Positions 1 through 64,000 of a DNA stretch of 64,000 bases are shown here, piece by piece (position 1 is the first letter of the stretch; every line of letters begins with the position of its first letter). The stretch covers positions 17,668 to 81,667 of the forward strand of contig SVSM01000001.1 of assembly GCA_015064295.1 (NCBI GenBank), in the 5' to 3' direction. The position numbers and the translations under genes were made by a program. Source of the stretch: Oscillospiraceae bacterium (GTDB lineage: Bacteria > Bacillota > Clostridia > Oscillospirales > CAG-272). The notes under the pieces were generated by a model that saw nothing but the letters and a program-made list of their open reading frames with translations, had not been told where the DNA came from and did no database searches.

Positions 1-399
1 GACGGGAACGATCTCAAGATCGCTCTCCACGGCAAGGTAAGCGTTGGCCAAGGTCTGGGCCTCAATGCCCTGGGTGGCGTCCACCACCAGAAGAGCCCCC
101 TCGCAGGCGTTTAAGGAACGGGAGACCTCGTAATTGAAGTCCACGTGACCGGGGGTGTCGATTAGGTTGAGGGAATAGGTCTGGCCGTCGGAGGCGGTGT
201 AGGCCATGTTGACGGCGCGGGCCTTGATGGTAATGCCGCGCTCCCGTTCCAGCTCCATGTTGTCAAGGACCTGGGATTCCATCTCACGGGTGGAAACGGT
301 GCGAGTCAGCTCCAAAATGCGGTCGGCCAGGGTGGATTTTCCGTGGTCGATGTGAGCAATGATGGAGAAATTGCGGATGTTTGACTGTCTATCGCTCAT
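1..399 (-). CDS. lepA: Elongation factor 4 (LepA), first 133 codons; gene continues past the left edge
   Basis: Own reverse-strand translation from ATG at 399-397 gives [30 protein letters not shown]...[18 protein letters not shown]. GTPase G1 (AHIDHGKST) and G3 (DTPGH) motifs fit a LepA-type N-terminus. Absent from the ORF track because the window edge truncates it. Confidence 0.9.
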
Positions 400-419
400 A
401 AGAAGCGCCTTTCATCGGG

Positions 420-1010
420 TTATTTGAAATCGGACAGGTTCAGCCCCATGGTATCGCGGAGCATGACGGTCAGGCGACAGAGGGGTAGGCCCACGATGGT
501 AAAATAATCGCCCTCGATCCGTTCCACGAAAGCCCCGGCAGGGCCTTGGATGCCGTAGGCACCCGCCTTGTCAAGGGGAGCGCCGGAGCGCACGTAGTCT
601 TCGATCTCCCCGTCGGTCAGCGTGCGGAAGTGAACCGAGGCCGTCTCCACGCAGGAGTCCAATGTGCCGTCGGAGATCACCGCCATACCGGTGTGAACGA
701 AGTGGGTCTTGCCCGACAGGAGACGGAGCATCTCACGGGCTTCCGATGCGTCCTTGGGTTTTCCCAGGATCTTACCCTCGATCTCCACCAGGGTATCGGC
801 CGCCACCACGGGACAGCCATCGGGGCGGATCCGACGAAAGATCTCCTCGGCCTTCCTGCGGGCCAGACACTCGGCCAGCAGGGCAGGGGTGTCTGCCGTC
901 ACAGACGACTCGTCCACCCGGGGAGTGATCGGCTCCACGTTTAGCCCCAGCATACGGAGCAGCTCAAGACGGCGAGGGGATTGGGAGGCAAGAATCAGCT
1001 TTTTCGTCAT
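420..1010 (-). CDS. maf: Maf-like nucleoside triphosphate pyrophosphatase (septum formation protein Maf)
   Basis: 196-aa ORF. The N-terminus MTKKLILASQSPRRLELL and the later DKAGAYGIQG are the classic Maf signatures. ATG at 1010. Confidence 0.9.
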   Translation of the reverse strand: MTKKLILASQSPRRLELLRMLGLNVEPITPRVDESSVTADTPALLAECLARRKAEEIFRRIRPDGCPVVAADTLVEIEGKILGKPKDASEAREMLRLLSGKTHFVHTGMAVISDGTLDSCVETASVHFRTLTDGEIEDYVRSGAPLDKAGAYGIQGPAGAFVERIEGDYFTIVGLPLCRLTVMLRDTMGLNLSDFK

Positions 1011-1016
1011 CGTTAC

Positions 1017-1274
1017 TCACCGACGGCGGAGGATCGCAAAGCCGCAGAGAACGGCAATGACGGAAAAGATAATGACTGCGACGCTCAGCTCAAAGGTAGC
1101 GCCAACCGTCAAGCTCAAAACACCCAGATCCAGAACCAGGGGAGAGGTGATGCCGAAATCCATGCCGAAGGCCAGCCAGGAGAGTCCGGAGATCCCGTCT
1201 GCCAAGCGGGCGACCAAGGTTCCCAGTACGATGCCGGCACAAACGAACAATAAAATGAGCAGCGAGCGTTTCAT
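1017..1274 (-). CDS. Small two-TM membrane protein, DUF4321-like
   Basis: 85-aa hydrophobic, Gly-rich ORF ending in RRR. GAGGA lies upstream of the ATG at 1274, and the gene is tightly followed by maf. Family assignment is from memory of DUF4321 proteins next to maf/mre genes. Confidence 0.6.
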   Translation of the reverse strand: MKRSLLILLFVCAGIVLGTLVARLADGISGLSWLAFGMDFGITSPLVLDLGVLSLTVGATFELSVAVIIFSVIAVLCGFAILRRR

Positions 1275-1325
1275 ACACGTTTCCTCGTTTCAACGACGTT
1301 GGGGGAGAGCCCCTTTAACCTCACT

Positions 1326-1354
1326 ATTATACCATAAAATCCAAAAGATTGCAA
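1326..1354 (-). promoter_or_regulatory. Sigma-A-type promoter for the DUF4321-maf-lepA unit
   Basis: Reverse strand reads TTGCAA, a 17-nt spacer, then TATAAT (-35 at 1354-1349, -10 at 1331-1326). Confidence 0.6.
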
Positions 1355-1446
1355 CAAAAACTTTGAGACCGGGCGGAAAAGAGCCCTCCGCGGGGGACGG
1401 GGAGGATAGTTCACAAAAAATTCATAAAGAAAATTCCCAAAACCTC

Positions 1447-1475
1447 TTGCAATTTCGCCCCTGCCATGGTATAAT
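1447..1475 (+). promoter_or_regulatory. Sigma-A-type promoter for tRNA-Glu
   Basis: TTGCAA (1447-1452), a 17-nt spacer, then TATAAT (1470-1475) with an extended TG at 1467-1468. It sits about 20 nt upstream of the tRNA 5' end. Confidence 0.7.
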
Positions 1476-1494
1476 ATCACACGTTGAAACGCAT

Positions 1495-1569
1495 GGCCTG
1501 TTGGTCAAGAGGCTAAGACGCCGCCCTCTCACGGCGGAAACAGGGGTTCGATTCCCCTACGGGTCACCA
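1495..1569 (+). tRNA. tRNA-Glu (anticodon CTC)
   Basis: Hand-folded cloverleaf: acceptor GGCCTGT/ACGGGTC (two G-T wobbles), D arm GTC-AAGAGGCTAA-GAC, anticodon stem CCGCC/GGCGG with loop CTCTCAC, T arm AGGGG-TTCGATT-CCCCT, encoded CCA. Confidence 0.9.
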
Positions 1570-1571
1570 TG

Positions 1572-1598
1572 AAAACGCAGGCAAATGCCTGCGTTTTT
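1572..1598 (+). terminator. Rho-independent terminator after tRNA-Glu
   Basis: Stem AAACGCAGGC / GCCTGCGTTT with loop AAAT, followed by a T-run. Confidence 0.8.
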
Positions 1599-1628
1599 CG
1601 TTTAATACGAGGATCAAGGAGAAGGACT

Positions 1629-2870
1629 ATGGGTATCTTAAAAGGAAATGCGATCGTCGGACAGTCCGGCGGTCCCACCGCCGCCATTAACGCAACGCTT
1701 TCAGGCGTGATCCGTGGCGCCATTGCCGATCAAAACATCGGCACCATCTACGGCGCCTTTAACGGCGTGGAGGGTATGCTGGCCGGCACCTACTGCAATC
1801 TGTCGGAGATCTTTGCCGACGAAACGAAGCTGAAGACGCTGGAAACGACGCCGGCCGCCGCCCTCGGCTCCTGCCGCAAGAAGCTTCCCAAGCTGGATGG
1901 TAGTGACGACAAGGCCGAGGAGACCTACGAGAAGCTGTTCGCATTCTTCAAAAAGCTGGACATTCGCTACTTCTTCTATATCGGTGGCAACGATTCCATG
2001 GATACCGTGGCTAAGGTCTCGGCCTACGCCAAGGCCCACGACTACGAGATCCGCGTCATGGGGGTGCCCAAGACCATCGATAACGACCTGGTGGTCACCG
2101 ACCATACCCCCGGCTTCGGCTCTGCCGCCAAGTATATTGCCACCTCCATGGCCGAAATGCTCTGCGACTGCGCAGTGTACACCGTGAAGGCCGTGACCAT
2201 CGTGGAGATCATGGGCCGTGACGCCGGCTGGCTTACCGCCTCGGCCGCTCTCACCCGTGTCAACGGCATGGAGCCGGACCTTATCTATCTGCCCGAGCGT
2301 GCCTTCGACCTTGAGGCCTTCTTCGAGGACGTTAAGGAAGCCCTTGACCGTCACCCCAACGTGGTGGTGGCCGTTTCGGAGGGCATCCGCACCGCCGACG
2401 GCAAGTACGTCTGCGAGCTGGTGTCCAACAGCGGTACAGACGCCTTCGGCCATAAGATGCTGTCGGGTACCGGTAAGGCACTGGAGCTGGCCGTGAAGGA
2501 GCGCATCGGCTGTAAGGTCCGTTCGGTAGAGCTGAACATTCTCCAGCGCTGCGCCGCTCATCTCGGCTCCCTCACCGACATCACCGAGTCGGTCAGCGTG
2601 GGCAAGGCCGCCGTAGAGGCCGCCTCCTCGGGTATGACGGGTAAGATGATGACCATCGAGCGCGTCTCCAACGAGCCCTACGTCTCCCGTCCCGGCTGTG
2701 AGGACATCGATAAGATCGCCAATATGGTGAAGGGCGTTCCCGCCGAGTTCATCAACGAACGCGGCAACGGCATCACCGACGAGGGTGTTCGGTACCTCCT
2801 GCCCCTCATCGAGGGCGAGAGCTATCCCGTCTACGAAAACGGCCTCCCGGTATTTCTTTCTCTGAAATAA
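1629..2870 (+). CDS. pfp: Phosphofructokinase, long (about 413 aa) form with PPi-dependent-type active-site residues
   Basis: Start moved to ATG 1629 behind AAGGAGAAGG, because the track ORF start at 1569 lies inside the tRNA. The product begins MGILKGNAIVGQSGGPTAAIN and carries IGGNDS and PKTIDND motifs of the PFK family. Confidence 0.85.
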   Translation: MGILKGNAIVGQSGGPTAAINATLSGVIRGAIADQNIGTIYGAFNGVEGMLAGTYCNLSEIFADETKLKTLETTPAAALGSCRKKLPKLDGSDDKAEETYEKLFAFFKKLDIRYFFYIGGNDSMDTVAKVSAYAKAHDYEIRVMGVPKTIDNDLVVTDHTPGFGSAAKYIATSMAEMLCDCAVYTVKAVTIVEIMGRDAGWLTASAALTRVNGMEPDLIYLPERAFDLEAFFEDVKEALDRHPNVVVAVSEGIRTADGKYVCELVSNSGTDAFGHKMLSGTGKALELAVKERIGCKVRSVELNILQRCAAHLGSLTDITESVSVGKAAVEAASSGMTGKMMTIERVSNEPYVSRPGCEDIDKIANMVKGVPAEFINERGNGITDEGVRYLLPLIEGESYPVYENGLPVFLSLK

Positions 2871-2889
2871 CGCTCGTGTGAGCATAGAA

Positions 2890-2961
2890 TCAACCTCCGT
2901 TTCATACAATGCTATCGGTTCCTTTCAAAAAGAAAGACGGATCGCAGGAAACGGAGGTTGA
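2890..2961 (+). promoter_or_regulatory. 14-bp perfect inverted repeat whose 3' arm contains the Shine-Dalgarno of the S1-domain gene
   Basis: TCAACCTCCGTTTC (2890-2903) is the exact reverse complement of GAAACGGAGGTTGA (2948-2961). The GGAGG at 2953-2957 is the RBS for ATG 2965. Confidence 0.5.
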
Positions 2962-2964
2962 ATT

Positions 2965-3909
2965 ATGTTTATCGGAGATTTTAGGCCAGAGGGAAGCATC
3001 CTGGCATCTCCCGAAAATCGGGAATACCTGGCTAGCGAGCAGGGACTGGAGCGAGCCATGAACGAGGGCGTCATCCTGGAGGCCATGGCGGTGCGCTGTG
3101 ACAGCGACTTTCGGCTGACGGTAGAGCTCGGCTGTATGCGGGGCTACATCGACCGGGAGGAGGTGCTGCTGACCCACGGAGAGGAAACGGTGCGGGATAT
3201 CGCCGTCATCACCCGGGTAGGGAAGGCGGTGTGCTTCAAGGTCATGGGCTTCTTTTACGAGGGAGGCCGCCGCGTGGCGCGGCTATCCCGTCGAGAGGCA
3301 CAGAGGGAGTGCTATGAGTCCTTTCTATGCGACCTGATCCCGGGAGACGTTATCGAGGCCAAGGTCACCCATCTTGAAAGCTTCGGCGCCTTTGTGGACG
3401 TGGGCTGCGGCATCGTGTCGCTTTTGTCCATCGATTGCATTTCGGTGTCACGGATTTCCCATCCCTCCGATCGGTTTCGGGTGGGGGACCGCATCCGTGT
3501 GGTCATCAAAAGTCTTGAGCCCGATACAGGGCGGATCTTTGTCAGCCATAAAGAGCTTCTCGGCACGTGGGAGCAAAATGCCGCTCTGTTTGAGGTAGGA
3601 CAGACCGTGGCAGGGATCGTACGGAGTATTGAGACCTACGGTATTTTCGTGGAGCTTACTCCCAATCTGGCGGGGCTGGCCGAGTACCGTCCCGATATGA
3701 CAGTGGGACAGGTGGCGGCGGTCTACATAAAGAATATCATCCCCGAGCGCATGAAGCTGAAGCTGGTGCTCATTGATTCCTACCGCGGGGAAGGGGAGCC
3801 GAGCCGCCGCGTGGTCGGCTATCCCGAGGAAACGGTCCACATCGCCTCCTGGCGTTATTCTCCCGCCTGTTGTCCCAGGGTGATCGAAACGGTGTTTGAG
3901 CCATCATAA
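2965..3909 (+). CDS. S1 RNA-binding domain protein (multiple S1-like repeats)
   Basis: 314-aa ORF with repeated S1-type segments (GDVIEAKVTHLESFGAFVDVGCGIVSLL; GQTVAGIVRSIETYGIFVELTPNLAGLA). Confidence 0.7.
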   Translation: MFIGDFRPEGSILASPENREYLASEQGLERAMNEGVILEAMAVRCDSDFRLTVELGCMRGYIDREEVLLTHGEETVRDIAVITRVGKAVCFKVMGFFYEGGRRVARLSRREAQRECYESFLCDLIPGDVIEAKVTHLESFGAFVDVGCGIVSLLSIDCISVSRISHPSDRFRVGDRIRVVIKSLEPDTGRIFVSHKELLGTWEQNAALFEVGQTVAGIVRSIETYGIFVELTPNLAGLAEYRPDMTVGQVAAVYIKNIIPERMKLKLVLIDSYRGEGEPSRRVVGYPEETVHIASWRYSPACCPRVIETVFEPS

Positions 3910-3912
3910 AGG

Positions 3913-3951
3913 AACGGCAGGGTGCGCTGCAAAGCAGCGCACCCTGCCGTT
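3913..3951. terminator. Bidirectional hairpin terminator between the convergent S1 gene and htrA
   Basis: 18-bp stem AACGGCAGGGTGCGCTGC / GCAGCGCACCCTGCCGTT with loop AAA. Confidence 0.8.
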
Positions 3952-3966
3952 TGGTTTAGTCGCCTG

Positions 3967-5463
3967 TCAGGAGGTCTTTTCGGTCAAGACGATTTCAATA
4001 TCGATCATCTCGGCACGTTCGGTTCGGTAATTGACGCGGGATACGGTGACCTTCACGGTGTCGCCCACCTCGTATTCCTGAAGAAGGGCCTTGAGGTCAA
4101 TGAAGCTGGTAATCTGGATCGAATCGATGGCCGCCAGACGGTCACCGGTCTTCAGACGCTTATCCTCGGCATTGATGATATAGACGCCGTAGCCGCTGAT
4201 AAAGTAGCGGCTGTACTGCCAGTGCTGCTGAATGTCGGCCTGGTCCAGGACCTCAATCACCTCCACGCCCAGCTTCACGCGGCCGGTGACGTAGCCGTGC
4301 TCGATCAGCTCGGCGGCTACCTCCATGGCGTCGTCCACCGGAATGGCAAAGCCCAGTCCCTCAATGTTCTCGCCGGCGGATTTGGCGTTCACGACGCCGA
4401 TCAGCTGGCCGTCCATGTTAAAGAGACCGCCGCCGGAGTTGCCGGGGTTGATCTCGGTGTTGGTTTGCAGGAGATGGTAGGTGGTACCGTCGATGATGAC
4501 GTCGCGGTCAAGGGCGCTGACGATGCCGTTGGTGACCGAGCCGCCCAGCTCGCCCAGAGGATTGCCGATAGCGACCACTTCCTCCCCCACCACGACCTTG
4601 GAAAAATCGGCAACGGTTGCGGCCTTTAAGCCCTTCACGTCGATCTTGATAACGCCGATGTCGGTCTGGGTGTCAGCGGCAGTGTAGGTGGCCTCGTATT
4701 CCTCGCCGCTCGTCAGCTTGACCATGACCTTGGTGGCGCCCTCAATGACGTGGGCGCAGGTAATGACGTAGCTGCCGCCCTCACCGGAGGAGATGATGAC
4801 ACCGCTGCCGGCGCCCTGGGTGACGTACTGGCCGTAATACTTGTCGGTGGAGACCGTCTCGGTGGTAACCTCTACCACCGCATCGGCAGCAACCGAGGCC
4901 ACGTAGGCGGCCGAGCCCTTTTCGGTCACAGGGGGCTTATCCTCCTGATTGCCCTGCTGAATGACCACCGTACCTCCGCCCAGCGGCAGACTGACTCGAC
5001 CGGACAGAAGGCTGTAAAGGAAAGCACCTCCGGCCCCTCCGATGAGAAGGCAAATGACCATAGCAACGGTCACCATGCCCACCACGAAGCCCTTTGTGGC
5101 CGGCTTCTTTTCCTTTGCGGGAGGACGGTAGAAGGTGGTAGGCTGATAGGGAGGATAGCCGTTGTTGGAATAGGGGGACGGATTTCCTCCCTCGTAATTC
5201 CGATAACCCTGCCCCTGGGCGTAGCCGCTTGGCGGATAAGCATTGCCGTAGGGATTGGCATTCTCCGTCTGACGGTAGGCGTTTGTCTGGTAGGACGCCT
5301 GGGGATCGTTTGAACGAGCCCCATAAGGACTGCCGTAGTGAGGCATCTGGGCCTGTCCTGCCGCCGGCTCCTGGGGGGCGGCCGATTCTGCAGCAGGGGG
5401 CGGGGTAACGAGGGGTTCTTTTCCAAACTCGTCACGATTCATGTTTTCAAAACCGTTATTCAT
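3967..5463 (-). CDS. htrA: HtrA/DegP-family serine protease (trypsin-like domain plus PDZ) with a low-complexity N-terminal region and one TM
   Basis: Start moved to ATG 5463 (MNNGFENM) behind GGAGG. Contains TNTEINPGNSGGGLF (catalytic Ser motif), HVIEGA, and a C-terminal PDZ-like segment. Confidence 0.85.
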   Translation of the reverse strand: MNNGFENMNRDEFGKEPLVTPPPAAESAAPQEPAAGQAQMPHYGSPYGARSNDPQASYQTNAYRQTENANPYGNAYPPSGYAQGQGYRNYEGGNPSPYSNNGYPPYQPTTFYRPPAKEKKPATKGFVVGMVTVAMVICLLIGGAGGAFLYSLLSGRVSLPLGGGTVVIQQGNQEDKPPVTEKGSAAYVASVAADAVVEVTTETVSTDKYYGQYVTQGAGSGVIISSGEGGSYVITCAHVIEGATKVMVKLTSGEEYEATYTAADTQTDIGVIKIDVKGLKAATVADFSKVVVGEEVVAIGNPLGELGGSVTNGIVSALDRDVIIDGTTYHLLQTNTEINPGNSGGGLFNMDGQLIGVVNAKSAGENIEGLGFAIPVDDAMEVAAELIEHGYVTGRVKLGVEVIEVLDQADIQQHWQYSRYFISGYGVYIINAEDKRLKTGDRLAAIDSIQITSFIDLKALLQEYEVGDTVKVTVSRVNYRTERAEMIDIEIVLTEKTS

Positions 5464-5565
5464 GGTAAGACCTCCAAAATGTGGAAACAAAGAGACGTTT
5501 CCCATGGGATATTCTTATTATATAACCCGTTTATGACCGTAATGTGATGATTTTCGAAATATTTA

Positions 5566-5594
5566 TTGAAAAAATGCGATCGGTATGCTATAAT
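5566..5594 (+). promoter_or_regulatory. Sigma-A-type promoter for the SDR gene
   Basis: TTGAAA (5566-5571), a 17-nt spacer, then TATAAT (5589-5594). Confidence 0.6.
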
Positions 5595-5627
5595 AGCAGG
5601 AGAAAAGACAACAGAAAGGAAAACGCC

Positions 5628-6362
5628 ATGAAACCTACCGCCGTGATTACCGGTGGCTCTCGGGGGATCGGAGAGGCCACGGTGCGCCTTCTGGCAGCCA
5701 AGGGCTACGCCGTGGTATTTGCCTACCGGAGCGCCGAGGATAAAGCCAAAGCACTGGAGGACGAGTTGCACGCCCAAGGCCTTGACGTGTTGGCGGTGAG
5801 AGCCGACGTGACCGATACCGAGCAGGTAAGGGCACTCTTTGCCCTTGCCGATAGGATCTACGGCAGGGTGGATGTGCTGGTCAATAACGCAGGCATCGCC
5901 CGCCAGCAGCTCCTTACCGACGTATCGGACGCCGATTACGAGGCGGTGACGGCGTTGAATCTGGGGGGCGTTGTCCGTTGCTGTCGGGAGGCCGTTCCGT
6001 ATTTCTTAAAGCACCATCGGGGAAGCATCGTCAACGTATCCTCGGTCTGGGGCGTCGTCGGCGCCTCCTGCGAGAGCGTTTACTCCGCCTCCAAGGCAGG
6101 CGTTATCGGCTTCACCAAGGCCCTGGCCAAGGAGCTTGGCCCCTCCGGTATTCGTGTGAACTGTCTGTGTCCCGGCGTGATCGATACCGAAATGAACACC
6201 ATGTACGGAAGGGACGTCATGGATGCCCTTGCCGATGAAACGCCTCTCGGCCGCATCGGAGCCCCGAGGGAGGTAGCGGAGGCCATCGCCTTCCTTGCGT
6301 CCGACGCCGCGTCCTTTGTGACCGGACAGGTACTGGGTGTGGACGGGGGCTTTGGTCTTTGA
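5628..6362 (+). CDS. SDR-family oxidoreductase (FabG-like 3-oxoacyl reductase type)
   Basis: Start at ATG 5628 (MKPTAVITGGSRGIG). Has the TGGSRGIG cofactor motif, NNAG, and catalytic YSASK. Confidence 0.8.
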   Translation: MKPTAVITGGSRGIGEATVRLLAAKGYAVVFAYRSAEDKAKALEDELHAQGLDVLAVRADVTDTEQVRALFALADRIYGRVDVLVNNAGIARQQLLTDVSDADYEAVTALNLGGVVRCCREAVPYFLKHHRGSIVNVSSVWGVVGASCESVYSASKAGVIGFTKALAKELGPSGIRVNCLCPGVIDTEMNTMYGRDVMDALADETPLGRIGAPREVAEAIAFLASDAASFVTGQVLGVDGGFGL

Positions 6363-6372
6363 CAAAAACATT

Positions 6373-6407
6373 AACGGTCTGTCACCATCGTGACAGACCG
6401 TTTTTTT
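6373..6407. terminator. Bidirectional terminator between the SDR and amidase genes
   Basis: Stem AACGGTCTGTCA / TGACAGACCGTT followed by TTTTTTT. Confidence 0.8.
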
Positions 6408-6413
6408 GTTGTG

Positions 6414-8177
6414 TTACTGCTTGTTGCGGCGTTTTTCCTTTAGGTAACGGAGGAGAAAGGGCGTCATGGTCAGGCCGATGGCGACGGGAATCACAATCAG
6501 CAGAGTAAGGACGTCCTTTACCGCCGACGGCATTTCCTTCCCGGTGTCAGCGGGCTCCGTGGAAGAGGGCATATCGGGCGCGGTGTCAGGAACGGTACCC
6601 TCCGAGCCCGCGGTGGTCTCGGTGGTTTCGGGGAGTGGCTCCTCGGTGTCAACGCTTGTTTCGGGCGTCGTGAGGAAATCCCGGTAGTCTGCCAGAATCT
6701 CGGAAAGGGAAGCCCCGCCATATGCGGCATACAGATCGGCGGCTCCTTCGGGGATGGCCCGATGGTCGTATTGGGTGGTGTAGGAATAGGCCATGTCAAG
6801 AAGGAGCTGCTCGTTGTTTCGCAGCGAGGCGATCTCAAGGCCGATGCCGGCGCCGCGGGAATGGGTACCGATGGGAACAGTAATCTCGGGAATGCCGAGA
6901 GGCGGCGCCAGAATCTTCACGTTGGTCACGAAATTCTGCTCGTAGACCTTCAGGGTTCCCGATTCCGAAACGCCCCGCCATTGAGGCGCGTGGAGATACG
7001 TCGGGAAGATCACGGCGGCAATATCGTTGTCCTTGAGCAGAGCTTCAAAGGCCGTATAGAAGGCGTTGACCGACTTTTTGGTGTTGTTGGCACAGGCGTT
7101 TGAGAGGGTGAATACCTTGGGCATCGACACCTCAATGACCTCAGCGCCGCAGGCTCTCAGCTCCTCAACGGCTCGGTCAAAGGTGGCAAGGATCTCCTTG
7201 TCCAGATTGCCCGCCTTTCGGCTTGACAGGGAGCTGACCGGTCCCGAAAGCTCCTTCAGAATACCGATGCGAAGCCCTTCCAGGGCATTGGCGTTCAAAT
7301 TTTGGGTGTAGGTTCCGTTCCCCACAAGGGTATCGAGCAAAATGGCCTGATCCTTCACCGTGCGGGTGATGGCGCCGGGGGTATCCCGCTTGGTGTTGAG
7401 GATCACGATGCCGTCGCGGTCAAGAAGGCCTGTTGTAGGGCGAAGGGAAACGCAGCCGTTCAGCGCGGCGGGATAGCGCAGGGAGGAGTTGGTATCGGTT
7501 CCCAGACTGCCGGCGGCAAAGTGAAGAGCCGTGGCCACGGCCGAGCCGCCGGAGGAGCCGCCGCAGGCCAGGTCGATGTTGTATGCGTTTCGCGTCTCAC
7601 CGACCGACGAGCTGATGGAGAGGCGGGCGTCCTGAGCACCCTTGCTCATGTTGGTCTTGGCCAGGATCACGGCTCCCTCGGCAATGAGGTTGTCCACGAT
7701 GGCGGCGTTATCCTTGGCGATCTGCTCGTCCTTCTTTTTGTAGCCGTTGGTGGTGTGGTAGCCCTCGTAATCGATGTTATCCTTTACCACAATGGGGATC
7801 CCGAACAGGGAGCCCTTGGCCTCTCCTGCTGCCAAAGTGGCATCTCTCCGGTCGGCCACCTCGGTGGCGTTGTCGCATAGGGTAATAAAGCAGTTATAGG
7901 GCTTGTTATAGGCCTCAATGCGCTCAAGATAGTAGTCGGTCAGCTCCCGACAGGTGATCAGCCGAAGGGCGATCGCCTCCCGCTGGGTGGCGATGTCGGC
8001 CTGAAAGAGTGCAGAGAGAAGGGCGTTCTTTTCCTCCTCGCTCAGATTGGCGGGTGGGAGAAGCTCGGTCTTGAGCGCCGTGTCGGCCGGCTCCTCCTCC
8101 GCCAATACGGGGAAGGAGGGGAGCAGAAGGGCAAGACAAAGCAAAAGAAAAAGAACGGAACGTAAGTAACCTTTCAT
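6414..8177 (-). CDS. Amidase-signature (AS) family amidase with an N-terminal signal peptide and a C-terminal membrane anchor
   Basis: Start moved to ATG 8177 (MKGYLRSVLFLLLCLALLLPSFPVLAEEE) behind GGAGG. AS motifs VVKDNIDYEGYHTTNG and CGGSSGGSAVA are present. The C-terminus is LTLLIVIPVAIGLTMTPFLLRYLKEKRRNKQ. Confidence 0.8.
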   Translation of the reverse strand: MKGYLRSVLFLLLCLALLLPSFPVLAEEEPADTALKTELLPPANLSEEEKNALLSALFQADIATQREAIALRLITCRELTDYYLERIEAYNKPYNCFITLCDNATEVADRRDATLAAGEAKGSLFGIPIVVKDNIDYEGYHTTNGYKKKDEQIAKDNAAIVDNLIAEGAVILAKTNMSKGAQDARLSISSSVGETRNAYNIDLACGGSSGGSAVATALHFAAGSLGTDTNSSLRYPAALNGCVSLRPTTGLLDRDGIVILNTKRDTPGAITRTVKDQAILLDTLVGNGTYTQNLNANALEGLRIGILKELSGPVSSLSSRKAGNLDKEILATFDRAVEELRACGAEVIEVSMPKVFTLSNACANNTKKSVNAFYTAFEALLKDNDIAAVIFPTYLHAPQWRGVSESGTLKVYEQNFVTNVKILAPPLGIPEITVPIGTHSRGAGIGLEIASLRNNEQLLLDMAYSYTTQYDHRAIPEGAADLYAAYGGASLSEILADYRDFLTTPETSVDTEEPLPETTETTAGSEGTVPDTAPDMPSSTEPADTGKEMPSAVKDVLTLLIVIPVAIGLTMTPFLLRYLKEKRRNKQ

Positions 8178-8200
8178 GAATACCTCCGATGATACGAAAG

Positions 8201-8229
8201 GAAAAAGCACTTGCGGAGCAAGTGCTTTT
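8201..8229 (-). terminator. Terminator after tRNA-Lys
   Basis: Stem GCACTTGC / GCAAGTGC with loop GGA, flanked by A- and T-runs. Confidence 0.75.
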
Positions 8230-8305
8230 TGGTGCTCCTGCGGAGAGTCGAACTCCGGACAACTTGATTAAAAGTCAAGTGCTCTACCTACTGAGCTACA
8301 GGGGC
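8230..8305 (-). tRNA. tRNA-Lys (anticodon TTT)
   Basis: Reverse strand reads GCCCCTG-TA-GCTCAGTAGGTAGAGC-A-CTTGA-CTTTTAA-TCAAG-...-CGGAG-TTCGACT-CTCCG-CAGGAGC-A-CCA. This is a canonical cloverleaf with one C:A mismatch at acceptor pair 3:70. Confidence 0.85.
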
Positions 8306-8323
8306 GCGTCGTTAACGCTGATT

Positions 8324-8352
8324 ATTATAGCACAGAAGGGGAGGAATGTCAA
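8324..8352 (-). promoter_or_regulatory. Consensus sigma-A promoter for tRNA-Lys
   Basis: Reverse strand reads TTGACA, a 17-nt spacer, then TATAAT (-35 at 8352-8347, -10 at 8329-8324). Confidence 0.75.
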
Positions 8353-8384
8353 GAGCTACGGTGAAAAAAGTTAAGGGATTCCCC

Positions 8385-8418
8385 AAAGAGGAAAACGGGA
8401 CTGCAAGCAGTCCCGTTT
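8385..8418 (-). terminator. Terminator after ftsZ
   Basis: Stem AAACGGGACTGC / GCAGTCCCGTTT. The reverse strand continues TTTTCCTCTTT. Confidence 0.8.
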
Positions 8419-8421
8419 CAA

Positions 8422-9549
8422 TTAACCGTTGTTTTCGGTATTGTTATTTCTCTTTCTCTGAACCAGGTCCCAGATGTCCTTAAGAAGGTCATCGCCGGTG
8501 TCCTCGTCGTCGAAATCCACGTCAGCATCCTCGTCTTCAGAAGAAGCGGTACTGAAGGAAACCTTGGCGGTATCCTTCTTGGCTTCCTTCTTTTCGGTAT
8601 CAAAGCCGGTAGCCACGACGGTGATGTTCATGGTGTCCTCAAGAGACTCGTCGAAGGCAACACCCCAGATAACCTGTGCATCGGGATGGGCCTCGTCGGA
8701 GATGAGGGTAGAAGCGGTCTCGATCTCCTCAAGACCGATGTCGGGAGAAGCGGTGATGTTGATCAGGATGCCTCTTGCGCCGGCAATGGAGGTCTCAAGC
8801 AGCGGGCTGGAGATGGCAAGACGGGGAGCCTCGGTGGCCTTGTCCTTGCCGGTAGCGGAGCCGACACCCATGTGAGCGGCGCCACCGTTCTGCATGATGG
8901 CGGTAACGTCGGCAAAGTCGAGGTTGATGAAGCCCTCTACGTTGATCAGATCAGAGATGCTCTGAACGCCGTGACGAAGGATGTTATCGGCCTCGGCAAA
9001 GGCGTTGGCCAGGGTGATTCTGGTCTCGGAGATCTGCTTCAGTCTCTCGTTGGGGATGATGATGAGGGAATCGACGGCCTCGCGGAGACGCTCGATACCG
9101 GCCTCGGCAGAGACCATTCTCTTGCTGCCCTCAAAAGCGAAGGGCTTGGTTACGATGCCGATGGTGAGGATGTCGAGATCACGGGCGATCTTAGCCACGA
9201 TAGGAGCCGCACCGGTACCGGTACCGCCGCCCATGCCGGAGGTAATGAAGACCATGTCGGCACCCTTCAGGGCAGCCGCGATCTCCTCCTGGCTTTCCTC
9301 GGCAGCTCTTGCGCCGATGTCGGGGTTTGCGCCGGCGCCGTGTCCCTTGGTGATCTTATCGCCGATGGCGATCTTCTTGGGAGCAGCCGAGCGCATGAGG
9401 GCCTGCTTATCGGTATTGATGGCGATGAAATCCACGCCGCGGATGTTGGCGGCGATCATGCGGTTGACAGCGTTGTTACCGCCGCCGCCGACGCCGACCA
9501 CCTTTATATTTACGCCGCTATTGGGGGCATCTTCAAACTCGAATGGCAT
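8422..9549 (-). CDS. ftsZ: Cell division protein FtsZ
   Basis: 375 aa. Contains [17 protein letters not shown] and [10 protein letters not shown] tubulin-signature motifs, an acidic linker, and a C-terminal [15 protein letters not shown] tail. AGGAGG lies upstream of the ATG at 9549. Confidence 0.97.
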
Positions 9550-9696
9550 GTATGTATCCTCCTAAAAACTTTTTATATCCTGAATATAGAGTATTGCCTG
9601 AATTTTTTATATACAATATTATGATACTGTTTTTTTCGCCCTTATGCAAGACTTTTTTCAAAAATTAACTTTATGTTAACAATTATCGTCCAAATC

Positions 9697-10560
9697 TTAA
9701 CGGTAGGTAAAGGCATGGTCCTGCTTGGACACGATGACCTTGCTGACGTACTCCACGTTGATGGAGGCAATGACGTTGCCCTTGAAGGTCTCGTCCTCCA
9801 GCACCTTTGCCACGAAGCGGAGCTTCGTGTCGAGGCTTGCGGAGTTTCCGATCTGCAAAAGATAGCGGCCGTCTCCCACGTAAAGGGCGATGTGATAGCG
9901 GTCGGTGGCATCGATGCAGTCAACCTCGGGATAGAAGCTGTGGGCGGAAAGCTCGGAAAGAAAGTCCTTCATATAGCGGAAGGAGGAGGTTTGCGAGAAG
10001 CGGATCGACTCACCCACCACGGCGTAGTCCACCTCGGGCAGGAGAAGGTAGGTCACCGGCAGGGCGAGGACCTCGACCTCCTCGTATTGATCGTGACGGG
10101 AGACGACGCGGAGGGAATCGGAGAGAAGGAACCAGTCGCCGTGGATCTCGGCGCAATACTTCGGCGTATCCTCCACCACGGTCAGGATCAGCGTCGAGGG
10201 CAGGATGCGCCGGAAGGACACCTCACGGATGTAGGGATAGCTGCGAACGATGGCCTCCTCCACCTCGTCAAGATCGACGGTAAAGAGATTGGTCTTGGAG
10301 GTAAAGCCACAGACCTGCAGGATCTCGTCAGTGGAGTAGCGGTCATTGCCCCGGATCTCCACCTTTTTCAATCCAAAGAAGACGGCCACGCAGATCACGC
10401 AGATGACGGCGATCAACAAAGCGGCAATAAAGAAGTAGAAGACACGGCGAAAGAATTCCTTGCGGCGGTTTTTGAAGCGGAGCCTTGCGAAGGAGTCCTG
10501 ATTGACCAGCTCGGCGTTGGAAGGGATCTGGGAATCGCGGTTACGGTTGGCGCTGTCCAT
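9697..10560 (-). CDS. ftsQ: Cell division protein FtsQ/DivIB
   Basis: 287 aa with a short basic cytoplasmic N-terminus, one TM (FYFFIAALLIAVICVICVAVFF), then a POTRA-like segment (VEIRGNDRYSTDEILQ). Position between murG and ftsZ supports the call. Confidence 0.85.
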   Translation of the reverse strand: MDSANRNRDSQIPSNAELVNQDSFARLRFKNRRKEFFRRVFYFFIAALLIAVICVICVAVFFGLKKVEIRGNDRYSTDEILQVCGFTSKTNLFTVDLDEVEEAIVRSYPYIREVSFRRILPSTLILTVVEDTPKYCAEIHGDWFLLSDSLRVVSRHDQYEEVEVLALPVTYLLLPEVDYAVVGESIRFSQTSSFRYMKDFLSELSAHSFYPEVDCIDATDRYHIALYVGDGRYLLQIGNSASLDTKLRFVAKVLEDETFKGNVIASINVEYVSKVIVSKQDHAFTYR

Positions 10561-10645
10561 TTTTGATCGTGGCGCGCCGTCGGCGCGACTCCTTTCTTAA
10601 AATTTCGTCAGCCGTCGGGAAACGGTGACCGTGTAAAACAGTATA

Positions 10646-11767
10646 TCACATTTTTTTAGCATTGACAAGGTCTTTTATTTCATTATAAATCAAAATATTG
10701 GCGTTTTTGATGGCAAAACGGCCAAAATTTTCCGCCATGACCCGCCGTTTTTCCCGATCGGACAGGAGGGACGCCACCGCACGGGAAAGGGCGCCTTCAT
10801 TAAGATCCCGTTCCTCCAGCATAACAGCCGCCCCCGCATCGGCGAGGACCTTGGCGTTCTTGTACTGGTGGTTGTCGGTCACGTTGGGGGAGGGAATGAG
10901 GATGGCAGGCTTTTGCAGCAGGGCCAGCTCAGAGATGGTCATGGCACCGGCGCGGTTGATCACCAGATCGGCGGCGGCCAGGCGGTCGGGCATATCGTAG
11001 ATATAGTCCACCAGCTGCAAATTGGGATATTGATTCAGACCCAGGCGATCAAATTCCGCCTTGACGACGTCGTAATAGCCGACGCCGGCCTGATGGAGAT
11101 AATGGATCTCGGGATGCTGAGCCACGTAATCCTTCATCAGCCGCAGGGCTTCGGCGTTGATGGCTCCCGCCCCTAAGCTGCCTCCGCAGGAGAGGAGAGA
11201 GTAACGGTACCGACCCTCAAAGCCGAGGCGTGCTCTGGCTTCCTCCCGTTTGATGGAGGAAAAGCCCTGCTTCAGGGGATTGCCTACGTGAACGATCCTC
11301 TTGCAGGAGCGGATCTGCTCCGCCGTTTTTTCAAAATTGGTAAACAGAATGTCAACGTCGGAGGCAAGGAGCTTCACCGCCATGCCGGCCAGGGCGTTGG
11401 ACTCGTGGAGCGCCGTAGGGACGCCAAGGGCGGCGGCAGCCTTGATGAGAGGCCAGGAGACGTAGCCCCCCGTCCCGATGCAAACGTCGGGCTGAAAGCC
11501 GCGGATCAACTTTTTGGCCTTAGGCACCGAGGTCATCATCAGCCAAAGGGTTTTCAGGTTAGCAGGGGACAGACTGCGGCGCCAACCCTGCATTTCGATA
11601 TGATAGAGGGGAAAGCCCTCCTTGGGGACAAGGCGGTTTTCCATGCCGTGGGCGGTTCCCACGAAGGCGATCTCGGAGTCGGGCTCTTGTTCCAGGATGG
11701 TCTTGGCGATGGCAAGGGCGGGGTTGATATGACCGCCCGTGCCGCCTCCCGTCATAAGTACGCGCAT
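10646..11767 (-). CDS. murG: UDP-GlcNAc:lipid I N-acetylglucosaminyltransferase MurG
   Basis: 373 aa. MRVLMTGGGTGGHINPALA N-terminus and dcw cluster context. Confidence 0.95.
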   Translation of the reverse strand: MRVLMTGGGTGGHINPALAIAKTILEQEPDSEIAFVGTAHGMENRLVPKEGFPLYHIEMQGWRRSLSPANLKTLWLMMTSVPKAKKLIRGFQPDVCIGTGGYVSWPLIKAAAALGVPTALHESNALAGMAVKLLASDVDILFTNFEKTAEQIRSCKRIVHVGNPLKQGFSSIKREEARARLGFEGRYRYSLLSCGGSLGAGAINAEALRLMKDYVAQHPEIHYLHQAGVGYYDVVKAEFDRLGLNQYPNLQLVDYIYDMPDRLAAADLVINRAGAMTISELALLQKPAILIPSPNVTDNHQYKNAKVLADAGAAVMLEERDLNEGALSRAVASLLSDREKRRVMAENFGRFAIKNANILIYNEIKDLVNAKKM

Positions 11768-11845
11768 GAAGCTCTCCTTTTGATGGATTGGGGTAGCGCG
11801 TCAGCTCCGCACTCCGTTTGGAAGAGCGGGAGGGATGGCTCTGCG

Positions 11846-13279
11846 CTACAGATCTCGTTGGTAGGAATAGCGGGAAATGGACAGAACGACGCCCATCTCA
11901 CCCAGCTGGGTAATAAGGGCGGTACCGCCGTAGCTGAAGAAGGGTAAGCTGATACCGGTATTGGGGATGACGTTGGTCACCACGGCGATGTTCAGAGCGG
12001 CCTGAAGGGCGACCTTACTCACCAGGCCGATGACGACCAGGGAGGAGAAGGTATCGGGTGCCTTCAGCGCGATGACGAAGCCGCGCCAGATGAGAAGCAT
12101 AAAGAGAATGATGACCAGCGCCGCGCCGGCAAAGCCCAGCTCCTCCGCGATGATGGAAAAGATAAAGTCGTTCTGAGGCTGGGAAACGAACAGGTGCTTC
12201 TGGCGGCTGTTGCCGAGTCCGACGCCGAAGATACCGCCGGAGCCCACGGCGTAAAGACCCTGAAGGGTCTGCCAGATCTTGCCCGTGGGAGAGTAGTTTT
12301 CCGGGCGAAGCCACATATCCACACGCTCTCTTGCGTAGGGAACCAGCAGAACGGCGGGAATGAGGATCAGTGCCGCCGCACCGCCGGCGCCGACAAACCA
12401 TCTTGCGAGGGCCCCGCCGGCAAAAATAACCACCATACCGATGAGGAACAGAATGATAGTACCCGAGAAGTGACGCTCCAGAGCGACAAGGACACAGGCG
12501 GCTCCTACAATGGCCACCGGGATGAGCATCCCGAAGGTGGAGGCCTGCCAGAAGTTACGGTAATTGGTAATACGGTGCTGGTTACGGTCGATGTACAGCG
12601 CCAGCATAAAGACCAGCGCAAACTTCATGAACTCCGAGGGCTGAATGGTAATGGGCCCCAGTCGGATCCAACGCTGGGCGACACCACTGGCGATGCCGTA
12701 CACCAGCACGATGACGAGTAATGCGGCAACCCCGAGGAAAATCAAGACGGTAAACTTGCGGAGCCATCGGTAATCAAAATGCATAGCCACGATCATGATA
12801 CCGATGCCGACGGCGGAAAAGAAGATCTGCCGCTTGACGAAGTAGAAGCTGTCGCCGTAGCGGTTAAAGGCGTAGGCGTAGCTTGCCGAAAAGTCCATGA
12901 TGATGCCGAAGAGGGTGAGAATGATGACGAGCACCAAAAACAGCGTATCGTATCCGCCCTTCACCCGCACGATATCGGTGGGCTTGATGAAGTCGTTTTT
13001 GGGCGCGCGGCGTTTCTTTGCGGGAGGAACGGCACCGATGTTGACCGAGGCGGGATGGGGAGCCTCCTGTTTTGCCACAGGTGCCTCACGGGTGGTGGTG
13101 GGGCGTTTGACCTCCTCCTTGGGAAGGGGATTTCGCTCGGCCAGCCGCTTTTTGGCAGGAGGCGTGGAGCGGCCGTCGGGACGAAGGACCTTCTTTTGCG
13201 CCTCGCGGCGGGTCATGTTGCTGCGCCGAACCTTGTAGCCGCTTTTCTGTTTTTGTTGTTCGGGAGTGTTTCTGTTCAT
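11846..13279 (-). CDS. ftsW: SEDS-family FtsW/SpoVE with a basic N-terminal extension of about 110 aa
   Basis: 477 aa. Polytopic core ending ...LPFFSYGGTALITQLGEMGVVLSISR, typical of FtsW/RodA/SpoVE. Position between mraY and murG supports the call. Confidence 0.9.
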   Translation of the reverse strand: MNRNTPEQQKQKSGYKVRRSNMTRREAQKKVLRPDGRSTPPAKKRLAERNPLPKEEVKRPTTTREAPVAKQEAPHPASVNIGAVPPAKKRRAPKNDFIKPTDIVRVKGGYDTLFLVLVIILTLFGIIMDFSASYAYAFNRYGDSFYFVKRQIFFSAVGIGIMIVAMHFDYRWLRKFTVLIFLGVAALLVIVLVYGIASGVAQRWIRLGPITIQPSEFMKFALVFMLALYIDRNQHRITNYRNFWQASTFGMLIPVAIVGAACVLVALERHFSGTIILFLIGMVVIFAGGALARWFVGAGGAAALILIPAVLLVPYARERVDMWLRPENYSPTGKIWQTLQGLYAVGSGGIFGVGLGNSRQKHLFVSQPQNDFIFSIIAEELGFAGAALVIILFMLLIWRGFVIALKAPDTFSSLVVIGLVSKVALQAALNIAVVTNVIPNTGISLPFFSYGGTALITQLGEMGVVLSISRYSYQRDL

Positions 13280-13294
13280 GGGTGATCCGCCTTT

Positions 13295-14287
13295 TTACAG
13301 AATATCGAAAGCGTAAGCCAGAATCGAAAGGAGAAGGGTCAGCACCGAGAAGACCGAGACGATCCTGATCTCGCTCCAACCGCATTGTTCAAAATGATGG
13401 TGAATGGGTGACATCTTAAAGAGGCGTTTTCCGTGGGTAAGCTTAAAAAATGCCACCTGCAGGATGACCGAGAGGGTTTCGACGATATACATCAGTCCTA
13501 CGACCACCACGATCAGGGGATTATTTGCCATAAAGGCCATGCCCACGACCAGCGCTCCGAGGAAGAGGGAGCCGGTGTCACCCATAAAGACGCGGGCAGG
13601 GTAGAAGTTGTAGACCAAAAAGCCGATACAGCCGCCAAGAGTCGCCGCGGCGAAGACGGCGAGAGGCTCGTTTTCGATGCCGGTAAAGGCCACCGCCGAG
13701 AAGAAGGCAGCCACGACGGCGGTCTCCGAGGCGGCAAGGCCGTCGATGCCGTCGGTCAGGTTCACGCTGTTGACCACGCCGGTCAGAAGGATCACGGCAA
13801 AGGGATAGAAGAGCCAGCCCAGGGGAAGGGTGATCTTGAGAAAGGGAAGATACAGATCGGTGGACAGACCGCCGAAAAGCCCCATGGCCCCCAGGTAGAG
13901 CAGGGCGGCAAAAAGCTGAAGGAGGTACTTTTGCCAGGAGAGAAGGCCCTCGTTTTTGCCCTTGCTGAATTTGGTACGGTCGTCAAGGATGCCGATGCCG
14001 CCGTTCATCAGGGCGTAAAGCCCGGTAAACAGGGCGGGGAGCCAAGGGCCCTCCCAGCCGCTCACCCGCAGACCCGCCAGCACGGCGGTGACGATGACGG
14101 CGAAGGCGATGAGGAAGGAGAGACCGCCCATGGTAGGGGTACCTTCCTTGGACTTATGCCAGCGGGGACCGATGTCGAGGATCTTTTGTCCCAGCTTGCG
14201 GCTTTTCAGATATGGAATCAAAAAACGGAGGATCACCGCCGTGAGAGCAGCGGTCAGGATCAAGGTAAGAAGATAGGCAAACATCAT
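13295..14287 (-). CDS. mraY: Phospho-N-acetylmuramoyl-pentapeptide transferase MraY
   Basis: 330 aa. KxxTPTMGG (KEGTPTMGG), NLTDGIDGLA and FMGDTGSLFLG motifs. Confidence 0.95.
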   Translation of the reverse strand: MMFAYLLTLILTAALTAVILRFLIPYLKSRKLGQKILDIGPRWHKSKEGTPTMGGLSFLIAFAVIVTAVLAGLRVSGWEGPWLPALFTGLYALMNGGIGILDDRTKFSKGKNEGLLSWQKYLLQLFAALLYLGAMGLFGGLSTDLYLPFLKITLPLGWLFYPFAVILLTGVVNSVNLTDGIDGLAASETAVVAAFFSAVAFTGIENEPLAVFAAATLGGCIGFLVYNFYPARVFMGDTGSLFLGALVVGMAFMANNPLIVVVVGLMYIVETLSVILQVAFFKLTHGKRLFKMSPIHHHFEQCGWSEIRIVSVFSVLTLLLSILAYAFDIL

Positions 14288-14341
14288 GGTTGTCAGACGG
14301 CGTAAGCCGTTCCTTTCCCGAGCAAGGGAGCTCTTTTTCTA

Positions 14342-15742
14342 TCAGTTGTTTGGTTGGATCAGCTCGTCGGCTACCCGTTCCAAGCGGATGGAGTGGCTGG
14401 CCTTCAGCAGAACGGCGTCGCCGGGGCGCAGGGCCTTGCGTACCGCCTCGGTGAGAGGGGAGGCGTCGCTGACGTCGGGGAAGGGGAGCACCGCCTCGGG
14501 GGACATCCCGCAGGCAACGGCCTCCTCGGCGGCGTAGGCAGCGTCGGCCCCAAAGGTAAAGAGAAGATCCACCGGAAGGCCGGCGGCAAAAGCACCGATA
14601 CCGCGGTGAAGGGCTTCGCTCTGTTCACCAAGCTCAAGAACGCTGCCGAGAACGGCCACGGTGCGTCCCCCTTGATTTTCGGCCAATCGCTTGGTGACGG
14701 TAAGGGAGGCGCGGATCGACTCAGGGCTGGCGTTGTAGTAGTCAAGGACGTAGGTGATCCCGTTTTCCTGCCGAATGTTCTGCCGCATGCCCACACCCTC
14801 AAAGGCGGCAAGGCCGCGGCGGATCTCATGGGGAGTCAGGCCGGTCAGATGCCCCGCCGCCACGGCAAACATGGCGTCAAGGACAGTATGCTCACCCAGG
14901 GTGGCGATCAAGCAGTTTTCGATGACAAATCCGGGGCAGACGGCATCAAAGCGCATCCCCTCTGGGGTGTATCGAAGATTTACGGCGCGATAGGCAGCCG
15001 TCTCGTTGTACAGAGCAACGTAAATCGCACCCGCTACGTCGGCCAGCAGCGGCTCGTCGCCGTTCAGGAGGAGACGGCCGTCGGGCGCAAGGCCCTCCGC
15101 GATCTCCATTTTGGCGTCGCGGATGGCTTCCCGCGAGCCGAGAAACTCGATGTGAGCCGTTCCGATGTTGGTAATGACGGCGATGTCGGGATGAACCAGG
15201 TTGGTCAGATAGGAGATTTCTCCCTTGGCGCTCATGCCGAGCTCCAAAACCGAAGCCTGATGCTCGGGCGTCAGATCAAAGAGGGTGAGGGGGAGTCCGA
15301 TATCGCTGTTGTAGTTCCCCTCGGTCTTGTGGGTCAGAAAATGCTGGGAGAGGACGGCGTACAGAAACTGGCGAGTGGTGGTTTTGCCCACGCTTCCCGT
15401 CACGGCGACGGTGAGAGCGGGGCAAAGGGCCTTATGGTATTGCCCAAGTCGTCCCAAGGCCAGAATGGTATTCTCGCAGAGAACGACGGAGCAACCAAGA
15501 GCCTTCAGCTCCTCAAGCGGGATCTCCTCTTGCTCCACCAGGACGGCGGCAGCTCCCAGCTCGGCGGCCGATACCAGGTAGCGGTGGCCGTCGGTACGCT
15601 CCCCCGCAATGGCCACGAAGAGAGCCCCCTCCCGTGCATGACGGGAATCGGATACGGCGGAGGTAACGGCCTTGCCGCCGTCAAAGAGGAGGGTGCCTCC
15701 GCAGGCCTCGGCCAAGGCGGCGCCGTTTGGCAGATGTAACAT
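14342..15742 (-). CDS. murF: UDP-MurNAc-tripeptide:D-Ala-D-Ala ligase MurF
   Basis: The track ORF starts with TTG at 15763. I prefer ATG 15742 (MLHLPNGAA) behind GAAAGGA. Has the Mur ligase P-loop VTGSVGKTTT. Confidence 0.9.
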   Translation of the reverse strand: MLHLPNGAALAEACGGTLLFDGGKAVTSAVSDSRHAREGALFVAIAGERTDGHRYLVSAAELGAAAVLVEQEEIPLEELKALGCSVVLCENTILALGRLGQYHKALCPALTVAVTGSVGKTTTRQFLYAVLSQHFLTHKTEGNYNSDIGLPLTLFDLTPEHQASVLELGMSAKGEISYLTNLVHPDIAVITNIGTAHIEFLGSREAIRDAKMEIAEGLAPDGRLLLNGDEPLLADVAGAIYVALYNETAAYRAVNLRYTPEGMRFDAVCPGFVIENCLIATLGEHTVLDAMFAVAAGHLTGLTPHEIRRGLAAFEGVGMRQNIRQENGITYVLDYYNASPESIRASLTVTKRLAENQGGRTVAVLGSVLELGEQSEALHRGIGAFAAGLPVDLLFTFGADAAYAAEEAVACGMSPEAVLPFPDVSDASPLTEAVRKALRPGDAVLLKASHSIRLERVADELIQPNN

Positions 15743-15764
15743 AGTCGGAATCCTTTCGGTCAAA

Positions 15765-17228
15765 TCAGTAAACGCCCTTTTCGCGGAGGCGCCGGGCGGC
15801 GGCAGCCAGAACGATCTCCCGTTCCGAGAAGGGGCGGGTGTCCCCTCCCAGGATCTCGTATTCCTCGTGGCCTTTTCCGCAGAGGAGGATCACGTCGCCG
15901 GGAAGGGCGGCGGTAACGGCGTATTCAATGGCCTCTCTGCGGCTTTCGATGGCCGTATGGGAGGCATTTCCGTCAAAGCCCGACAGAATGGCGTTCATAA
16001 TGTCGGCGGTACGCTCACTGCGGCTGTTGTCGGCAGTCACGATGACGAAATCGGCAAGATGGGAGGCAATGCTTCCCATGACGGGACGCTTGCTTCGGTC
16101 CCGATCGCCGCCGCAGCCGAATAACAGCACGAGGCGTTGCTTGTCGGACATAAACCCGCGCACCGTCAGAAGAATGTTCTTGAGGGCGTCGGGGGTGTGT
16201 GCAAAATCAATATAAACGGCGTAGTCGCTGGTAGGAAGGGGGATCCGCTCCAGCCGTCCCTTGACCCCCTGAAAGCCGCCGATGGCGCCGCGGATGATAT
16301 CCTTCGGGATCCCGTCGGTAAGAGCAGCAACCGCCGCTTCCATGGTGTTCATGACGGTAAATTCTCCGGGGATGGGGGTGGTAATGCGGAACAGACGGTC
16401 GGTCGTGACCAGGTCGTAGGAGGAGCCGTAGCAGCCCTTGGGTACGATATGGGTGGCGGTAAAATCGGTAGGCTTTTCCCTGGCGGAGCAGGTATAGATC
16501 CTGCCGGTAGCATGGGCAGCCATATAGGAGGCGTGAGGATCGTCGGCGTTCAGGATCGTACGCCGGGCCTGTCGGAACAGGGTGGCTTTAGCAGCGGCGT
16601 ATTCCTCCATGGTGCTGTGAAAATCCAGGTGCTCGGGCGTCAGGTTGGTAAAGACGGCGGCGTCAAAGACGATGGGGGCCAGCTTTCCGAGGGACAGGGC
16701 GTGGGAGGAGGCCTCCATAAACACGTGGGTGACGCCCTCCTCCCGAAGCTCCGCCAATTTCGGATAGAGCTCGGCAGGATCGGGGGTGGTCAGCTTACCC
16801 GTGAGGGTGCCGATGACGGCCGTCTTGTAGCCCGCCATGGCGTAGATGGCGTGGAGCATCGAGACCACGGTGGTCTTGCCGTTGGTGCCGGTGACGGCGG
16901 TGATCTTCAGGGCTTTCCAGGGATCGTGATATAAGCGGGAGGTTAAGATCGCCTCCCCCTTGCGGGTATCGGGCAGAACGAGATGGGGGATCTGCCGCCT
17001 CGTCAGAAGATCGATGACGGCGGGACGGGCTTCTGCCGCAACACAGGCAACCGCCCCCGCCCGCAGGGCGTCCTCTACGGCATCGTGGCCATCGCGCTTG
17101 AAGCCCGAGATGCAGACGTAGAGAAACCCGTCACGACAGCGCGCGGGATCGGGGGTGATGCCGAGAATGTGAGGGTCTTTTCCGAAGAGACGGGGAGAAA
17201 AGGGGGCGGACAGTTGAGAAAAGGTCAT
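15765..17228 (-). CDS. murE: UDP-MurNAc-L-Ala-D-Glu:diamino acid ligase MurE
   Basis: 487 aa. P-loop VTGTNGKTT; C-terminal region with DNSRSE (MurE DNPR-like position). dcw context. Confidence 0.93.
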   Translation of the reverse strand: MTFSQLSAPFSPRLFGKDPHILGITPDPARCRDGFLYVCISGFKRDGHDAVEDALRAGAVACVAAEARPAVIDLLTRRQIPHLVLPDTRKGEAILTSRLYHDPWKALKITAVTGTNGKTTVVSMLHAIYAMAGYKTAVIGTLTGKLTTPDPAELYPKLAELREEGVTHVFMEASSHALSLGKLAPIVFDAAVFTNLTPEHLDFHSTMEEYAAAKATLFRQARRTILNADDPHASYMAAHATGRIYTCSAREKPTDFTATHIVPKGCYGSSYDLVTTDRLFRITTPIPGEFTVMNTMEAAVAALTDGIPKDIIRGAIGGFQGVKGRLERIPLPTSDYAVYIDFAHTPDALKNILLTVRGFMSDKQRLVLLFGCGGDRDRSKRPVMGSIASHLADFVIVTADNSRSERTADIMNAILSGFDGNASHTAIESRREAIEYAVTAALPGDVILLCGKGHEEYEILGGDTRPFSEREIVLAAAARRLREKGVY

Positions 17229-17333
17229 GGAAGGTCACTCCAATCGTAAAATTTCGTCTTGTTACGTCGGAGATTTTTTCTTCCTTGCTTTCAAACGCTC
17301 GGTGTTTGGTGCTTCGCCCGATTGACTTAGGGG

Positions 17334-19580
17334 TTAGTTTGCCGTACCGTCGAGATAACGGACGGTAATGGTGATCACGGAGGCCTCGGTGGCGAGGGTT
17401 CCGGGCGTGATGGACTGGGAGACCACGTAGGCCTCGGTGGACTGGGAGTTGGTGGCGCCGTTGATGATGACGTTAAAGCCGGCGTTGCTGAGGATACGGT
17501 TGGCGGCGGAGGCGGTTCTGCCCACCACGTCGGGCACCTTAATGTTAGCCATGGGGGTAGCGTCGCCGCAGTAGAGGATGATCTTGCCGCCGTTCTTCAG
17601 GATCGACTGACCCTTGGCGGGAATTTGATAGGTAATGACGTCGCCGGTTCCGCGGACCTCGTAGTCCATATAACGGTAGACGTAGACGGCATCGGCGGTG
17701 CCCCAGCCTACGGTATTGTACTTAATGGTGGTCTGGACCTTGGCAAGCTCCTCCTCGGTATAGTTGCGCTCAATGCCGATATAGGGAAGCACCTCGTCCA
17801 TCAGGTCGGCGATGTAAGGAGCCGCCACCACGGAGCCGTACTTGTTTTCGCACATGGGGGTATCCACCACGATGAGAGCGGCGATCTGGGGATCGTCGGC
17901 AGGAGCGAAGGCGGTGCAGGAGCCCACGCGGTAGGAGAACTTACCGTTCTCGTCGGCCTGGTCACGGACCTCGGAGGTTCCGGTCTTGGCGGCGATCTTG
18001 TAGCCGGGAACGTAGGCGTTCTTGGCGCCGCCGTCTCCCGACACACCCCGTTCCAGAACGCCGGCGATGGTCTGGCAGACGTTGGTGCTGACCACCTGGC
18101 GCTTGGGGTCGGATTCGTGCTGCATCAGGATGTTGCCGTCGTCGTCGATGATGCGGTCGACGACGTAGGGCGTCATCAGGTAGCCGCCGTTGGCGACGGC
18201 CGCCACGGCGCAGATCTGCTGAAGGGGGGTGACCTTAAAGGTCTGGCCGAAGGAATAAACGGCAAGAGACACCTGATTGAAGCTCTCGTAGGGACTAAAG
18301 ATAGAGCGTGCCTCGCCGGGGAGGTCGATGCCGGTGCGCTCGGTGTAGCCGAAGGCCTGGAAGTAACGGTAGAAGGTTGCCTCACCGAGACGGAGACCGA
18401 GCGTCATCAGAACGGGGTTACAGGACTGCTGAAGCCCTCTTTCAAAGGTAACGGTGCCGTGACCGCGGCGCTTGTGGCAATGGATGGGCTGACCGTAGCC
18501 CTCAACGCGGAGGGAGCCGGAACAGTGGAACTGCTCGTTCAGGGTAACGAGTCCTTCCTCCAGCGCCATGGCAGTGGTCATGATCTTGAAGGTAGAGCCG
18601 GGCTCGTAGAGGTCGGTTACGGCCTTGTTACGCCAAAGGGTATAGAGAAGCTCGGTCTGCTTTTGGCGGTATTCGGTGGAGGAGGGATCGAGGCCGCTGT
18701 TGGCCAGAGCCTCAAGGGAGGCCTCGTCAAGGGTAAAGGGAGAATTCAGATCAAAGTTCGGATAGGTGCCCATGGCCAAAATGGCGCCGGTGTTGCAGTC
18801 CATGACGATACCGGTCACGCGGTTGAGGGGATCGGAGTCGAGATAGGTCTGCTTTAATTGCTTATCCAGTGCAGTCTGAATGGTAGGATTCAGGGTAGTG
18901 ACCAGGTTGGCGCCGTTACTGGCGTCGATGTAGGTATCGTATTTGGAGGGCATTTCGTCGCCCACGCCGTCCTTGGAGGTGATGTATTTACCCGACTCAC
19001 CGAGAAGGAAGCTGTTGTACTGGTATTCCAGACCGGTCAGTCCCCCGTCGGTGCCCACGACGCCGATGACGTTGGAGGCCAGGGTAGAGTAGGGATAGTA
19101 GCGTGCGGTGGTGGCCTCCAGATGGATCTGCATGGTCAGGCCGTTTTCGAGAATGAAGGCCCGCACGGCGTCGGCCTGCACGTCGGAGGCCTTCTTCATG
19201 ACGGTCTCGTCGGCGCGATGCACCTTCTTGCTCAGCTCCATGACCTTGTCGTAGTCGACGCCCAGGATCTCGGCAAGACCGGTAGCGATCAGCTTGGCCT
19301 GGTCCTCGCTTTCGATGTCGCGGGGGGAGATGAAGACGCGGTAGACGGTATAGTTGGACGCCAGCTTGTTCATGTCGGTGTCGTAGATCTCACCGCGCTC
19401 GGCCTTCAGTGTCGTGGTTCGCTGGACGTTGCCGATGACCTTATTCTGATAATATTCGTAATCGATGATCTGGAGCTGGAAGAGGCGCAGGATCAGGACG
19501 CACCAGAAGACCATACAGGCCGCCAGGATGCCCATACTGCGCCCGGGGATCCGGCGATTGGTTTCGATTTGACGGTTCAT
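17334..19580 (-). CDS. ftsI: Class B penicillin-binding protein (FtsI/SpoVD type) with a C-terminal PASTA-like region
   Basis: 748 aa with an N-terminal TM. Transpeptidase motifs STFK (GSTFKIMT), SxN (QSCNP) and KTGT (AAKTGTSE). The C-terminal VPDVVGRTASAANRILSNAGFNV segment is PASTA-like. Confidence 0.92.
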   Translation of the reverse strand: MNRQIETNRRIPGRSMGILAACMVFWCVLILRLFQLQIIDYEYYQNKVIGNVQRTTTLKAERGEIYDTDMNKLASNYTVYRVFISPRDIESEDQAKLIATGLAEILGVDYDKVMELSKKVHRADETVMKKASDVQADAVRAFILENGLTMQIHLEATTARYYPYSTLASNVIGVVGTDGGLTGLEYQYNSFLLGESGKYITSKDGVGDEMPSKYDTYIDASNGANLVTTLNPTIQTALDKQLKQTYLDSDPLNRVTGIVMDCNTGAILAMGTYPNFDLNSPFTLDEASLEALANSGLDPSSTEYRQKQTELLYTLWRNKAVTDLYEPGSTFKIMTTAMALEEGLVTLNEQFHCSGSLRVEGYGQPIHCHKRRGHGTVTFERGLQQSCNPVLMTLGLRLGEATFYRYFQAFGYTERTGIDLPGEARSIFSPYESFNQVSLAVYSFGQTFKVTPLQQICAVAAVANGGYLMTPYVVDRIIDDDGNILMQHESDPKRQVVSTNVCQTIAGVLERGVSGDGGAKNAYVPGYKIAAKTGTSEVRDQADENGKFSYRVGSCTAFAPADDPQIAALIVVDTPMCENKYGSVVAAPYIADLMDEVLPYIGIERNYTEEELAKVQTTIKYNTVGWGTADAVYVYRYMDYEVRGTGDVITYQIPAKGQSILKNGGKIILYCGDATPMANIKVPDVVGRTASAANRILSNAGFNVIINGATNSQSTEAYVVSQSITPGTLATEASVITITVRYLDGTAN

Positions 19581-19610
19581 GGGTAGACCTCCAAAAGGGT
19601 ACTCTATATC

Positions 19611-19639
19611 ATTATACTACTTATACGCGGGATTTACAA
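19611..19639 (-). promoter_or_regulatory. Internal sigma-A-type promoter in front of the PBP gene
   Basis: Reverse strand reads TTGTAA, a 17-nt spacer, then TATAAT (-35 at 19639-19634, -10 at 19616-19611). Confidence 0.6.
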
Positions 19640-19649
19640 GAGAAAGAAC

Positions 19650-19698
19650 GAAAAAAACGAGAGCCGCGGCGGATATTTTTGCGCCGTCCGGCTCTCGT
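19650..19698 (-). terminator. Hairpin terminator between ftsL and the PBP gene
   Basis: Outer stem ACGAGAGCCG / CGGCTCTCGT. The reverse strand continues TTTTTTTCGTTC. Confidence 0.65.
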
Positions 19699-19713
19699 GA
19701 TAGGGCTAAATTG

Positions 19714-20328
19714 TCAGTTTGCGCTTCCCAGATCCAACGGCTTGATGACGTCACCGGGGTCCATGGTGATATATTTCTTGGTGATCTCGTCGATCTTGAC
19801 CATACCGAGCTCCTCGCGAGCCACCTTTTCGATGTAGACCAGATCGTTTTTCAGATCCAGCTTGGCGTCCAGGTCGTTCTTTTGGGTGGAGAGGGTAGTG
19901 ATCTCGTTCTTCAGGTCGGAAACCGTGGAGGTGTGCTCGTTGATCTGCACGTAGTTGAAGATCATGTAGAAGAAAAGGACCGAGCAGATCAGCGACAGGA
20001 AGATGATGGAGTAGGGGAAGGGCACCTTGTTGGGATCGTTGATGGTGCGGACCTTGGGCTCCACATGGATGGCAGCCACCGGAGCCGACTGTCTGTTGGC
20101 GGGGACGGTTCCGAGGGATACGTTGGGGTTCAAGACACGGCCGTTTGGGTTGGACATATCAGGGGTACGGGTGACGGAACGACGCTTGTGCTCGCCCGAC
20201 TTGATACGGGTGTAGCCGTCAGGGCGACGTCCTTGAGGGCCGCGGCCGGCGATCTTACCGGTAGCGGCGGTTTTTCGGTTGGCGGAGTTGGATGCCGGGA
20301 CGGTCTTTTTGGTGGCGTCGGTAATCAT
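19714..20328 (-). CDS. ftsL: FtsL/septum-formation-initiator-like bitopic protein with a long N-terminal tail
   Basis: 204 aa with a single TM (FPYSIIFLSLICSVLFFYMIF) followed by a coiled-coil-like segment (LKNEITTLSTQKNDLDAKLDLKNDL). Position between rsmH and the PBP supports the call. Confidence 0.75.
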   Translation of the reverse strand: MITDATKKTVPASNSANRKTAATGKIAGRGPQGRRPDGYTRIKSGEHKRRSVTRTPDMSNPNGRVLNPNVSLGTVPANRQSAPVAAIHVEPKVRTINDPNKVPFPYSIIFLSLICSVLFFYMIFNYVQINEHTSTVSDLKNEITTLSTQKNDLDAKLDLKNDLVYIEKVAREELGMVKIDEITKKYITMDPGDVIKPLDLGSAN

Positions 20329-20387
20329 CGCTCAACTTCCTTTCGGTTACACTTCGGTTTGTCGGTTACGTTTTGATAACGGAGGGC

Positions 20388-21314
20388 TTACAGCTTTTCG
20401 GCGATCCGCAGCTTGGCGCTGTGGCTTCGCTTGTTTTCGGCTAATTCCTCGGGGGAGGGGAGGATGGGCTTGCGGGTAACGGCCGCAAGGATCGGCTTTT
20501 TGCCGCAAACGCAGACGGGAAAGCTTGGCGGGCAGGTACAGCCGCGTGTCAGCTCCGAAACGGTCTGCTTGACCAGACGATCCTCCAGGGAATGGAAGGT
20601 AATAATAGCCATGCGTCCCTGAGGGGCCAATACGTCGGCGATGTCTCTCACCACTGGCGGAATGATGTCCAGCTCGCCGTTGACCTCAATGCGGATGGCC
20701 TGGAAGGTACGCTTGGCAGGGGAGCCGCCCTTCTCACGGAACTTGGGAGGGATGGCGGCGGTGATGAGGTCAGCCAGCTCAAGGGTTGTCCGAATGGGAG
20801 CAACGCTTCTGGCCCGTACGATCTCGGAGGCGATGCGGCGGGAGAACTTCTCCTCGCCGTACCGGAAGATCAGGTCGGCCAGGGCCTCCTCCGAGTAGGT
20901 ATTTACCACGTCGGCGGCCGAGAGGGGATCGTCGGGATTCATGCGCATATCGAGAGGGGCGTCCTTGGTATAGGAGAAGCCGCGCTCGGCAGTATCGATT
21001 TGGTGAGAGGAAATGCCCAGGTCAATGAGCACGCCGTCGGCCCTGCGGCCGTCAAGGACGGTTTTCAGTGCCGAAAAATTGCTTCGCACGATCTCCACAC
21101 GGTCGGAGAAGGGAGCCAGACGCTCGGTCGCGGCTCGGATGGCGGCAGGATCCCGGTCGATAGCGATCAGCTTGCCACCCTCGGTCAGCCTTTCGGCGAT
21201 GGCATAGCTGTGGCCGCCGCCGCCTGCGGTGCAGTCGACGTACAGACCGCTCGGTTGGATATTCAGCCCGTCGATACATTCCTTCAGCATGACGGAGTAG
21301 TGTTCAAAGCTCAT
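20388..21314 (-). CDS. rsmH: 16S rRNA (cytosine1402-N4)-methyltransferase RsmH (MraW)
   Basis: 308 aa. Begins HYSVMLKECIDGL; contains DCTAGGGGHS and FHSLEDR motifs. Confidence 0.95.
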   Translation of the reverse strand: MSFEHYSVMLKECIDGLNIQPSGLYVDCTAGGGGHSYAIAERLTEGGKLIAIDRDPAAIRAATERLAPFSDRVEIVRSNFSALKTVLDGRRADGVLIDLGISSHQIDTAERGFSYTKDAPLDMRMNPDDPLSAADVVNTYSEEALADLIFRYGEEKFSRRIASEIVRARSVAPIRTTLELADLITAAIPPKFREKGGSPAKRTFQAIRIEVNGELDIIPPVVRDIADVLAPQGRMAIITFHSLEDRLVKQTVSELTRGCTCPPSFPVCVCGKKPILAAVTRKPILPSPEELAENKRSHSAKLRIAEKL

Positions 21315-21316
21315 GA

Positions 21317-21736
21317 TCAGAAGCCCAGCTTGATCAGAAGGGCGGTGATGTCAGCGGTGTTTTCGGAGGAGTTCTCCTCGTTCCAGCGTGCCTCGTCCCA
21401 GATCTCAATGTGGTCGCCCACACCGATGACCTTCACGGCGCGGTCCAGCTCGGCGTACGCGCAGAGGGTAGGGGAGACGAGAAGGCGTCCCTGGCCGTCC
21501 ACGTTGGTCTCGAAGGCAGCGGAGTAGAGGAACCGCTTGACTTGTCTTGTCTCAATGTCGGGAAGGGAATCCAGCTTGGCGGTAAAGGTCTGCCAACGCT
21601 CGGCAGGGTAGAGGGAGATACAGCGGTCCACGTTCTTGGTCATGACCACGTTCTCGCCCAGCTCGTCGCGGAGTCTGGCGGGCAGACTGATACGCTTTTT
21701 GCTGTCAAGGTTGTGACTGTATTCGCCGCAGAACAT
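21317..21736 (-). CDS. mraZ: Transcriptional regulator MraZ
   Basis: 139 aa. Begins MFCGEYSHNLDSKKRISLPARLRDEL, with a second half-domain DGQGRLLVSPTL. First gene of the dcw cluster. Confidence 0.93.
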   Translation of the reverse strand: MFCGEYSHNLDSKKRISLPARLRDELGENVVMTKNVDRCISLYPAERWQTFTAKLDSLPDIETRQVKRFLYSAAFETNVDGQGRLLVSPTLCAYAELDRAVKVIGVGDHIEIWDEARWNEENSSENTADITALLIKLGF

Positions 21737-21844
21737 ACTGTGCTTCCTCCCTTCCGAAGTGTGTGGCGTTCGCCGCGTGCGTCATGCTGCCACGCGCGAT
21801 TTACCACTGTGGCGGAAAAAGAGGAAAAAACCACCGTTTTTCCT

Positions 21845-21868
21845 CCACTTTCTTCCACTTTGTGCCAC
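21845..21868 (-). promoter_or_regulatory. MraZ-box operator: three GTGG direct repeats at 10-nt phase
   Basis: Reverse strand reads GTGGcacAAAGTGGaagAAAGTGGagg (CCAC at 21845-48, 21855-58, 21865-68 on the plus strand). It lies immediately downstream of the -10 element. Confidence 0.65.
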
Positions 21869-21878
21869 ATGTAACATT

Positions 21879-21907
21879 ATTATACGCCACCGAACGGGAG
21901 TTGTCAA
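21879..21907 (-). promoter_or_regulatory. Consensus sigma-A promoter of the dcw cluster (Pmra)
   Basis: Reverse strand reads TTGACA, a 17-nt spacer, then TATAAT (-35 at 21907-21902, -10 at 21884-21879). Confidence 0.75.
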
Positions 21908-22008
21908 GGCCCATTTGCGATATTTTTTGATAAAATCACCATTTTTTTGACAAAAATTCACTCAAAATTTGTTAATACGAACGGTTGTTCGGGAAATGTC
22001 GTACGGAA

Positions 22009-22033
22009 ACAAAAAAAGACCGCAGGAGGTCTT
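22009..22033 (-). terminator. Second (distal) terminator after the AT-rich membrane-protein gene
   Basis: Stem AAGACC / GGTCTT with a 6-nt loop. The reverse strand continues TTTTTTTGTTTCC. Confidence 0.5.
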
Positions 22034-22070
22034 TGAGACAAAGCGGAAACCCAATTATGCCCACAGTCTC

Positions 22071-22119
22071 CAAAACAAAAAAAGCACCTATGCGTACACA
22101 CAAGGTGTTACATAGGTGC
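22071..22119 (-). terminator. Proximal terminator after the AT-rich membrane-protein gene
   Basis: Stem GCACCTATG / CATAGGTGC around an 18-nt partly paired loop. The reverse strand continues TTTTTTTGTTTTG. Confidence 0.65.
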
Positions 22120-22146
22120 GGTTTGATGTTAGTCGTTTCGTCGGAT

Positions 22147-22755
22147 TTAATAACTTTCCTTATCGTGCGTTGGCGAGCTGTCGCTGGTGCGCTTCACAAG
22201 CCATTTTTGGATGAGGATCTTGATGAAAGCGAAAAGGACAAGCAATGCGACAGAGCCAACCAATAGAACTATGTCTTGCTTGGAGGAATCTCCGCCGCCC
22301 CCCAAAATTCCAAATTCAGCAAAGGAAAAACTCCAAATCAGTAAACCTTGATACGATGCATGGAAAGCCAAAGCCAAGATCAGATTGATTATGAATAACT
22401 TGGTTTTAAATGAATGCTTTTGCGATGCCTCACGGATGCTTTTTCGCTCCAACAAATACATGAGAATTAATGAAAAGATCGGTAGCGGAGGAAAATATAA
22501 GAGAATAAGTTCCGTAATGATGTGAAAGTTTGAAAGAAGCAGGCAAGCAGCCAAAGCGTTCAAAACTTGAGAAACGACTAAGATCAAAAGTTCAAGTGAC
22601 AGAACGCGCTTCGGAGCGTTTGCGAAGGAGAGCTTACCCGTCATACCGAGCTTCCGATAGGAACGTAGATCCACGCACTTTTCCATGAGAATTAGCAAAA
22701 ACAAGGGTAGGCCTAATAACGAAAATCCCAGAAACATACCAAGAATTTGATTCAT
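22147..22755 (-). CDS. Hypothetical polytopic membrane protein (orphan, AT-rich gene)
   Basis: Start moved to ATG 22755 (MNQILGMFLGFSLLGL), 7 nt after AGGAGG and downstream of its own promoter. 202 aa with about 6 hydrophobic segments and no motif I recognise. The gene is visibly AT-richer than its flanks. Confidence 0.6.
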   Translation of the reverse strand: MNQILGMFLGFSLLGLPLFLLILMEKCVDLRSYRKLGMTGKLSFANAPKRVLSLELLILVVSQVLNALAACLLLSNFHIITELILLYFPPLPIFSLILMYLLERKSIREASQKHSFKTKLFIINLILALAFHASYQGLLIWSFSFAEFGILGGGGDSSKQDIVLLVGSVALLVLFAFIKILIQKWLVKRTSDSSPTHDKESY

Positions 22756-22839
22756 ATACATACCTCCTAAAGATGGGATGGTTGTGAAAGAATATGGTAA
22801 AAACTCCTTAATGTTTGTCGCTCCTTTGCCTCTGATACG

Positions 22840-22868
22840 ATTATACCACATTTCGGGTGATCCTGCAA
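22840..22868 (-). promoter_or_regulatory. Promoter of the AT-rich orphan gene
   Basis: Reverse strand reads TTGCAG, a 17-nt spacer, then TATAAT, with TGTGG preceding the -10. Confidence 0.55.
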
Positions 22869-22928
22869 CGAGCTTCTGAGATATTAAGCAAAATTTTACA
22901 TTTCACGGCAAAAAAACTTTTTTCGCGT

Positions 22929-23405
22929 TTACAGCCCCATCGTCCCCTTCAAAATCTCAATCGCACCCTCCGGCACGATCTCCTCAAGCTTCTCGCCGTA
23001 CTTCAGCATATTCCGCACGTAGGAGGAGCTGATGTGAAAATATGCGGGTTTGGAGGGGATGAAAACGGTGTCGGGATGATTGCGAAGCCCGCGGTTGATG
23101 GTGGAGAGCATCATTTCGTAGGGCACGTCGGAGGCGTCGCGGACACCGCGGACGATGACGCCGATGTCGTGCTCCTCGGTATAGGCGGCCAAAAGCCCGT
23201 CGCAGACGTCCACCGTCACGTTGGCAAGCCCCTCACAGGCGGCCTCCAGCATAGCGCGGCGGGTGTCAAGATCGAAAAGGCAGGCCTTTTCGGTGTTGTT
23301 AAAGACCACGGCGTATACCTCGTCAAACATGGCAGCCGCCCGGCGGATCACGTCGAGATGCCCCACCGTTACGGGATCAAAGGTTCCGGAAATCAAGGCT
23401 TTCAT
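22929..23405 (-). CDS. coaD: Phosphopantetheine adenylyltransferase CoaD
   Basis: 158 aa. Begins MKALISGTFDPVTVGHLDVIRRA (T/HxGH nucleotidyltransferase motif). Confidence 0.93.
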   Translation of the reverse strand: MKALISGTFDPVTVGHLDVIRRAAAMFDEVYAVVFNNTEKACLFDLDTRRAMLEAACEGLANVTVDVCDGLLAAYTEEHDIGVIVRGVRDASDVPYEMMLSTINRGLRNHPDTVFIPSKPAYFHISSSYVRNMLKYGEKLEEIVPEGAIEILKGTMGL

Positions 23406-23409
23406 GGTA

Positions 23410-23955
23410 TCACTCCTTTTCGAGAATGGTCACGTAGGCACGGCCGTACTTGCTGTGGCGGAAGACGGACAGCCCCTCGCAGGTCACAGGCTCGGGATTC
23501 TCTCCCTCGCAGACGATGTAGCCTCCGTCGGCAAGGAGCCCGCCGTTCACGATACGCTTGACGGCATCGGCGAGATAATCGCTTTGGTACGGAGGGTCCA
23601 GAAAGATGAGATGGAAGTCCTCCCGCCCCGACAGACTGCGGATCACCGATTTGTAATCGTTGGTCACAAGACGCATCTTCTCAAAGAGCTTGGTCTTGCG
23701 GGCGTTCCGCTTGATGATCTCACAGGCCTCGGGGCTTGCGTCGGCCACGTAAGCCGAATCGGCACCGCGGCTCAGGGCCTCCAGAGCCATCTGACCCGAG
23801 CCGCCGAAGAGATCGAGCACCCGGCGGCCCTCAATGTCAAATTGAAGAACATTGAAGATCGCCTGCTTGGTGCGCTCGGCGGTGGGACGGGTGGCGTCCC
23901 CTTCTAAGGTATCAAGCCGCGCCCCCTTGGCGCTGCCCGTGATAATACGCATCAT
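23410..23955 (-). CDS. rsmD: 16S rRNA (guanine966-N2)-methyltransferase RsmD
   Basis: 181 aa. RIITGSAKGARL, RPTAERTKQAIFN, DLFGGSGQMALEALSRGA and DPPY motifs. Confidence 0.9.
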   Translation of the reverse strand: MMRIITGSAKGARLDTLEGDATRPTAERTKQAIFNVLQFDIEGRRVLDLFGGSGQMALEALSRGADSAYVADASPEACEIIKRNARKTKLFEKMRLVTNDYKSVIRSLSGREDFHLIFLDPPYQSDYLADAVKRIVNGGLLADGGYIVCEGENPEPVTCEGLSVFRHSKYGRAYVTILEKE

Positions 23956-25814
23956 AATGATTCCGTCCTTTCCGATTCGTTTTCGGCGGTTTTGGCCGAA
24001 AAGTGCGAGATCAACTGCTTGGCGTTCTGCTCCGAGATGCCCTTGACCGAAATCAATTCCTCGTAGCTTGCCTCGGCTACCCCACGAAGCCCCTTGAAGC
24101 GGGCGAGGAGGGCCTTGGCCTTGGCGGGACCGATGCCGGGAACCTCGGTGAGAGAGGAGGTGCGGAGGGATTTCCGCTTGGCCCCCGTCATGCGGGAGAC
24201 GGTATAGCGGTGGACCTCCTCCTGTAATTTGTAGATCAGGAGAAAGACCGCTTGCTCCTTGGCAATGCTGATCTCCTCCTCCTCCTCGCCTGTGAGGGCG
24301 CGGGTCTTGTGGAACTCGTCCTTGACCATGCCGAAGACGGGGATGCAGATCCCCATTTCGTCCAGAAGCTGACGGACCACCGAAACGTGTCCCTTACCGC
24401 CGTCCAAAAGGAAAAGATCGGGATATTCGTCCTCGGGGTGACCGAGACGCCGTTCCACGGCCTCCCGCATGGAGGCGTAGTCGTCGGGGCCGTTTGTGCT
24501 TTGGATCTTGTAGGTTCGATAGGCGCTTTTGACGAATTTTCCGTTTTCCAGCCGCACCTTACCGGCGGTGATGTGCTCGCTTCCGTAGTTGGAAATATCA
24601 AAGGCCTCGATCTTCTCGGGCACCACCTCAAGGCGAAGCAGCTGGGCCAAGCGGATGAGGGTATCGTTTTCCTTTTCGGCCGTGTCGTTGTACTGCTTTG
24701 CGTATTCCTTGGCGTTTTCCCGCACCATGGCGCAGAGCTTCTTCAGATCGCCCTTTTCGGGGGCGCGGACGGTGACCTTGTAGCCCGCCTTTTCGCGGAG
24801 CATAGCCGATAGCGCCGCCAGATTCTCCTCCTCCAAGGGAAAGTCCAGTAGGATCTCCTTGGGAATATATTCCCTCACGCGGTAGAGCTCGTATAAGAAG
24901 GACGCCACGGCATCTCCGTCCACGATCTTGTCAGCACCGAAGACAAAGCTCTCCTTGTCGGTGACGGCGCCGCCTCGGATATAGAAGATGGCAAGGCAGG
25001 AGCAGGTTTGGTCGGTATGCAGGGCGATGACGTCCTGCTCCACGTAAGGAGCGGCCACCACCTTTTGCTTATCCCACAGCTTGGAAAGGGAGCGGATACG
25101 GTCGCGGCAGAGGGCGGCCGTCTCGAACATGAGGTTTTCGGCGGCAAACTCCATCTGCTTGGTCAAGGAATCCTTCACCTCGGAGAAGGCGCCGCCCAGG
25201 AAGGGCAGAATATCGTGAAACAGCGCCCGGTATTCCTCTTTCGAGAGCCTTCCGGTGCAAAGCCCGCAGCAGAGGCCGATCTGATGGTTGAGACAAGGCC
25301 GTGTTCTTCCGATGTCACGGGGGAACTGCTTTTTGCAGTCGGGGATCCCGAAGACCTTCCGTGCCGTATTGATGATGGTGTAGGCAATGCCGGTACCGGA
25401 GTAGGGACCAAAATACCTGGCTCCGTCTGCCAACCGCTTGCGCGTGACCAGGATGCGGGGATAGTCCTCGTTCATGGTCACCTTGACGTAAGGATAGCTT
25501 TTGCCGTCCTTCAGCTTGATGTTGAACTTGGGGGTGTGAAGCTTGATGAGGCGGTTCTCAAGGGCCAGGGCCTCCATTTCGGTGGAGGTGAGCATGACCT
25601 CAAAATCGTGGATAAGACTGACCAGCTTAGCCGTCTTGACGGTGTGATGATCAAGATCGGTAAAGTAGGACAGCACCCGATGGCGGAGGGCCTTGGACTT
25701 GCCCACGTAGAGGATCTTGCCGGCCTTGTCCTTCATCAGGTAGACCCCGGGAGAGAGGGGCAGCCGACCTGCCTTATCCCGCAGGCCGAGGATGGTTTCG
25801 GTTTCGGTGATCAT
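23952..25814 (-). CDS. uvrC: Excinuclease ABC subunit UvrC
   Basis: 620 aa. GIY-YIG N-terminus (PGVYLMKDKAGKILYVGKSKALRHRV) and C-terminal HhH region (VPGIGPAKAKALLARF). Confidence 0.95.
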   Translation of the reverse strand: MITETETILGLRDKAGRLPLSPGVYLMKDKAGKILYVGKSKALRHRVLSYFTDLDHHTVKTAKLVSLIHDFEVMLTSTEMEALALENRLIKLHTPKFNIKLKDGKSYPYVKVTMNEDYPRILVTRKRLADGARYFGPYSGTGIAYTIINTARKVFGIPDCKKQFPRDIGRTRPCLNHQIGLCCGLCTGRLSKEEYRALFHDILPFLGGAFSEVKDSLTKQMEFAAENLMFETAALCRDRIRSLSKLWDKQKVVAAPYVEQDVIALHTDQTCSCLAIFYIRGGAVTDKESFVFGADKIVDGDAVASFLYELYRVREYIPKEILLDFPLEEENLAALSAMLREKAGYKVTVRAPEKGDLKKLCAMVRENAKEYAKQYNDTAEKENDTLIRLAQLLRLEVVPEKIEAFDISNYGSEHITAGKVRLENGKFVKSAYRTYKIQSTNGPDDYASMREAVERRLGHPEDEYPDLFLLDGGKGHVSVVRQLLDEMGICIPVFGMVKDEFHKTRALTGEEEEEISIAKEQAVFLLIYKLQEEVHRYTVSRMTGAKRKSLRTSSLTEVPGIGPAKAKALLARFKGLRGVAEASYEELISVKGISEQNAKQLISHFSAKTAENESERTESL

Positions 25815-25840
25815 AAGAAGCCCCTCCTTTCAAGGTACGA

Positions 25841-25873
25841 AAAGAACAAAAGGGCAGACACGCCTGTCTGCCC
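25841..25873 (-). terminator. Terminator after ptsH
   Basis: Stem GGGCAGACA / TGTCTGCCC. The reverse strand continues TTTTGTTCTTTT. Confidence 0.7.
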
Positions 25874-25891
25874 GATGCATTTGAATTACGA

Positions 25892-26155
25892 TCAGTCCTC
25901 GAAGCCGGTGGCGATCAATTCGGCAAGACCGTCCAGCGCCTCTGCCTCGTCGGTACCGTCAGCGATGAGAGTAACGGTCATGCCCTTAACGATGCCGAGA
26001 GAAAGGACACCGAGCAGGGATTTCGCGTTAACGCGGCGATCGTCCTTCTCAACCCAGATGGATGCCTTATAGGAGTTGGCCTTCTGAATAAAGAAGGTAG
26101 CGGGTCTTGCATGAAGGCCGACATTATTTTGAATGGTTACGTCGCGAGAAATCAT
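25892..26155 (-). CDS. ptsH: Phosphocarrier protein HPr
   Basis: Start moved to ATG 26155 (MISRDVTIQNNVGLHARPA) behind AGGAG. His15 motif GLHARPA and Ser46 motif NAKSLLGV are both present. Confidence 0.9.
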   Translation of the reverse strand: MISRDVTIQNNVGLHARPATFFIQKANSYKASIWVEKDDRRVNAKSLLGVLSLGIVKGMTVTLIADGTDEAEALDGLAELIATGFED

Positions 26156-26279
26156 CTGAAAAAACTCCTGTCCGTTAGTGATGATAAAAGACACATCTTA
26201 TTATAGCAAACATTTTTCAAAAAATCAAGGGTTTTTTGAATATTTTTGTTTGGGCAGGGAAAGAGAGGGGAGATTTTCC

Positions 26280-26774
26280 TTATTCCTCAGCCAAATTCAC
26301 GCGAAGAACGGTGATGCGGACCGAGGCACCGCCGGCCATAACGGTGAAGGTAGAACCGGGTGCAATAAAGGTATTACCGTTGAGCAGATAGCCGTTTTCG
26401 GAGGAAACGACCTGAGCGCGAAAGACGCCGTTCAGGTCAAGGAGCGTGGCGTGCTCGTAGTGGACGAGAGAGCCGATGCTGTTTTCGTAATAGACGATGG
26501 CGGGAGCCGCCTCAAGGGAGGAGAGAGCACCGAAGACGTCCCGGTCGGTGTAAAAGACGGTGCTTTCGGTAAAGACCGCCCGCTCCTCGGGAGTGACCGC
26601 CTCGGCCACGAAGGTGATGCGGGCCTCGGTCAGAACGGTTTTGGAGAAGAGCTTGTTCACCAGATCGTACCGCAGAACCACGCCCACGAAGCAGGCGAGG
26701 ATCATCAGAACGATCACAAAATCAATGACCGAAAAGCGAAGGCCCTTGGCCGTTTTCACGTTGGAATCCGTCAT
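26280..26774 (-). CDS. Single-pass membrane protein, DUF4330-like (paralog A)
   Basis: 164 aa. N-terminal FSVIDFVIVLMILACFVGVVL anchor followed by a beta-rich domain. Same architecture as the upstream neighbour. Family name is from memory. Confidence 0.55.
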   Translation of the reverse strand: MTDSNVKTAKGLRFSVIDFVIVLMILACFVGVVLRYDLVNKLFSKTVLTEARITFVAEAVTPEERAVFTESTVFYTDRDVFGALSSLEAAPAIVYYENSIGSLVHYEHATLLDLNGVFRAQVVSSENGYLLNGNTFIAPGSTFTVMAGGASVRITVLRVNLAEE

Positions 26775-26779
26775 GTCCT

Positions 26780-27301
26780 TTACCGTCCTTTCTCGTTTTG
26801 CGTCTGGGAGGCAGACTGCTCGATGGCGATGCAGATACCGTTCCCCGTGAAGTTGGGCACGCGGAGCGAGATGGTATCGCCCAGCGTCAGGGCGTTTCCC
26901 TTGATCTCGTAGCCGGTATCGGTCAGAGCAGCGGCGGTCTTGACGGTCACGGTCATGGTGATCTTACCGGGGTAGGCGGTGGTGATCTGAAGGCCGGTGG
27001 TGCGGTCGGTTCCTACGTAATAGTAGGGGGCGTAGGTCACGTCGGTCACCTCACCAATGACGTTGGTGGTGACGGGATCCATCACCATGTCGCCCACCGC
27101 GACCAGGTTACGGAATTCCTCCCGCATGGCGGCCACCTCGATCTTGTAGGTGATCTCGGCGGTCTTGGGGGAGCTTCCGTCCACGATGCGGCGTTCTCTT
27201 AAGAAAAAGATCAGCGTCACCACCGAGGCCAGGACGAGAAGGACGAGGAGGATGTCGATAAAGTTGAAATAGAGCTTCTTTTTCGTCGGTGCGGTATTCA
27301 T
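26780..27301 (-). CDS. Single-pass membrane protein, DUF4330-like (paralog B)
   Basis: Start moved to ATG 27301 (MNTAPTKKKLYFNFIDILLVLLVLASVV). 173 aa. Lies 4 nt after the stop of the ligase-like gene. Confidence 0.55.
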   Translation of the reverse strand: MNTAPTKKKLYFNFIDILLVLLVLASVVTLIFFLRERRIVDGSSPKTAEITYKIEVAAMREEFRNLVAVGDMVMDPVTTNVIGEVTDVTYAPYYYVGTDRTTGLQITTAYPGKITMTVTVKTAAALTDTGYEIKGNALTLGDTISLRVPNFTGNGICIAIEQSASQTQNEKGR

Positions 27302-27305
27302 AAGG

Positions 27306-29264
27306 TCACCGATCCTTTCTGCCGCGGAAGACCGCGGTCGGTCGTTTACAGTCAATATCCAGGTGAGGACCGTCAAGAGGGGACACGATCCGTTCCCTTG
27401 CTCCGGAGCGAATCGCCGCCGAGGTCAGTCCCAGCACCATCCAGAAGAGGAGCAGGATCCGGTTGTTATACCAGACGTAATCGGCCATGCCCATCGTAAG
27501 GAAGCCGACGACGGCAGAGAAGCCGGCGGCCGCCGTGAGGCGGAGACGGGCATCATCCTCCCGTCCCGTTACCGTGTAAGAGGCGTAGTGACGAAGGAAG
27601 ACGAAGAGGAACGCCAGGAACACGAACAGGCCGGTAAAGCCCACCGAAACGGCAATTTGAGTGTACAGATTGTGGGTATGAGGGGCCGCCTCAATGGCCG
27701 AAAGGGAGTAGAGAGGATAAACGCGGCGGAAGGCCGCCTCCCCCACGCCGATTCCTCCGGCAAAGCAATCGGAGAGCAGACCGTCCACGCCGTTCCAGAT
27801 GTCGAAGCGGTAGGCAAGGGAGGTGTCGGTCAAGGAGAAGGAGCTGAGGAATCGAGTCGTAATACTGTTGGGCAAGAGAGCAAAGGCGGCGGGAAGCAGT
27901 AGGAGCCCGCAGAACAGCTTGGCGACCATGGCACGGGAGGTCAGAAGGAACAGGAGAAGAAGGGCCGCAATGGCACCCAGCCAGCCGCCCCTTGACCAGG
28001 TAAACAGCAAGCAGGCAAGAGAAAGCAGAAGCAGCAGAACGTGTGCCAGCCGCCGGTCGCCGGGACGGGAGAGTCTTACGGCCGTAACGGCGAGGGGAAG
28101 ACCGAGAATCAGGAACTCGGCCAACACGTTGGGATTCTCAAAGAAAGAAACGGTACGTCCCGGGATGACGGTCAGAAGGGAGGCGTCGAGCCACTTGGCA
28201 GGGGCAAAGCCCAAAAGATACTGAAGGACGCCTGCCAGTGCCGTGATCCCAAAGGAAAGGAGTAGCGCTTTTCCGCAGCGTGCCACCCATTCCGTGGTGC
28301 GGATCAGATTGACGGTGATGAAATAGCCGGCCATCATGGTGATCATGACGGCAGCAGCACGGAGACTTTCGACCGGCGTCACCGAGATCCCTCCGCCGAA
28401 GAAGAGGACTACGGCAAAGCAAAGTGCGGCGACGTCGGGGGAGGCGGTGGCAAAGGTCCGCTTGCCCCGCACCAGCTTCAAAAGCCAGGCAAGGGTAACG
28501 TAAACGGTCAGGAGACCGACGGTAGCAGCGGAAAAGAAGGGAAGGATCAGCAGGATCAGCACGACGCCGGATTCCGGCAGGAGCAGGACGGCGTAGGCCA
28601 AGGCGGCAAGGGGGAACAGGAGCAGCATCGCCGGCGGAGAGGTCAGCGCACCGAGGATTCCGGCGGCCACGCCGAGAAGGAAGGAGGCGTCACCTCTGCC
28701 CATGGGCTTTCCCTTTGGGAGTAAGGCCTCCCGACGGATCCCCAAAAGGTCAAAGAGCAGGAAGGAAAGAATTCGGCTGTCGGAAAGGGCGTCACCGCAC
28801 CGTTTTTGGGAGACGGTCAGGATACTGCCGATGAGAATGGCAAGCACGCCGTAGGCCAGCTCGGACAGGGGTGTGGCAAGATGGCCGAGGGCAAATCGCT
28901 GAACCAGATAAAAGACGGAGCAGGAAAGCCCCACGGCAAAATAGAAGATGCCGATGCAGTTCAGCTTCAGATTGGGGAGTGAGGTGATGCCGGCCTTCAG
29001 CCAAGACAGCAGCACGCTTCCTTCCACGTGCTTGGCCATAAACCGCTTGAAGGGGATGGATACCCGACGGCGGAAGCCCAGGCGCTCACCGAGGAGGGAA
29101 AAGAGGCCGCTGCCGCTGTGACGCTCGTTTCCCGCCAGCAGGCGGGCGGTAAAGCTTTCGGAGATCTTTACGCGCAAGAAATCCGAAAAGCGGACGAGTG
29201 CCGACAGAATCGCGCTTTTTGAGGCCAGGGCCCGAAAGCCCTTGGCGTTTTGGTTTCGGTTCAT
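27306..29264 (-). CDS. O-antigen ligase / Wzy_C-family polytopic membrane protein
   Basis: 652 aa with at least 12 hydrophobic segments. The FTWSRGGWLGAIAALLLLF motif region is typical of the O-antigen ligase/polymerase family. ATGA overlap with the upstream murJ-like gene. Confidence 0.65.
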   Translation of the reverse strand: MNRNQNAKGFRALASKSAILSALVRFSDFLRVKISESFTARLLAGNERHSGSGLFSLLGERLGFRRRVSIPFKRFMAKHVEGSVLLSWLKAGITSLPNLKLNCIGIFYFAVGLSCSVFYLVQRFALGHLATPLSELAYGVLAILIGSILTVSQKRCGDALSDSRILSFLLFDLLGIRREALLPKGKPMGRGDASFLLGVAAGILGALTSPPAMLLLFPLAALAYAVLLLPESGVVLILLILPFFSAATVGLLTVYVTLAWLLKLVRGKRTFATASPDVAALCFAVVLFFGGGISVTPVESLRAAAVMITMMAGYFITVNLIRTTEWVARCGKALLLSFGITALAGVLQYLLGFAPAKWLDASLLTVIPGRTVSFFENPNVLAEFLILGLPLAVTAVRLSRPGDRRLAHVLLLLLSLACLLFTWSRGGWLGAIAALLLLFLLTSRAMVAKLFCGLLLLPAAFALLPNSITTRFLSSFSLTDTSLAYRFDIWNGVDGLLSDCFAGGIGVGEAAFRRVYPLYSLSAIEAAPHTHNLYTQIAVSVGFTGLFVFLAFLFVFLRHYASYTVTGREDDARLRLTAAAGFSAVVGFLTMGMADYVWYNNRILLLFWMVLGLTSAAIRSGARERIVSPLDGPHLDIDCKRPTAVFRGRKDR

Positions 29265-30697
29265 GGAAGGGGATCACTCCTTTCTCTGCCGAGGGTGACA
29301 CGGCAGACGGTCAGATAGAGGACGCCGCCAAGAGGGGCGACGGAAAAGGGCAAGAGAAGATTTCTGTCCCACCGAAGGGAAGAGGCAAGAGAGTCGGCAG
29401 ACCAATAGACCAGGCAGAGGGCCGCAAGGCCCATCAGGATGGCGGGTAAGACGCGAAGCACGCCCGTCGGCAGCTCCCGTCTCAGACAATATCCCTGCAC
29501 CAGCGCCGCCAGCGCATGGCTGACGAGGAAGGCCATCGCCCCGCCCGCAAGGCCGAGGGGACGAAGAAAAGCGGATAGCAAAAAGGCAGATCCCACGCCC
29601 AAAAGCATCGGGAGGATCGCCGCCGTTTTTCGGTTGGATACCCAAGCCAAACGGTTCTGGAATTCCTCCAGGGCACAGAAGGGGAGCGCCAGTGCCAGCA
29701 CCGACAGGAGCCGCGAGACCCCCTCGGCATCCCGGGGGCTGAAATGGCCGCGGCGGTAGAGAAGCGCCACCGCCTCGGGTGCCAACAGGCAAAGGAGCAG
29801 CGCCAGGGGAAGGGAAATAGCCAACAGGGTAACGAGGCAGGAGCCGGTTTGCCGCTTGCGGGCGGCAGGATCCTGTTCGGTCGATAGCTTGGGGAAGCTG
29901 TAATTGACGACGCCCGATACGGTAACGCCCAGCGCCGCCGAGAAGAGGGCGGAGGCGTAGCCGAAGGCAGCGGCACCGCCTTCGCAGTAGGAGGCAGCCG
30001 CCATGGCCGCCGACAGCGAGATGGGGAGAAGCCAGGTGGGAAGCAGGGCGGCGGGGAGCCGCTTGGCCGCTTCCTTCACGGAGGAAAGTCCGTTTGTCAG
30101 GCAGAAGTGCCGTACCCCTCGAAAGGGGAAGGCCATCAGGGCACATTGGAGCAAGAGCGACAGAAGGCGAAGCTCCGCGATGCCACGGGGAGACAGTGAC
30201 GGTATCCCGTAGAGCGCCATAAGCTCCAGGCCGTTGGCCGTGAGTCCGGCTGCGGGGGGGAGCAGATATCGGCCCTTCACCTGACATAAGGCCGTCAGCA
30301 CGGCGCTTCCTCCCATGGGGAGGAGGGTGACGGCGTAACGGGTGAACAGCGCCACGGTCAGTGCCGCCGCCTCCTCCGACAGGCCGGGGAATAACACCCC
30401 CACCAGAGGCCCGGCCAAGAGAAGGCAGAGCAGGGCGATCAGAGATAAAAAGCCGAGAAAAAGGGTACCAAAACAGGCCGAAAACCCACGTTTATCGGTC
30501 CCTTTTTGACCAAAAACGGGGATAAAACACCCCGAAACGGCGGCGGCAGGCAACAGATCAAACAGAAGATTGGGGATCCGTCCGGCGGCGGCCAGGGCCT
30601 CCGCCTCGGTGCCGGTCCCAAACAGGGCGGCCAGGCGGGCGGTGCGGAGCATCCCGAGAAGCTTGGCGGCTCCCGTCAGCGCCATCATGGCGATCAA
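29261..30697 (-). CDS. murJ: MurJ/MviN-family lipid-linked glycan flippase
   Basis: 478 aa with a TTG start at 30697 (ATG alternatives at 30688 and 30685). The N-terminal AKLLGMLRTARLAALFGTGTEAEALAAAGRIPNLLFDLL matches the MurJ N-terminal pattern. Polytopic. Confidence 0.75.
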   Translation of the reverse strand: MIAMMALTGAAKLLGMLRTARLAALFGTGTEAEALAAAGRIPNLLFDLLPAAAVSGCFIPVFGQKGTDKRGFSACFGTLFLGFLSLIALLCLLLAGPLVGVLFPGLSEEAAALTVALFTRYAVTLLPMGGSAVLTALCQVKGRYLLPPAAGLTANGLELMALYGIPSLSPRGIAELRLLSLLLQCALMAFPFRGVRHFCLTNGLSSVKEAAKRLPAALLPTWLLPISLSAAMAAASYCEGGAAAFGYASALFSAALGVTVSGVVNYSFPKLSTEQDPAARKRQTGSCLVTLLAISLPLALLLCLLAPEAVALLYRRGHFSPRDAEGVSRLLSVLALALPFCALEEFQNRLAWVSNRKTAAILPMLLGVGSAFLLSAFLRPLGLAGGAMAFLVSHALAALVQGYCLRRELPTGVLRVLPAILMGLAALCLVYWSADSLASSLRWDRNLLLPFSVAPLGGVLYLTVCRVTLGRERSDPLP

Positions 30698-30714
30698 GAG
30701 CCGTGCGGTGCGGC

Positions 30715-31392
30715 TTACAGCAGGTCGGGGCGTTTCTTTCGTGTGCGTTGTAGGGCCTCCTTAAAGCGCCATGCGTCGATTTCGGCGTGGTTTCCGTTCA
30801 GAAGGGGCTCGGGTACCCGGCGGCCGTGAAATTCCACGGGACGGGTGTATTGGGGATATTCCAGCATCCCGCAGGAGATGCTTTCCACCTCGTGGCACTC
30901 GGGGGCGGGGAGGACGCCGTCGATAAGACGTCCCACGCAGTCCACCAAAATACAGGCAGGCAGCTCGCCTCCCGTCAGGACGTAGTCTCCCACCGAGATC
31001 TCCTCGTCCACGATCTCCTCAAGGATCCGCTCGTCCACCCCTTCGTAGTGGCCGCAGAGCAGGATCAGGCGGTCAAGCTTTGCCAGCTCCTCGGCCTTCT
31101 TTTGGGTCAGGACCTTGCCTTGGGGGGAAAGATAGACGGTGCGGCAGTTTTCGGGCTTTTGGCCCTCCGTGACCGCTTGGTAACAGTTGTAGATAGGCGG
31201 GGCGGCCATGAGCATGCCCTTGCCGCCGCCGTAGGGGGTGTCGTCCACCCGACGGTGCTTGTCCTCGGAGTAATCGCGGATGTTATGGGTGCGGACGTCG
31301 AGGATGCCCGCCTGTCTTGCCCGCCCGATGATGCTCTCGGAGAGCATGGCGTCTACCGAGGCGGGAAACAGCGTCATAATATCAATTCTCAT
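30715..31392 (-). CDS. trmD: tRNA (guanine37-N1)-methyltransferase TrmD
   Basis: Start moved to ATG 31392 (MRIDIMTLFPASVDAMLSESIIGRA). Contains the later DDTPYGGGKGMLM motif. Confidence 0.93.
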   Translation of the reverse strand: MRIDIMTLFPASVDAMLSESIIGRARQAGILDVRTHNIRDYSEDKHRRVDDTPYGGGKGMLMAAPPIYNCYQAVTEGQKPENCRTVYLSPQGKVLTQKKAEELAKLDRLILLCGHYEGVDERILEEIVDEEISVGDYVLTGGELPACILVDCVGRLIDGVLPAPECHEVESISCGMLEYPQYTRPVEFHGRRVPEPLLNGNHAEIDAWRFKEALQRTRKKRPDLL

Positions 31393-31939
31393 CGAACATA
31401 CCTGCAATGGGGGCGATGACGATTCCGGTCTCAAGGTCGATGTGCTTGACAAATTCCTTGACGACCGGCATCAGCACCATGCCCTTTTCGGTCTTGATCT
31501 CGTAGAGGTCGCTTGCCGCTCCCTGAATCACGTCGTGAAGGGTGCCGTAGAAGCGGCCGTCTGCCTCACCGTAGAGGGGGAGGCCCTTCAGATCGTCGAT
31601 CAGAAACGCCCCATCCTCCCTGGGAATGTCGTCCCGATGGGCATATAGAACGGTGTTTTTCAAGGCCATGGCGGCCTCCATGGTCTCAACGCCCTCCAGC
31701 GTCAGAAGGACGCGGTCCTTCTGCACCGAGCCCTTCCGTACCTTAACGGAAGGGAAGGCCTCCCCGGCCTGCCCGGGGGCAAAATACAGCGTCTTCATGC
31801 CGGCCAGCACGGCGGGACTGTCGCACCAGGGCTCGACCTTGAGGGCGCCCTTGACGCCGTGGGTATTGACGATCTTTCCGATTTCGATGTAGGTTCTCAT
31901 CCTTCGGTCTCCGGCCCGTAAATGGGCATACTTTTCCAT
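31382..31939 (-). CDS. rimM: 16S rRNA processing protein RimM
   Basis: Contains IEIGKIVNTHGVKGALKVEPW (RimM N-terminal pattern). Start is ATG 31939 (GAGGA upstream) or ATG 31900. Overlaps the trmD start. Confidence 0.88.
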   Translation of the reverse strand: MEKYAHLRAGDRRMRTYIEIGKIVNTHGVKGALKVEPWCDSPAVLAGMKTLYFAPGQAGEAFPSVKVRKGSVQKDRVLLTLEGVETMEAAMALKNTVLYAHRDDIPREDGAFLIDDLKGLPLYGEADGRFYGTLHDVIQGAASDLYEIKTEKGMVLMPVVKEFVKHIDLETGIVIAPIAGMFDEN

Positions 31940-32019
31940 GATATTCCTCTATATTTTACCACTTGCGGCGGCCTTAATTTTTAACAGACTGTAAACATTT
32001 GCCCTTTTTCACCGTTTCC

Positions 32020-32048
32020 TTTACAACAAGGCCTTTTTCCATTATAAT
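32020..32048 (+). promoter_or_regulatory. Sigma-A-type promoter for the MoxR operon
   Basis: TTTACA (32020-32025), a 17-nt spacer, then TATAAT (32043-32048). Confidence 0.6.
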
Positions 32049-32104
32049 AGAATCAATACATTTCGCCGCCGTGCGGCTTGCTTTGCGCTTGGAAGGAACT
32101 GCTT

Positions 32105-33070
32105 ATGAATGCTTCGGTAAAGCATCTGTGTGATGCCGTAAAAGATAACGTGGGTAAGGTCATTGTCGGAAAAGAAAACGTGGTGGATCTGATGCTGATC
32201 GCCCTGCTTTGCGGGGGACATATGCTGATCGAAGACGTGCCGGGTACCGGCAAGACCAAGCTGGTCAAGGCCTTTGCCGCCTCCCTCGGCTGCTCCGACA
32301 GCCGCATCCAGTTTACCCCTGACCTTCTGCCCTCGGATATTACGGGCATCAACTACTTCAACATGAAGAAGGGCGAGTTTGAGTTTGTGCCCGGCCCTGT
32401 GTTTGCCTCGGTGGTGCTGGCCGACGAGATCAACCGCGCTACCCCCAAGACCCAATCGGGACTTCTTGAGTGTATGGAGGAGCGTCAGGCTACCATTGAC
32501 GGCAAGACCTATCCCCTAAGCGATCCCTTTATGGTCATCGCCACCCAGAATCCGGTGGAGAACATGGGCGTGTTTCCGCTGCCCGAGGCGCAGCTTGACC
32601 GCTTCCTCGTTAAGACGACCATGAAATATCCTACCCACGCCGAGAACGTGGCGATCCTTCAGAGGTTCTGCTCCGCCGATCCGCTGACGACGCTTACGCC
32701 CGTGGCGTCGGTGCAGGATATTCTGAACGCCCGCAGGGAGCTGGATGCCGTCTTCGTGCATCACGATATTTTTGAATATATTTCCTCCCTCTGCGAGGCG
32801 ACCCGTGGTCTTGAGGGCGTGGTTCTGGGCGTCAGCCCCCGCGGTGCTATTTCCCTTATGCGGGTGGCCAAGGGCTTTGCCGCCCTGTCGGGACGTCGCT
32901 ACGTGACCCCCGATGACGTCAAGGCGGCGGCCCTTCCGACCCTGCCCCACCGTCTGACGCTGACAGGCGCCGCCCGTATCCGCAAAAATGCTGCTCAGGC
33001 GATGATCGCCGAGCTCATCGGCAAGGTGACGGTCCCTACCGAATCGGAGTTGGGATGGTCAAGGGGTTGA
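32105..33070 (+). CDS. MoxR-family AAA+ ATPase
   Basis: Start at ATG 32105 (MNASVKHLCDAV). Walker A EDVPGTGKT and Walker B VLADEINRATPKTQS; typical MoxR length of 321 aa. Confidence 0.88.
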   Translation: MNASVKHLCDAVKDNVGKVIVGKENVVDLMLIALLCGGHMLIEDVPGTGKTKLVKAFAASLGCSDSRIQFTPDLLPSDITGINYFNMKKGEFEFVPGPVFASVVLADEINRATPKTQSGLLECMEERQATIDGKTYPLSDPFMVIATQNPVENMGVFPLPEAQLDRFLVKTTMKYPTHAENVAILQRFCSADPLTTLTPVASVQDILNARRELDAVFVHHDIFEYISSLCEATRGLEGVVLGVSPRGAISLMRVAKGFAALSGRRYVTPDDVKAAALPTLPHRLTLTGAARIRKNAAQAMIAELIGKVTVPTESELGWSRG

Positions 33071-34215
33071 TAACGGCAGCGGCGTTGGCCGAGTCCCTTC
33101 CCGGATGGGGTTACGTTCTTCTTTCGGCGGGGCTTGTTCTGCTTGCTGTTCTGATCGTGGCGCTGATCTGCTTTGCCCTGCGGGATCGGCTGATCGCAGG
33201 GGTGACCTACTCCCGTGAGTTCTCCGAGGAGGGGGTCTACGAGGGGGAATACGTCATTATGACCGAAACGGTGACCAATCCCTCCTTTCTGCCGGTGTTT
33301 TTCCTTGACGTGGAATCCTATTTCTACAACGGCATTCGTCTGCAGAGCGTTCCCTTCGATCCGCGGCAGGCCATGCAGTACTTTCAGAGCCGCTTTCATC
33401 TGTGGCCCTTTATGCAGATCCGCCGTCGTCACAAGGTGCTCTGCGCCCAGCGGGGCTTTTATCAGCTGGAGACGGTGGACGTTTTTTACAGTAAAAGGGT
33501 GCGGTACATCAGCGCGCCCGCGCAGCTCTACGTCTACCCCAAGGTGATACCCATCGGGGAGATCCCCGATCCCATCAGCTCCCATCAGGGTGACAGCATT
33601 ACCGCCCGCCGTCTGATCTTCGATCCCTTCTCGGTGAACGGGATCCGTAAATATCAGTTCGGCGATCCCTTCAGCACCATCAACTTCAAGGCCACCGCTC
33701 GCAGCGGCAGCGTCGGCATCGACGCCATCCGCGTCAACAGCCGGGATTATTGCTCCAGCCGTACCGTGATGGTCTACCTCAACTACCAGCTTTCGGTGGA
33801 TAAGCCCATTCCCGCTCACCTTTACGAGCCCATGATGGAGCGGGGGCTTTCTCACGCCGCCGCTCTCATGCGAGAGGCCTTTTACAGCGGCTATCGGGCG
33901 GGCTTTTCCGCCAACGCTACCCTGGTTTCGGGGGAGAATCGCATCTGTTTTCCCGTTGAGGGCGGGGAAGCTCATTTAACCGAGATCTTAAAGAAAATGG
34001 CAAAGGTGCGGATCTCCACGGGGATCTCGCTGACCGCCATGCTGTCCGAGCAGCTTCGGGACGGTATGACCGAGACCGAGATCTTCTTGCTCACCCCCGA
34101 GCTGACCGACGAGGCGGCGACGATCCTCGACCGCTATCGCCTGCAGGGAAATACCGTTCACGTGATCCTGCTGGGTGGAGGGGAGGTGTATGGCGATGAA
34201 GACGTGGCTTCGTAA
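33055..34215 (+). CDS. DUF58 domain protein (MoxR partner)
   Basis: 386 aa. N-terminal TM pair, then FDPFSVNGIRKYQFGDPFSTINFKATARSG, which matches the DUF58 core pattern. Overlaps the moxR stop. Confidence 0.75.
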   Translation: MVKGLITAAALAESLPGWGYVLLSAGLVLLAVLIVALICFALRDRLIAGVTYSREFSEEGVYEGEYVIMTETVTNPSFLPVFFLDVESYFYNGIRLQSVPFDPRQAMQYFQSRFHLWPFMQIRRRHKVLCAQRGFYQLETVDVFYSKRVRYISAPAQLYVYPKVIPIGEIPDPISSHQGDSITARRLIFDPFSVNGIRKYQFGDPFSTINFKATARSGSVGIDAIRVNSRDYCSSRTVMVYLNYQLSVDKPIPAHLYEPMMERGLSHAAALMREAFYSGYRAGFSANATLVSGENRICFPVEGGEAHLTEILKKMAKVRISTGISLTAMLSEQLRDGMTETEIFLLTPELTDEAATILDRYRLQGNTVHVILLGGGEVYGDEDVAS

Positions 34216-34876
34216 GCATATCGATCCGCGGCGCTTTCGCTTGTTCCTCCTTTTTGCGCTGCTGGCGCTGGTGATTTATCAGGGCTTCTTGCACTGCAAG
34301 ATCTTTCTGCCCGATCTCCGTTACGAGCGTCAGATGGTGGGGCTTGCCGCCGTGGTTCTTGCTGCTTTGGCGGCGATCCAGTTTTGTAAAATGTTCCGCG
34401 AGGGGCTGTTCCGTACCGTCCTCTCACCGGTGGGGCGGGTGCTGAAAAAGGCCTTTTCGGCCGTGGGAAAACGACTCGGTCGTGTGATCGATCGGGTACG
34501 CCGTGCGCTGGGCCTGCCGGAACGGCAGCGACGCGCCAAGGGCACCGACGAGCGCAGCTTTCTGTTTCACTCCGGTAAGCGGGACGACCGCCGCCGTAAG
34601 GAGCAGAAGCGACGCTTTCAGGATCTGACCGATAATCGGGAGCGTCTTCGCTTTCTTTACGTTCGCTTCGTCAGAAAATGGATGAAGAGGGGCTATCACT
34701 ACGCTCCGGGGCATACCCCGCTGGAAAACGGCGCCTCGTGGCGCTTGAAGGAGGAGGAGGGCAGCCGTTTCTTCTCCGCCTATACCGACGTCCGCTTCGG
34801 GGACGAGAGCCGGGCGGTTTCCGATGAGGAGCTGGAGGCCTTTGCCGAGCTTACCGGAAAGAAACGGAAGGGATAG
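34190..34876 (+). CDS. Two-TM protein with an Arg/Lys-rich linker and a DUF4129-like C-terminus
   Basis: Start at ATG 34190 behind GGGGAGG. The C-terminal RFLYVRFVRKWMKRGYHYAPGHTPLE resembles the DUF4129 motif that usually ends MoxR/DUF58-linked transglutaminase-like proteins. No Cys-His-Asp core seen. Confidence 0.5.
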   Translation: MAMKTWLRKHIDPRRFRLFLLFALLALVIYQGFLHCKIFLPDLRYERQMVGLAAVVLAALAAIQFCKMFREGLFRTVLSPVGRVLKKAFSAVGKRLGRVIDRVRRALGLPERQRRAKGTDERSFLFHSGKRDDRRRKEQKRRFQDLTDNRERLRFLYVRFVRKWMKRGYHYAPGHTPLENGASWRLKEEEGSRFFSAYTDVRFGDESRAVSDEELEAFAELTGKKRKG

Positions 34877-35010
34877 CGGCTACGCTTCGGTGTGGAAAAA
34901 CGAAAACCGTTTGTTCACAAAAAGTTATATATTTGTAAAAGAAAATCTGGTATAATATTGGGGAACGGCTGCGCGCCGAAACCGGAAAACGATCGGAGAA
35001 TCCGAAGAAT

Positions 35011-36141
35011 ATGAGTAAAAAAACCGATAACGTGAAAAACTGCCGCCTCGGTACCGTAGGCGGACAGGCGGTGCTGGAAGGCATCATGATGAAGGGGAGA
35101 GAGGACTACGCCATCGCCGTTCGCCGCGAGGATGGGACCGTCAGTCTGTCCAAGCACACCTTTACCTCCATCCGAAGCAAGTATAAGATCCTGCGCCTCC
35201 CCATTATCCGCGGAATCGTGGGCTTTGTGGAATCCATGGTGCTGAATTTTAAGACGCTGTCGATCTCGGCCGAGCAGTACGGCATCGACGACAGCGAGCC
35301 CGAAACCAAGTTTGATAAGTGGATCCTCGATCACTTCGGTGAGAAGATGATGAGCATCGTCATGGGCATCAGCATGGTGCTCGGCGTGGCGCTGGCCGTC
35401 GGTCTCTTCTTTTTGCTCCCCTCGTATATTACCAAGGGGATCGAATGGCTGATCGGACGGGGCCTCGGCGTTTTTAAGAATCTCATCGAGGGACTTCTCA
35501 AGATCGTGATCTTTATCGTCTATCTGCTGGTGGTCTCCCTGATGAAGGAGATCCGCCGTACCTTTCAGTATCACGGTGCCGAGCATAAGTCCATCTTCTG
35601 CTATGAGGCGGGAGAGGAGCTGACGGTGGAGAACGTGAAAAAGCACCGCCGCTTTCATCCCCGCTGCGGTACCAGCTTTATTTTCGTCATTCTGATCATC
35701 AGCATTCTCATTAACTCGCTGCCCTTTATTCCGTGGGATAATATGCTTCTGCGTATGCTCTGCAAGATCCTCGTGCTGCCCCTGACGGTGGGCATCGGCT
35801 TTGAGTTTATTATGTTTGCCGGCAAGCACGATAATATTGTCACGCGGATCCTGTCGGCCCCCGGTCTGTTCATGCAGCGGATCACCACGAGAGAGCCCGA
35901 CGACGGTCAGATCGAGGTGGCGATCATCGCGCTGAAGACCGCCCTGCCACACGAATTTCCCGACTATCACTACGTGGATCCCCACGACGCCCTTGAGCCC
36001 GAGACGGTAGAGGACGACGTCCCCGCAGAGGAGACGCCCGACGGCGAGGAGCCGGTATCGGCTGCCACCGCTGAGGATGACGCCGAGGCAGTGATCGAGG
36101 ATGACGCCGCCGTACCTGCCGAAGGGCAGGCAGAGGCATGA
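35011..36141 (+). CDS. DUF1385-family membrane protein with an acidic C-terminal tail
   Basis: 376 aa. LGTVGGQAVLEGIMMKG and FQYHGAEHK motifs as in DUF1385 proteins, which typically precede prmC. ATGA overlap with prmC. Confidence 0.7.
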   Translation: MSKKTDNVKNCRLGTVGGQAVLEGIMMKGREDYAIAVRREDGTVSLSKHTFTSIRSKYKILRLPIIRGIVGFVESMVLNFKTLSISAEQYGIDDSEPETKFDKWILDHFGEKMMSIVMGISMVLGVALAVGLFFLLPSYITKGIEWLIGRGLGVFKNLIEGLLKIVIFIVYLLVVSLMKEIRRTFQYHGAEHKSIFCYEAGEELTVENVKKHRRFHPRCGTSFIFVILIISILINSLPFIPWDNMLLRMLCKILVLPLTVGIGFEFIMFAGKHDNIVTRILSAPGLFMQRITTREPDDGQIEVAIIALKTALPHEFPDYHYVDPHDALEPETVEDDVPAEETPDGEEPVSAATAEDDAEAVIEDDAAVPAEGQAEA

Positions 36142-36869
36142 GGGCGGTGCTCTCGGAACGGGACGACAGGCTGCTGAAGGAAAAATACCCCGATGCACGG
36201 GATTACGAGCAGGCGGTTCGTCGGTTACAAGACCGCGAGCCGCTTGCCTACGTCTTGGGTGAGTGGTATTTTTACGGCGAGACCTATCGGGTGTCCCCCG
36301 CCTGTCTTGTTCCCCGGCCCGAAACCGAGCATCTGGTGGAGGAGCTGATCAAGCGGCTTCCGCAAAACGCCGTCTTTGCCGACCTTTGCACCGGAAGCGG
36401 GTGTATCGCCATTTCGACCCTGGCGCACCGTCCCGATTGCCGCGCCGTGGCGGTGGATCTGTCGGAGGAGGCCTTGGCTCTCGCGCGGGAGAACGCCGTC
36501 TTAAACGGTGTGTCCGATCGCATTTCCTTTCTTCATGCCGACGTTTTGACGGGCGATGCCCTGGGCGACGAGGTCTACGACGCCCTGGTCTCGAATCCCC
36601 CTTATATCGTCTCCGAGGTGATTGATACCCTGGAGCCGGAGGTCCTCCGTGAGCCACGCATGGCCCTTGACGGGGGAGAGGACGGCTTGTCCTTCTATCG
36701 GGTTTTGGTCAGCGAGTATCGGAACAACGTGAAAACAGGCGGCTTTCTGCTTTTTGAGATCGGCTATGACCAGGGAGAGGCGCTGAAGGCCCTCTGTCCC
36801 TGTGAGATCCGAAAGGATTACAGCGGAAACGACCGCGTGGCTGTTTTCTTCCCCCACGAGAAAAAATGA
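36138..36869 (+). CDS. prmC: Release factor glutamine-N5 methyltransferase PrmC (short N-terminal domain)
   Basis: 243 aa. PLAYVLGEWYFYG, SAM motif DLCTGSGCIA, catalytic VSNPPYI. Confidence 0.85.
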   Translation: MRAVLSERDDRLLKEKYPDARDYEQAVRRLQDREPLAYVLGEWYFYGETYRVSPACLVPRPETEHLVEELIKRLPQNAVFADLCTGSGCIAISTLAHRPDCRAVAVDLSEEALALARENAVLNGVSDRISFLHADVLTGDALGDEVYDALVSNPPYIVSEVIDTLEPEVLREPRMALDGGEDGLSFYRVLVSEYRNNVKTGGFLLFEIGYDQGEALKALCPCEIRKDYSGNDRVAVFFPHEKK

Positions 36870-36982
36870 GTGGGCCCTTCCTTCAAGGGTTCCGTTTCGG
36901 GTCGTTTGAAGCCGTTTGGGGAGTCATGCCATTTAATAGAAGTACAAAAATGAAAAAATGGCACATTTTTTCAAAATTGGTC

Positions 36983-37011
36983 TTGCCAAGTGAAAAAAAG
37001 TATGTTATGAT
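36983..37011 (+). promoter_or_regulatory. Sigma-A-type promoter for pgk-tpiA
   Basis: TTGCCA (36983-36988), a 17-nt spacer, then TATGAT (37006-37011) preceded by TGT. Confidence 0.55.
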
Positions 37012-37106
37012 ATATAAGATGTGAGTTTTGGACGTTCGTTTCGTCCATAATCCAGAGGAAAATCTATTTTATTTTGAAGAGCCGCCTTCGGCGGCCCGGA
37101 GGGTAT

Positions 37107-38405
37107 ATGCAGTATAACAAGAAAACCATCGAAGACATTGAGGTATCCGGCAAAAAGGTTCTCGCCAGATGCGACTTCAACGTTCCCATGGCAAACGGTG
37201 TCATCACCGACGACAAGAGAATCGTTGGTGCCATGCCTACGATCAAGTACCTCGTGGACAACGGCGCTGCCGTGATCCTTTGCTCCCACATGGGCCGTCC
37301 GCATAACGTGCTGAATGCCGAGCTGAAGCTGAGCAAGAAGGAAAAGAAGAAGATCGACGAGCTTCCCGCCGAGGAACAGGCCGCCGCTACCGCCGCCGCT
37401 TTGGAAAAGGCCAAGGGCGATATTACCAAGCTGTCGCTGGCTCCCATTGCCAAGCGCATCTCCGAGCTTCTCGGTAAAGAGGTCATCATGGCCTCCGACG
37501 TGGTAGGCCCCGATGCCGTGGCCAAGGCCGCTAACCTGAAGAGCGGTGAGGTCCTCCTGCTTGAGAACGTCCGCTTCCACGCCGAAGAGGAAAAGAACGA
37601 GCCCGAGTTTGCCAAGAAGCTGGCCTCTCTTGCCGACATCTACGTAAACGACGCCTTCGGTACCGCTCATCGTGCTCATGCCTCCACGGCCGGCGTTGCC
37701 GATTATCTCCCCGCCGTCTGCGGCTATCTCATCCAGAAGGAAATCTCCATCATGGGTGATGCCCTGAACAATCCCAAGCGTCCCTTCGTTTCCATTCTCG
37801 GTGGCGCTAAGGTTTCCGACAAGATCGGCGTGATCAACAACCTGATCGAAAAGGTCGACACCCTCATCATCGGCGGTGCCATGGCCTATACCTTCAACAA
37901 GGCCCGCGGCCACAAGATCGGTACCTCCCTCTGCGAGGAGGATAAGCTGGATCTGGCGCTGGAGCTGCTTGACAAGGCCAAGGCCAAGGGTGTCAAGATC
38001 CTCTTGCCCGTGGACAACCACGTAGGCGACAAGTACGACCCCGAGTGCCACGACGTGTTCGTGGATTCCGCTGACATTCCCGACGGCTATATGGGCCTTG
38101 ACATCGGCCCTGCCTCCGTCATTCTCTTCGGCTACGCCATCAAGGGCGCCGGCACCGTTGTCTGGAACGGCCCCATGGGTGTTTCCGAGTGGGAAAAGTT
38201 CGCCGACGGTACCCGCGGTGTGGCCACTGCCATTGCCGAGAGCAACGCTATCTCCATCATCGGCGGCGGTGACTCCGCTGCTGCCATCGAAAAGCTGGGC
38301 TTTGCCGATAAGATGACCCACATCTCCACCGGCGGCGGTGCCTCCCTTGAGTTCCTTGAGGGGCTTTCGCTTCCCGGCATCGCCTGCCTGCAGGACAAGG
38401 ACTGA
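37107..38405 (+). CDS. pgk: Phosphoglycerate kinase with an insertion of about 35-40 aa after the GRP motif
   Basis: Start at ATG 37107 ([28 protein letters not shown]) behind GGAGGG. 432 aa with canonical PGK blocks throughout. Confidence 0.95.
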
Positions 38406-38471
38406 TTCTGAATTTCCGGCGGGGGGTCACACCCCCGCTTCCCCTATTTCTGTGACATACTGAGGTTAGTT

Positions 38472-39239
38472 ATGAACAAGAACGTAAGAAAAGCCGTGAT
38501 TGCCGGCAACTGGAAAATGAATATGACGCCCTCTGAGACCAAGAAGCTTCTTTCGGAGCTGATCCCCATGGTCGAGGGCAAGACTGGCTGTGACGTCGTC
38601 GTCTGCGTTCCCTTCGTGGATATCGACACCGCCGTGGCCATGACGAAGGGCACCAACGTAAAGGTCGGTGCACAGAACGTCCACTTTGAGAAGAACGGTG
38701 CCTTCACCGGTGAGATCTCCGCCGATATGCTGAAGGAATGCGGCGCCGAGTACGTGGTCATCGGTCACAGCGAGAGAAGACAGTATTTCGGTGAGACCGA
38801 CGTGACCGTCAATCTCCGCCTGAAGGCCGCCCTTGCCGCCGGTCTTACCCCTATCCTCTGCGTGGGTGAGCTTCTTGACGAGCGTGACCGTGACGTTACC
38901 GCCGAGGTCGTTGCCATGCAGACCAAAATCGCACTCCTTGACGTGTCCGCCGAGGACGCGAAAAAGGTCATCGTGGCTTACGAGCCGGTATGGGCCATCG
39001 GCACCGGCCGTACCGCTACCGCCGAGCAGGCCGACGAGGTCTGCGGTATCATCCGTAGCGTTCTGGCCGCCAAGTACGGCGCTGACGTGGCGGAGGCCGT
39101 TACCATCCAGTACGGCGGCTCCATGAAGCCCGGTAACGCGGCCGAGCTTCTCTCCAAGTATCACGTGGACGGCGGCCTTATCGGCGGCGCCTCCCTCAAG
39201 GCATCGGATTTCACCGCCATCGTAGACGCGGCACAGTAA
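38472..39239 (+). CDS. tpiA: Triosephosphate isomerase
   Basis: 255 aa. AGNWKMN, VIGHSERR and AYEPVWAIGTG motifs. Confidence 0.96.
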   Translation: MNKNVRKAVIAGNWKMNMTPSETKKLLSELIPMVEGKTGCDVVVCVPFVDIDTAVAMTKGTNVKVGAQNVHFEKNGAFTGEISADMLKECGAEYVVIGHSERRQYFGETDVTVNLRLKAALAAGLTPILCVGELLDERDRDVTAEVVAMQTKIALLDVSAEDAKKVIVAYEPVWAIGTGRTATAEQADEVCGIIRSVLAAKYGADVAEAVTIQYGGSMKPGNAAELLSKYHVDGGLIGGASLKASDFTAIVDAAQ

Positions 39240-39251
39240 AACTCATAAGAG

Positions 39252-39285
39252 GCGGAGCGAGAGATGTCTTTCGCTCCGCTTTTTC
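39252..39285 (+). terminator. Terminator after tpiA
   Basis: Stem GCGGAGCGA / TCGCTCCGC followed by TTTTT. Confidence 0.75.
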
Positions 39286-39301
39286 CAAAGAGAGGCTCAC
39301 T

Positions 39302-41521
39302 ATGAAAAAAATTGCCGCAGCAATTTGTCTTTCGCTGCTTCTGCTTCTGACGGTATTTGCCGTTTCGGCGGAGGGTGAGACAGTATCGCTGGACGCTGTG
39401 ACCATCGGGGAGGACGGGAAAACCGTTACTGCCCATATTTCTCTGACCGAGGAATTTATCAGCCGTCACCAAGGGCTGTATCTGTTCCGCGTGTCGGCAG
39501 ACCGTGGAAGCTCCCTGACGGCTATGACGCCCATCGCCGAGCAGAAGACCGAGAACCGTCAGCTGACCGTGACGGTGCCCTATGACGCCGACGACCCCTC
39601 CGCTGCTCTCTACGGCTACGTTTTGGGCTGTCGGGACGACGGGGGTGTTTACCGTCCGGTCTCCCGGGTGGTGTATCCCGAGAATTTTGCTGAATTCGCC
39701 CCTCACACCCGGACCTATCCCACGGTGACCTCTAAAAAAGGATTGCAGGTCCAGCTTCTTACCGATGCCCAGCTTCTCGGTGTGAAGCACACCGTGGTCA
39801 ACGCCTTCTTCAACGAGCTGATCGTTGAGGGCGGAGAGACGGCGGTCTCCTTCGTTTACGGAAACGAGACCTATTATCTCGATGCCGCCGCCCTGTCGGC
39901 GTTGGACTACCGGATTCGTTCTCTCAGCGATGCCGGTATCCATATTTACCTAAATTATCTGCTTGCCTACGATCCCGATGCCTTCTCCGAGCTTTACTAT
40001 CCGGAGGCCGAGGGGGACGCGCAGGCTCTGTATGCACCCAACGTATCGTCCTCCGAGGGCATCCGGCGCTATGCTGCCGTCATGCATTTCTTGGCCTCTC
40101 GGTATTCCCGTCCCGACGGCGCTTACGGCTTCTGCGGCAGTTATATCCTGGGCTACGAGGTCAATCGGGCAGAAGAACGCCACCGCACGGGGATGTCCCA
40201 GCTTTCGGATTTTGCCGAGGCCTATGCCGTCCTGCTTCGTACGGCCGACACTGCCGTGAGGAGTGCCTATCGGAACGGACGAGTCTTTGTGTCCCTCTCC
40301 CACCATTGGTATACGTCCGAGGAGGAAGCGGAGCCCGCGCTCTTCGGAGCCAAGGAGCTCCTTGACGAGCTGGCCGTGCGCTGCCCCGACGTCCCCTTCG
40401 GTGTTTCGTTGAATCCCTATCCCTCGGAGCTCTCCATGACCGAGTATTGGAAGGACGGGAAGGCTACTGACAGTGTGGAGACACCCTTTCTCACCGTGAA
40501 GAATCTGTCGGTTCTTACCGAGTATCTGAAAACCGAGGCCATGCTCTACCAAGGGAAGCCCCGAACGGCTATGGTTGGGGAGTTCGGTCTTTCGGGAAAG
40601 CCGGGGAGCTCGGAGGCATTGCAGGCCGCCGGGTATCTTCTGGCTTATTCGACGGTTTGCCGAAACGAAGGGATCGAATCCTTCATCTGGCACCGCCACG
40701 TGGATCACGCGGGGGAACAGGGCCTGTATTACGGGTTATACGCTTCCTCCGATCTGCTCCTTGAGCCAACGGCCAAAAAAGAGCTTTACGCCGTCTTTGC
40801 GGCGGTGGACGCTGATAGTCAAGCGGTGCTTGAGGAGTACCGTGCGCTCCTTCCCGAGGAGGTGCGTGGCTCCTTAACGACCGAGCCGAATCGCATCGTT
40901 TCCTCGGTGACTGCCCAAACGAAGGGACGTTTCCCCGGTCGAAGCGGGGAGATGCTGTTTGACTTTTCCAGGAGCTTGTATGCCTTCTATCCTACCGATA
41001 ATGCCCGTTATCTTGAACGGTATGAGGAGAACGGCGGTGTCTTCCTGCGGGCGGAGCTGATCGATCTGTCTCCCAAGGAATATAGGGGCATCGGGATCTC
41101 ACTACACGATCTGACCCGCTTGAATGCCGCCGATTCCCTGACGGTGCGCTTGCGTGTGACGGCAGGAGCTGATACCGCCGATCTTCGCCTGCTTCTCGTG
41201 GGGGAAAAGGATGGGCGGGAGATCGTTCTTGACGGTCAGTCCTGCGTGCCCTGCGGTGAATGGGCGGAGGTGACCTTCCCCCTTGAAAGCTTTACCCGGG
41301 AGGCCCTTTCCTCCTGCACGATGAAGCTTTGGGCGCGGCTGCCCTCCGGTGGCGGGGAAGCACCGTACCTTGACGTTGCGTCCATGACGCTGCATACCGC
41401 CCACAAGGCCGACCTGCTCGGGACGGCTTTGATGATCCTCGTGGTCATCGCTTTGGGCTGCGGAGTGTTTATCGCTCTCTATCCTGTCCTCTTGCGGCGC
41501 CGCAAGCGTCGATCGGTATAA
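39302..41521 (+). CDS. Large exported, C-terminally membrane-anchored protein of unknown function (possible TIM-barrel glycosidase-like core)
   Basis: 739 aa. Signal peptide MKKIAAAICLSLLLLLTVFAVSAEG and C-terminal TM LMILVVIALGCGVFIALYPVLL followed by RRRKRRSV. The central region carries motifs GYEVNRAEE and MVGEFG; the fold assignment is speculative. Confidence 0.55.
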   Translation: MKKIAAAICLSLLLLLTVFAVSAEGETVSLDAVTIGEDGKTVTAHISLTEEFISRHQGLYLFRVSADRGSSLTAMTPIAEQKTENRQLTVTVPYDADDPSAALYGYVLGCRDDGGVYRPVSRVVYPENFAEFAPHTRTYPTVTSKKGLQVQLLTDAQLLGVKHTVVNAFFNELIVEGGETAVSFVYGNETYYLDAAALSALDYRIRSLSDAGIHIYLNYLLAYDPDAFSELYYPEAEGDAQALYAPNVSSSEGIRRYAAVMHFLASRYSRPDGAYGFCGSYILGYEVNRAEERHRTGMSQLSDFAEAYAVLLRTADTAVRSAYRNGRVFVSLSHHWYTSEEEAEPALFGAKELLDELAVRCPDVPFGVSLNPYPSELSMTEYWKDGKATDSVETPFLTVKNLSVLTEYLKTEAMLYQGKPRTAMVGEFGLSGKPGSSEALQAAGYLLAYSTVCRNEGIESFIWHRHVDHAGEQGLYYGLYASSDLLLEPTAKKELYAVFAAVDADSQAVLEEYRALLPEEVRGSLTTEPNRIVSSVTAQTKGRFPGRSGEMLFDFSRSLYAFYPTDNARYLERYEENGGVFLRAELIDLSPKEYRGIGISLHDLTRLNAADSLTVRLRVTAGADTADLRLLLVGEKDGREIVLDGQSCVPCGEWAEVTFPLESFTREALSSCTMKLWARLPSGGGEAPYLDVASMTLHTAHKADLLGTALMILVVIALGCGVFIALYPVLLRRRKRRSV

Positions 41522-41587
41522 TGTTTCCCGCTTCCGCATATCGTTGGATAAGCCGACGTTTCGGCAATCTTATCGGTTGGGGGAGCT

Positions 41588-42310
41588 ATGAATTCCGAAA
41601 AAAACAAAGGCAGTCTGCTGATATATTTCTTGATCGCTATCCTATTGATTCTGACGGCTTCGATCCTGCATCAGGTGTACGACCGCTTCATCCGTGACGA
41701 CGTGAACACGGCGGCCGATCCCTCCTCACGCCGCACCGTCATTCTGGACGCTGGGCACGGCGGTCGGGACGGCGGTGCCATCTCGGTTACCGGTACGGCG
41801 GAGAAGACGTTGAATCTTGATACTACCTTGACGCTGGCCGCCTTTCTTCGTGCGCAGGGCTACGAGGTCATTCTGACGAGAGAGACCGATACCGAGCTGT
41901 CCCACGCGAACGGCGGTTCCCGTAAAATGCAGGATCTGAAGGGCCGCCTGTCGGTCATGGAGGACAATCCCGGGTGTCCCTTCATCAGCGTCCATATGAA
42001 CAAATTTCCGCAGGCCAAATACAGCGGTCTTCAGGTCTATTATTCGAAAAACGACGAGGCGTCAAAGCCTCTTGCCGACGGCATACAGGCGGCGGTGAAG
42101 GAGCATCTGCAGCCCGAGAACGACCGCGTTACCAAGCCTGCCACCTCATCGATCTTTTTGCTTCATAGGGCCGACTCTCCCGCTATTCTCATCGAATGCG
42201 GCTTCTTGTCCAACACCGAGGAGGCAAGAAGGCTGGAGGACACCGACTACCGCAGGACGCTGTGTTTGATCCTTTCCTCTGCTTACGGTGCCTGGGAGAC
42301 AAATCGGTAA
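41588..42310 (+). CDS. cwlD: N-acetylmuramoyl-L-alanine amidase, CwlD type
   Basis: 240 aa with an N-terminal TM, then VILDAGHGGRDGGA and ISVHMN (Amidase_3 zinc ligand motifs). Size and architecture match the germination-specific CwlD. Confidence 0.8.
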   Translation: MNSEKNKGSLLIYFLIAILLILTASILHQVYDRFIRDDVNTAADPSSRRTVILDAGHGGRDGGAISVTGTAEKTLNLDTTLTLAAFLRAQGYEVILTRETDTELSHANGGSRKMQDLKGRLSVMEDNPGCPFISVHMNKFPQAKYSGLQVYYSKNDEASKPLADGIQAAVKEHLQPENDRVTKPATSSIFLLHRADSPAILIECGFLSNTEEARRLEDTDYRRTLCLILSSAYGAWETNR

Positions 42311-42335
42311 TACGTTTACAATTCAGGAGTGTTTT

Positions 42336-43718
42336 ATGAAAGTCAAGAGCATCTTTGTCTGTTCCGCCTGCGAGTATCATGCTGCCAAATGGATGGGGCG
42401 CTGTCCCTCCTGCGGTGCTTGGAATACCCTGGAGGAGCAGGTCGTGTCCGATGAGAAACGAACGGTGAAGGGGGGCGTCTCACTGCCCTATGCCGGAAAA
42501 AGCGCCCCTGCCGTACGGTTAAAGGACCTGGAGATGCCGCAGTATATGCGCTTTGATACCGGCTATGCCGAGGTGGACCGCGTTTTGGGAGGCGGTCTTG
42601 TCAGCGGCTCGGTGGTGCTGCTTTCGGGTGAGCCGGGCATCGGTAAGTCCACGCTTTTGATGCAGATCTGCGGTAAGCTGGCGGCTCTTGACCGAAAGAT
42701 CCTCTACGTCTCGGGCGAGGAGTCGCCCGGACAACTGAAAATGCGGGCCCGCCGTCTTGGTGTGGAGGGCGGAGAGCTCTACGTGCAGACCGAGACCAAC
42801 CTGGAGCGTATTTTTGAGGAAATTGATGCGATTTCCCCTCACGTCGTGGTGGCGGATTCGGTGCAAACCATCTATTCGGAGGCTTCTGCCTCGGCTCCCG
42901 GCAGCGTGACTCAGGTCAAGGAGGCGGCCGCCCGCTTGATCTCCCTGGCCAAAAACCAAGGCGTTTCGGTGATCCTGGTGGGTCACGTGAACAAGGAGGG
43001 CTCCATTGCGGGGCCGAAGGTCCTGGAGCACATGGTGGACGCCGTGCTTCACTTTGAGGGGGAACGGGAAAACACCTATCGCATTATCCGCGCCATTAAG
43101 AACCGCTTTGGCTCCACCAACGAGATCGGCGTCTTTGAAATGACGGGCGAGGGCCTGGCCGAGGTTCCCAATCCCTCGGAGGCGCTGCTGGCAGGACGGC
43201 CGAAAAACGTATCGGGAAACTGCGCTGTCTGCGTGATGGAGGGTACCCGTCCCATCGTGGCCGAGATCCAGGCCCTCGTGACCAATTCCGTCCTGGCCTC
43301 CCCCCGCCGTACCTCAAACGGATTCGACTATAACCGTCTCAACCTGCTCCTGGCCGTGCTGGAAAAGCGGATCGGTTTACGGTTTTCCTCCTGTGATGCC
43401 TATATGAACGTCATCGGCGGTCTTCGTCTCGACGATCCGGCGGCCGACCTGCCGGCGGCCCTGGCCCTGATCTCCTGCATTAAGGACAAGCCCCTGCCTG
43501 ACGATCTGATCGCCGTAGGGGAGATCGGTCTTGCCGGCGAGTGCCGTGCCATTGCCGCGGCGGAGCAGCGGGTCCGTGAGGCTGAACGCCTCGGCTTCTC
43601 CCGCATTCTGCTTCCCGCCCGCAACGTGGGGAACGGAAAGCTGGATCCCTCCCGCTTTACCATCAAAATCGAGCCGGTGAAGAGTCTGTACGACGCCTTG
43701 GCTACGGCTTTGAACTGA
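42336..43718 (+). CDS. radA: DNA repair protein RadA/Sms
   Basis: Start at ATG 42336 (MKVKSIFVCSACEYHAAKWMGRCPSCGAWNT zinc finger). Walker A GEPGIGKST, KNRFG motif, and a Lon-like C-terminal domain. Confidence 0.95.
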   Translation: MKVKSIFVCSACEYHAAKWMGRCPSCGAWNTLEEQVVSDEKRTVKGGVSLPYAGKSAPAVRLKDLEMPQYMRFDTGYAEVDRVLGGGLVSGSVVLLSGEPGIGKSTLLMQICGKLAALDRKILYVSGEESPGQLKMRARRLGVEGGELYVQTETNLERIFEEIDAISPHVVVADSVQTIYSEASASAPGSVTQVKEAAARLISLAKNQGVSVILVGHVNKEGSIAGPKVLEHMVDAVLHFEGERENTYRIIRAIKNRFGSTNEIGVFEMTGEGLAEVPNPSEALLAGRPKNVSGNCAVCVMEGTRPIVAEIQALVTNSVLASPRRTSNGFDYNRLNLLLAVLEKRIGLRFSSCDAYMNVIGGLRLDDPAADLPAALALISCIKDKPLPDDLIAVGEIGLAGECRAIAAAEQRVREAERLGFSRILLPARNVGNGKLDPSRFTIKIEPVKSLYDALATALN

Positions 43719-43790
43719 CAAACGCTGTTTGCGGAGGCGAAGCCGGGTGACAGCCAATGGCGAAAGATGGCGGAAACCGGGAAAAGCGTC

Positions 43791-43819
43791 TTGCAAACCC
43801 TTGCTTTTTGTGATACAAT
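43791..43819 (+). promoter_or_regulatory. Sigma-A-type promoter for the lipoprotein gene
   Basis: TTGCAA (43791-43796), a 17-nt spacer, then TACAAT (43814-43819). Confidence 0.55.
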
Positions 43820-43864
43820 AAAACCGACCGTTTACTATGGAATCGTATTTGGAGGATCGAAGAT

Positions 43865-44926
43865 ATGAAAAAGCTTCTTGTTTTATTTCTTACTCTGTTT
43901 CTGTTGCTGGCATTGACTGCTTGCGACGGAAATGACGAAGGCCCGATCGACGAGATCGGCTCGGGTGAAGGTACTGATGAATCGTCAAGTAGTGCCGACG
44001 GTTCCAACGCCGACCCCGATGAGTCGGCAAGTAGTGCCGACGACTCCGACGCCGGCTCCGATGAATCGTCAAGCGGTGCCGACGACTCTGAGGTGGACCC
44101 TGATGAGTCGGCAAGCAGTGCTGATGACTCCGACGCCGGTCCTGATGAATCGGCAGAAAGCTCCGGGGAGGAAGACGATTCGGAAACTGTCGAGTCCTCT
44201 GCCACCGAGGAGCCCCACACCCACAGCTATTCCTCCAAGGTGACCAAGAAGGCCACCTGTACAGACAAGGGGGAAAAGACCTACACCTGCTCTTGCGGTG
44301 ATACCTACACCGAGGCCGTAAAGGCAAAGGGCCACTCTTGGGGCTCCTGGAAGCTGACCACCCCGCCGTCCCATACGGCAAAGGGTGAACAAACGCGTAC
44401 CTGCAAAAACTGCTCCGCTGCCGAAACGAAGGACGTGGATATGGTGTCCTTGGATGACATTTTCAAGGACTACCCTGAGTTGATCTATTCACTGGGACAA
44501 TTCGAATCGGTAAGCGAGCTTGGCGCATACGACGTTTTTGAATGGACGACGAATACCGTTCACGCCCTCAGCAGTGACATCGATATGGAAAACGGTATCT
44601 TCGCTCATACCTATTCCTTAGCGGAGCTGAACGCTCACACCCGGAAATATCTTGGTCTGACCTATCGCGGAGAAGACCTGGCAGGCACCCATTTCGACGG
44701 CGTGGTTGAAATTACTTACAACGCGAGCAAGGGACAGGTCACCGTGACGTATTACGGCGGCTTCGGCTCGGGTGCTCCCGACTTCACCTACCAGAATTAC
44801 ACGACGGAGGACGATATCCACTTTACCGTTCACTACGTGACCAGTGACGAGGAAGAGGGCACGATCGGCGTCGAGTACCGCGACGGCAATTATATCATTG
44901 TTTCCCATCAGGTCGTATCACAGTAA
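43865..44926 (+). CDS. Lipoprotein with an acidic Ser/Asp tandem-repeat linker and a Cys-rich module
   Basis: 353 aa. Lipobox LALTAC after MKKLLVLFLTLFLL. Contains 14-aa DES(A/S)SSADDSDAG-type repeats, then ATCTDKGEKTYTCSCGDTYTE...RTCKNCSAAE. Confidence 0.7.
   Translation: MKKLLVLFLTLFLLLALTACDGNDEGPIDEIGSGEGTDESSSSADGSNADPDESASSADDSDAGSDESSSGADDSEVDPDESASSADDSDAGPDESAESSGEEDDSETVESSATEEPHTHSYSSKVTKKATCTDKGEKTYTCSCGDTYTEAVKAKGHSWGSWKLTTPPSHTAKGEQTRTCKNCSAAETKDVDMVSLDDIFKDYPELIYSLGQFESVSELGAYDVFEWTTNTVHALSSDIDMENGIFAHTYSLAELNAHTRKYLGLTYRGEDLAGTHFDGVVEITYNASKGQVTVTYYGGFGSGAPDFTYQNYTTEDDIHFTVHYVTSDEEEGTIGVEYRDGNYIIVSHQVVSQ
43976..44164 (+). repeat. In-frame 42-nt tandem repeat, 4 full copies plus a partial fifth
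   Basis: Units start at 43976, 44018, 44060 and 44102 (GATGA(A/G)TCG...), with a partial unit from 44144. Odd and even units resemble each other more closely (84-nt super-repeat). Confidence 0.85.
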
Positions 44927-44942
44927 GGTAAGCTTCAAAATC

Positions 44943-44979
44943 AAACGCCCTATGGCCGCAAGGCCATAGGGCGTTTTTG
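44943..44979 (+). terminator. Terminator after the lipoprotein gene
   Basis: 14-bp stem AACGCCCTATGGCC / GGCCATAGGGCGTT followed by TTTTGTT. Confidence 0.8.
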
Positions 44980-45142
44980 TTATGGTGTTGTCTTCCTTCG
45001 CCAAAATCCTCACCGTCCTTCGGTGGAGGTGTGTGACTGCGGAAATAAATTCCTTCTCATTTGGCTGGTAAGAGGCAGGCGTGCAGGTATAATTGCCGCT
45101 CTGCGGCAAACCCTATCGGTAACGAATTTGCGGAGGTCTCGG

Positions 45143-45433
45143 ATGGAACTGCTGGCGGTGTCTTACGTCTTTAACCTGCTGGATTACTGCTTTACGGCTC
45201 TTTGGGTGTACCTGTACGGCATTGAGGCGGAGGCGAATCCCTTCGGACAATGGCTCCTGCAAAACGGCACGGCGCCTCTTGTGAAGATCGCGGGAATGGC
45301 CGTTCTGTTTATCCTGCTCGGCGTTTTGGTCAAGCGATGCCCGCGGGCCGAGTATGCCGTTTCGACGGTATTTGGGTGCTACTGCCTCATCACGGTGTAC
45401 CATATTGCCATCGCACTGTACGTGTTATCGTGA
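45143..45433 (+). CDS. Small 3-4 TM membrane protein, DUF5658-like
   Basis: Start at ATG 45143 behind GGAGG. 96 aa (MELLAVSYVFNLLDYCFTALWVYLYGIEAEANPFGQWLL). The pattern matches DUF5658 from memory. Confidence 0.5.
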   Translation: MELLAVSYVFNLLDYCFTALWVYLYGIEAEANPFGQWLLQNGTAPLVKIAGMAVLFILLGVLVKRCPRAEYAVSTVFGCYCLITVYHIAIALYVLS

Positions 45434-45436
45434 CGG

Positions 45437-47125
<1,689 letters not shown>

Positions 47126-47137
47126 ACTTCGACTCCT

Positions 47138-48352
47138 TTATACACCAAGACCGGTCATAATGGAAAGCATAGGCGAATAGACCGCCAAGAACAGCGTGCC
47201 AATGATCGCACCCATGATGATCAGCATAATGGGCTGGATCTTGCTGGTGATGGAATTCAGCGAGGTCTCTACCTGCGCGTCAAAGAAGGAGCAGGAGCGT
47301 GTGAGAACGTCGCTGAGGGAGTTGGTTCGTTCACCGATGGTGATCATCTGGATCATCATAGAAGGGAAGAGCTCGTAGCTTTCAAAGGCGTTGGTCAGCG
47401 ACATGCCGCTGCGGATCGCCTCGGAAGCTTGCCGGAATCTGCCTAACAGATATCGGTTACCCAATACGATCTCCGTCGAATACAATGCCTCGTTCAGATC
47501 CATACCGCTGGACAGTAAGAGCGCCAGCGCACGGGCAAAACGGGAGGTGATCATATTGAGCTGCACGGTTTTGATCAGGGGGATCTTAAGTTTCATGACG
47601 TCCACGTAGTAGCCGACGAACTCGGTGCGGGCAACGGCAAAGATCAAGAAGCCCACGACGACGACGCCTACCAGCAGGTATTGCCAGGTGCCCATCAGGA
47701 AGTCCGAAATGGCGTATACCGCCGCCGTCAGTCCGGTCACCTCCACGTCAAGCTTGGTAAGAGTCTCCCGGAAGGTGGGAATAACCAACACCAGCATCAG
47801 GATCACGATGCCGACTGTCATGGCGGCGAGCATCATGGGATATGACAAAGCGGCCTTCAGCTTTCTGCGGAGATCCGCGTCCTTCTCGTAGTAGTCGGAG
47901 AGGGAGTTAAACACCTCATCCAGCCTGCCGCTGAGCTCACCGACCTTGACCATGCTGCGGAAGAAATCCGGGAACACCTTTGCTTGCTTTTCCAGGGCAT
48001 CGGACAGGAGCGTGCCTCCCTTGACCTCCTCGTAAATCACTGAAAGGATGGAACGGAAATAGGAGGAATAGGACTGATTTTTCAAAATGTCAAGGCAGTC
48101 CAAAATGGGAATATGGGTGTTCAGCATAATGGAAAATTGGCGACAGAAGGCAGTCAGCTCCGAAATGCTGACCTTGCCCGTGCCAAGGGTAAAGAAGGCA
48201 GAGGGGGCACCGCCGTCGTAGGGCTTTGCCGAGACCAGAAACAGGCTTTGCTTGGCAAGCTGCTGCTCCAGGTCCTGCTCGTCCTTGGCAATAAACACGC
48301 CTTTTATTTTTTGCTTTTGCAGATTGATTGCCGTATACCGATATTTTTGCAT
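47138..48352 (-). CDS. pilC: Type IV pilus platform protein (PilC/GspF family)
   Basis: 404 aa. Duplicated T2SSF-type halves, 3-4 TM segments; immediately upstream of the ATPase gene. Confidence 0.9.
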   Translation of the reverse strand: MQKYRYTAINLQKQKIKGVFIAKDEQDLEQQLAKQSLFLVSAKPYDGGAPSAFFTLGTGKVSISELTAFCRQFSIMLNTHIPILDCLDILKNQSYSSYFRSILSVIYEEVKGGTLLSDALEKQAKVFPDFFRSMVKVGELSGRLDEVFNSLSDYYEKDADLRRKLKAALSYPMMLAAMTVGIVILMLVLVIPTFRETLTKLDVEVTGLTAAVYAISDFLMGTWQYLLVGVVVVGFLIFAVARTEFVGYYVDVMKLKIPLIKTVQLNMITSRFARALALLLSSGMDLNEALYSTEIVLGNRYLLGRFRQASEAIRSGMSLTNAFESYELFPSMMIQMITIGERTNSLSDVLTRSCSFFDAQVETSLNSITSKIQPIMLIIMGAIIGTLFLAVYSPMLSIMTGLGV

Positions 48353-48367
48353 ACCGTTTTTCCCTTC

Positions 48368-49171
48368 TTACACCAAATCAAACACAAAACCGAGATACCA
48401 GGTCAGAATCCCATTTCCGAAGAACATCGTTATGAGCGTCCCCAGCGCCAAAAACGGGCCAAAGGGATACTCCGTGCGCTTATCGGCATGGCGGATACGG
48501 TTGGCCGCTACCATGCAGACACAGCCCAGCACCGATGCGATCAGGATGGCAGGGATGAATTTCTGCCACCCCAGCAAAAGACCTGCCGCGGCGGCGTATT
48601 TCACATCCCCGAAGCCAAGCCCCTCGGTCTTCAGAACGGCGATGCTTCCGTAGTAGAGGGCCGCAAAGACGGCACCACCTACCGCCGCACCGATCAGGTG
48701 ATCGTACCATGCCGTAAAGCCGTCGGTAAACATGGCGGCCAGACCGCACAGGGCTAACAGGACCGTGAAGCGATTGAAAATCAGCATATGCTCAAGGTCG
48801 ATCCAAAAGATACCGATCAAAAGGGACGAGACTGCCATGGCCGTCAGGGCGTAGATAACACTTTCCTCCCAAAACAGCCGAACCGAAAGGAGCCACAAAA
48901 GAGCGTTCAAAAGCTCCACCATCGGATATCTGGGGGGAATGCGATCGCGGCAGGAGCGACACCGTCCGCCGAGGATCAGGTAAGACAGGAGAGGAACGTT
49001 GTCGTACCATTTGAGTCGGTAATCACAGCGGGGACAATGGGAGGCGGGATGCGAAAGCCTCATGCCGTTTGGCAAGCGGTAAATGACCACGTTCAAAAAA
49101 CTGCCGACACAGAGACCGATCAGTCCTGCAAGCAGATAGACACACAAAAGGATAAATTGCCTCTCGTCCAC
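48368..49171 (-). CDS. pilD: Prepilin peptidase (A24 family, PilD/ComC)
   Basis: 267 aa with a GTG start at 49171, 7 nt after GGAGG. N-terminal CPRCDYRL...CRSCRDRI zinc-type motif; GFGDVKY catalytic Asp region. Confidence 0.9.
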   Translation of the reverse strand: MDERQFILLCVYLLAGLIGLCVGSFLNVVIYRLPNGMRLSHPASHCPRCDYRLKWYDNVPLLSYLILGGRCRSCRDRIPPRYPMVELLNALLWLLSVRLFWEESVIYALTAMAVSSLLIGIFWIDLEHMLIFNRFTVLLALCGLAAMFTDGFTAWYDHLIGAAVGGAVFAALYYGSIAVLKTEGLGFGDVKYAAAAGLLLGWQKFIPAILIASVLGCVCMVAANRIRHADKRTEYPFGPFLALGTLITMFFGNGILTWYLGFVFDLV

Positions 49172-49281
49172 GTGGCACCTCCGTCAGAATTCATATGGTT
49201 GGCTCATTTTGGCGCCCGCCGGACGCCGTCAAAGCACCTCAAAGCACTTTTGAAATGCCCCGGCGCACCGCCAAAGCGCCG

Positions 49282-50442
49282 TCAGAAATTGTTGAGCTTG
49301 TTATATTGCTTGACGTAACAGCCGCCCAGCAGTTCCAAAACCTTCGGTGCGGCACCGCTGAACATCGGCGCAAAGATAACGCCGTTCTCTTCCTTTTCCC
49401 CGTTGACCATGTCAAACAGGAAGCGGTATTCCTGGGGCATATTCACGTATACCGTCTCGATTTCCCCAAGGGCGGTAATTTTCGAATTGGATGCGATCAG
49501 ATCCAGCGTCCATTTCATGAAGATACGAAAGTTTTCATAAATGAAGCCCTTTGGGTCGGTCGGTGTTTCCCGAAGCATAAACTTGGGCAGCTTACGTCCG
49601 CCGCGGGTTTCGGTCACTTCCCCCTCGGCATCTTCCTCGCTTACGCCCGGGAAGCTTTCGGTTTGGGAGAGGACCTCGTCATCCGCATCCATGGCCCCTA
49701 ATATATCCGTTATCGTCATCTTTGCCTTGGCCTTCTCCTTGGCGTTCTGCACCAGGGCCTCGGCGGCTGAATGGTCAAATAACAGGTCCTCGGCCGCCAG
49801 CTGCGAGGGATGCAGGGCGGTGCGGCCAAAGGGTAAGCGATAGGATCCCAGCGTTCTGCCCTTGTTTAAGAAGGCAAAGTGCGCGGAGGTGTCTTTGATG
49901 TCCAAAAGCAGGCAGGTCTCTCCCCGCAGCTTCGGGTTGAGCGCCATGGCACCGTCCGCCATAGCGTTTGACACAAAGGTTACGTTTTCCAAACGGTATC
50001 CGGCGTCGTCAAATACCGCCTCAAACCGTTCTAAAAGCGCGGTGCGGATACCGACCAGGCCGTACTGCGCCGTTTGCTTATTCTGGGACAGCAGGAAGGT
50101 GTTGTAGGTCAGATCGCTTTTGTTCTGATACACCGTGCCGATGACCAGATTCAGTGAATTGTTCACCGCCTTTTTTCCCATATTGGGAATGGTGATCATG
50201 TCGGTCAGAAAAAAGTCGTCGGGCAAGAGCAGGGAAACGTCCGGCAGGCTCTTTGCGGTATGCTTTTGTTTATACAAGCGCAGGATCTGGCTCAGTTCGT
50301 CAAAAAAGCCGTCGTCCATGGCGGTAGCGTGATAGGGGGCAGCCGTAAAGCTGCCGTTACTGTCGCCTCCGCTCTGATAGAAATAGATTCGGTTATTGTC
50401 GTTGTTGACGAAAATGGTGAAGGACATGGTGTTCTCGGCCAT
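49282..50442 (-). CDS. PilM-like (actin-fold-like) pilus assembly protein, divergent
   Basis: 386 aa. The segment CLLLDIKDTSAHFAFLNKGRTLGSYRLPFG resembles the second phosphate-binding subdomain of PilM. There is no clear N-terminal DxGxx motif, and an acidic insert (DADDEVLSQTESFPGVSEEDAEGEV) is present. The call rests mostly on context. Confidence 0.45.
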   Translation of the reverse strand: MAENTMSFTIFVNNDNNRIYFYQSGGDSNGSFTAAPYHATAMDDGFFDELSQILRLYKQKHTAKSLPDVSLLLPDDFFLTDMITIPNMGKKAVNNSLNLVIGTVYQNKSDLTYNTFLLSQNKQTAQYGLVGIRTALLERFEAVFDDAGYRLENVTFVSNAMADGAMALNPKLRGETCLLLDIKDTSAHFAFLNKGRTLGSYRLPFGRTALHPSQLAAEDLLFDHSAAEALVQNAKEKAKAKMTITDILGAMDADDEVLSQTESFPGVSEEDAEGEVTETRGGRKLPKFMLRETPTDPKGFIYENFRIFMKWTLDLIASNSKITALGEIETVYVNMPQEYRFLFDMVNGEKEENGVIFAPMFSGAAPKVLELLGGCYVKQYNKLNNF

Positions 50443-50454
50443 TGTAACTCTCCT

Positions 50455-50829
50455 TTACTGCAGCTGCCAGACAGTGATCCGGTAGGCGCCTGCATCGTTT
50501 TCAAGGCATACACGCAGAAGTGTTCTGTCGCTGTTCTTTTTCTTGACGGACATTTCCAGCCCGTTTATCGTGATCTCATAGGCAGGATAGCGCGCAACCC
50601 AGTTGTGCTCGGGTTCGTCGGCGGCGGCTATAAAGTCCTCGCCGATCTGCTCAAGGACCATGCTGCGCTCCATTTCCTCCAGGAGACGGAGCTGCTTGCT
50701 ATGCTGCAGCAGGGAGGTGGTCAGGAGGATGATGGAGAGAGAAACGGTCAGCACCATCACCATAATGGCCAGCTCGATGGCGGCACCTTTGCGGCTCGCC
50801 GTTCGTTTTTGCCTAAGAAGGATGGCCAT
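50455..50829 (-). CDS. Pilin-like protein with an atypical class III signal
   Basis: 124 aa. Begins MAILLRQKRTASRKG-AAIELAIMVMVLTVSLSIILL, so Glu lies at +4 rather than +5 after the Gly. ATGA-coupled to the upstream minor pilin. Confidence 0.5.
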   Translation of the reverse strand: MAILLRQKRTASRKGAAIELAIMVMVLTVSLSIILLTTSLLQHSKQLRLLEEMERSMVLEQIGEDFIAAADEPEHNWVARYPAYEITINGLEMSVKKKNSDRTLLRVCLENDAGAYRITVWQLQ

Positions 50830-51245
50830 CAGGAGGCACCTCCTTCCGTGGGAAAGGTGTAGGAATATATCGCCTCGCTGCTTGGTTTTGCGACGGTGTA
50901 GTCAAGCTTTTTGGGGGAGAAGGATGCCTTTACGGTGACGGTGATGGTCTTGCTCCGGCACACATAGGCGTTCTCCTCTTGGCTGTATGCAAAGTTGTCG
51001 AGGGCTTGCAGCGCCTGTAAAAAGGTATCCGCATCCTCGGAAAAGCGGAAGCAGTTTAGCACGTCCGCGGCACTGCTTTGGGCATCGGCTATGGCAAGAT
51101 AGTTTGCCTCGACGCTCACCGATCGCAAAACCATGCCGACCGCGGCGGCACTGATGATCGTAATGATCACAAGGGCGACGGTGACCTCAACGACGGTCAT
51201 GCCTCTACGACGGCGAAGGCCGTTCCGTTTGACAGTATGATTCAT
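50829..51245 (-). CDS. Minor pilin / pseudopilin (prepilin-type N-terminus)
   Basis: 138 aa. Begins MNHTVKRNGLRRRRG-MTVVEVTVALVIITIISAAAV (Gly-1, Glu+5). GGAGG lies upstream of the ATG at 51245. Confidence 0.7.
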   Translation of the reverse strand: MNHTVKRNGLRRRRGMTVVEVTVALVIITIISAAAVGMVLRSVSVEANYLAIADAQSSAADVLNCFRFSEDADTFLQALQALDNFAYSQEENAYVCRSKTITVTVKASFSPKKLDYTVAKPSSEAIYSYTFPTEGGAS

Positions 51246-51276
51246 ATGTGCGGCCTCCGTTTTCTGAAAATTTGTG

Positions 51277-51792
51277 TTACTCGGATGCGGTTTCTCCCAC
51301 TCGCTCTCCTACGCGGGAGAGAATGGTAAAGGTATCTTCTAAGGCGACTCGATTCCCGGCGGCGTTTGTTACCGAGTAAACCAGCGTGCAGAAGATCAGA
51401 GGATTACCGTTCGATCTTGTCATTTGACGGAATTGAAGCTCCTCCACCGTGTCGATGGGACAGAAGAGCTTCTGCCCATCGGGCAGCGGGGCGGTCAGGG
51501 TGCCCTCCTCCCAAGCCACGCGATAGGTCTGTCCCTCAACGGTGGCGGAAAGGCCGGTCTCGTCGGCGGTAATGGAGGCATCCAGCCCGGTCATGCGGTC
51601 CACCCAGCTTTTCAGAATGACCTGACACAGCTCTCGGTCTTCGGAAGCGCTCAGCTTGGTGGTGGCAGCGGCACTGCGGGCGTTGACCATGACGGTAAAG
51701 GAGACCACGACCGTACCCACGATGGCAAGGACGGCCAGCACGACACACATTTCCGCAATGGTAATGCCGGTTCTTTTTCGCTTTTTATGCAC
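51277..51792 (-). CDS. Minor pilin / pseudopilin (prepilin-type N-terminus), GTG start
   Basis: I place the start at GTG 51792, 7 nt after AAAGGAGG. The product begins VHKKRKRTG-ITIAEMCVVLAVLAIVGTVVV (Gly-1, Glu+5). The longer track ORF (to 51927) would prepend an implausible leader. Confidence 0.65.
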   Translation of the reverse strand: MHKKRKRTGITIAEMCVVLAVLAIVGTVVVSFTVMVNARSAAATTKLSASEDRELCQVILKSWVDRMTGLDASITADETGLSATVEGQTYRVAWEEGTLTAPLPDGQKLFCPIDTVEELQFRQMTRSNGNPLIFCTLVYSVTNAAGNRVALEDTFTILSRVGERVGETASE

Positions 51793-51907
51793 GGTAACGC
51801 CTCCTTTCGCGATCAATAACGGGGGTACAATAAAAGCGGTAAACACCACAACACCCCAAAAGAGTGCTGTGGTATTTTGATGATGCATTGATTTAATTGG
51901 TGCGGAA

Positions 51908-52348
51908 TTAGGCCATGTCCTTGCCACAAATGGAGCAGGTGCCGTTTACGTTGACGTGGTCGTTCGTTGCACACTCGATGACGGTCCACTTCACGCCGTC
52001 AAGAGCCGTTTCGTCGGCCTCGATCAGGGGCGTACCGCCGGCCATGGTGGGCTGGGTCTCGTATACGGTGTCCTCGACGGAACCGTTGGAGACCTTGACG
52101 TAGTAAGTATCGTTGCCCTTGACGACCTTGACGAGGGCCGTGGAAGCGGCGGTATCGCCGGCGGCGTAGTCAATTGCACCGATGTAGCTGGTGTGCAGAT
52201 TCTTGGCTTCCTGAAGCACGGCGGAGTCATTGGCCTTTTTGATGACGCTGGAGAAGGTGGGAATCAGAACGGCAGCCAAAATCGCAATCACGGCGATGAC
52301 AATGACAAGCTCCGTAATGGTGAAGCCCTTGCGGTTGCACTTTTTCAT
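51908..52348 (-). CDS. Type IV pilin (146 aa), candidate major subunit
   Basis: Start at ATG 52348 behind AAGGAGA. Begins MKKCNRKG-FTITELVIVIAVIAILAAVLIPTFSSVIKKAN, a canonical class III signal. The C-terminus carries C...CSIC. Confidence 0.8.
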   Translation of the reverse strand: MKKCNRKGFTITELVIVIAVIAILAAVLIPTFSSVIKKANDSAVLQEAKNLHTSYIGAIDYAAGDTAASTALVKVVKGNDTYYVKVSNGSVEDTVYETQPTMAGGTPLIEADETALDGVKWTVIECATNDHVNVNGTCSICGKDMA

Positions 52349-52367
52349 AATTGATTTTCTCCTTTTT

Positions 52368-52412
52368 GAAAAATGCGTGTAGCCCGAGCCCGAAAGCCGA
52401 CCCGGGCTACAC
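52368..52412 (-). terminator. Intra-operon hairpin (attenuator/partial terminator) after the large pilin gene
   Basis: 10-bp perfect stem GTGTAGCCCG / CGGGCTACAC (52377-52386 / 52403-52412) with a 16-nt loop. The reverse strand continues GCATTTTTC. Confidence 0.4.
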
Positions 52413-52437
52413 CGTAAGTTTTGGGAAGAGGTAGGAA

Positions 52438-53673
52438 TTATTGCGTTACACCGTTGACGGTGATGGTGCCCCACTGGGTACCGTCAGCCAGCACGCGGCA
52501 TGTGCCGATGGTGTTGTTGTTGGCAATGATGGTGCCGCCGGTGCTGTATACATAGAAGGCAGCGCCGGAGGTGTTGATCTTACAGCCGGATACCTTAGCG
52601 GTACCGCCGTTGGATACGGCAACACCTGCTGCGGGAGCAGAACCGACGGTGGCGTTAGCGGTGGTGATGACGCAGTCGATGAGCTCGGCGTTACCGGTGA
52701 TCTCGAATGCGGCGCCACTGGTGTTGATGGTCACGCCAACGAACTTGGCATTGCCGGGAACGTTGAAGCCGGCATGGGCAGTATAGGAGCCGCCCTCGAT
52801 CAGAATAGTAGCATCGCCGCCGAACTGATTGGCGTTCATCAAGAAGCCGTCATTGGAGCTGTCCACATAGTTAACGTTCTTCAAGGTGATGTTGACGTTG
52901 TCAGCACCGGGACGGAGCTTCACGAAGGCACCGTTATCGGTGTTGGCATTATAGTTACCGTTCTCCAGGGTAACGGTGCATTCCTTAACGGATGCGGGAA
53001 CGTTGACCATGCCGAATTTTCCGCAGTCGATGTCCTTGTCGCCGCCCTGAACCGTCAGCTTAGCGCCGTTGGTCATTTCCAGAGGACGGGAGGAGTTGTT
53101 GGCACCGCTCAGCTTGTGACCGTTCAGATTGATGGTCATGTCGCCCTTTACGGGGATGGTCTGATCCATGACGATGTCTTCGGTCAGAGTGACGTCGCTA
53201 CCGGCCTGGAGAGCTTCAACGATGTTCTCGGAATTTACTTCCACGTTGATGAACTTGGCGCCTTCCTTCAGAACCAGGGCCTTGCCGTCAGCCAAATGGG
53301 TGGCGAAGGACTCTGCCAGCTTCTTGTCGGTGGGGAACTTGACGGTCTTGCCGGCCTCTTCTACCAGCATAACCGTATTGTGCTCGCTGCACCAGTAGTA
53401 CTCGTAGCCCTTGGTGTGGGGCTCCAGAGCCAGGGCGTCAAAGCCGGCCTCTTCCAGAATGTCGATGACTTCCTTCAGGGTAGCGGGCTTTTCCTTAACG
53501 GATGCAGAGCTCAGCACCGTGTTCATCTCACGGGCGGCCTGCTCGTCGGAGGATACGTTCGCCTTCTTGATCAGACTGGAGAACGTGGGGATCAGCACTG
53601 CGGCCAGGATCGCAATCACAACGATTACAATGACCAGCTCGGTAATGGTGAAGCCTTTGCGCTCGTTTTTCAT
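52438..53673 (-). CDS. Large type IV pilin (411 aa): class III signal plus pilin helix fused to a beta-solenoid-like C-terminal domain
   Basis: Start at ATG 53673. Begins MKNERKG-FTITELVIVIVVIAILAAVLIPTFSSLIKKAN. The C-terminal ~230 aa is made of short x-V-x-I/L-x-G/N rungs (MTINLNGHKLSG, CTVTLENGNYNA, VNITLKNVNYVD, ATILIEGGSYTA, AKFVGVTINTSGAAFEI, AKVSGCKINTSGAAFYV). Confidence 0.75.
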   Translation of the reverse strand: MKNERKGFTITELVIVIVVIAILAAVLIPTFSSLIKKANVSSDEQAAREMNTVLSSASVKEKPATLKEVIDILEEAGFDALALEPHTKGYEYYWCSEHNTVMLVEEAGKTVKFPTDKKLAESFATHLADGKALVLKEGAKFINVEVNSENIVEALQAGSDVTLTEDIVMDQTIPVKGDMTINLNGHKLSGANNSSRPLEMTNGAKLTVQGGDKDIDCGKFGMVNVPASVKECTVTLENGNYNANTDNGAFVKLRPGADNVNITLKNVNYVDSSNDGFLMNANQFGGDATILIEGGSYTAHAGFNVPGNAKFVGVTINTSGAAFEITGNAELIDCVITTANATVGSAPAAGVAVSNGGTAKVSGCKINTSGAAFYVYSTGGTIIANNNTIGTCRVLADGTQWGTITVNGVTQ

Positions 53674-53753
53674 TTTTTTCCCATCCTTATTGATAAATTG
53701 ATAAAATTTACTCACGGTGCGTGAAAAAATTAAATGATTGTATATTCAATACC

Positions 53754-53782
53754 ATTATAACATGCCCAAACGGAAAATGCAA
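53754..53782 (-). promoter_or_regulatory. Sigma-A-type promoter of the pilus operon
   Basis: Reverse strand reads TTGCAT, a 17-nt spacer, then TATAAT with an extended TG (-35 at 53782-53777, -10 at 53759-53754). It is about 80 nt upstream of ATG 53673. Confidence 0.65.
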
Positions 53783-53891
53783 GGGCTTTTCTGCGTTAGT
53801 TGGAGAAAAAAACAAGAAGTTTTTAGAAAGTACGTCATTTTTGTTTCCTCTCCTTGTTTTTTTACGTTTGTAGCCGGGACCTCTGTCAATC

Positions 53892-53926
53892 AAAAAGTCC
53901 CCACCGATTTCGGTGGGGACTTTTTG
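53892..53926 (-). terminator. Terminator after the Gfo/Idh/MocA oxidoreductase gene
   Basis: 14-bp stem AAAAGTCCCCACCG / CGGTGGGGACTTTT, symmetric with A/T runs on both sides. Confidence 0.8.
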
Positions 53927-53947
53927 CAATTTTAGCGGGGTAAGTAA

Positions 53948-54976
53948 TTAGAAGTTGTAATCGGGCTTAACGGGCTTACCGGTCTTGGAGGATTCCACGA
54001 TGGCCATGCAGGCGGCAACGGTCTTGGCGCCCTCAACGGCAGTCATGACAAGAGGCTCGCCGTTCAGAATGATGTCGGCAAAGGTTTTGAACTCGCCGGT
54101 GGTGTTGTGATGAGCGACCTCGATCGGCACCATGGTGGGAGTTAGGTTAACGGCGGTGCTGTTCTCCTGGAGAGTAAAGAGGGTCAGCTCCTTCGAATGG
54201 TTGTCGCAGATGATGGTACCCTTGGTGCCGTAGAACAGGGTTCTCATGGTGTAGTCGCGCTTGCAACCGGTGGATACGAAGATCTTACCGACAACCTTGT
54301 TCGGGAACTTGAGAACCGAGATGGTAGCGTCGTCGTAGCTGACGTGGGGCAGGAGCTTGTGAACGCCGTAAGCGAAGACCTCCTCAGGGTCGCCTGCGAT
54401 CCAACGGAGCAGGTCAACGGCGTGGCAGCCGCCGCCAACAACACCGTGACGGTTGGGATCGCCGCGCCAGGTGTGAGTGATGGTCTCGTAGTCGTGAGCA
54501 TACTCCGACTCTACGAAGTAGAGCTCGCCAATGGTGCCGGCGTCAATGATCTCCTTGGCCTTAACGAAGGCGGGGGTGAAGCGGCAGATCTGGCCGACCA
54601 TGAACGTGCGGTCGGACTTGTTGGCTGCGGCAATGATGGCGTCCAGCTCGGATCTGGTCAGAGCCAGGGGCTTCTCGCAGAGAACGTGCTTGCCGGCTGC
54701 CAGAAATTCCTCGGACATGGGAAGATGCAGCTGGTCGGGGACCGAGAGAACCACGGCTTCCACGTCGGGGTCGTTCAGAAGCTGCTTGTGATCGGAGTAG
54801 CGCTTTTCCTCGGGGATACCGTAGCGATCGCCGATGGTCTTAAGACGATCAGGATTCGAGTCGCAGATCGCGCCGAGAACGGCGTTCTCATAGTCAAGGA
54901 TTCCCTTCAGGTGAAGCTCACCCATGATGGCAACGCCTACGACGGCAACGACCAATTTCTTGTTTTTCTCTTCCAT
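53948..54976 (-). CDS. Gfo/Idh/MocA-family NAD(P)-dependent oxidoreductase
   Basis: 342 aa. N-terminal Rossmann segment (KLVVAVVGVAIMGELH), EKPLAL motif, typical length. AGGAG lies upstream of the ATG at 54976. Confidence 0.8.
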   Translation of the reverse strand: MEEKNKKLVVAVVGVAIMGELHLKGILDYENAVLGAICDSNPDRLKTIGDRYGIPEEKRYSDHKQLLNDPDVEAVVLSVPDQLHLPMSEEFLAAGKHVLCEKPLALTRSELDAIIAAANKSDRTFMVGQICRFTPAFVKAKEIIDAGTIGELYFVESEYAHDYETITHTWRGDPNRHGVVGGGCHAVDLLRWIAGDPEEVFAYGVHKLLPHVSYDDATISVLKFPNKVVGKIFVSTGCKRDYTMRTLFYGTKGTIICDNHSKELTLFTLQENSTAVNLTPTMVPIEVAHHNTTGEFKTFADIILNGEPLVMTAVEGAKTVAACMAIVESSKTGKPVKPDYNF

Positions 54977-55000
54977 TGTTTATGCTCCTGTTATTTTTTA

Positions 55001-55029
55001 TTGACAAACCTCGGGGGATCGTCTATAAT
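55001..55029 (+). promoter_or_regulatory. Consensus sigma-A promoter facing the AraC-family gene
   Basis: TTGACA (55001-55006), a 17-nt spacer, then TATAAT (55024-55029), in the divergent intergenic region. Confidence 0.65.
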
Positions 55030-55123
55030 AAATGATAAACGAGGCATTTGTAAAATACTATCAAATTTACGCACAGTTTTTGTAATTTTCAACACACCTT
55101 TTTGTCCCATTGCGGAGGGAATT

Positions 55124-56080
55124 ATGTCTTCTACGAAAATCATGCGTTATCACGTGACCGAAAACCGAAGATTCTTCAACGTTTCGGGCTTTACGACCGC
55201 CCATTATTTTTTCTGTAAGCCCAATTTTGTGCCGCGCTTTGAGCAATACGAGTTTTCCCAGATCTTCTACGTGCTGTCGGGAACCGGCGTTTACACTACG
55301 GAGCAGGGAAGCTACCCCATTCACTCCGGGACGATGTTCTACCGTCCCGCCGGTCGACGCTCCAAGTACGAGTGGACGTCGGGGCAGGTCCGCTTTGCGC
55401 TGATCAGCTTTTATTGTGACTCTCCCGCCATGGAACGCTTTGAGATCCCGCCCTTCCTTTTGAACCAGGAGGAGGGCGCCACCCTTCTTGATGCCATCAA
55501 AACGGCTGAAAAAATCTGCGAGCCGCTGGATGACGATGAAACCATGATCGGTCAGCGTCTGCGGGCGGGGGTCCCGGAGGTGATGCAGAGCTTCGTTTGC
55601 GCCTCTCTTGAGCGTTTTCTCTGCATGGTCTACTGCCGTATCAAGGGTATCGATATGCTGCAGGACGAGTCCTGCAAGGTCGGCGCGTTCTTGCGGACGG
55701 AGCAGCTGGTGGAGGGTGTAAAGAAATACTTCGCCGAGCATCTTGGCGAGCAGGTGTCGATTCGGGATCTTTGCGACCGCTTCTGGATCAGTGAAACCGC
55801 CCTTCGGAAAAAGTTCCGCCGTGAGACCGGTATGGGCGTCATGGAATACTTCATGGACAAGAAGATCAAAGAGGCCGAGCATCGGTTGGGGACCACGACC
55901 CTGAGCGTCACGGAAATCGCGGCGGGCCTCGGTTTTTCCTCCACGTCGTACTTTACCAAGGTATTCAAGGCGAAAACCGGCATGACTCCCACCGAGTACA
56001 GCCGTTACGCCTCCAAACGGTGGGCCTATTTTGCTCAACGCGAGGAGAAGAGGGGTCGCAAAACAAAGGAAAAGGATTAA
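55124..56080 (+). CDS. AraC-family transcriptional regulator (cupin-like N-domain plus HTH)
   Basis: Start at ATG 55124 behind GGAGGG; the track ORF from 54197 is antisense read-through. The C-terminal SVTEIAAGLGFSSTSYFTKVFKAKTGMTPTEY is the AraC HTH signature. Confidence 0.85.
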   Translation: MSSTKIMRYHVTENRRFFNVSGFTTAHYFFCKPNFVPRFEQYEFSQIFYVLSGTGVYTTEQGSYPIHSGTMFYRPAGRRSKYEWTSGQVRFALISFYCDSPAMERFEIPPFLLNQEEGATLLDAIKTAEKICEPLDDDETMIGQRLRAGVPEVMQSFVCASLERFLCMVYCRIKGIDMLQDESCKVGAFLRTEQLVEGVKKYFAEHLGEQVSIRDLCDRFWISETALRKKFRRETGMGVMEYFMDKKIKEAEHRLGTTTLSVTEIAAGLGFSSTSYFTKVFKAKTGMTPTEYSRYASKRWAYFAQREEKRGRKTKEKD

Positions 56081-56136
56081 TGCAAGGCTACCCGCACGGG
56101 GATGGCGTGAACAGAGAAATGAGAGGGGGCAAACGG

Positions 56137-56517
56137 ATGACAAAGCAGGAGCTGCTTGCCCACTGTCTTGATGCGTACGGTACGTCGCCGGATTATCCCT
56201 TTGAAGGGGATTTTGAAACAGCGGTGCTTCGGCACGGGGATAACCGCAAGTGGTATGCGATCGTGATGCGGATACCACGGCGTAAGTTTGGACTTCCTGA
56301 CGATGAGGGCGTTGACGTGGTCAATCTCAAGCTGCCGACGGAACTGATCAACTCCTTCGGTGCGGCTGACGGGGTCTATCCCGCTTACCATATGAACAAG
56401 CTCCATTGGGTCTCGGTGCTTCTGCCCGACGCGTCGGCTGATGTGATCGAGCTGCTTGTGAATGCGAGCTTTATCGTGACCAAATCCCATCGTGTGAAGA
56501 ACAGGAACGCCCGATGA
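56137..56517 (+). CDS. MmcQ/YjbR-family protein
   Basis: Start at ATG 56137. 126 aa. PDYPFEGDFETAVLRHGDNRKWYAIVM...HMNKLHWVSVLL matches the YjbR pattern. Confidence 0.7.
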   Translation: MTKQELLAHCLDAYGTSPDYPFEGDFETAVLRHGDNRKWYAIVMRIPRRKFGLPDDEGVDVVNLKLPTELINSFGAADGVYPAYHMNKLHWVSVLLPDASADVIELLVNASFIVTKSHRVKNRNAR

Positions 56518-57053
56518 AAAATGACAAAAAGCTTTTGAAGATGATCCTGGCTGCGTTCTTTTTGGCGCTGGCCTACGTGATGCCGTTCTTGACGGGACAG
56601 ATCCCCAAGATCGGCGCAATGCTTTGCCCCATGCACCTGCCGGTTCTGCTCTGTGGGTTTATCTGCGGGCCTGTATGGGGGGCCGTCGTTGGCCTTGTCG
56701 CCCCGTTGTTTCGTTCTCTGGTCCTGGGGATGCCGCTTCTTTTCCCAACGGCCTTTTGCATGGCCTTTGAGCTTGCCGCATACGGCGCCGCCTCCGGGCT
56801 GATGCACAGGCGTCTGCCTCGCAAGAAGCCTTACATCTATTGTTCGCTTCTTGCGGCTATGACCGCAGGACGCCTCGTTTGGGGGGCGGTTATGTTTCTT
56901 TGCCTGGGGGCTGTCGGTGGGAGTTTTACCTTTTCGGCCTTTCTTGCCGGAGCCGTGACCAATGCGATCCCCGGGATCACGGTGCAGATCGTTTTTGTCC
57001 CCCTTCTCGTTATGCTGATCGAAAATCCGAGGTTCCTGAATTCGGGTGATTGA
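56514..57053 (+). CDS. ECF-transporter substrate-binding (S) component-like membrane protein
   Basis: 179 aa with about 5-6 TM segments. CPMHLPVLLCGFICGPVWGAVVGLVAPLFR resembles ECF S-components. ATGA-coupled to the YjbR gene. Substrate unknown. Confidence 0.55.
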   Translation: MKNDKKLLKMILAAFFLALAYVMPFLTGQIPKIGAMLCPMHLPVLLCGFICGPVWGAVVGLVAPLFRSLVLGMPLLFPTAFCMAFELAAYGAASGLMHRRLPRKKPYIYCSLLAAMTAGRLVWGAVMFLCLGAVGGSFTFSAFLAGAVTNAIPGITVQIVFVPLLVMLIENPRFLNSGD

Positions 57054-57157
57054 AAGGAACGGCGGATATGCGTTGCGGATTGTATGGAAATAAGAAAGGG
57101 CTATCGTCAGGTGGCTCTTTTTTAACAATGGTTTTCCATTCGTATACGAAGTAGCTT

Positions 57158-57268
57158 CAGGAATGGCTCGGACATAGCGATATGAGCACCACCGCCAACA
57201 TCTACAACCACCTCGATGCCGTGACAAAAGCAGACACCGGCGCCGCGATGAGTAAAGCGTTGGGGTGA
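57158..57268 (+). pseudogene. Tyrosine recombinase (phage-type integrase) C-terminal fragment
   Basis: Own translation gives QEWLGHSDMSTTANIYNHLDAVTKADTGAAMSKALG*. The LGHS..TT..IY.H block contains the catalytic Tyr region. An in-frame stop sits at 57152-57154, no upstream integrase sequence is present, and the fragment lies about 310 nt from the tRNA-Ser 3' end. Confidence 0.7.
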
Positions 57269-57540
57269 GTTACAAATAAATCAAGACCGCTTCGAGCAAA
57301 TCGGAGCGGTCGATTTTCTTTATTCAATTCGAACTCTCTCGTAGTTACGGACAAGATGATACCTGCTCAGTTTATTTGCGCACCTACCTGTATCCCTCCG
57401 TCCCTGAAAATAGGGTGTTTTTGAACAGCCTTACATTTGCCTTGCAATGCCTTGCAGAAAATCGATAAACAACTGAAAGACGGCAAGGTGCATTTTCCTT
57501 GAAAGTGGGGAATGAAAGTCAAAAAATCAGGCAAAATTGA

Positions 57541-57575
57541 AAGAAAAAGAGCCTAAAATCGGAGATTTTAGGCTC
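57541..57575 (-). terminator. Terminator after tRNA-Ser
   Basis: 12-bp stem GAGCCTAAAATC / GATTTTAGGCTC with loop GGA. The reverse strand continues TTTTTCTT. Confidence 0.8.
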
Positions 57576-57579
57576 AATG

Positions 57580-57668
57580 TGGCGGAGAGAGAGGGATTCG
57601 AACCCTCGTGCGCGTGAGCGCAAACTGATTTCGAGTCAGCCCCGTTATGACCACTTCGATATCTCTCC
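57580..57668 (-). tRNA. tRNA-Ser (anticodon CGA), class II with a long variable arm
   Basis: Reverse strand reads GGAGAGA-TA-TCGAAGTGGTCATAACGG-G-GCTGA-CTCGAAA-TCAGT-TTGCGCTCACGCGCAC-GAGGG-TTCGAAT-CCCTC-TCTCTCC-G-CCA. Confidence 0.9.
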
Positions 57669-57709
57669 GTATTCTTTTTTGCATGGAGAAACCACTTCGA
57701 TATCTCTCC
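57650..57709 (-). repeat. 19-nt direct repeat duplicating the tRNA-Ser 5' end
   Basis: ACCACTTCGATATCTCTCC occurs at 57650-57668 (tRNA nt 1-19, reverse complement) and again at 57691-57709, i.e. 41 nt upstream of the tRNA in its own orientation. Confidence 0.85.
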
Positions 57710-57739
57710 CTATCGTACCGCCTCGGCGGCAACGGCACT

Positions 57740-57768
57740 ATTATATCACAAAACTTCCCCTGATGCAA
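57740..57768 (-). promoter_or_regulatory. Sigma-A-type promoter for tRNA-Ser
   Basis: Reverse strand reads TTGCAT, a 17-nt spacer, then TATAAT with an extended TG (-35 at 57768-57763, -10 at 57745-57740). Confidence 0.7.
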
Positions 57769-57874
57769 GAGCAAAAAGCAATTTTTTTCAAAAAAGCAGG
57801 GGCGTTTGCGAAAAAATGAATAGGGAACGGTGTGGTGGCGATACTGTAAGTACCAAAACAAAGGAGAGTACGCC

Positions 57875-58327
57875 ATGCAACTCACGCAAAAAGAAACCGA
57901 TTTCTTAAATGACTTCCGCGATCAGGAGCTTCTCTGCATCGAGAAGTACGAAAAGCACGCTGCCTGCGCCTGCAGTACCGAGCTCAAGAATCTCTTCAAC
58001 TCCTTGGCCGAGGCAGAAAGAAGCCACCTCAAAACCATCAACCAGATGGCCGGCGGTACCGTCGCAAGCGTTCCCTCGTCCCTTTCGGCAGACAATAGCT
58101 GCTGCGGATGTGCAAGCTACTGCGACGAGCAGAGCAAGAAATGCGACGAGTTCCTCTGCCGCGATATGCTGGCATCCGAAAAGCACGTGTCCTCAGTTTA
58201 CGACACGGGGATTTTTGAGTTTTCCGATCCCCAGGCCAGGAAGATGCTGAACCACATTCAGTCGGAGGAGCAGCAGCACGGCGAAAAGATCTACGCCTAT
58301 ATGAAGGCAAACGGCATGTACAGCTGA
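57875..58327 (+). CDS. Coat F domain (spore coat protein F-like) protein
   Basis: Start at ATG 57875 behind AAAGGAGAG. 150 aa. LTQKETDFLNDFRDQELLCIEKYEKHA and ...QSEEQQHGEKIYAYMKANGMY fit the four-helix CotF-like pattern. Confidence 0.65.
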   Translation: MQLTQKETDFLNDFRDQELLCIEKYEKHAACACSTELKNLFNSLAEAERSHLKTINQMAGGTVASVPSSLSADNSCCGCASYCDEQSKKCDEFLCRDMLASEKHVSSVYDTGIFEFSDPQARKMLNHIQSEEQQHGEKIYAYMKANGMYS

Positions 58328-58332
58328 TTTCG

Positions 58333-58358
58333 TCCCCCGCCTCGGCGGGGGATTTTCC
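58333..58358 (+). terminator. Hairpin after the cotF-like gene
   Basis: Stem CCCCCGC / GCGGGGG with loop CTCG, then ATTTTCC. Confidence 0.55.
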
Positions 58359-58372
58359 TTAGGAGGAAACGT

Positions 58373-59362
58373 ATGAAAATGGCTTTTTTTGATACCAAGC
58401 CCTACGACGAGCGGGGCTTTCGGGAGGCAGGGGAACGGTACGGGATCGAATATCGCTTTTTTGAGACCAAGCTGACCGCTCACACCTGCTCTCTTGCCGC
58501 GGGATGCGACGGTGTTGTGGTGTTTGTCAGCGATACGGTGGATCGCGAGGTCATCGACCGACTTTGCGGCATGGGCATCCGATTGGTCGCTCTGCGGTGT
58601 GCCGGCTTCAACAACGTGGACCTGAAGGCCGCCGAGGGGAGAGTCACGGTGGTGCGGGTGCCATCCTACTCTCCCTCGGCGGTGGCGGAGCATGCCTTTG
58701 CGCTGCTTCTGTGTCTATGCCGCCGGATTCATCGGGCCTATCTACGCACCCGCGAGTTCAATTTCAGCTTGAACGGGCTTACGGGTAAGGGGCTTAAGGG
58801 GAAGGTAGCGGGGATCGTCGGGGCAGGGCAGATCGGGCGGGCCTTTGCCGAGATCGCCGCGGGCTTTGGGATGGAGGTGCTGGCCTACGACCCCTTCCCA
58901 GCGGCTGACAGCGGTCTTGCCTACCGTTCACTTGACGAGGTCTTGAAACGAAGTGACGTGCTCTCCCTTCACTGTCCTTTGACGGCGGAGACGCGGCACA
59001 TGATCGACGGGCAGGCCATCACGGCCATGAGGGACGGCGCCGTTCTCATCAACACCTCCCGGGGGGCGCTGGTGGACAGTGAGGCCTTGCTTCACGGCTT
59101 GCGTAGCGGCAAATTGGGCGGGGCCTGTCTTGACGTTTACGAGGAGGAGACCGAGTTGTTTTATGAGGACCTGTCCGACCGGACGGTGCGTGACGAGCTT
59201 TTGGCGACACTGATCTCACTGCCTAACGTGATCGTGACCTCTCACCAGGCCTTTCTGACCGAGGAGGCACTGACTGCCATTGCCGAGATTACCTCACGGA
59301 ATGTTGTCACGGTTCTGAAACGTGAACCCTGCGAGAACGAGGTCAGGGAAAAAAGAGCGTAA
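58373..59362 (+). CDS. ldhA: D-isomer-specific 2-hydroxyacid dehydrogenase (D-lactate dehydrogenase type)
   Basis: 329 aa. Begins MKMAFFDTKPYDE. NAD motif GIVGAGQIGRAFA; catalytic region with SLHCPLT and TSHQAFLT. Confidence 0.85.
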   Translation: MKMAFFDTKPYDERGFREAGERYGIEYRFFETKLTAHTCSLAAGCDGVVVFVSDTVDREVIDRLCGMGIRLVALRCAGFNNVDLKAAEGRVTVVRVPSYSPSAVAEHAFALLLCLCRRIHRAYLRTREFNFSLNGLTGKGLKGKVAGIVGAGQIGRAFAEIAAGFGMEVLAYDPFPAADSGLAYRSLDEVLKRSDVLSLHCPLTAETRHMIDGQAITAMRDGAVLINTSRGALVDSEALLHGLRSGKLGGACLDVYEEETELFYEDLSDRTVRDELLATLISLPNVIVTSHQAFLTEEALTAIAEITSRNVVTVLKREPCENEVREKRA

Positions 59363-59393
59363 AAAACGGCTTACCAAGGGTAAGCCGTTTTTC
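59361..59393. terminator. Bidirectional terminator between ldhA and feoB
   Basis: Stem AACGGCTTACC / GGTAAGCCGTT with loop AAG, flanked by an A-run and a T-run. Confidence 0.8.
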
Positions 59394-59407
59394 AGTCCGT
59401 GTTATCT

Positions 59408-61516
59408 CTACCATAGCAGAGAGACGATGTTGACCAAAACACAAAGCGATATGCCAATGACGGTCGGAATCAGGATAGCGGCCAGGGTCTGTTTAAGGCT
59501 TCCCGTCTCCTTCTTGATGGTCAGAATTGTGGTAGAGCAGGGCCAGTGAAAGACGGTAAAGAGCAGCATATTGACGGCAGTGACGGCGGTCCATCCGTTT
59601 GCAACGAGGATGTTTTTCAGTTCGGTGAGTGAATGATAATCGGTAAGCCCGCCGCCTGCCGTGTAGCACATGAGAATGACGGGAATGACGATCTCGTTGG
59701 CGGGGAGGCCCAGCAGAAATCCCAGTAAAATTACACCGTCCAGTCCCATGAGCTCTCCAAGGGGATCGAGAAAGCCCGACAAAAGGGACAAAAGCGGCTG
59801 GCCACCCGCCGAGAGATTGGCAAGAAGCCAGATGACAAGCCCTGTGGGTGCCGCCACCGCCACGGCGCGGACCAAAACGAAGAGGGTACGGTCAAGCAGA
59901 GAACGGACGAGGATTTGCCCTACCTGTGGCGTGCGGTAGGGCGGTAGCTCCAGGGTGAAGGAGGAGGGAACGCCCTTCAGCACCGTCTGCGACAGAAGCC
60001 GGGAGACCCCCAAGGTCATGACGACCGCCAACAGGATGATCCCGGCCAGTAGCAGGGCGGAGGCCCCGCCGGAGGCGGCAAAAAAGAGGGAAATGATGGC
60101 GATCAGCATGGGAAAGCGTCCGTTGCAGGGCATAAAGGAGTTGGTCAGGATGGCAATCAGACGCTCCCTTGGGGAATCGATGATGCGGCATCCTACAACG
60201 CCTGCCGCATTGCAGCCCATTCCCATGCACATGGTGAGGGCCTGCTTGCCGCAGGCGGCACAGTGCTTGAAGCATCGGTCCAGATTGAAGGCCACGCGGG
60301 GCAGATACCCAACATCCTCAAGCAGGGTAAAAAGGGGAAAGAAAATGGCCATAGGCGGCAGCATGACCGATACCACCCACCCCACCACCCGCAGGACGCC
60401 CTCGCAAAGCAGGGAAGTAAACCAAGCGGGAGAGCCGATGGCGGTCAGCCCGCGGCTTACGATACCTTCCAGCCACGCGAAAAGGGAGGAGAGCCATGCC
60501 GAGGGGACGTTGGCACCCTTGACCGTCAGCCACAGAACGAGAAACAGCAGAAGAAGCATGAAGGGGAAGGCCGTCAGCCGTCCAATGAGCAGACGGTCGA
60601 GTCCCCTGCCGTCCCCCTTTCCCTTCGTTTTGCGGGTAACCGAGGTGGCCATATGCTTGGCGGCGGCGGAAAGTCTTGCCGACAGGGCGTCCCCTGCTAA
60701 TTCCCGGGAGGAGCGCTCTTCAGCGGGAGGGAAGTGTCTGGCGAGAAAATCCGTGGCAATGCAGGTCAGCTCGCTTTTTATCTCTTGGGAGATGCCGTAA
60801 TGGGACATCAGCCGTTCGGTAAAGGCATCGTCGCTATCGAGCAAGCGAAGCGCTACCAGGCGCGCCTGCCGTCTTGAAAGGCCGTTTCCGATGATGACGG
60901 AGGAGACGTCGGCTATGTAGGCCTCAATGGCGTCGGAATAGCGAAGAGTAAAGCTACCGTCGATGCGGCCCTCCAGCGCATCGGTCAGGGCCAGGGCCTC
61001 CTTGCCCTTCCGTGCGGTCATGGTGGTCACGGGGATGCCGAGGCGGGCCTCCAGGGCCTGGCCATCAACTGCAATGCCGTGGCGGGACGCTTCATCCATC
61101 AGATTGACGCAGAGTGCGGTCTCTTCCTTAACCTCCATGACCTGTAGGGCGAGGTGAAGGTTCCGTTCCAGACACGAGGCGTCGCAAACGATGACGGCGC
61201 GGTCAATGTCGTCAAAATAGAGGCAATCCCGCGCCACCATCTCCTCCGCCGAACGGGCCGAGAGGGAATAACAGCCCGGCAGGTCGACAAATAGGTAGTC
61301 CCGCTCTCCGGTCTTGCACCGACCGGAGGCACAGGAGACGGTCTTTCCCGTCCAGTTGCCGGTGTGCTGCTTTAATCCCGTCAGAGCGTTAAACAGAGTG
61401 CTCTTTCCCACGTTGGGGTTGCCTGCCAGCGCAACGATGCGGTCGGTATCCTTTTCCCGCAAGGCCTTCGCTGTGGCAGCGGCTCCTTTTCCGACCGATG
61501 AACGACTTAAACCCAT
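59408..61516 (-). CDS. feoB: Ferrous iron transporter FeoB
   Basis: Start moved to ATG 61516 (MGLSRSSVGKG...). G-domain IVALAGNPNVGKSTLFNALTG followed by a polytopic permease domain. 702 aa. The longer track ORF (to 62542) is upstream read-through. Confidence 0.92.
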   Translation of the reverse strand: MGLSRSSVGKGAAATAKALREKDTDRIVALAGNPNVGKSTLFNALTGLKQHTGNWTGKTVSCASGRCKTGERDYLFVDLPGCYSLSARSAEEMVARDCLYFDDIDRAVIVCDASCLERNLHLALQVMEVKEETALCVNLMDEASRHGIAVDGQALEARLGIPVTTMTARKGKEALALTDALEGRIDGSFTLRYSDAIEAYIADVSSVIIGNGLSRRQARLVALRLLDSDDAFTERLMSHYGISQEIKSELTCIATDFLARHFPPAEERSSRELAGDALSARLSAAAKHMATSVTRKTKGKGDGRGLDRLLIGRLTAFPFMLLLLFLVLWLTVKGANVPSAWLSSLFAWLEGIVSRGLTAIGSPAWFTSLLCEGVLRVVGWVVSVMLPPMAIFFPLFTLLEDVGYLPRVAFNLDRCFKHCAACGKQALTMCMGMGCNAAGVVGCRIIDSPRERLIAILTNSFMPCNGRFPMLIAIISLFFAASGGASALLLAGIILLAVVMTLGVSRLLSQTVLKGVPSSFTLELPPYRTPQVGQILVRSLLDRTLFVLVRAVAVAAPTGLVIWLLANLSAGGQPLLSLLSGFLDPLGELMGLDGVILLGFLLGLPANEIVIPVILMCYTAGGGLTDYHSLTELKNILVANGWTAVTAVNMLLFTVFHWPCSTTILTIKKETGSLKQTLAAILIPTVIGISLCVLVNIVSLLW

Positions 61517-61755
61517 TCGATTCTCCCTCCCGTCTCTACGTAAATTCCTGCCGCGTCCTCCCGCCGCAGAGCAATGACCGTCCCCTTTACCGCATAGGCG
61601 GTGGGGTCTCCGAGAGGACTCCTTCCCATACATTCTACCCGTGTTCCTTCGGTAAAGCCAATATCCATCAGCCGGCGGTGAATGGGGCCGCGATTGGTGA
61701 CGGCAACGATGCGCCCTCTTTCGCCGACCGATAGGGTTGACAGACGTCGTTTCAT
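61507..61755 (-). CDS. feoA: FeoA-family protein
   Basis: Start at ATG 61755 behind GGAAGGA. 82 aa. MKRRLSTLSVGERGRIVAV...RRLMDIGFTEGTRVE is the FeoA SH3-like pattern. Overlaps the feoB start. Confidence 0.85.
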   Translation of the reverse strand: MKRRLSTLSVGERGRIVAVTNRGPIHRRLMDIGFTEGTRVECMGRSPLGDPTAYAVKGTVIALRREDAAGIYVETGGRIEWV

Positions 61756-61782
61756 TTTTTCCTTCCTTTCGTTTCCTTGACA

Positions 61783-61802
61783 TGATAGGGTATTCGCTAT
61801 CA
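61783..61802. promoter_or_regulatory. Palindrome TGATAG-N8-CTATCA upstream of feoA (candidate metalloregulator operator)
   Basis: Perfect 6-bp arms at 61783-61788 and 61797-61802, 28 nt upstream of the feoA ATG. It overlaps a TATCAT -10-like hexamer on the reverse strand. Confidence 0.35.
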
Positions 61803-61872
61803 GTGTATGTGTTCGGCGGCGCCTTGTTACCCGGTTGGAGGCGGGCGTTTTTTGTATGAGCGACGGCTTCTC

Positions 61873-61901
61873 TTGACATCGGGGGAGATTCGGTGTAAAA
61901 T
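61873..61901 (+). promoter_or_regulatory. Sigma-A-type promoter for the GNAT gene
   Basis: TTGACA (61873-61878), a 17-nt spacer, then TAAAAT (61896-61901) preceded by TG. Confidence 0.6.
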
Positions 61902-61939
61902 AGTAGGAAATCGGAGACGAAACGAAAAAGGAGTACGCC

Positions 61940-62557
61940 ATGACAAAGCATCAGCGGATCGGTATTTTTAAACGGATCCCCACCCTGCGAACCGAACGGT
62001 TGACGCTCCGCCGTCTCAATCTTTCCGACTGTCAGGATATGTACGAGTATTCCCGTCTCCCCGAGGTGACCGAGTATTTGCTCTGGTACCCTCACGATAA
62101 CCCCGACCAGACCTATCGGAACCTGGAGGCGGTTCAGGCAAGCTACAAGCGGGGACAGTTTTACGACTGGGCGGTGGTGTTGACCGAGACCGGCAAGATG
62201 GTCGGGACCTGCGGCTTTACCTCCTTTGATCATGAGCACGGCAGAGCCGAGATCGGGTACGTTTTGAGTCCCTGCGTCTGGGGGCAGGGCATCGCCCCCG
62301 AGGCGGTGTCTGCCGTCATGGAATTTGCCTTTACCGAGCTTGACATCAACCGGGTGGAGGCACACTATATGGAGGGGAATGACCGAAGCCGCCGGGTGAT
62401 GGAGAAGTGCGGTATGACCTTTGAGGGCATCTTCCGTCAGTATATGCTGGTCAAGGGGCTTTACCGTAACATCGGGATCTGCGCGCTGACGCGGGACGGC
62501 TTTACTCCCCGGGGATGCTACCAAAAGGAAAAGCCGAAGCATTGGTTATTGCGATAA
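61940..62557 (+). CDS. GNAT-family N-acetyltransferase (RimJ/RimL-like)
   Basis: 205 aa. LRTERLTLRRL N-terminal pattern; GYVLSPCVWGQGIAPEAV...NDRSRRVMEKCGMTFEG acetyl-CoA-binding region. Confidence 0.85.
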   Translation: MTKHQRIGIFKRIPTLRTERLTLRRLNLSDCQDMYEYSRLPEVTEYLLWYPHDNPDQTYRNLEAVQASYKRGQFYDWAVVLTETGKMVGTCGFTSFDHEHGRAEIGYVLSPCVWGQGIAPEAVSAVMEFAFTELDINRVEAHYMEGNDRSRRVMEKCGMTFEGIFRQYMLVKGLYRNIGICALTRDGFTPRGCYQKEKPKHWLLR

Positions 62558-62600
62558 AAAAGGCCCCTCGGCAACGGAACGTTGCCGAGGGGCTCGTTTT
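62556..62600. terminator. Bidirectional terminator between the GNAT gene and the surface-protein gene
   Basis: 13-bp stem GCCCCTCGGCAAC / GTTGCCGAGGGGC, flanked by AAAAA and TCGTTTT. Confidence 0.8.
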
Positions 62601-62610
62601 GTCAAAGGGA

Positions 62611-63573
62611 TCATTTCCCTGTGTTTTTCTTATTCAGCTTTTTCAGCCGCTTGGCCTCGGCTTCGGCGGCGTCGCGGGCGGCGACGGCGGCCAGCGTCTT
62701 CTTCCTTTTGTAAAGGATGGGAAGGACGATGACGGCAGCCAGAAGGAGAAGGACGGCGATCAGTACGATAACGTCCACGAAGAAGGGAACCGCGTCGCCG
62801 AACAGCATGCTGCGGCGGCTTCCGTCAAAGGTGGAACGGGTGAGGAGTGCGGTTTCGTTTTGGTAGGCGTCAACCGACGTAAGAGAGTCGAGGGAGCTGC
62901 CTGCCTTCAGTGTCATGCTATCCAGCTTCAGCAGCTTATCGGAAATGAGGGCGGGCTCCTTCGATTCGATGGTCAGATTCGAGCCCTGGAGAAGCATACT
63001 GTATGAGGAGCGGAAGGAACCGACGGCCTTCACGGTGACGTTGTTGCCGGTTCGGAGCTCCCGGGCGTTAACGGCGTAGCCATCGGTGCCGGTGACGGTG
63101 ATCTTGCCGCCCGAAAGCGCTACCTTTTGGTCGTCGGAACGAACGCCGTCGATGCCCCCCAGGATGGTATAGGTGCCATCGGTGATCGTCAGCTGGCGGT
63201 TATGGTCGGTAGCTTGGCAGAGGATTCCGTACTCACCCCCCTCAAGGGTCAGGCTGCCGCTTCCGCGGAAGATGACGTTGCCCCCGATATACAGGGCGGC
63301 TACCGAGGCCTTGATGTGGTTTTTTCCCTTCAGCACCACGGTAGCACCGTCGGGGATCTTGAAGCCGTAATCGTCGGCGGTCATGAGATTCAGGCCGTCC
63401 AGTGTCAGGGTGTCGGTCATGTTATTCCAATCAAACCCCGGTCCCTGTACGTGCTGGTTGACGTTCAGGAGGCTGACGCCGTCGGTCAAAACCGTTTTGG
63501 CCGACACGGGAAGGGGCAGAACCGTCAGGGCGATCAGCAAGAGGGGAAGAACAAAGCGTATCGATCGTTTCAT
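62611..63573 (-). CDS. Exported, C-terminally anchored repeat protein (beta-solenoid-like; carbohydrate-binding-domain-type family)
   Basis: 320 aa. Signal peptide MKRSIRFVLPLLLIALTVLPLPVSA. Repeated G-x-I/L-x-I/L rungs (GNVIFRGSGSLTLEGG, LTITDGTYTILGG, GKITVTGTDGYAV). C-terminal TM plus a Lys-rich tail. Confidence 0.6.
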   Translation of the reverse strand: MKRSIRFVLPLLLIALTVLPLPVSAKTVLTDGVSLLNVNQHVQGPGFDWNNMTDTLTLDGLNLMTADDYGFKIPDGATVVLKGKNHIKASVAALYIGGNVIFRGSGSLTLEGGEYGILCQATDHNRQLTITDGTYTILGGIDGVRSDDQKVALSGGKITVTGTDGYAVNARELRTGNNVTVKAVGSFRSSYSMLLQGSNLTIESKEPALISDKLLKLDSMTLKAGSSLDSLTSVDAYQNETALLTRSTFDGSRRSMLFGDAVPFFVDVIVLIAVLLLLAAVIVLPILYKRKKTLAAVAARDAAEAEAKRLKKLNKKNTGK

Positions 63574-63634
63574 ATCGTACTCCGTCGTTTGGTAAAAAGC
63601 GTTGCTTTCATCATATCATAAAAACGGAAAGAAA

Positions 63635-63967
63635 TCAAGTCCCATAGGAAGAAAGAAGGGCAATAAGGAGGGACGAGACAAAAAATGCGGTATAAAAAAG
63701 AAACAAACAGGGAACGGTAACCAGAAACTTAACGTGCTTGGTCTTATGACGGAAGAAGGTCATACCGAGGAGAGCGCCGATGCCGCCGCCCAAGGCGGGG
63801 AAGAGGAGCAGCGTTGCCTCGGAGATGCGATAGCGCTTGTGCCTTGCTTTGTGTTTGTCGATGCCGTAGAGACAAAAGGCGATCAGGTTCACCGCCAGTG
63901 CCGTTATAAGAAAGGGCACGGGGTGATTCAGAATCGCAGTGCCTACCGAAAGAAAAAAGGCCTTCAT
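63635..63967 (-). CDS. DUF1294-family small membrane protein
   Basis: 110 aa. LYGIDKHKARHKRYRISEATLL...GGGIGALLGMTFFRHKTKH matches the DUF1294 pattern. Confidence 0.7.
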   Translation of the reverse strand: MKAFFLSVGTAILNHPVPFLITALAVNLIAFCLYGIDKHKARHKRYRISEATLLLFPALGGGIGALLGMTFFRHKTKHVKFLVTVPCLFLFYTAFFVSSLLIALLSSYGT

Positions 63968-64000
63968 GAAACGATCTCCTTTGTGGGTATAATAGAATTG

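Follow-up and report, generated by a model that had tools for sequence, protein, structure and literature searches.

A putative modular type IV pilin with a predicted C-terminal β-helix encoded in a pilus operon of an Oscillospiraceae bacterium

The type IV pilus gene cluster located on the minus strand of the analyzed DNA (a 64-kb stretch from an Oscillospiraceae bacterium, referred to below as the window) begins with a gene whose product is probably a modular type IV pilin that serves as an adhesin on the pilus. The original prediction is upheld as regards structure and plausible as regards function. The C-terminal part of its 411-aa product has a pectate-lyase-like right-handed β-helix fold, which we regard as established at the level of the predicted structure, and this β-helix is a portable surface-display module. 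The processing of the protein, its polymerization, its position in the fiber and its binding function are what we infer.

The modular pilin gene and its operon

The minus-strand ORF 52438..53715 (−) contains an ATG codon at position 53673, which gives the 411-aa product. This codon lies ~8 nt downstream of the sequence AAGGATGG, and the JGI gene call for the 174-kb source contig uses the identical start (411 aa). The N-termini of the homologs are uniform, all of them reading M-K-x-x-x-K-G-F-T, and even the alternative longer start, GTG 53715, would retain the class III signal. In view of the AAGGATGG spacing, the JGI call and the homologs, the concern that ATG 53673 is not used and that the class III signal is absent from the real product was not borne out. 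An identical protein, from a Ruminococcaceae MAG and named as prepilin-type, is present in public data.

The N-terminus of the protein, MKNERKG/FTITELVIVIVVIAILAAVLIPTF, forms a class III signal with Gly-1, Phe+1, Glu+5 and Pro+22. Residues 4-27 were matched by both Pfam N_methyl (PF07963; 25.6 bits vs. a cut-off of 21.2) and TIGR02532 (24.3 vs. a cut-off of 16.3), and these scores above the cut-offs confirmed the class III signal and pilin helix that had been claimed from the sequence. The same two matches support the leader peptide MKNERKG (residues 1-7; 53653..53673 (−)), which ends with Gly-1. As is characteristic of type IV pilins, this short basic leader precedes a hydrophobic helix (~21 residues) with Glu+5, and the gene is associated with genes for a prepilin peptidase, an assembly ATPase and a platform protein (Peptidase_A24, T2SSE and T2SSF, respectively), all located downstream on the same strand.

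The region upstream of the modular pilin gene contains the terminator of an unrelated oxidoreductase gene, followed by a putative promoter-like element (53754..53782 (−)), read by eye and composed of TTGCAT, a 17-nt spacer and the extended −10 sequence TGtTATAAT. This element was absent from the results of a consensus scan because its −35 hexamer matches the consensus at 3/6 positions. Between the modular pilin gene and the following gene, encoding a 146-aa pilin, there is a terminator-like hairpin (52377..52412 (−); z-score −4.5) with a 14-bp stem including nine G-C pairs, followed by GCATTTTTCA. A comparably stable hairpin was present in 9 of 12 related intergenic regions separating a long and a short pilin gene. 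We considered this hairpin as a marker of the major pilin gene and dropped it as non-discriminating, since there is a hairpin downstream of the 146-aa pilin gene too; with both genes so equipped, the layout is silent on which of the two pilins is the more abundant.

The 146-aa protein (51908..52348 (−)) is a classical type IV pilin and the presumed major subunit (N_methyl, 29.3 bits; pilin family matches; α1 match of 30/32 with the modular pilin). It is followed by genes encoding (i) a 171-aa minor-pilin-like protein (51277..51792 (−); supported by the gene call and a weak N_methyl match) with a degenerate class III signal (KRTG/ITIAE), (ii) a 138-aa minor pilin (50829..51245 (−)), PilV-like according to family searches, (iii) a 124-aa protein (50455..50829 (−); ORF and family searches) whose hydrophobic N-terminal segment resembles that of a pilin and which had no family match, and (iv) a 386-aa operon-conserved protein (49282..50442 (−)), syntenic in seven other loci. 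The last of these had no Pfam, NCBIfam or PDB match and is probably an assembly component. The assembly machinery proper comprises a prepilin peptidase/N-methyltransferase (48368..49171 (−); Pfam A24_N_bact and Peptidase_A24), a PilC/GspF platform protein (47138..48352 (−)) and a PilB-type assembly ATPase (45437..47125 (−)), the latter two assigned by family matches. No PilT-like retraction ATPase was found in the 64-kb window, and this was counted against the proposal of a modular-pilin adhesin.

Predicted structure and conservation of the C-terminal module

An AlphaFold2 (AF2) model of the full protein, built on a 47-sequence alignment (mean pLDDT 92, pTM 0.71), predicts a pilin part and a β-helix as two separate modules. 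The pilin part consists of a long α1 helix packed on a small β-sheet head, as expected for type IV pilins, with pLDDT values of 80-92. The α1 or polymerization helix (residues 8-57; 53503..53652 (−)) carries Phe1, Glu5 and Pro22 of the mature protein and was delimited from the AF2 helix at residues 10-57, a PDB profile search and the 30/32 match with the 146-aa pilin. In that search, the profile of the 47 homologs matched α1 of solved pilins (geopilin, E-value 2e-15; PilA), and the matches covered α1 alone. The small head (residues 58-115; 53329..53502 (−)), defined by the AF2 model and a head HMM, is composed of a short helix (66-75) and a three-stranded sheet (90-95, 100-105 and 110-113), and represents the "carrier" signature conserved among the long pilins described below. 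The linker and N-terminal cap (residues 116-159; 53197..53328 (−)) were modeled as helices and short strands, with a helix at residues 117-128 and then a short cap region ahead of the solenoid; this is the least conserved segment of the protein (mean pairwise identity 0.27). The original prediction had described a pilin helix and a solenoid, both of which are present in the model, and had overlooked the head and the linker with its cap.

The predicted right-handed parallel β-helix (residues 160-411; 52441..53196 (−)) is Gly/Asn/Thr-rich and acidic (pI ~4.7). The model places ~28 short strands in residues ~160-411, three per rung, stacked in ~10 rungs with a pLDDT of 96-99. The segment initially proposed as solenoid, 52438-53130, corresponds to residues 182-411 plus the stop codon; it does lie within the modeled β-helix, and its start was set ~20 residues too late. 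A second AF2 model, of residues 116-411 alone, had a pLDDT of 94.8 and a pTM of 0.88. For both models, the top 50 Foldseek matches in the PDB were all right-handed parallel β-helix proteins. They included the A-module of the AlgE4 epimerase, the binding region of a Lactobacillus reuteri serine-rich-repeat adhesin and Streptococcus pneumoniae PfbA, as well as pectate and alginate lyases, GH28 polygalacturonases, a GH87 glucanase and phage depolymerase tailspikes, and the top matches in the BFVD viral library had the same pectate-lyase fold. Structure prediction and Foldseek, the check proposed with the original prediction, thus yielded a solenoid with pectate-lyase-fold neighbors rather than a standard pilin head devoid of one. 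Since the E-values were 4e-3 or weaker and the TM-scores ~0.35-0.55, the module can be assigned at the fold level and not to a functional family; the domain-only model raised the pTM, and its Foldseek matches were still at the fold level (E ≥ 4e-3).

At the sequence level, the solenoid part gave only insignificant matches in the PDB sequence and profile search, to a β-1,3-glucanase and a phage tail protein (E ~0.02). When the autocorrelation of hydrophobic and Gly/Asn positions in residues 160-411 was compared with that of 2000 shuffles, no lag was significant, and a sequence repeat of fixed period was dropped from consideration, the rungs being of variable length. The rungs reported earlier are therefore real as elements of the predicted structure and do not constitute a sequence repeat. 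Because of this null result, the assignment of the solenoid rests not on periodicity but on the AF2 models, Foldseek and the occurrence of the Pfam Beta_helix domain (PF13229) in 11 of the 47 homologs (E ≤ 0.01; two members scanned singly scored below the gathering score). The 411-aa query itself matched no β-helix model of Pfam. Among the 47 homologs, two matched the "pectate lyase-like adhesive domain" (Pectate_lyase_5) and one the carbohydrate-binding family Cthe_2159. Neither the query nor the homologs matched any polysaccharide lyase (PL) or glycoside hydrolase (GH) family of Pfam or NCBIfam; given this and the lack of a conserved acidic cluster, membership in a β-helix enzyme family (polysaccharide lyases or GH28-type enzymes) was rejected.

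The conserved columns of the module are chiefly Gly, Leu and Ala (structural), and the well-conserved polar positions are limited to D166, D/N182, R196 and N280, putatively located in the first rung or cap. These four positions and the missing Pfam β-helix match of the query were counted against the modular-pilin adhesin proposed below. Pairwise identity across the family is 0.77 in the leader and the N-terminal part of α1, 0.37 in the head and 0.27-0.36 in the linker and solenoid, a gradient that would fit a constrained assembly interface joined to a freer effector.

Long pilins, their short partners and other carriers of the module

The 411-aa protein belongs to a large family. The first protein search identified 2283 relatives, most of them ~400 aa in length and with an N_methyl match. 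A scan of species-representative genomes gave at least 348 confirmed loci among the ~600 pattern matches listed, originating from MAGs of gut and rumen Clostridia (Oscillospiraceae, Christensenellaceae, Acutalibacteraceae, Subdoligranulum, Candidatus Scatosoma and others); among the matches listed, several genomes carry three to seven loci each. Relatives with 36-39% identity share the operon position of the 411-aa gene (loci L003 and L004), with two tandem long pilins in one case, and one further relative is an orphan copy. The distribution of assembly genes was examined in those long-pilin loci for which 5 kb or more of sequence was available downstream (n = 21). Such genes were present in only four, the other 17 being located away from PilB/C/D genes, so most copies are orphan cassettes.

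The lengths of the pilin ORFs across these loci are bimodal (100-200 aa and 400-800 aa). An HMM built on the head (residues 58-125) matched nearly all long pilins (250-800 aa) in other genomes and none of the complete short pilins encoded beside a long pilin, although it did match a few short or cut ORFs, whereas an HMM of the β-helix of the 411-aa protein matched a subset of the long pilins. Hence the long pilins share a carrier and differ in their C-terminal modules. Almost none of these other modules was recognized by Pfam; where inspected, they were again solenoid-like (e.g., the xxIxGGxF rungs of P0043).

The 411-aa protein and the adjacent 146-aa pilin have mature N-termini that are identical at 30 of 32 positions, a recount giving exactly the number claimed originally. 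This pairing recurs in ~15 loci from different genera of gut Clostridia, in which a short pilin gene lies 20-200 nt downstream of a long one. In all but one of them, the first 32 mature residues of the two neighbors are identical at 25-30 positions, compared with only 6-12 of the same 32 positions for minor pilins and the long pilin. These sequence comparisons strengthen, without proving, the view that the 411-aa and 146-aa pilins could co-polymerize.

A search with the module alone (residues 154-411) against 1.84 billion cluster representatives returned 178 matches at E ≤ 1e-3, including 132 at E ≤ 1e-10. The best 150 of the 178 comprise (i) 24 pilins, all with the head, (ii) at least 42 proteins with a TasA/camelysin-type N-domain and SipW-dependent signal (Pfam Peptidase_M73, TIGR04088), (iii) 14 lipoprotein-like proteins, with DUF6562 in one of the four scanned, and (iv) others carrying three SLH domains or BspA-type LRRs; in some of these 150, the module is duplicated or triplicated in tandem. 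Among other pilin-solenoid fusions, for which a search had been recommended, the 24 pilins carry the very module studied here. In addition, the soluble cassette of head, linker and β-helix was found within two non-pilin giant proteins. The identifiable carriers of the module are all surface-display devices, which is our main argument that it works outside the cell, on a fiber or on the wall. With TasA/SipW, SLH and LRR carriers and lipoproteins of Bacteroidota, the module has no specificity for type IV filaments, as is required of the extra module of a modular pilin sensu Raynaud et al. (2021).

Proposed function and comparison with known systems

We propose that the operon's own prepilin peptidase would remove the 7-residue leader, and that α1, with its Glu5 and Pro22 and its near-identity to that of the 146-aa pilin, would allow PilB and PilC to add the protein to the same filament. 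The 28-kDa C-terminal β-helix would in this way be carried past the Gram-positive wall, on the pilus or at its end, and its bulk may restrict the positions in the fiber that the protein can occupy. There, it would most likely not be an enzyme but serve as a binding (adhesin) module, with a glycan or some other surface ligand in the gut as its target. The adhesin or enzyme module on a fiber envisaged originally fits the modular-pilin concept (PMC8179133).

Proteins with the pectate-lyase fold are enzymes more often than adhesins, which was counted against the adhesin proposal. From the adhesins among the structural neighbors, the carriers and the lack of PL/GH matches, a binding role nevertheless appears roughly twice as probable as an enzymatic one. 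We consider it unlikely that the β-helix is a pilus-borne lyase, hydrolase or epimerase that degrades plant or host glycans away from the cell, even though AlgE4, pectate and alginate lyases, GH28 and GH87 enzymes and depolymerase tailspikes are among its top structural neighbors, residues D166, D/N182, R196 and N280 are fairly conserved, and the organisms inhabit the gut or rumen. These neighbors match at the fold level (TM 0.35-0.5), the helix is a short one with few loops, and the conserved polar residues putatively lie in its first rung or cap and not in a central groove; moreover, the families detected in the query and its 47 homologs were not PL/GH families but Beta_helix, the "adhesive" Pectate_lyase_5 and the binding family Cthe_2159 alone. 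Class III signals also occur on archaeal sugar-binding proteins and in T2SS-type pseudopili, and the signal of the 411-aa protein might accordingly serve only for membrane anchoring or release, the protein not being a subunit of a long pilus. The location of 17 of the 21 judged loci away from PilB/C/D genes, the three to seven copies in several genomes, the occurrence of the head-linker-β-helix cassette within non-pilin proteins and the absence of PilT from the window would all agree with this, but we regard it as quite unlikely: the near-identity of α1, including Glu5 and Pro22, to that of the neighboring classical pilin across genera is a constraint that would then be hard to explain, a membrane-anchored 43-kDa protein would not clear the Gram-positive wall, and a full pilus assembly operon begins with the 411-aa copy.

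How much of the filament the 411-aa protein might contribute is a separate question. In one reading, the protein would be a stoichiometric subunit, not a rare tip pilin, that alternates with the 146-aa pilin or replaces it, producing a "bottle-brush" pilus covered with β-helices. Its α1 is of the major-pilin type (30/32, Glu5, Pro22), and its gene, the first after the promoter-like element and with its own terminator-like hairpin, has a layout typical of a major pilin gene; as a precedent, a heteropolymeric pilus with two major pilins is reported for a monoderm bacterium (PMC10628169). However, the 146-aa pilin gene is followed by a hairpin as well, the many orphan paralogs suggest accessory roles, and the characterized modular or large pilins are all minor or tip subunits (PMC8179133, PMC6561018), which makes a body subunit of this kind very unlikely. 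A broader reading, prompted by an α1 that in different genera is nearly the same in the long and the short pilin, combines co-polymerization in the shaft instead of a rare place at the tip, with a coat of β-helices, and repertoires of interchangeable proteins (a carrier head with a variable solenoid; mostly orphan, three to seven per genome) that feed a single assembly machine and swap effectors with TasA-type fibers, SLH proteins and lipoproteins of Bacteroidota. We consider this reading, the most novel one, unlikely; if true, it would mean that different fiber systems share a toolkit of exchangeable adhesins.

The attachment of strictly anaerobic gut and rumen Clostridia to fiber, mucus and cells is poorly understood, and a β-helix displayed on a pilus is a candidate for this role. 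One and the same module has seemingly been grafted onto at least two fiber systems (type IV pili and TasA-like fibers) as well as onto wall and lipid anchors, and the modular-pilin idea would then cover abundant commensals in addition to a few pathogens. With its fold predicted at high confidence, the 28-kDa module would lend itself to expression for structural and glycan-array studies.

The definition of modular pilins goes back to Raynaud et al. (2021); Streptococcus sanguinis PilB (vWA) and PilC (lectin) are such pilins with a grafted module (PMC8179133). Over 1200 proteins of this type, in 264 architectures, were listed in InterPro, and Dataset S1 of that study lists the combination IPR012902-IPR039448 (pilin and right-handed β-helix) for three proteins (PMC8179133). 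The architecture is therefore already on record, the 411-aa protein being a further, uncharacterized example; in the literature, we found no description of a pilin and β-helix family beyond this dataset listing (PMC8179133). What adds interest is that its α1 is major-pilin-like, that the carrier head is conserved, that the repertoires are multi-copy and that the module is shared with TasA-like fibers. Like S. sanguinis PilB and PilC, the protein has an N-terminal class III pilin module and a bulky C-terminal module also known outside pilins, is encoded in a pilus operon of a monoderm host and is predicted to act in adhesion. Unlike them, it carries a pectate-lyase-fold β-helix as the effector in place of a vWA or lectin module, its carrier has its own conserved head and an α1 near-identical to that of the neighboring short pilin, and its family is multi-copy with many orphan loci.

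Thermus thermophilus ComZ, a DNA-binding pilin-like protein, has a ~380-residue triangular solenoid, similar to ice-binding proteins, between the last two strands of its pilin sheet (PMC6561018). It resembles the 411-aa protein in combining a pilin-like part with a large β-solenoid for which presentation on a pilus has been proposed. No sequence relation between the two was found, and a ComZ-type solenoid pilin was rejected, as the AF2 model places the β-helix after a complete head and not within the sheet: in contrast to the inserted solenoid of ComZ, that of the 411-aa protein is predicted to be a pectate-lyase-like C-terminal fusion behind the head and a linker. Tapirins, which are β-helix cellulose binders, likewise link a β-helix binding domain genetically to a type IV pilus locus, in a plant-fiber-degrading member of the Firmicutes. 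They are encoded beside that locus; the tapirin preprint describes them as separate proteins, and the word "pilin" is absent from its main text. The identification of the 411-aa protein as a tapirin was rejected, since it did not match NF051896 and no tapirin structure was among its top 50 Foldseek hits. Matches to NF051896 were limited to the 146-aa pilin and P0043, and were weak, covering just the hydrophobic helix at the N-terminus.

The binding region of the L. reuteri serine-rich-repeat protein (SRRP; 5nxk_A) and S. pneumoniae PfbA (4mr0_A) were among the best structural neighbors, with Foldseek probabilities of 0.89-1.0. Like the module predicted here, they are right-handed β-helices of Gram-positive surface proteins, and they bind rather than cleave. 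The similarity is one of fold, with an identity of 8-16% and TM-scores of ~0.3-0.45, and these adhesins are anchored by LPXTG motifs or serine-rich-repeat stalks, whereas the module of the 411-aa protein is carried by a pilin.

Distribution of the beta-helix module and of long pilins

A search of public proteins with the C-terminal beta-helix module of the 411-aa modular pilin placed the same module on other carriers. Among the best 150 of 178 cluster representatives, at least 42 combine it with a TasA/camelysin-type N-domain and a SipW-dependent signal, and these carriers outnumber the pilin carriers (24). Module identity in the TasA/camelysin-type fusions, exemplified by P0038, P0040, P0123 and P0124, among other public proteins from outside the window, is about 40–47%. 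In P0125 (residues about 308–600) and P0145 (residues about 1175–1523), the pilin head, linker and beta-helix form a soluble cassette, devoid of the hydrophobic alpha1N, inside large non-pilin surface proteins, one of which is lipoprotein-like and the other of which carries BspA-type LRRs.

Most long-pilin genes found elsewhere are orphan cassettes: PilB, PilC and PilD were absent from 17 of the 21 loci (within L008–L087) with at least 5 kb of downstream sequence. The order long pilin–short pilin is still present at some orphan loci, and some single MAGs encode 3–7 different long pilins.

Components of the pilus operon

The operon encodes a 386-aa protein (49282–50442, minus strand), which is conserved in at least seven other loci, where its gene has the equivalent place in the operon. 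Searches of Pfam, NCBIfam and PDB returned no match, and the protein is presumably an unrecognised assembly component, taking the place of PilM/N/O. A phmmer search of the window (1–64000) with PilB as the query revealed no PilT/PilU-like retraction ATPase, the sole match being PilB itself.

On the minus strand, stable hairpins are located 3′ of both the 146-aa pilin gene (17-bp stem, within 51793–51907) and the modular pilin gene (14-bp stem, 52377–52412), which suggests that expression of the two pilin genes exceeds that of the assembly genes.

In two related operons, L003 and L004, PilB is directly followed by a large GAP1-N2/GAP1-M protein (12085–13534 and 18238–20955, respectively), which does not adjoin PilB in the window. 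L003 also contains a GIY-YIG gene (6139–6414) among its minor pilin genes.

A second solenoid protein

Approximately 9 kb from the pilus operon lies a 320-aa ORF (62611–63573, minus strand) whose product combines a beta-helix-like body with a signal peptide, a transmembrane helix at the C-terminus and a tail rich in Lys. It is a second solenoid surface protein in the window, anchored in the membrane. The body matches an HMM of the modular pilin's beta-helix (E 1.6e-5), and the JGI record of this ORF gives Cthe_2159 as a weak match.
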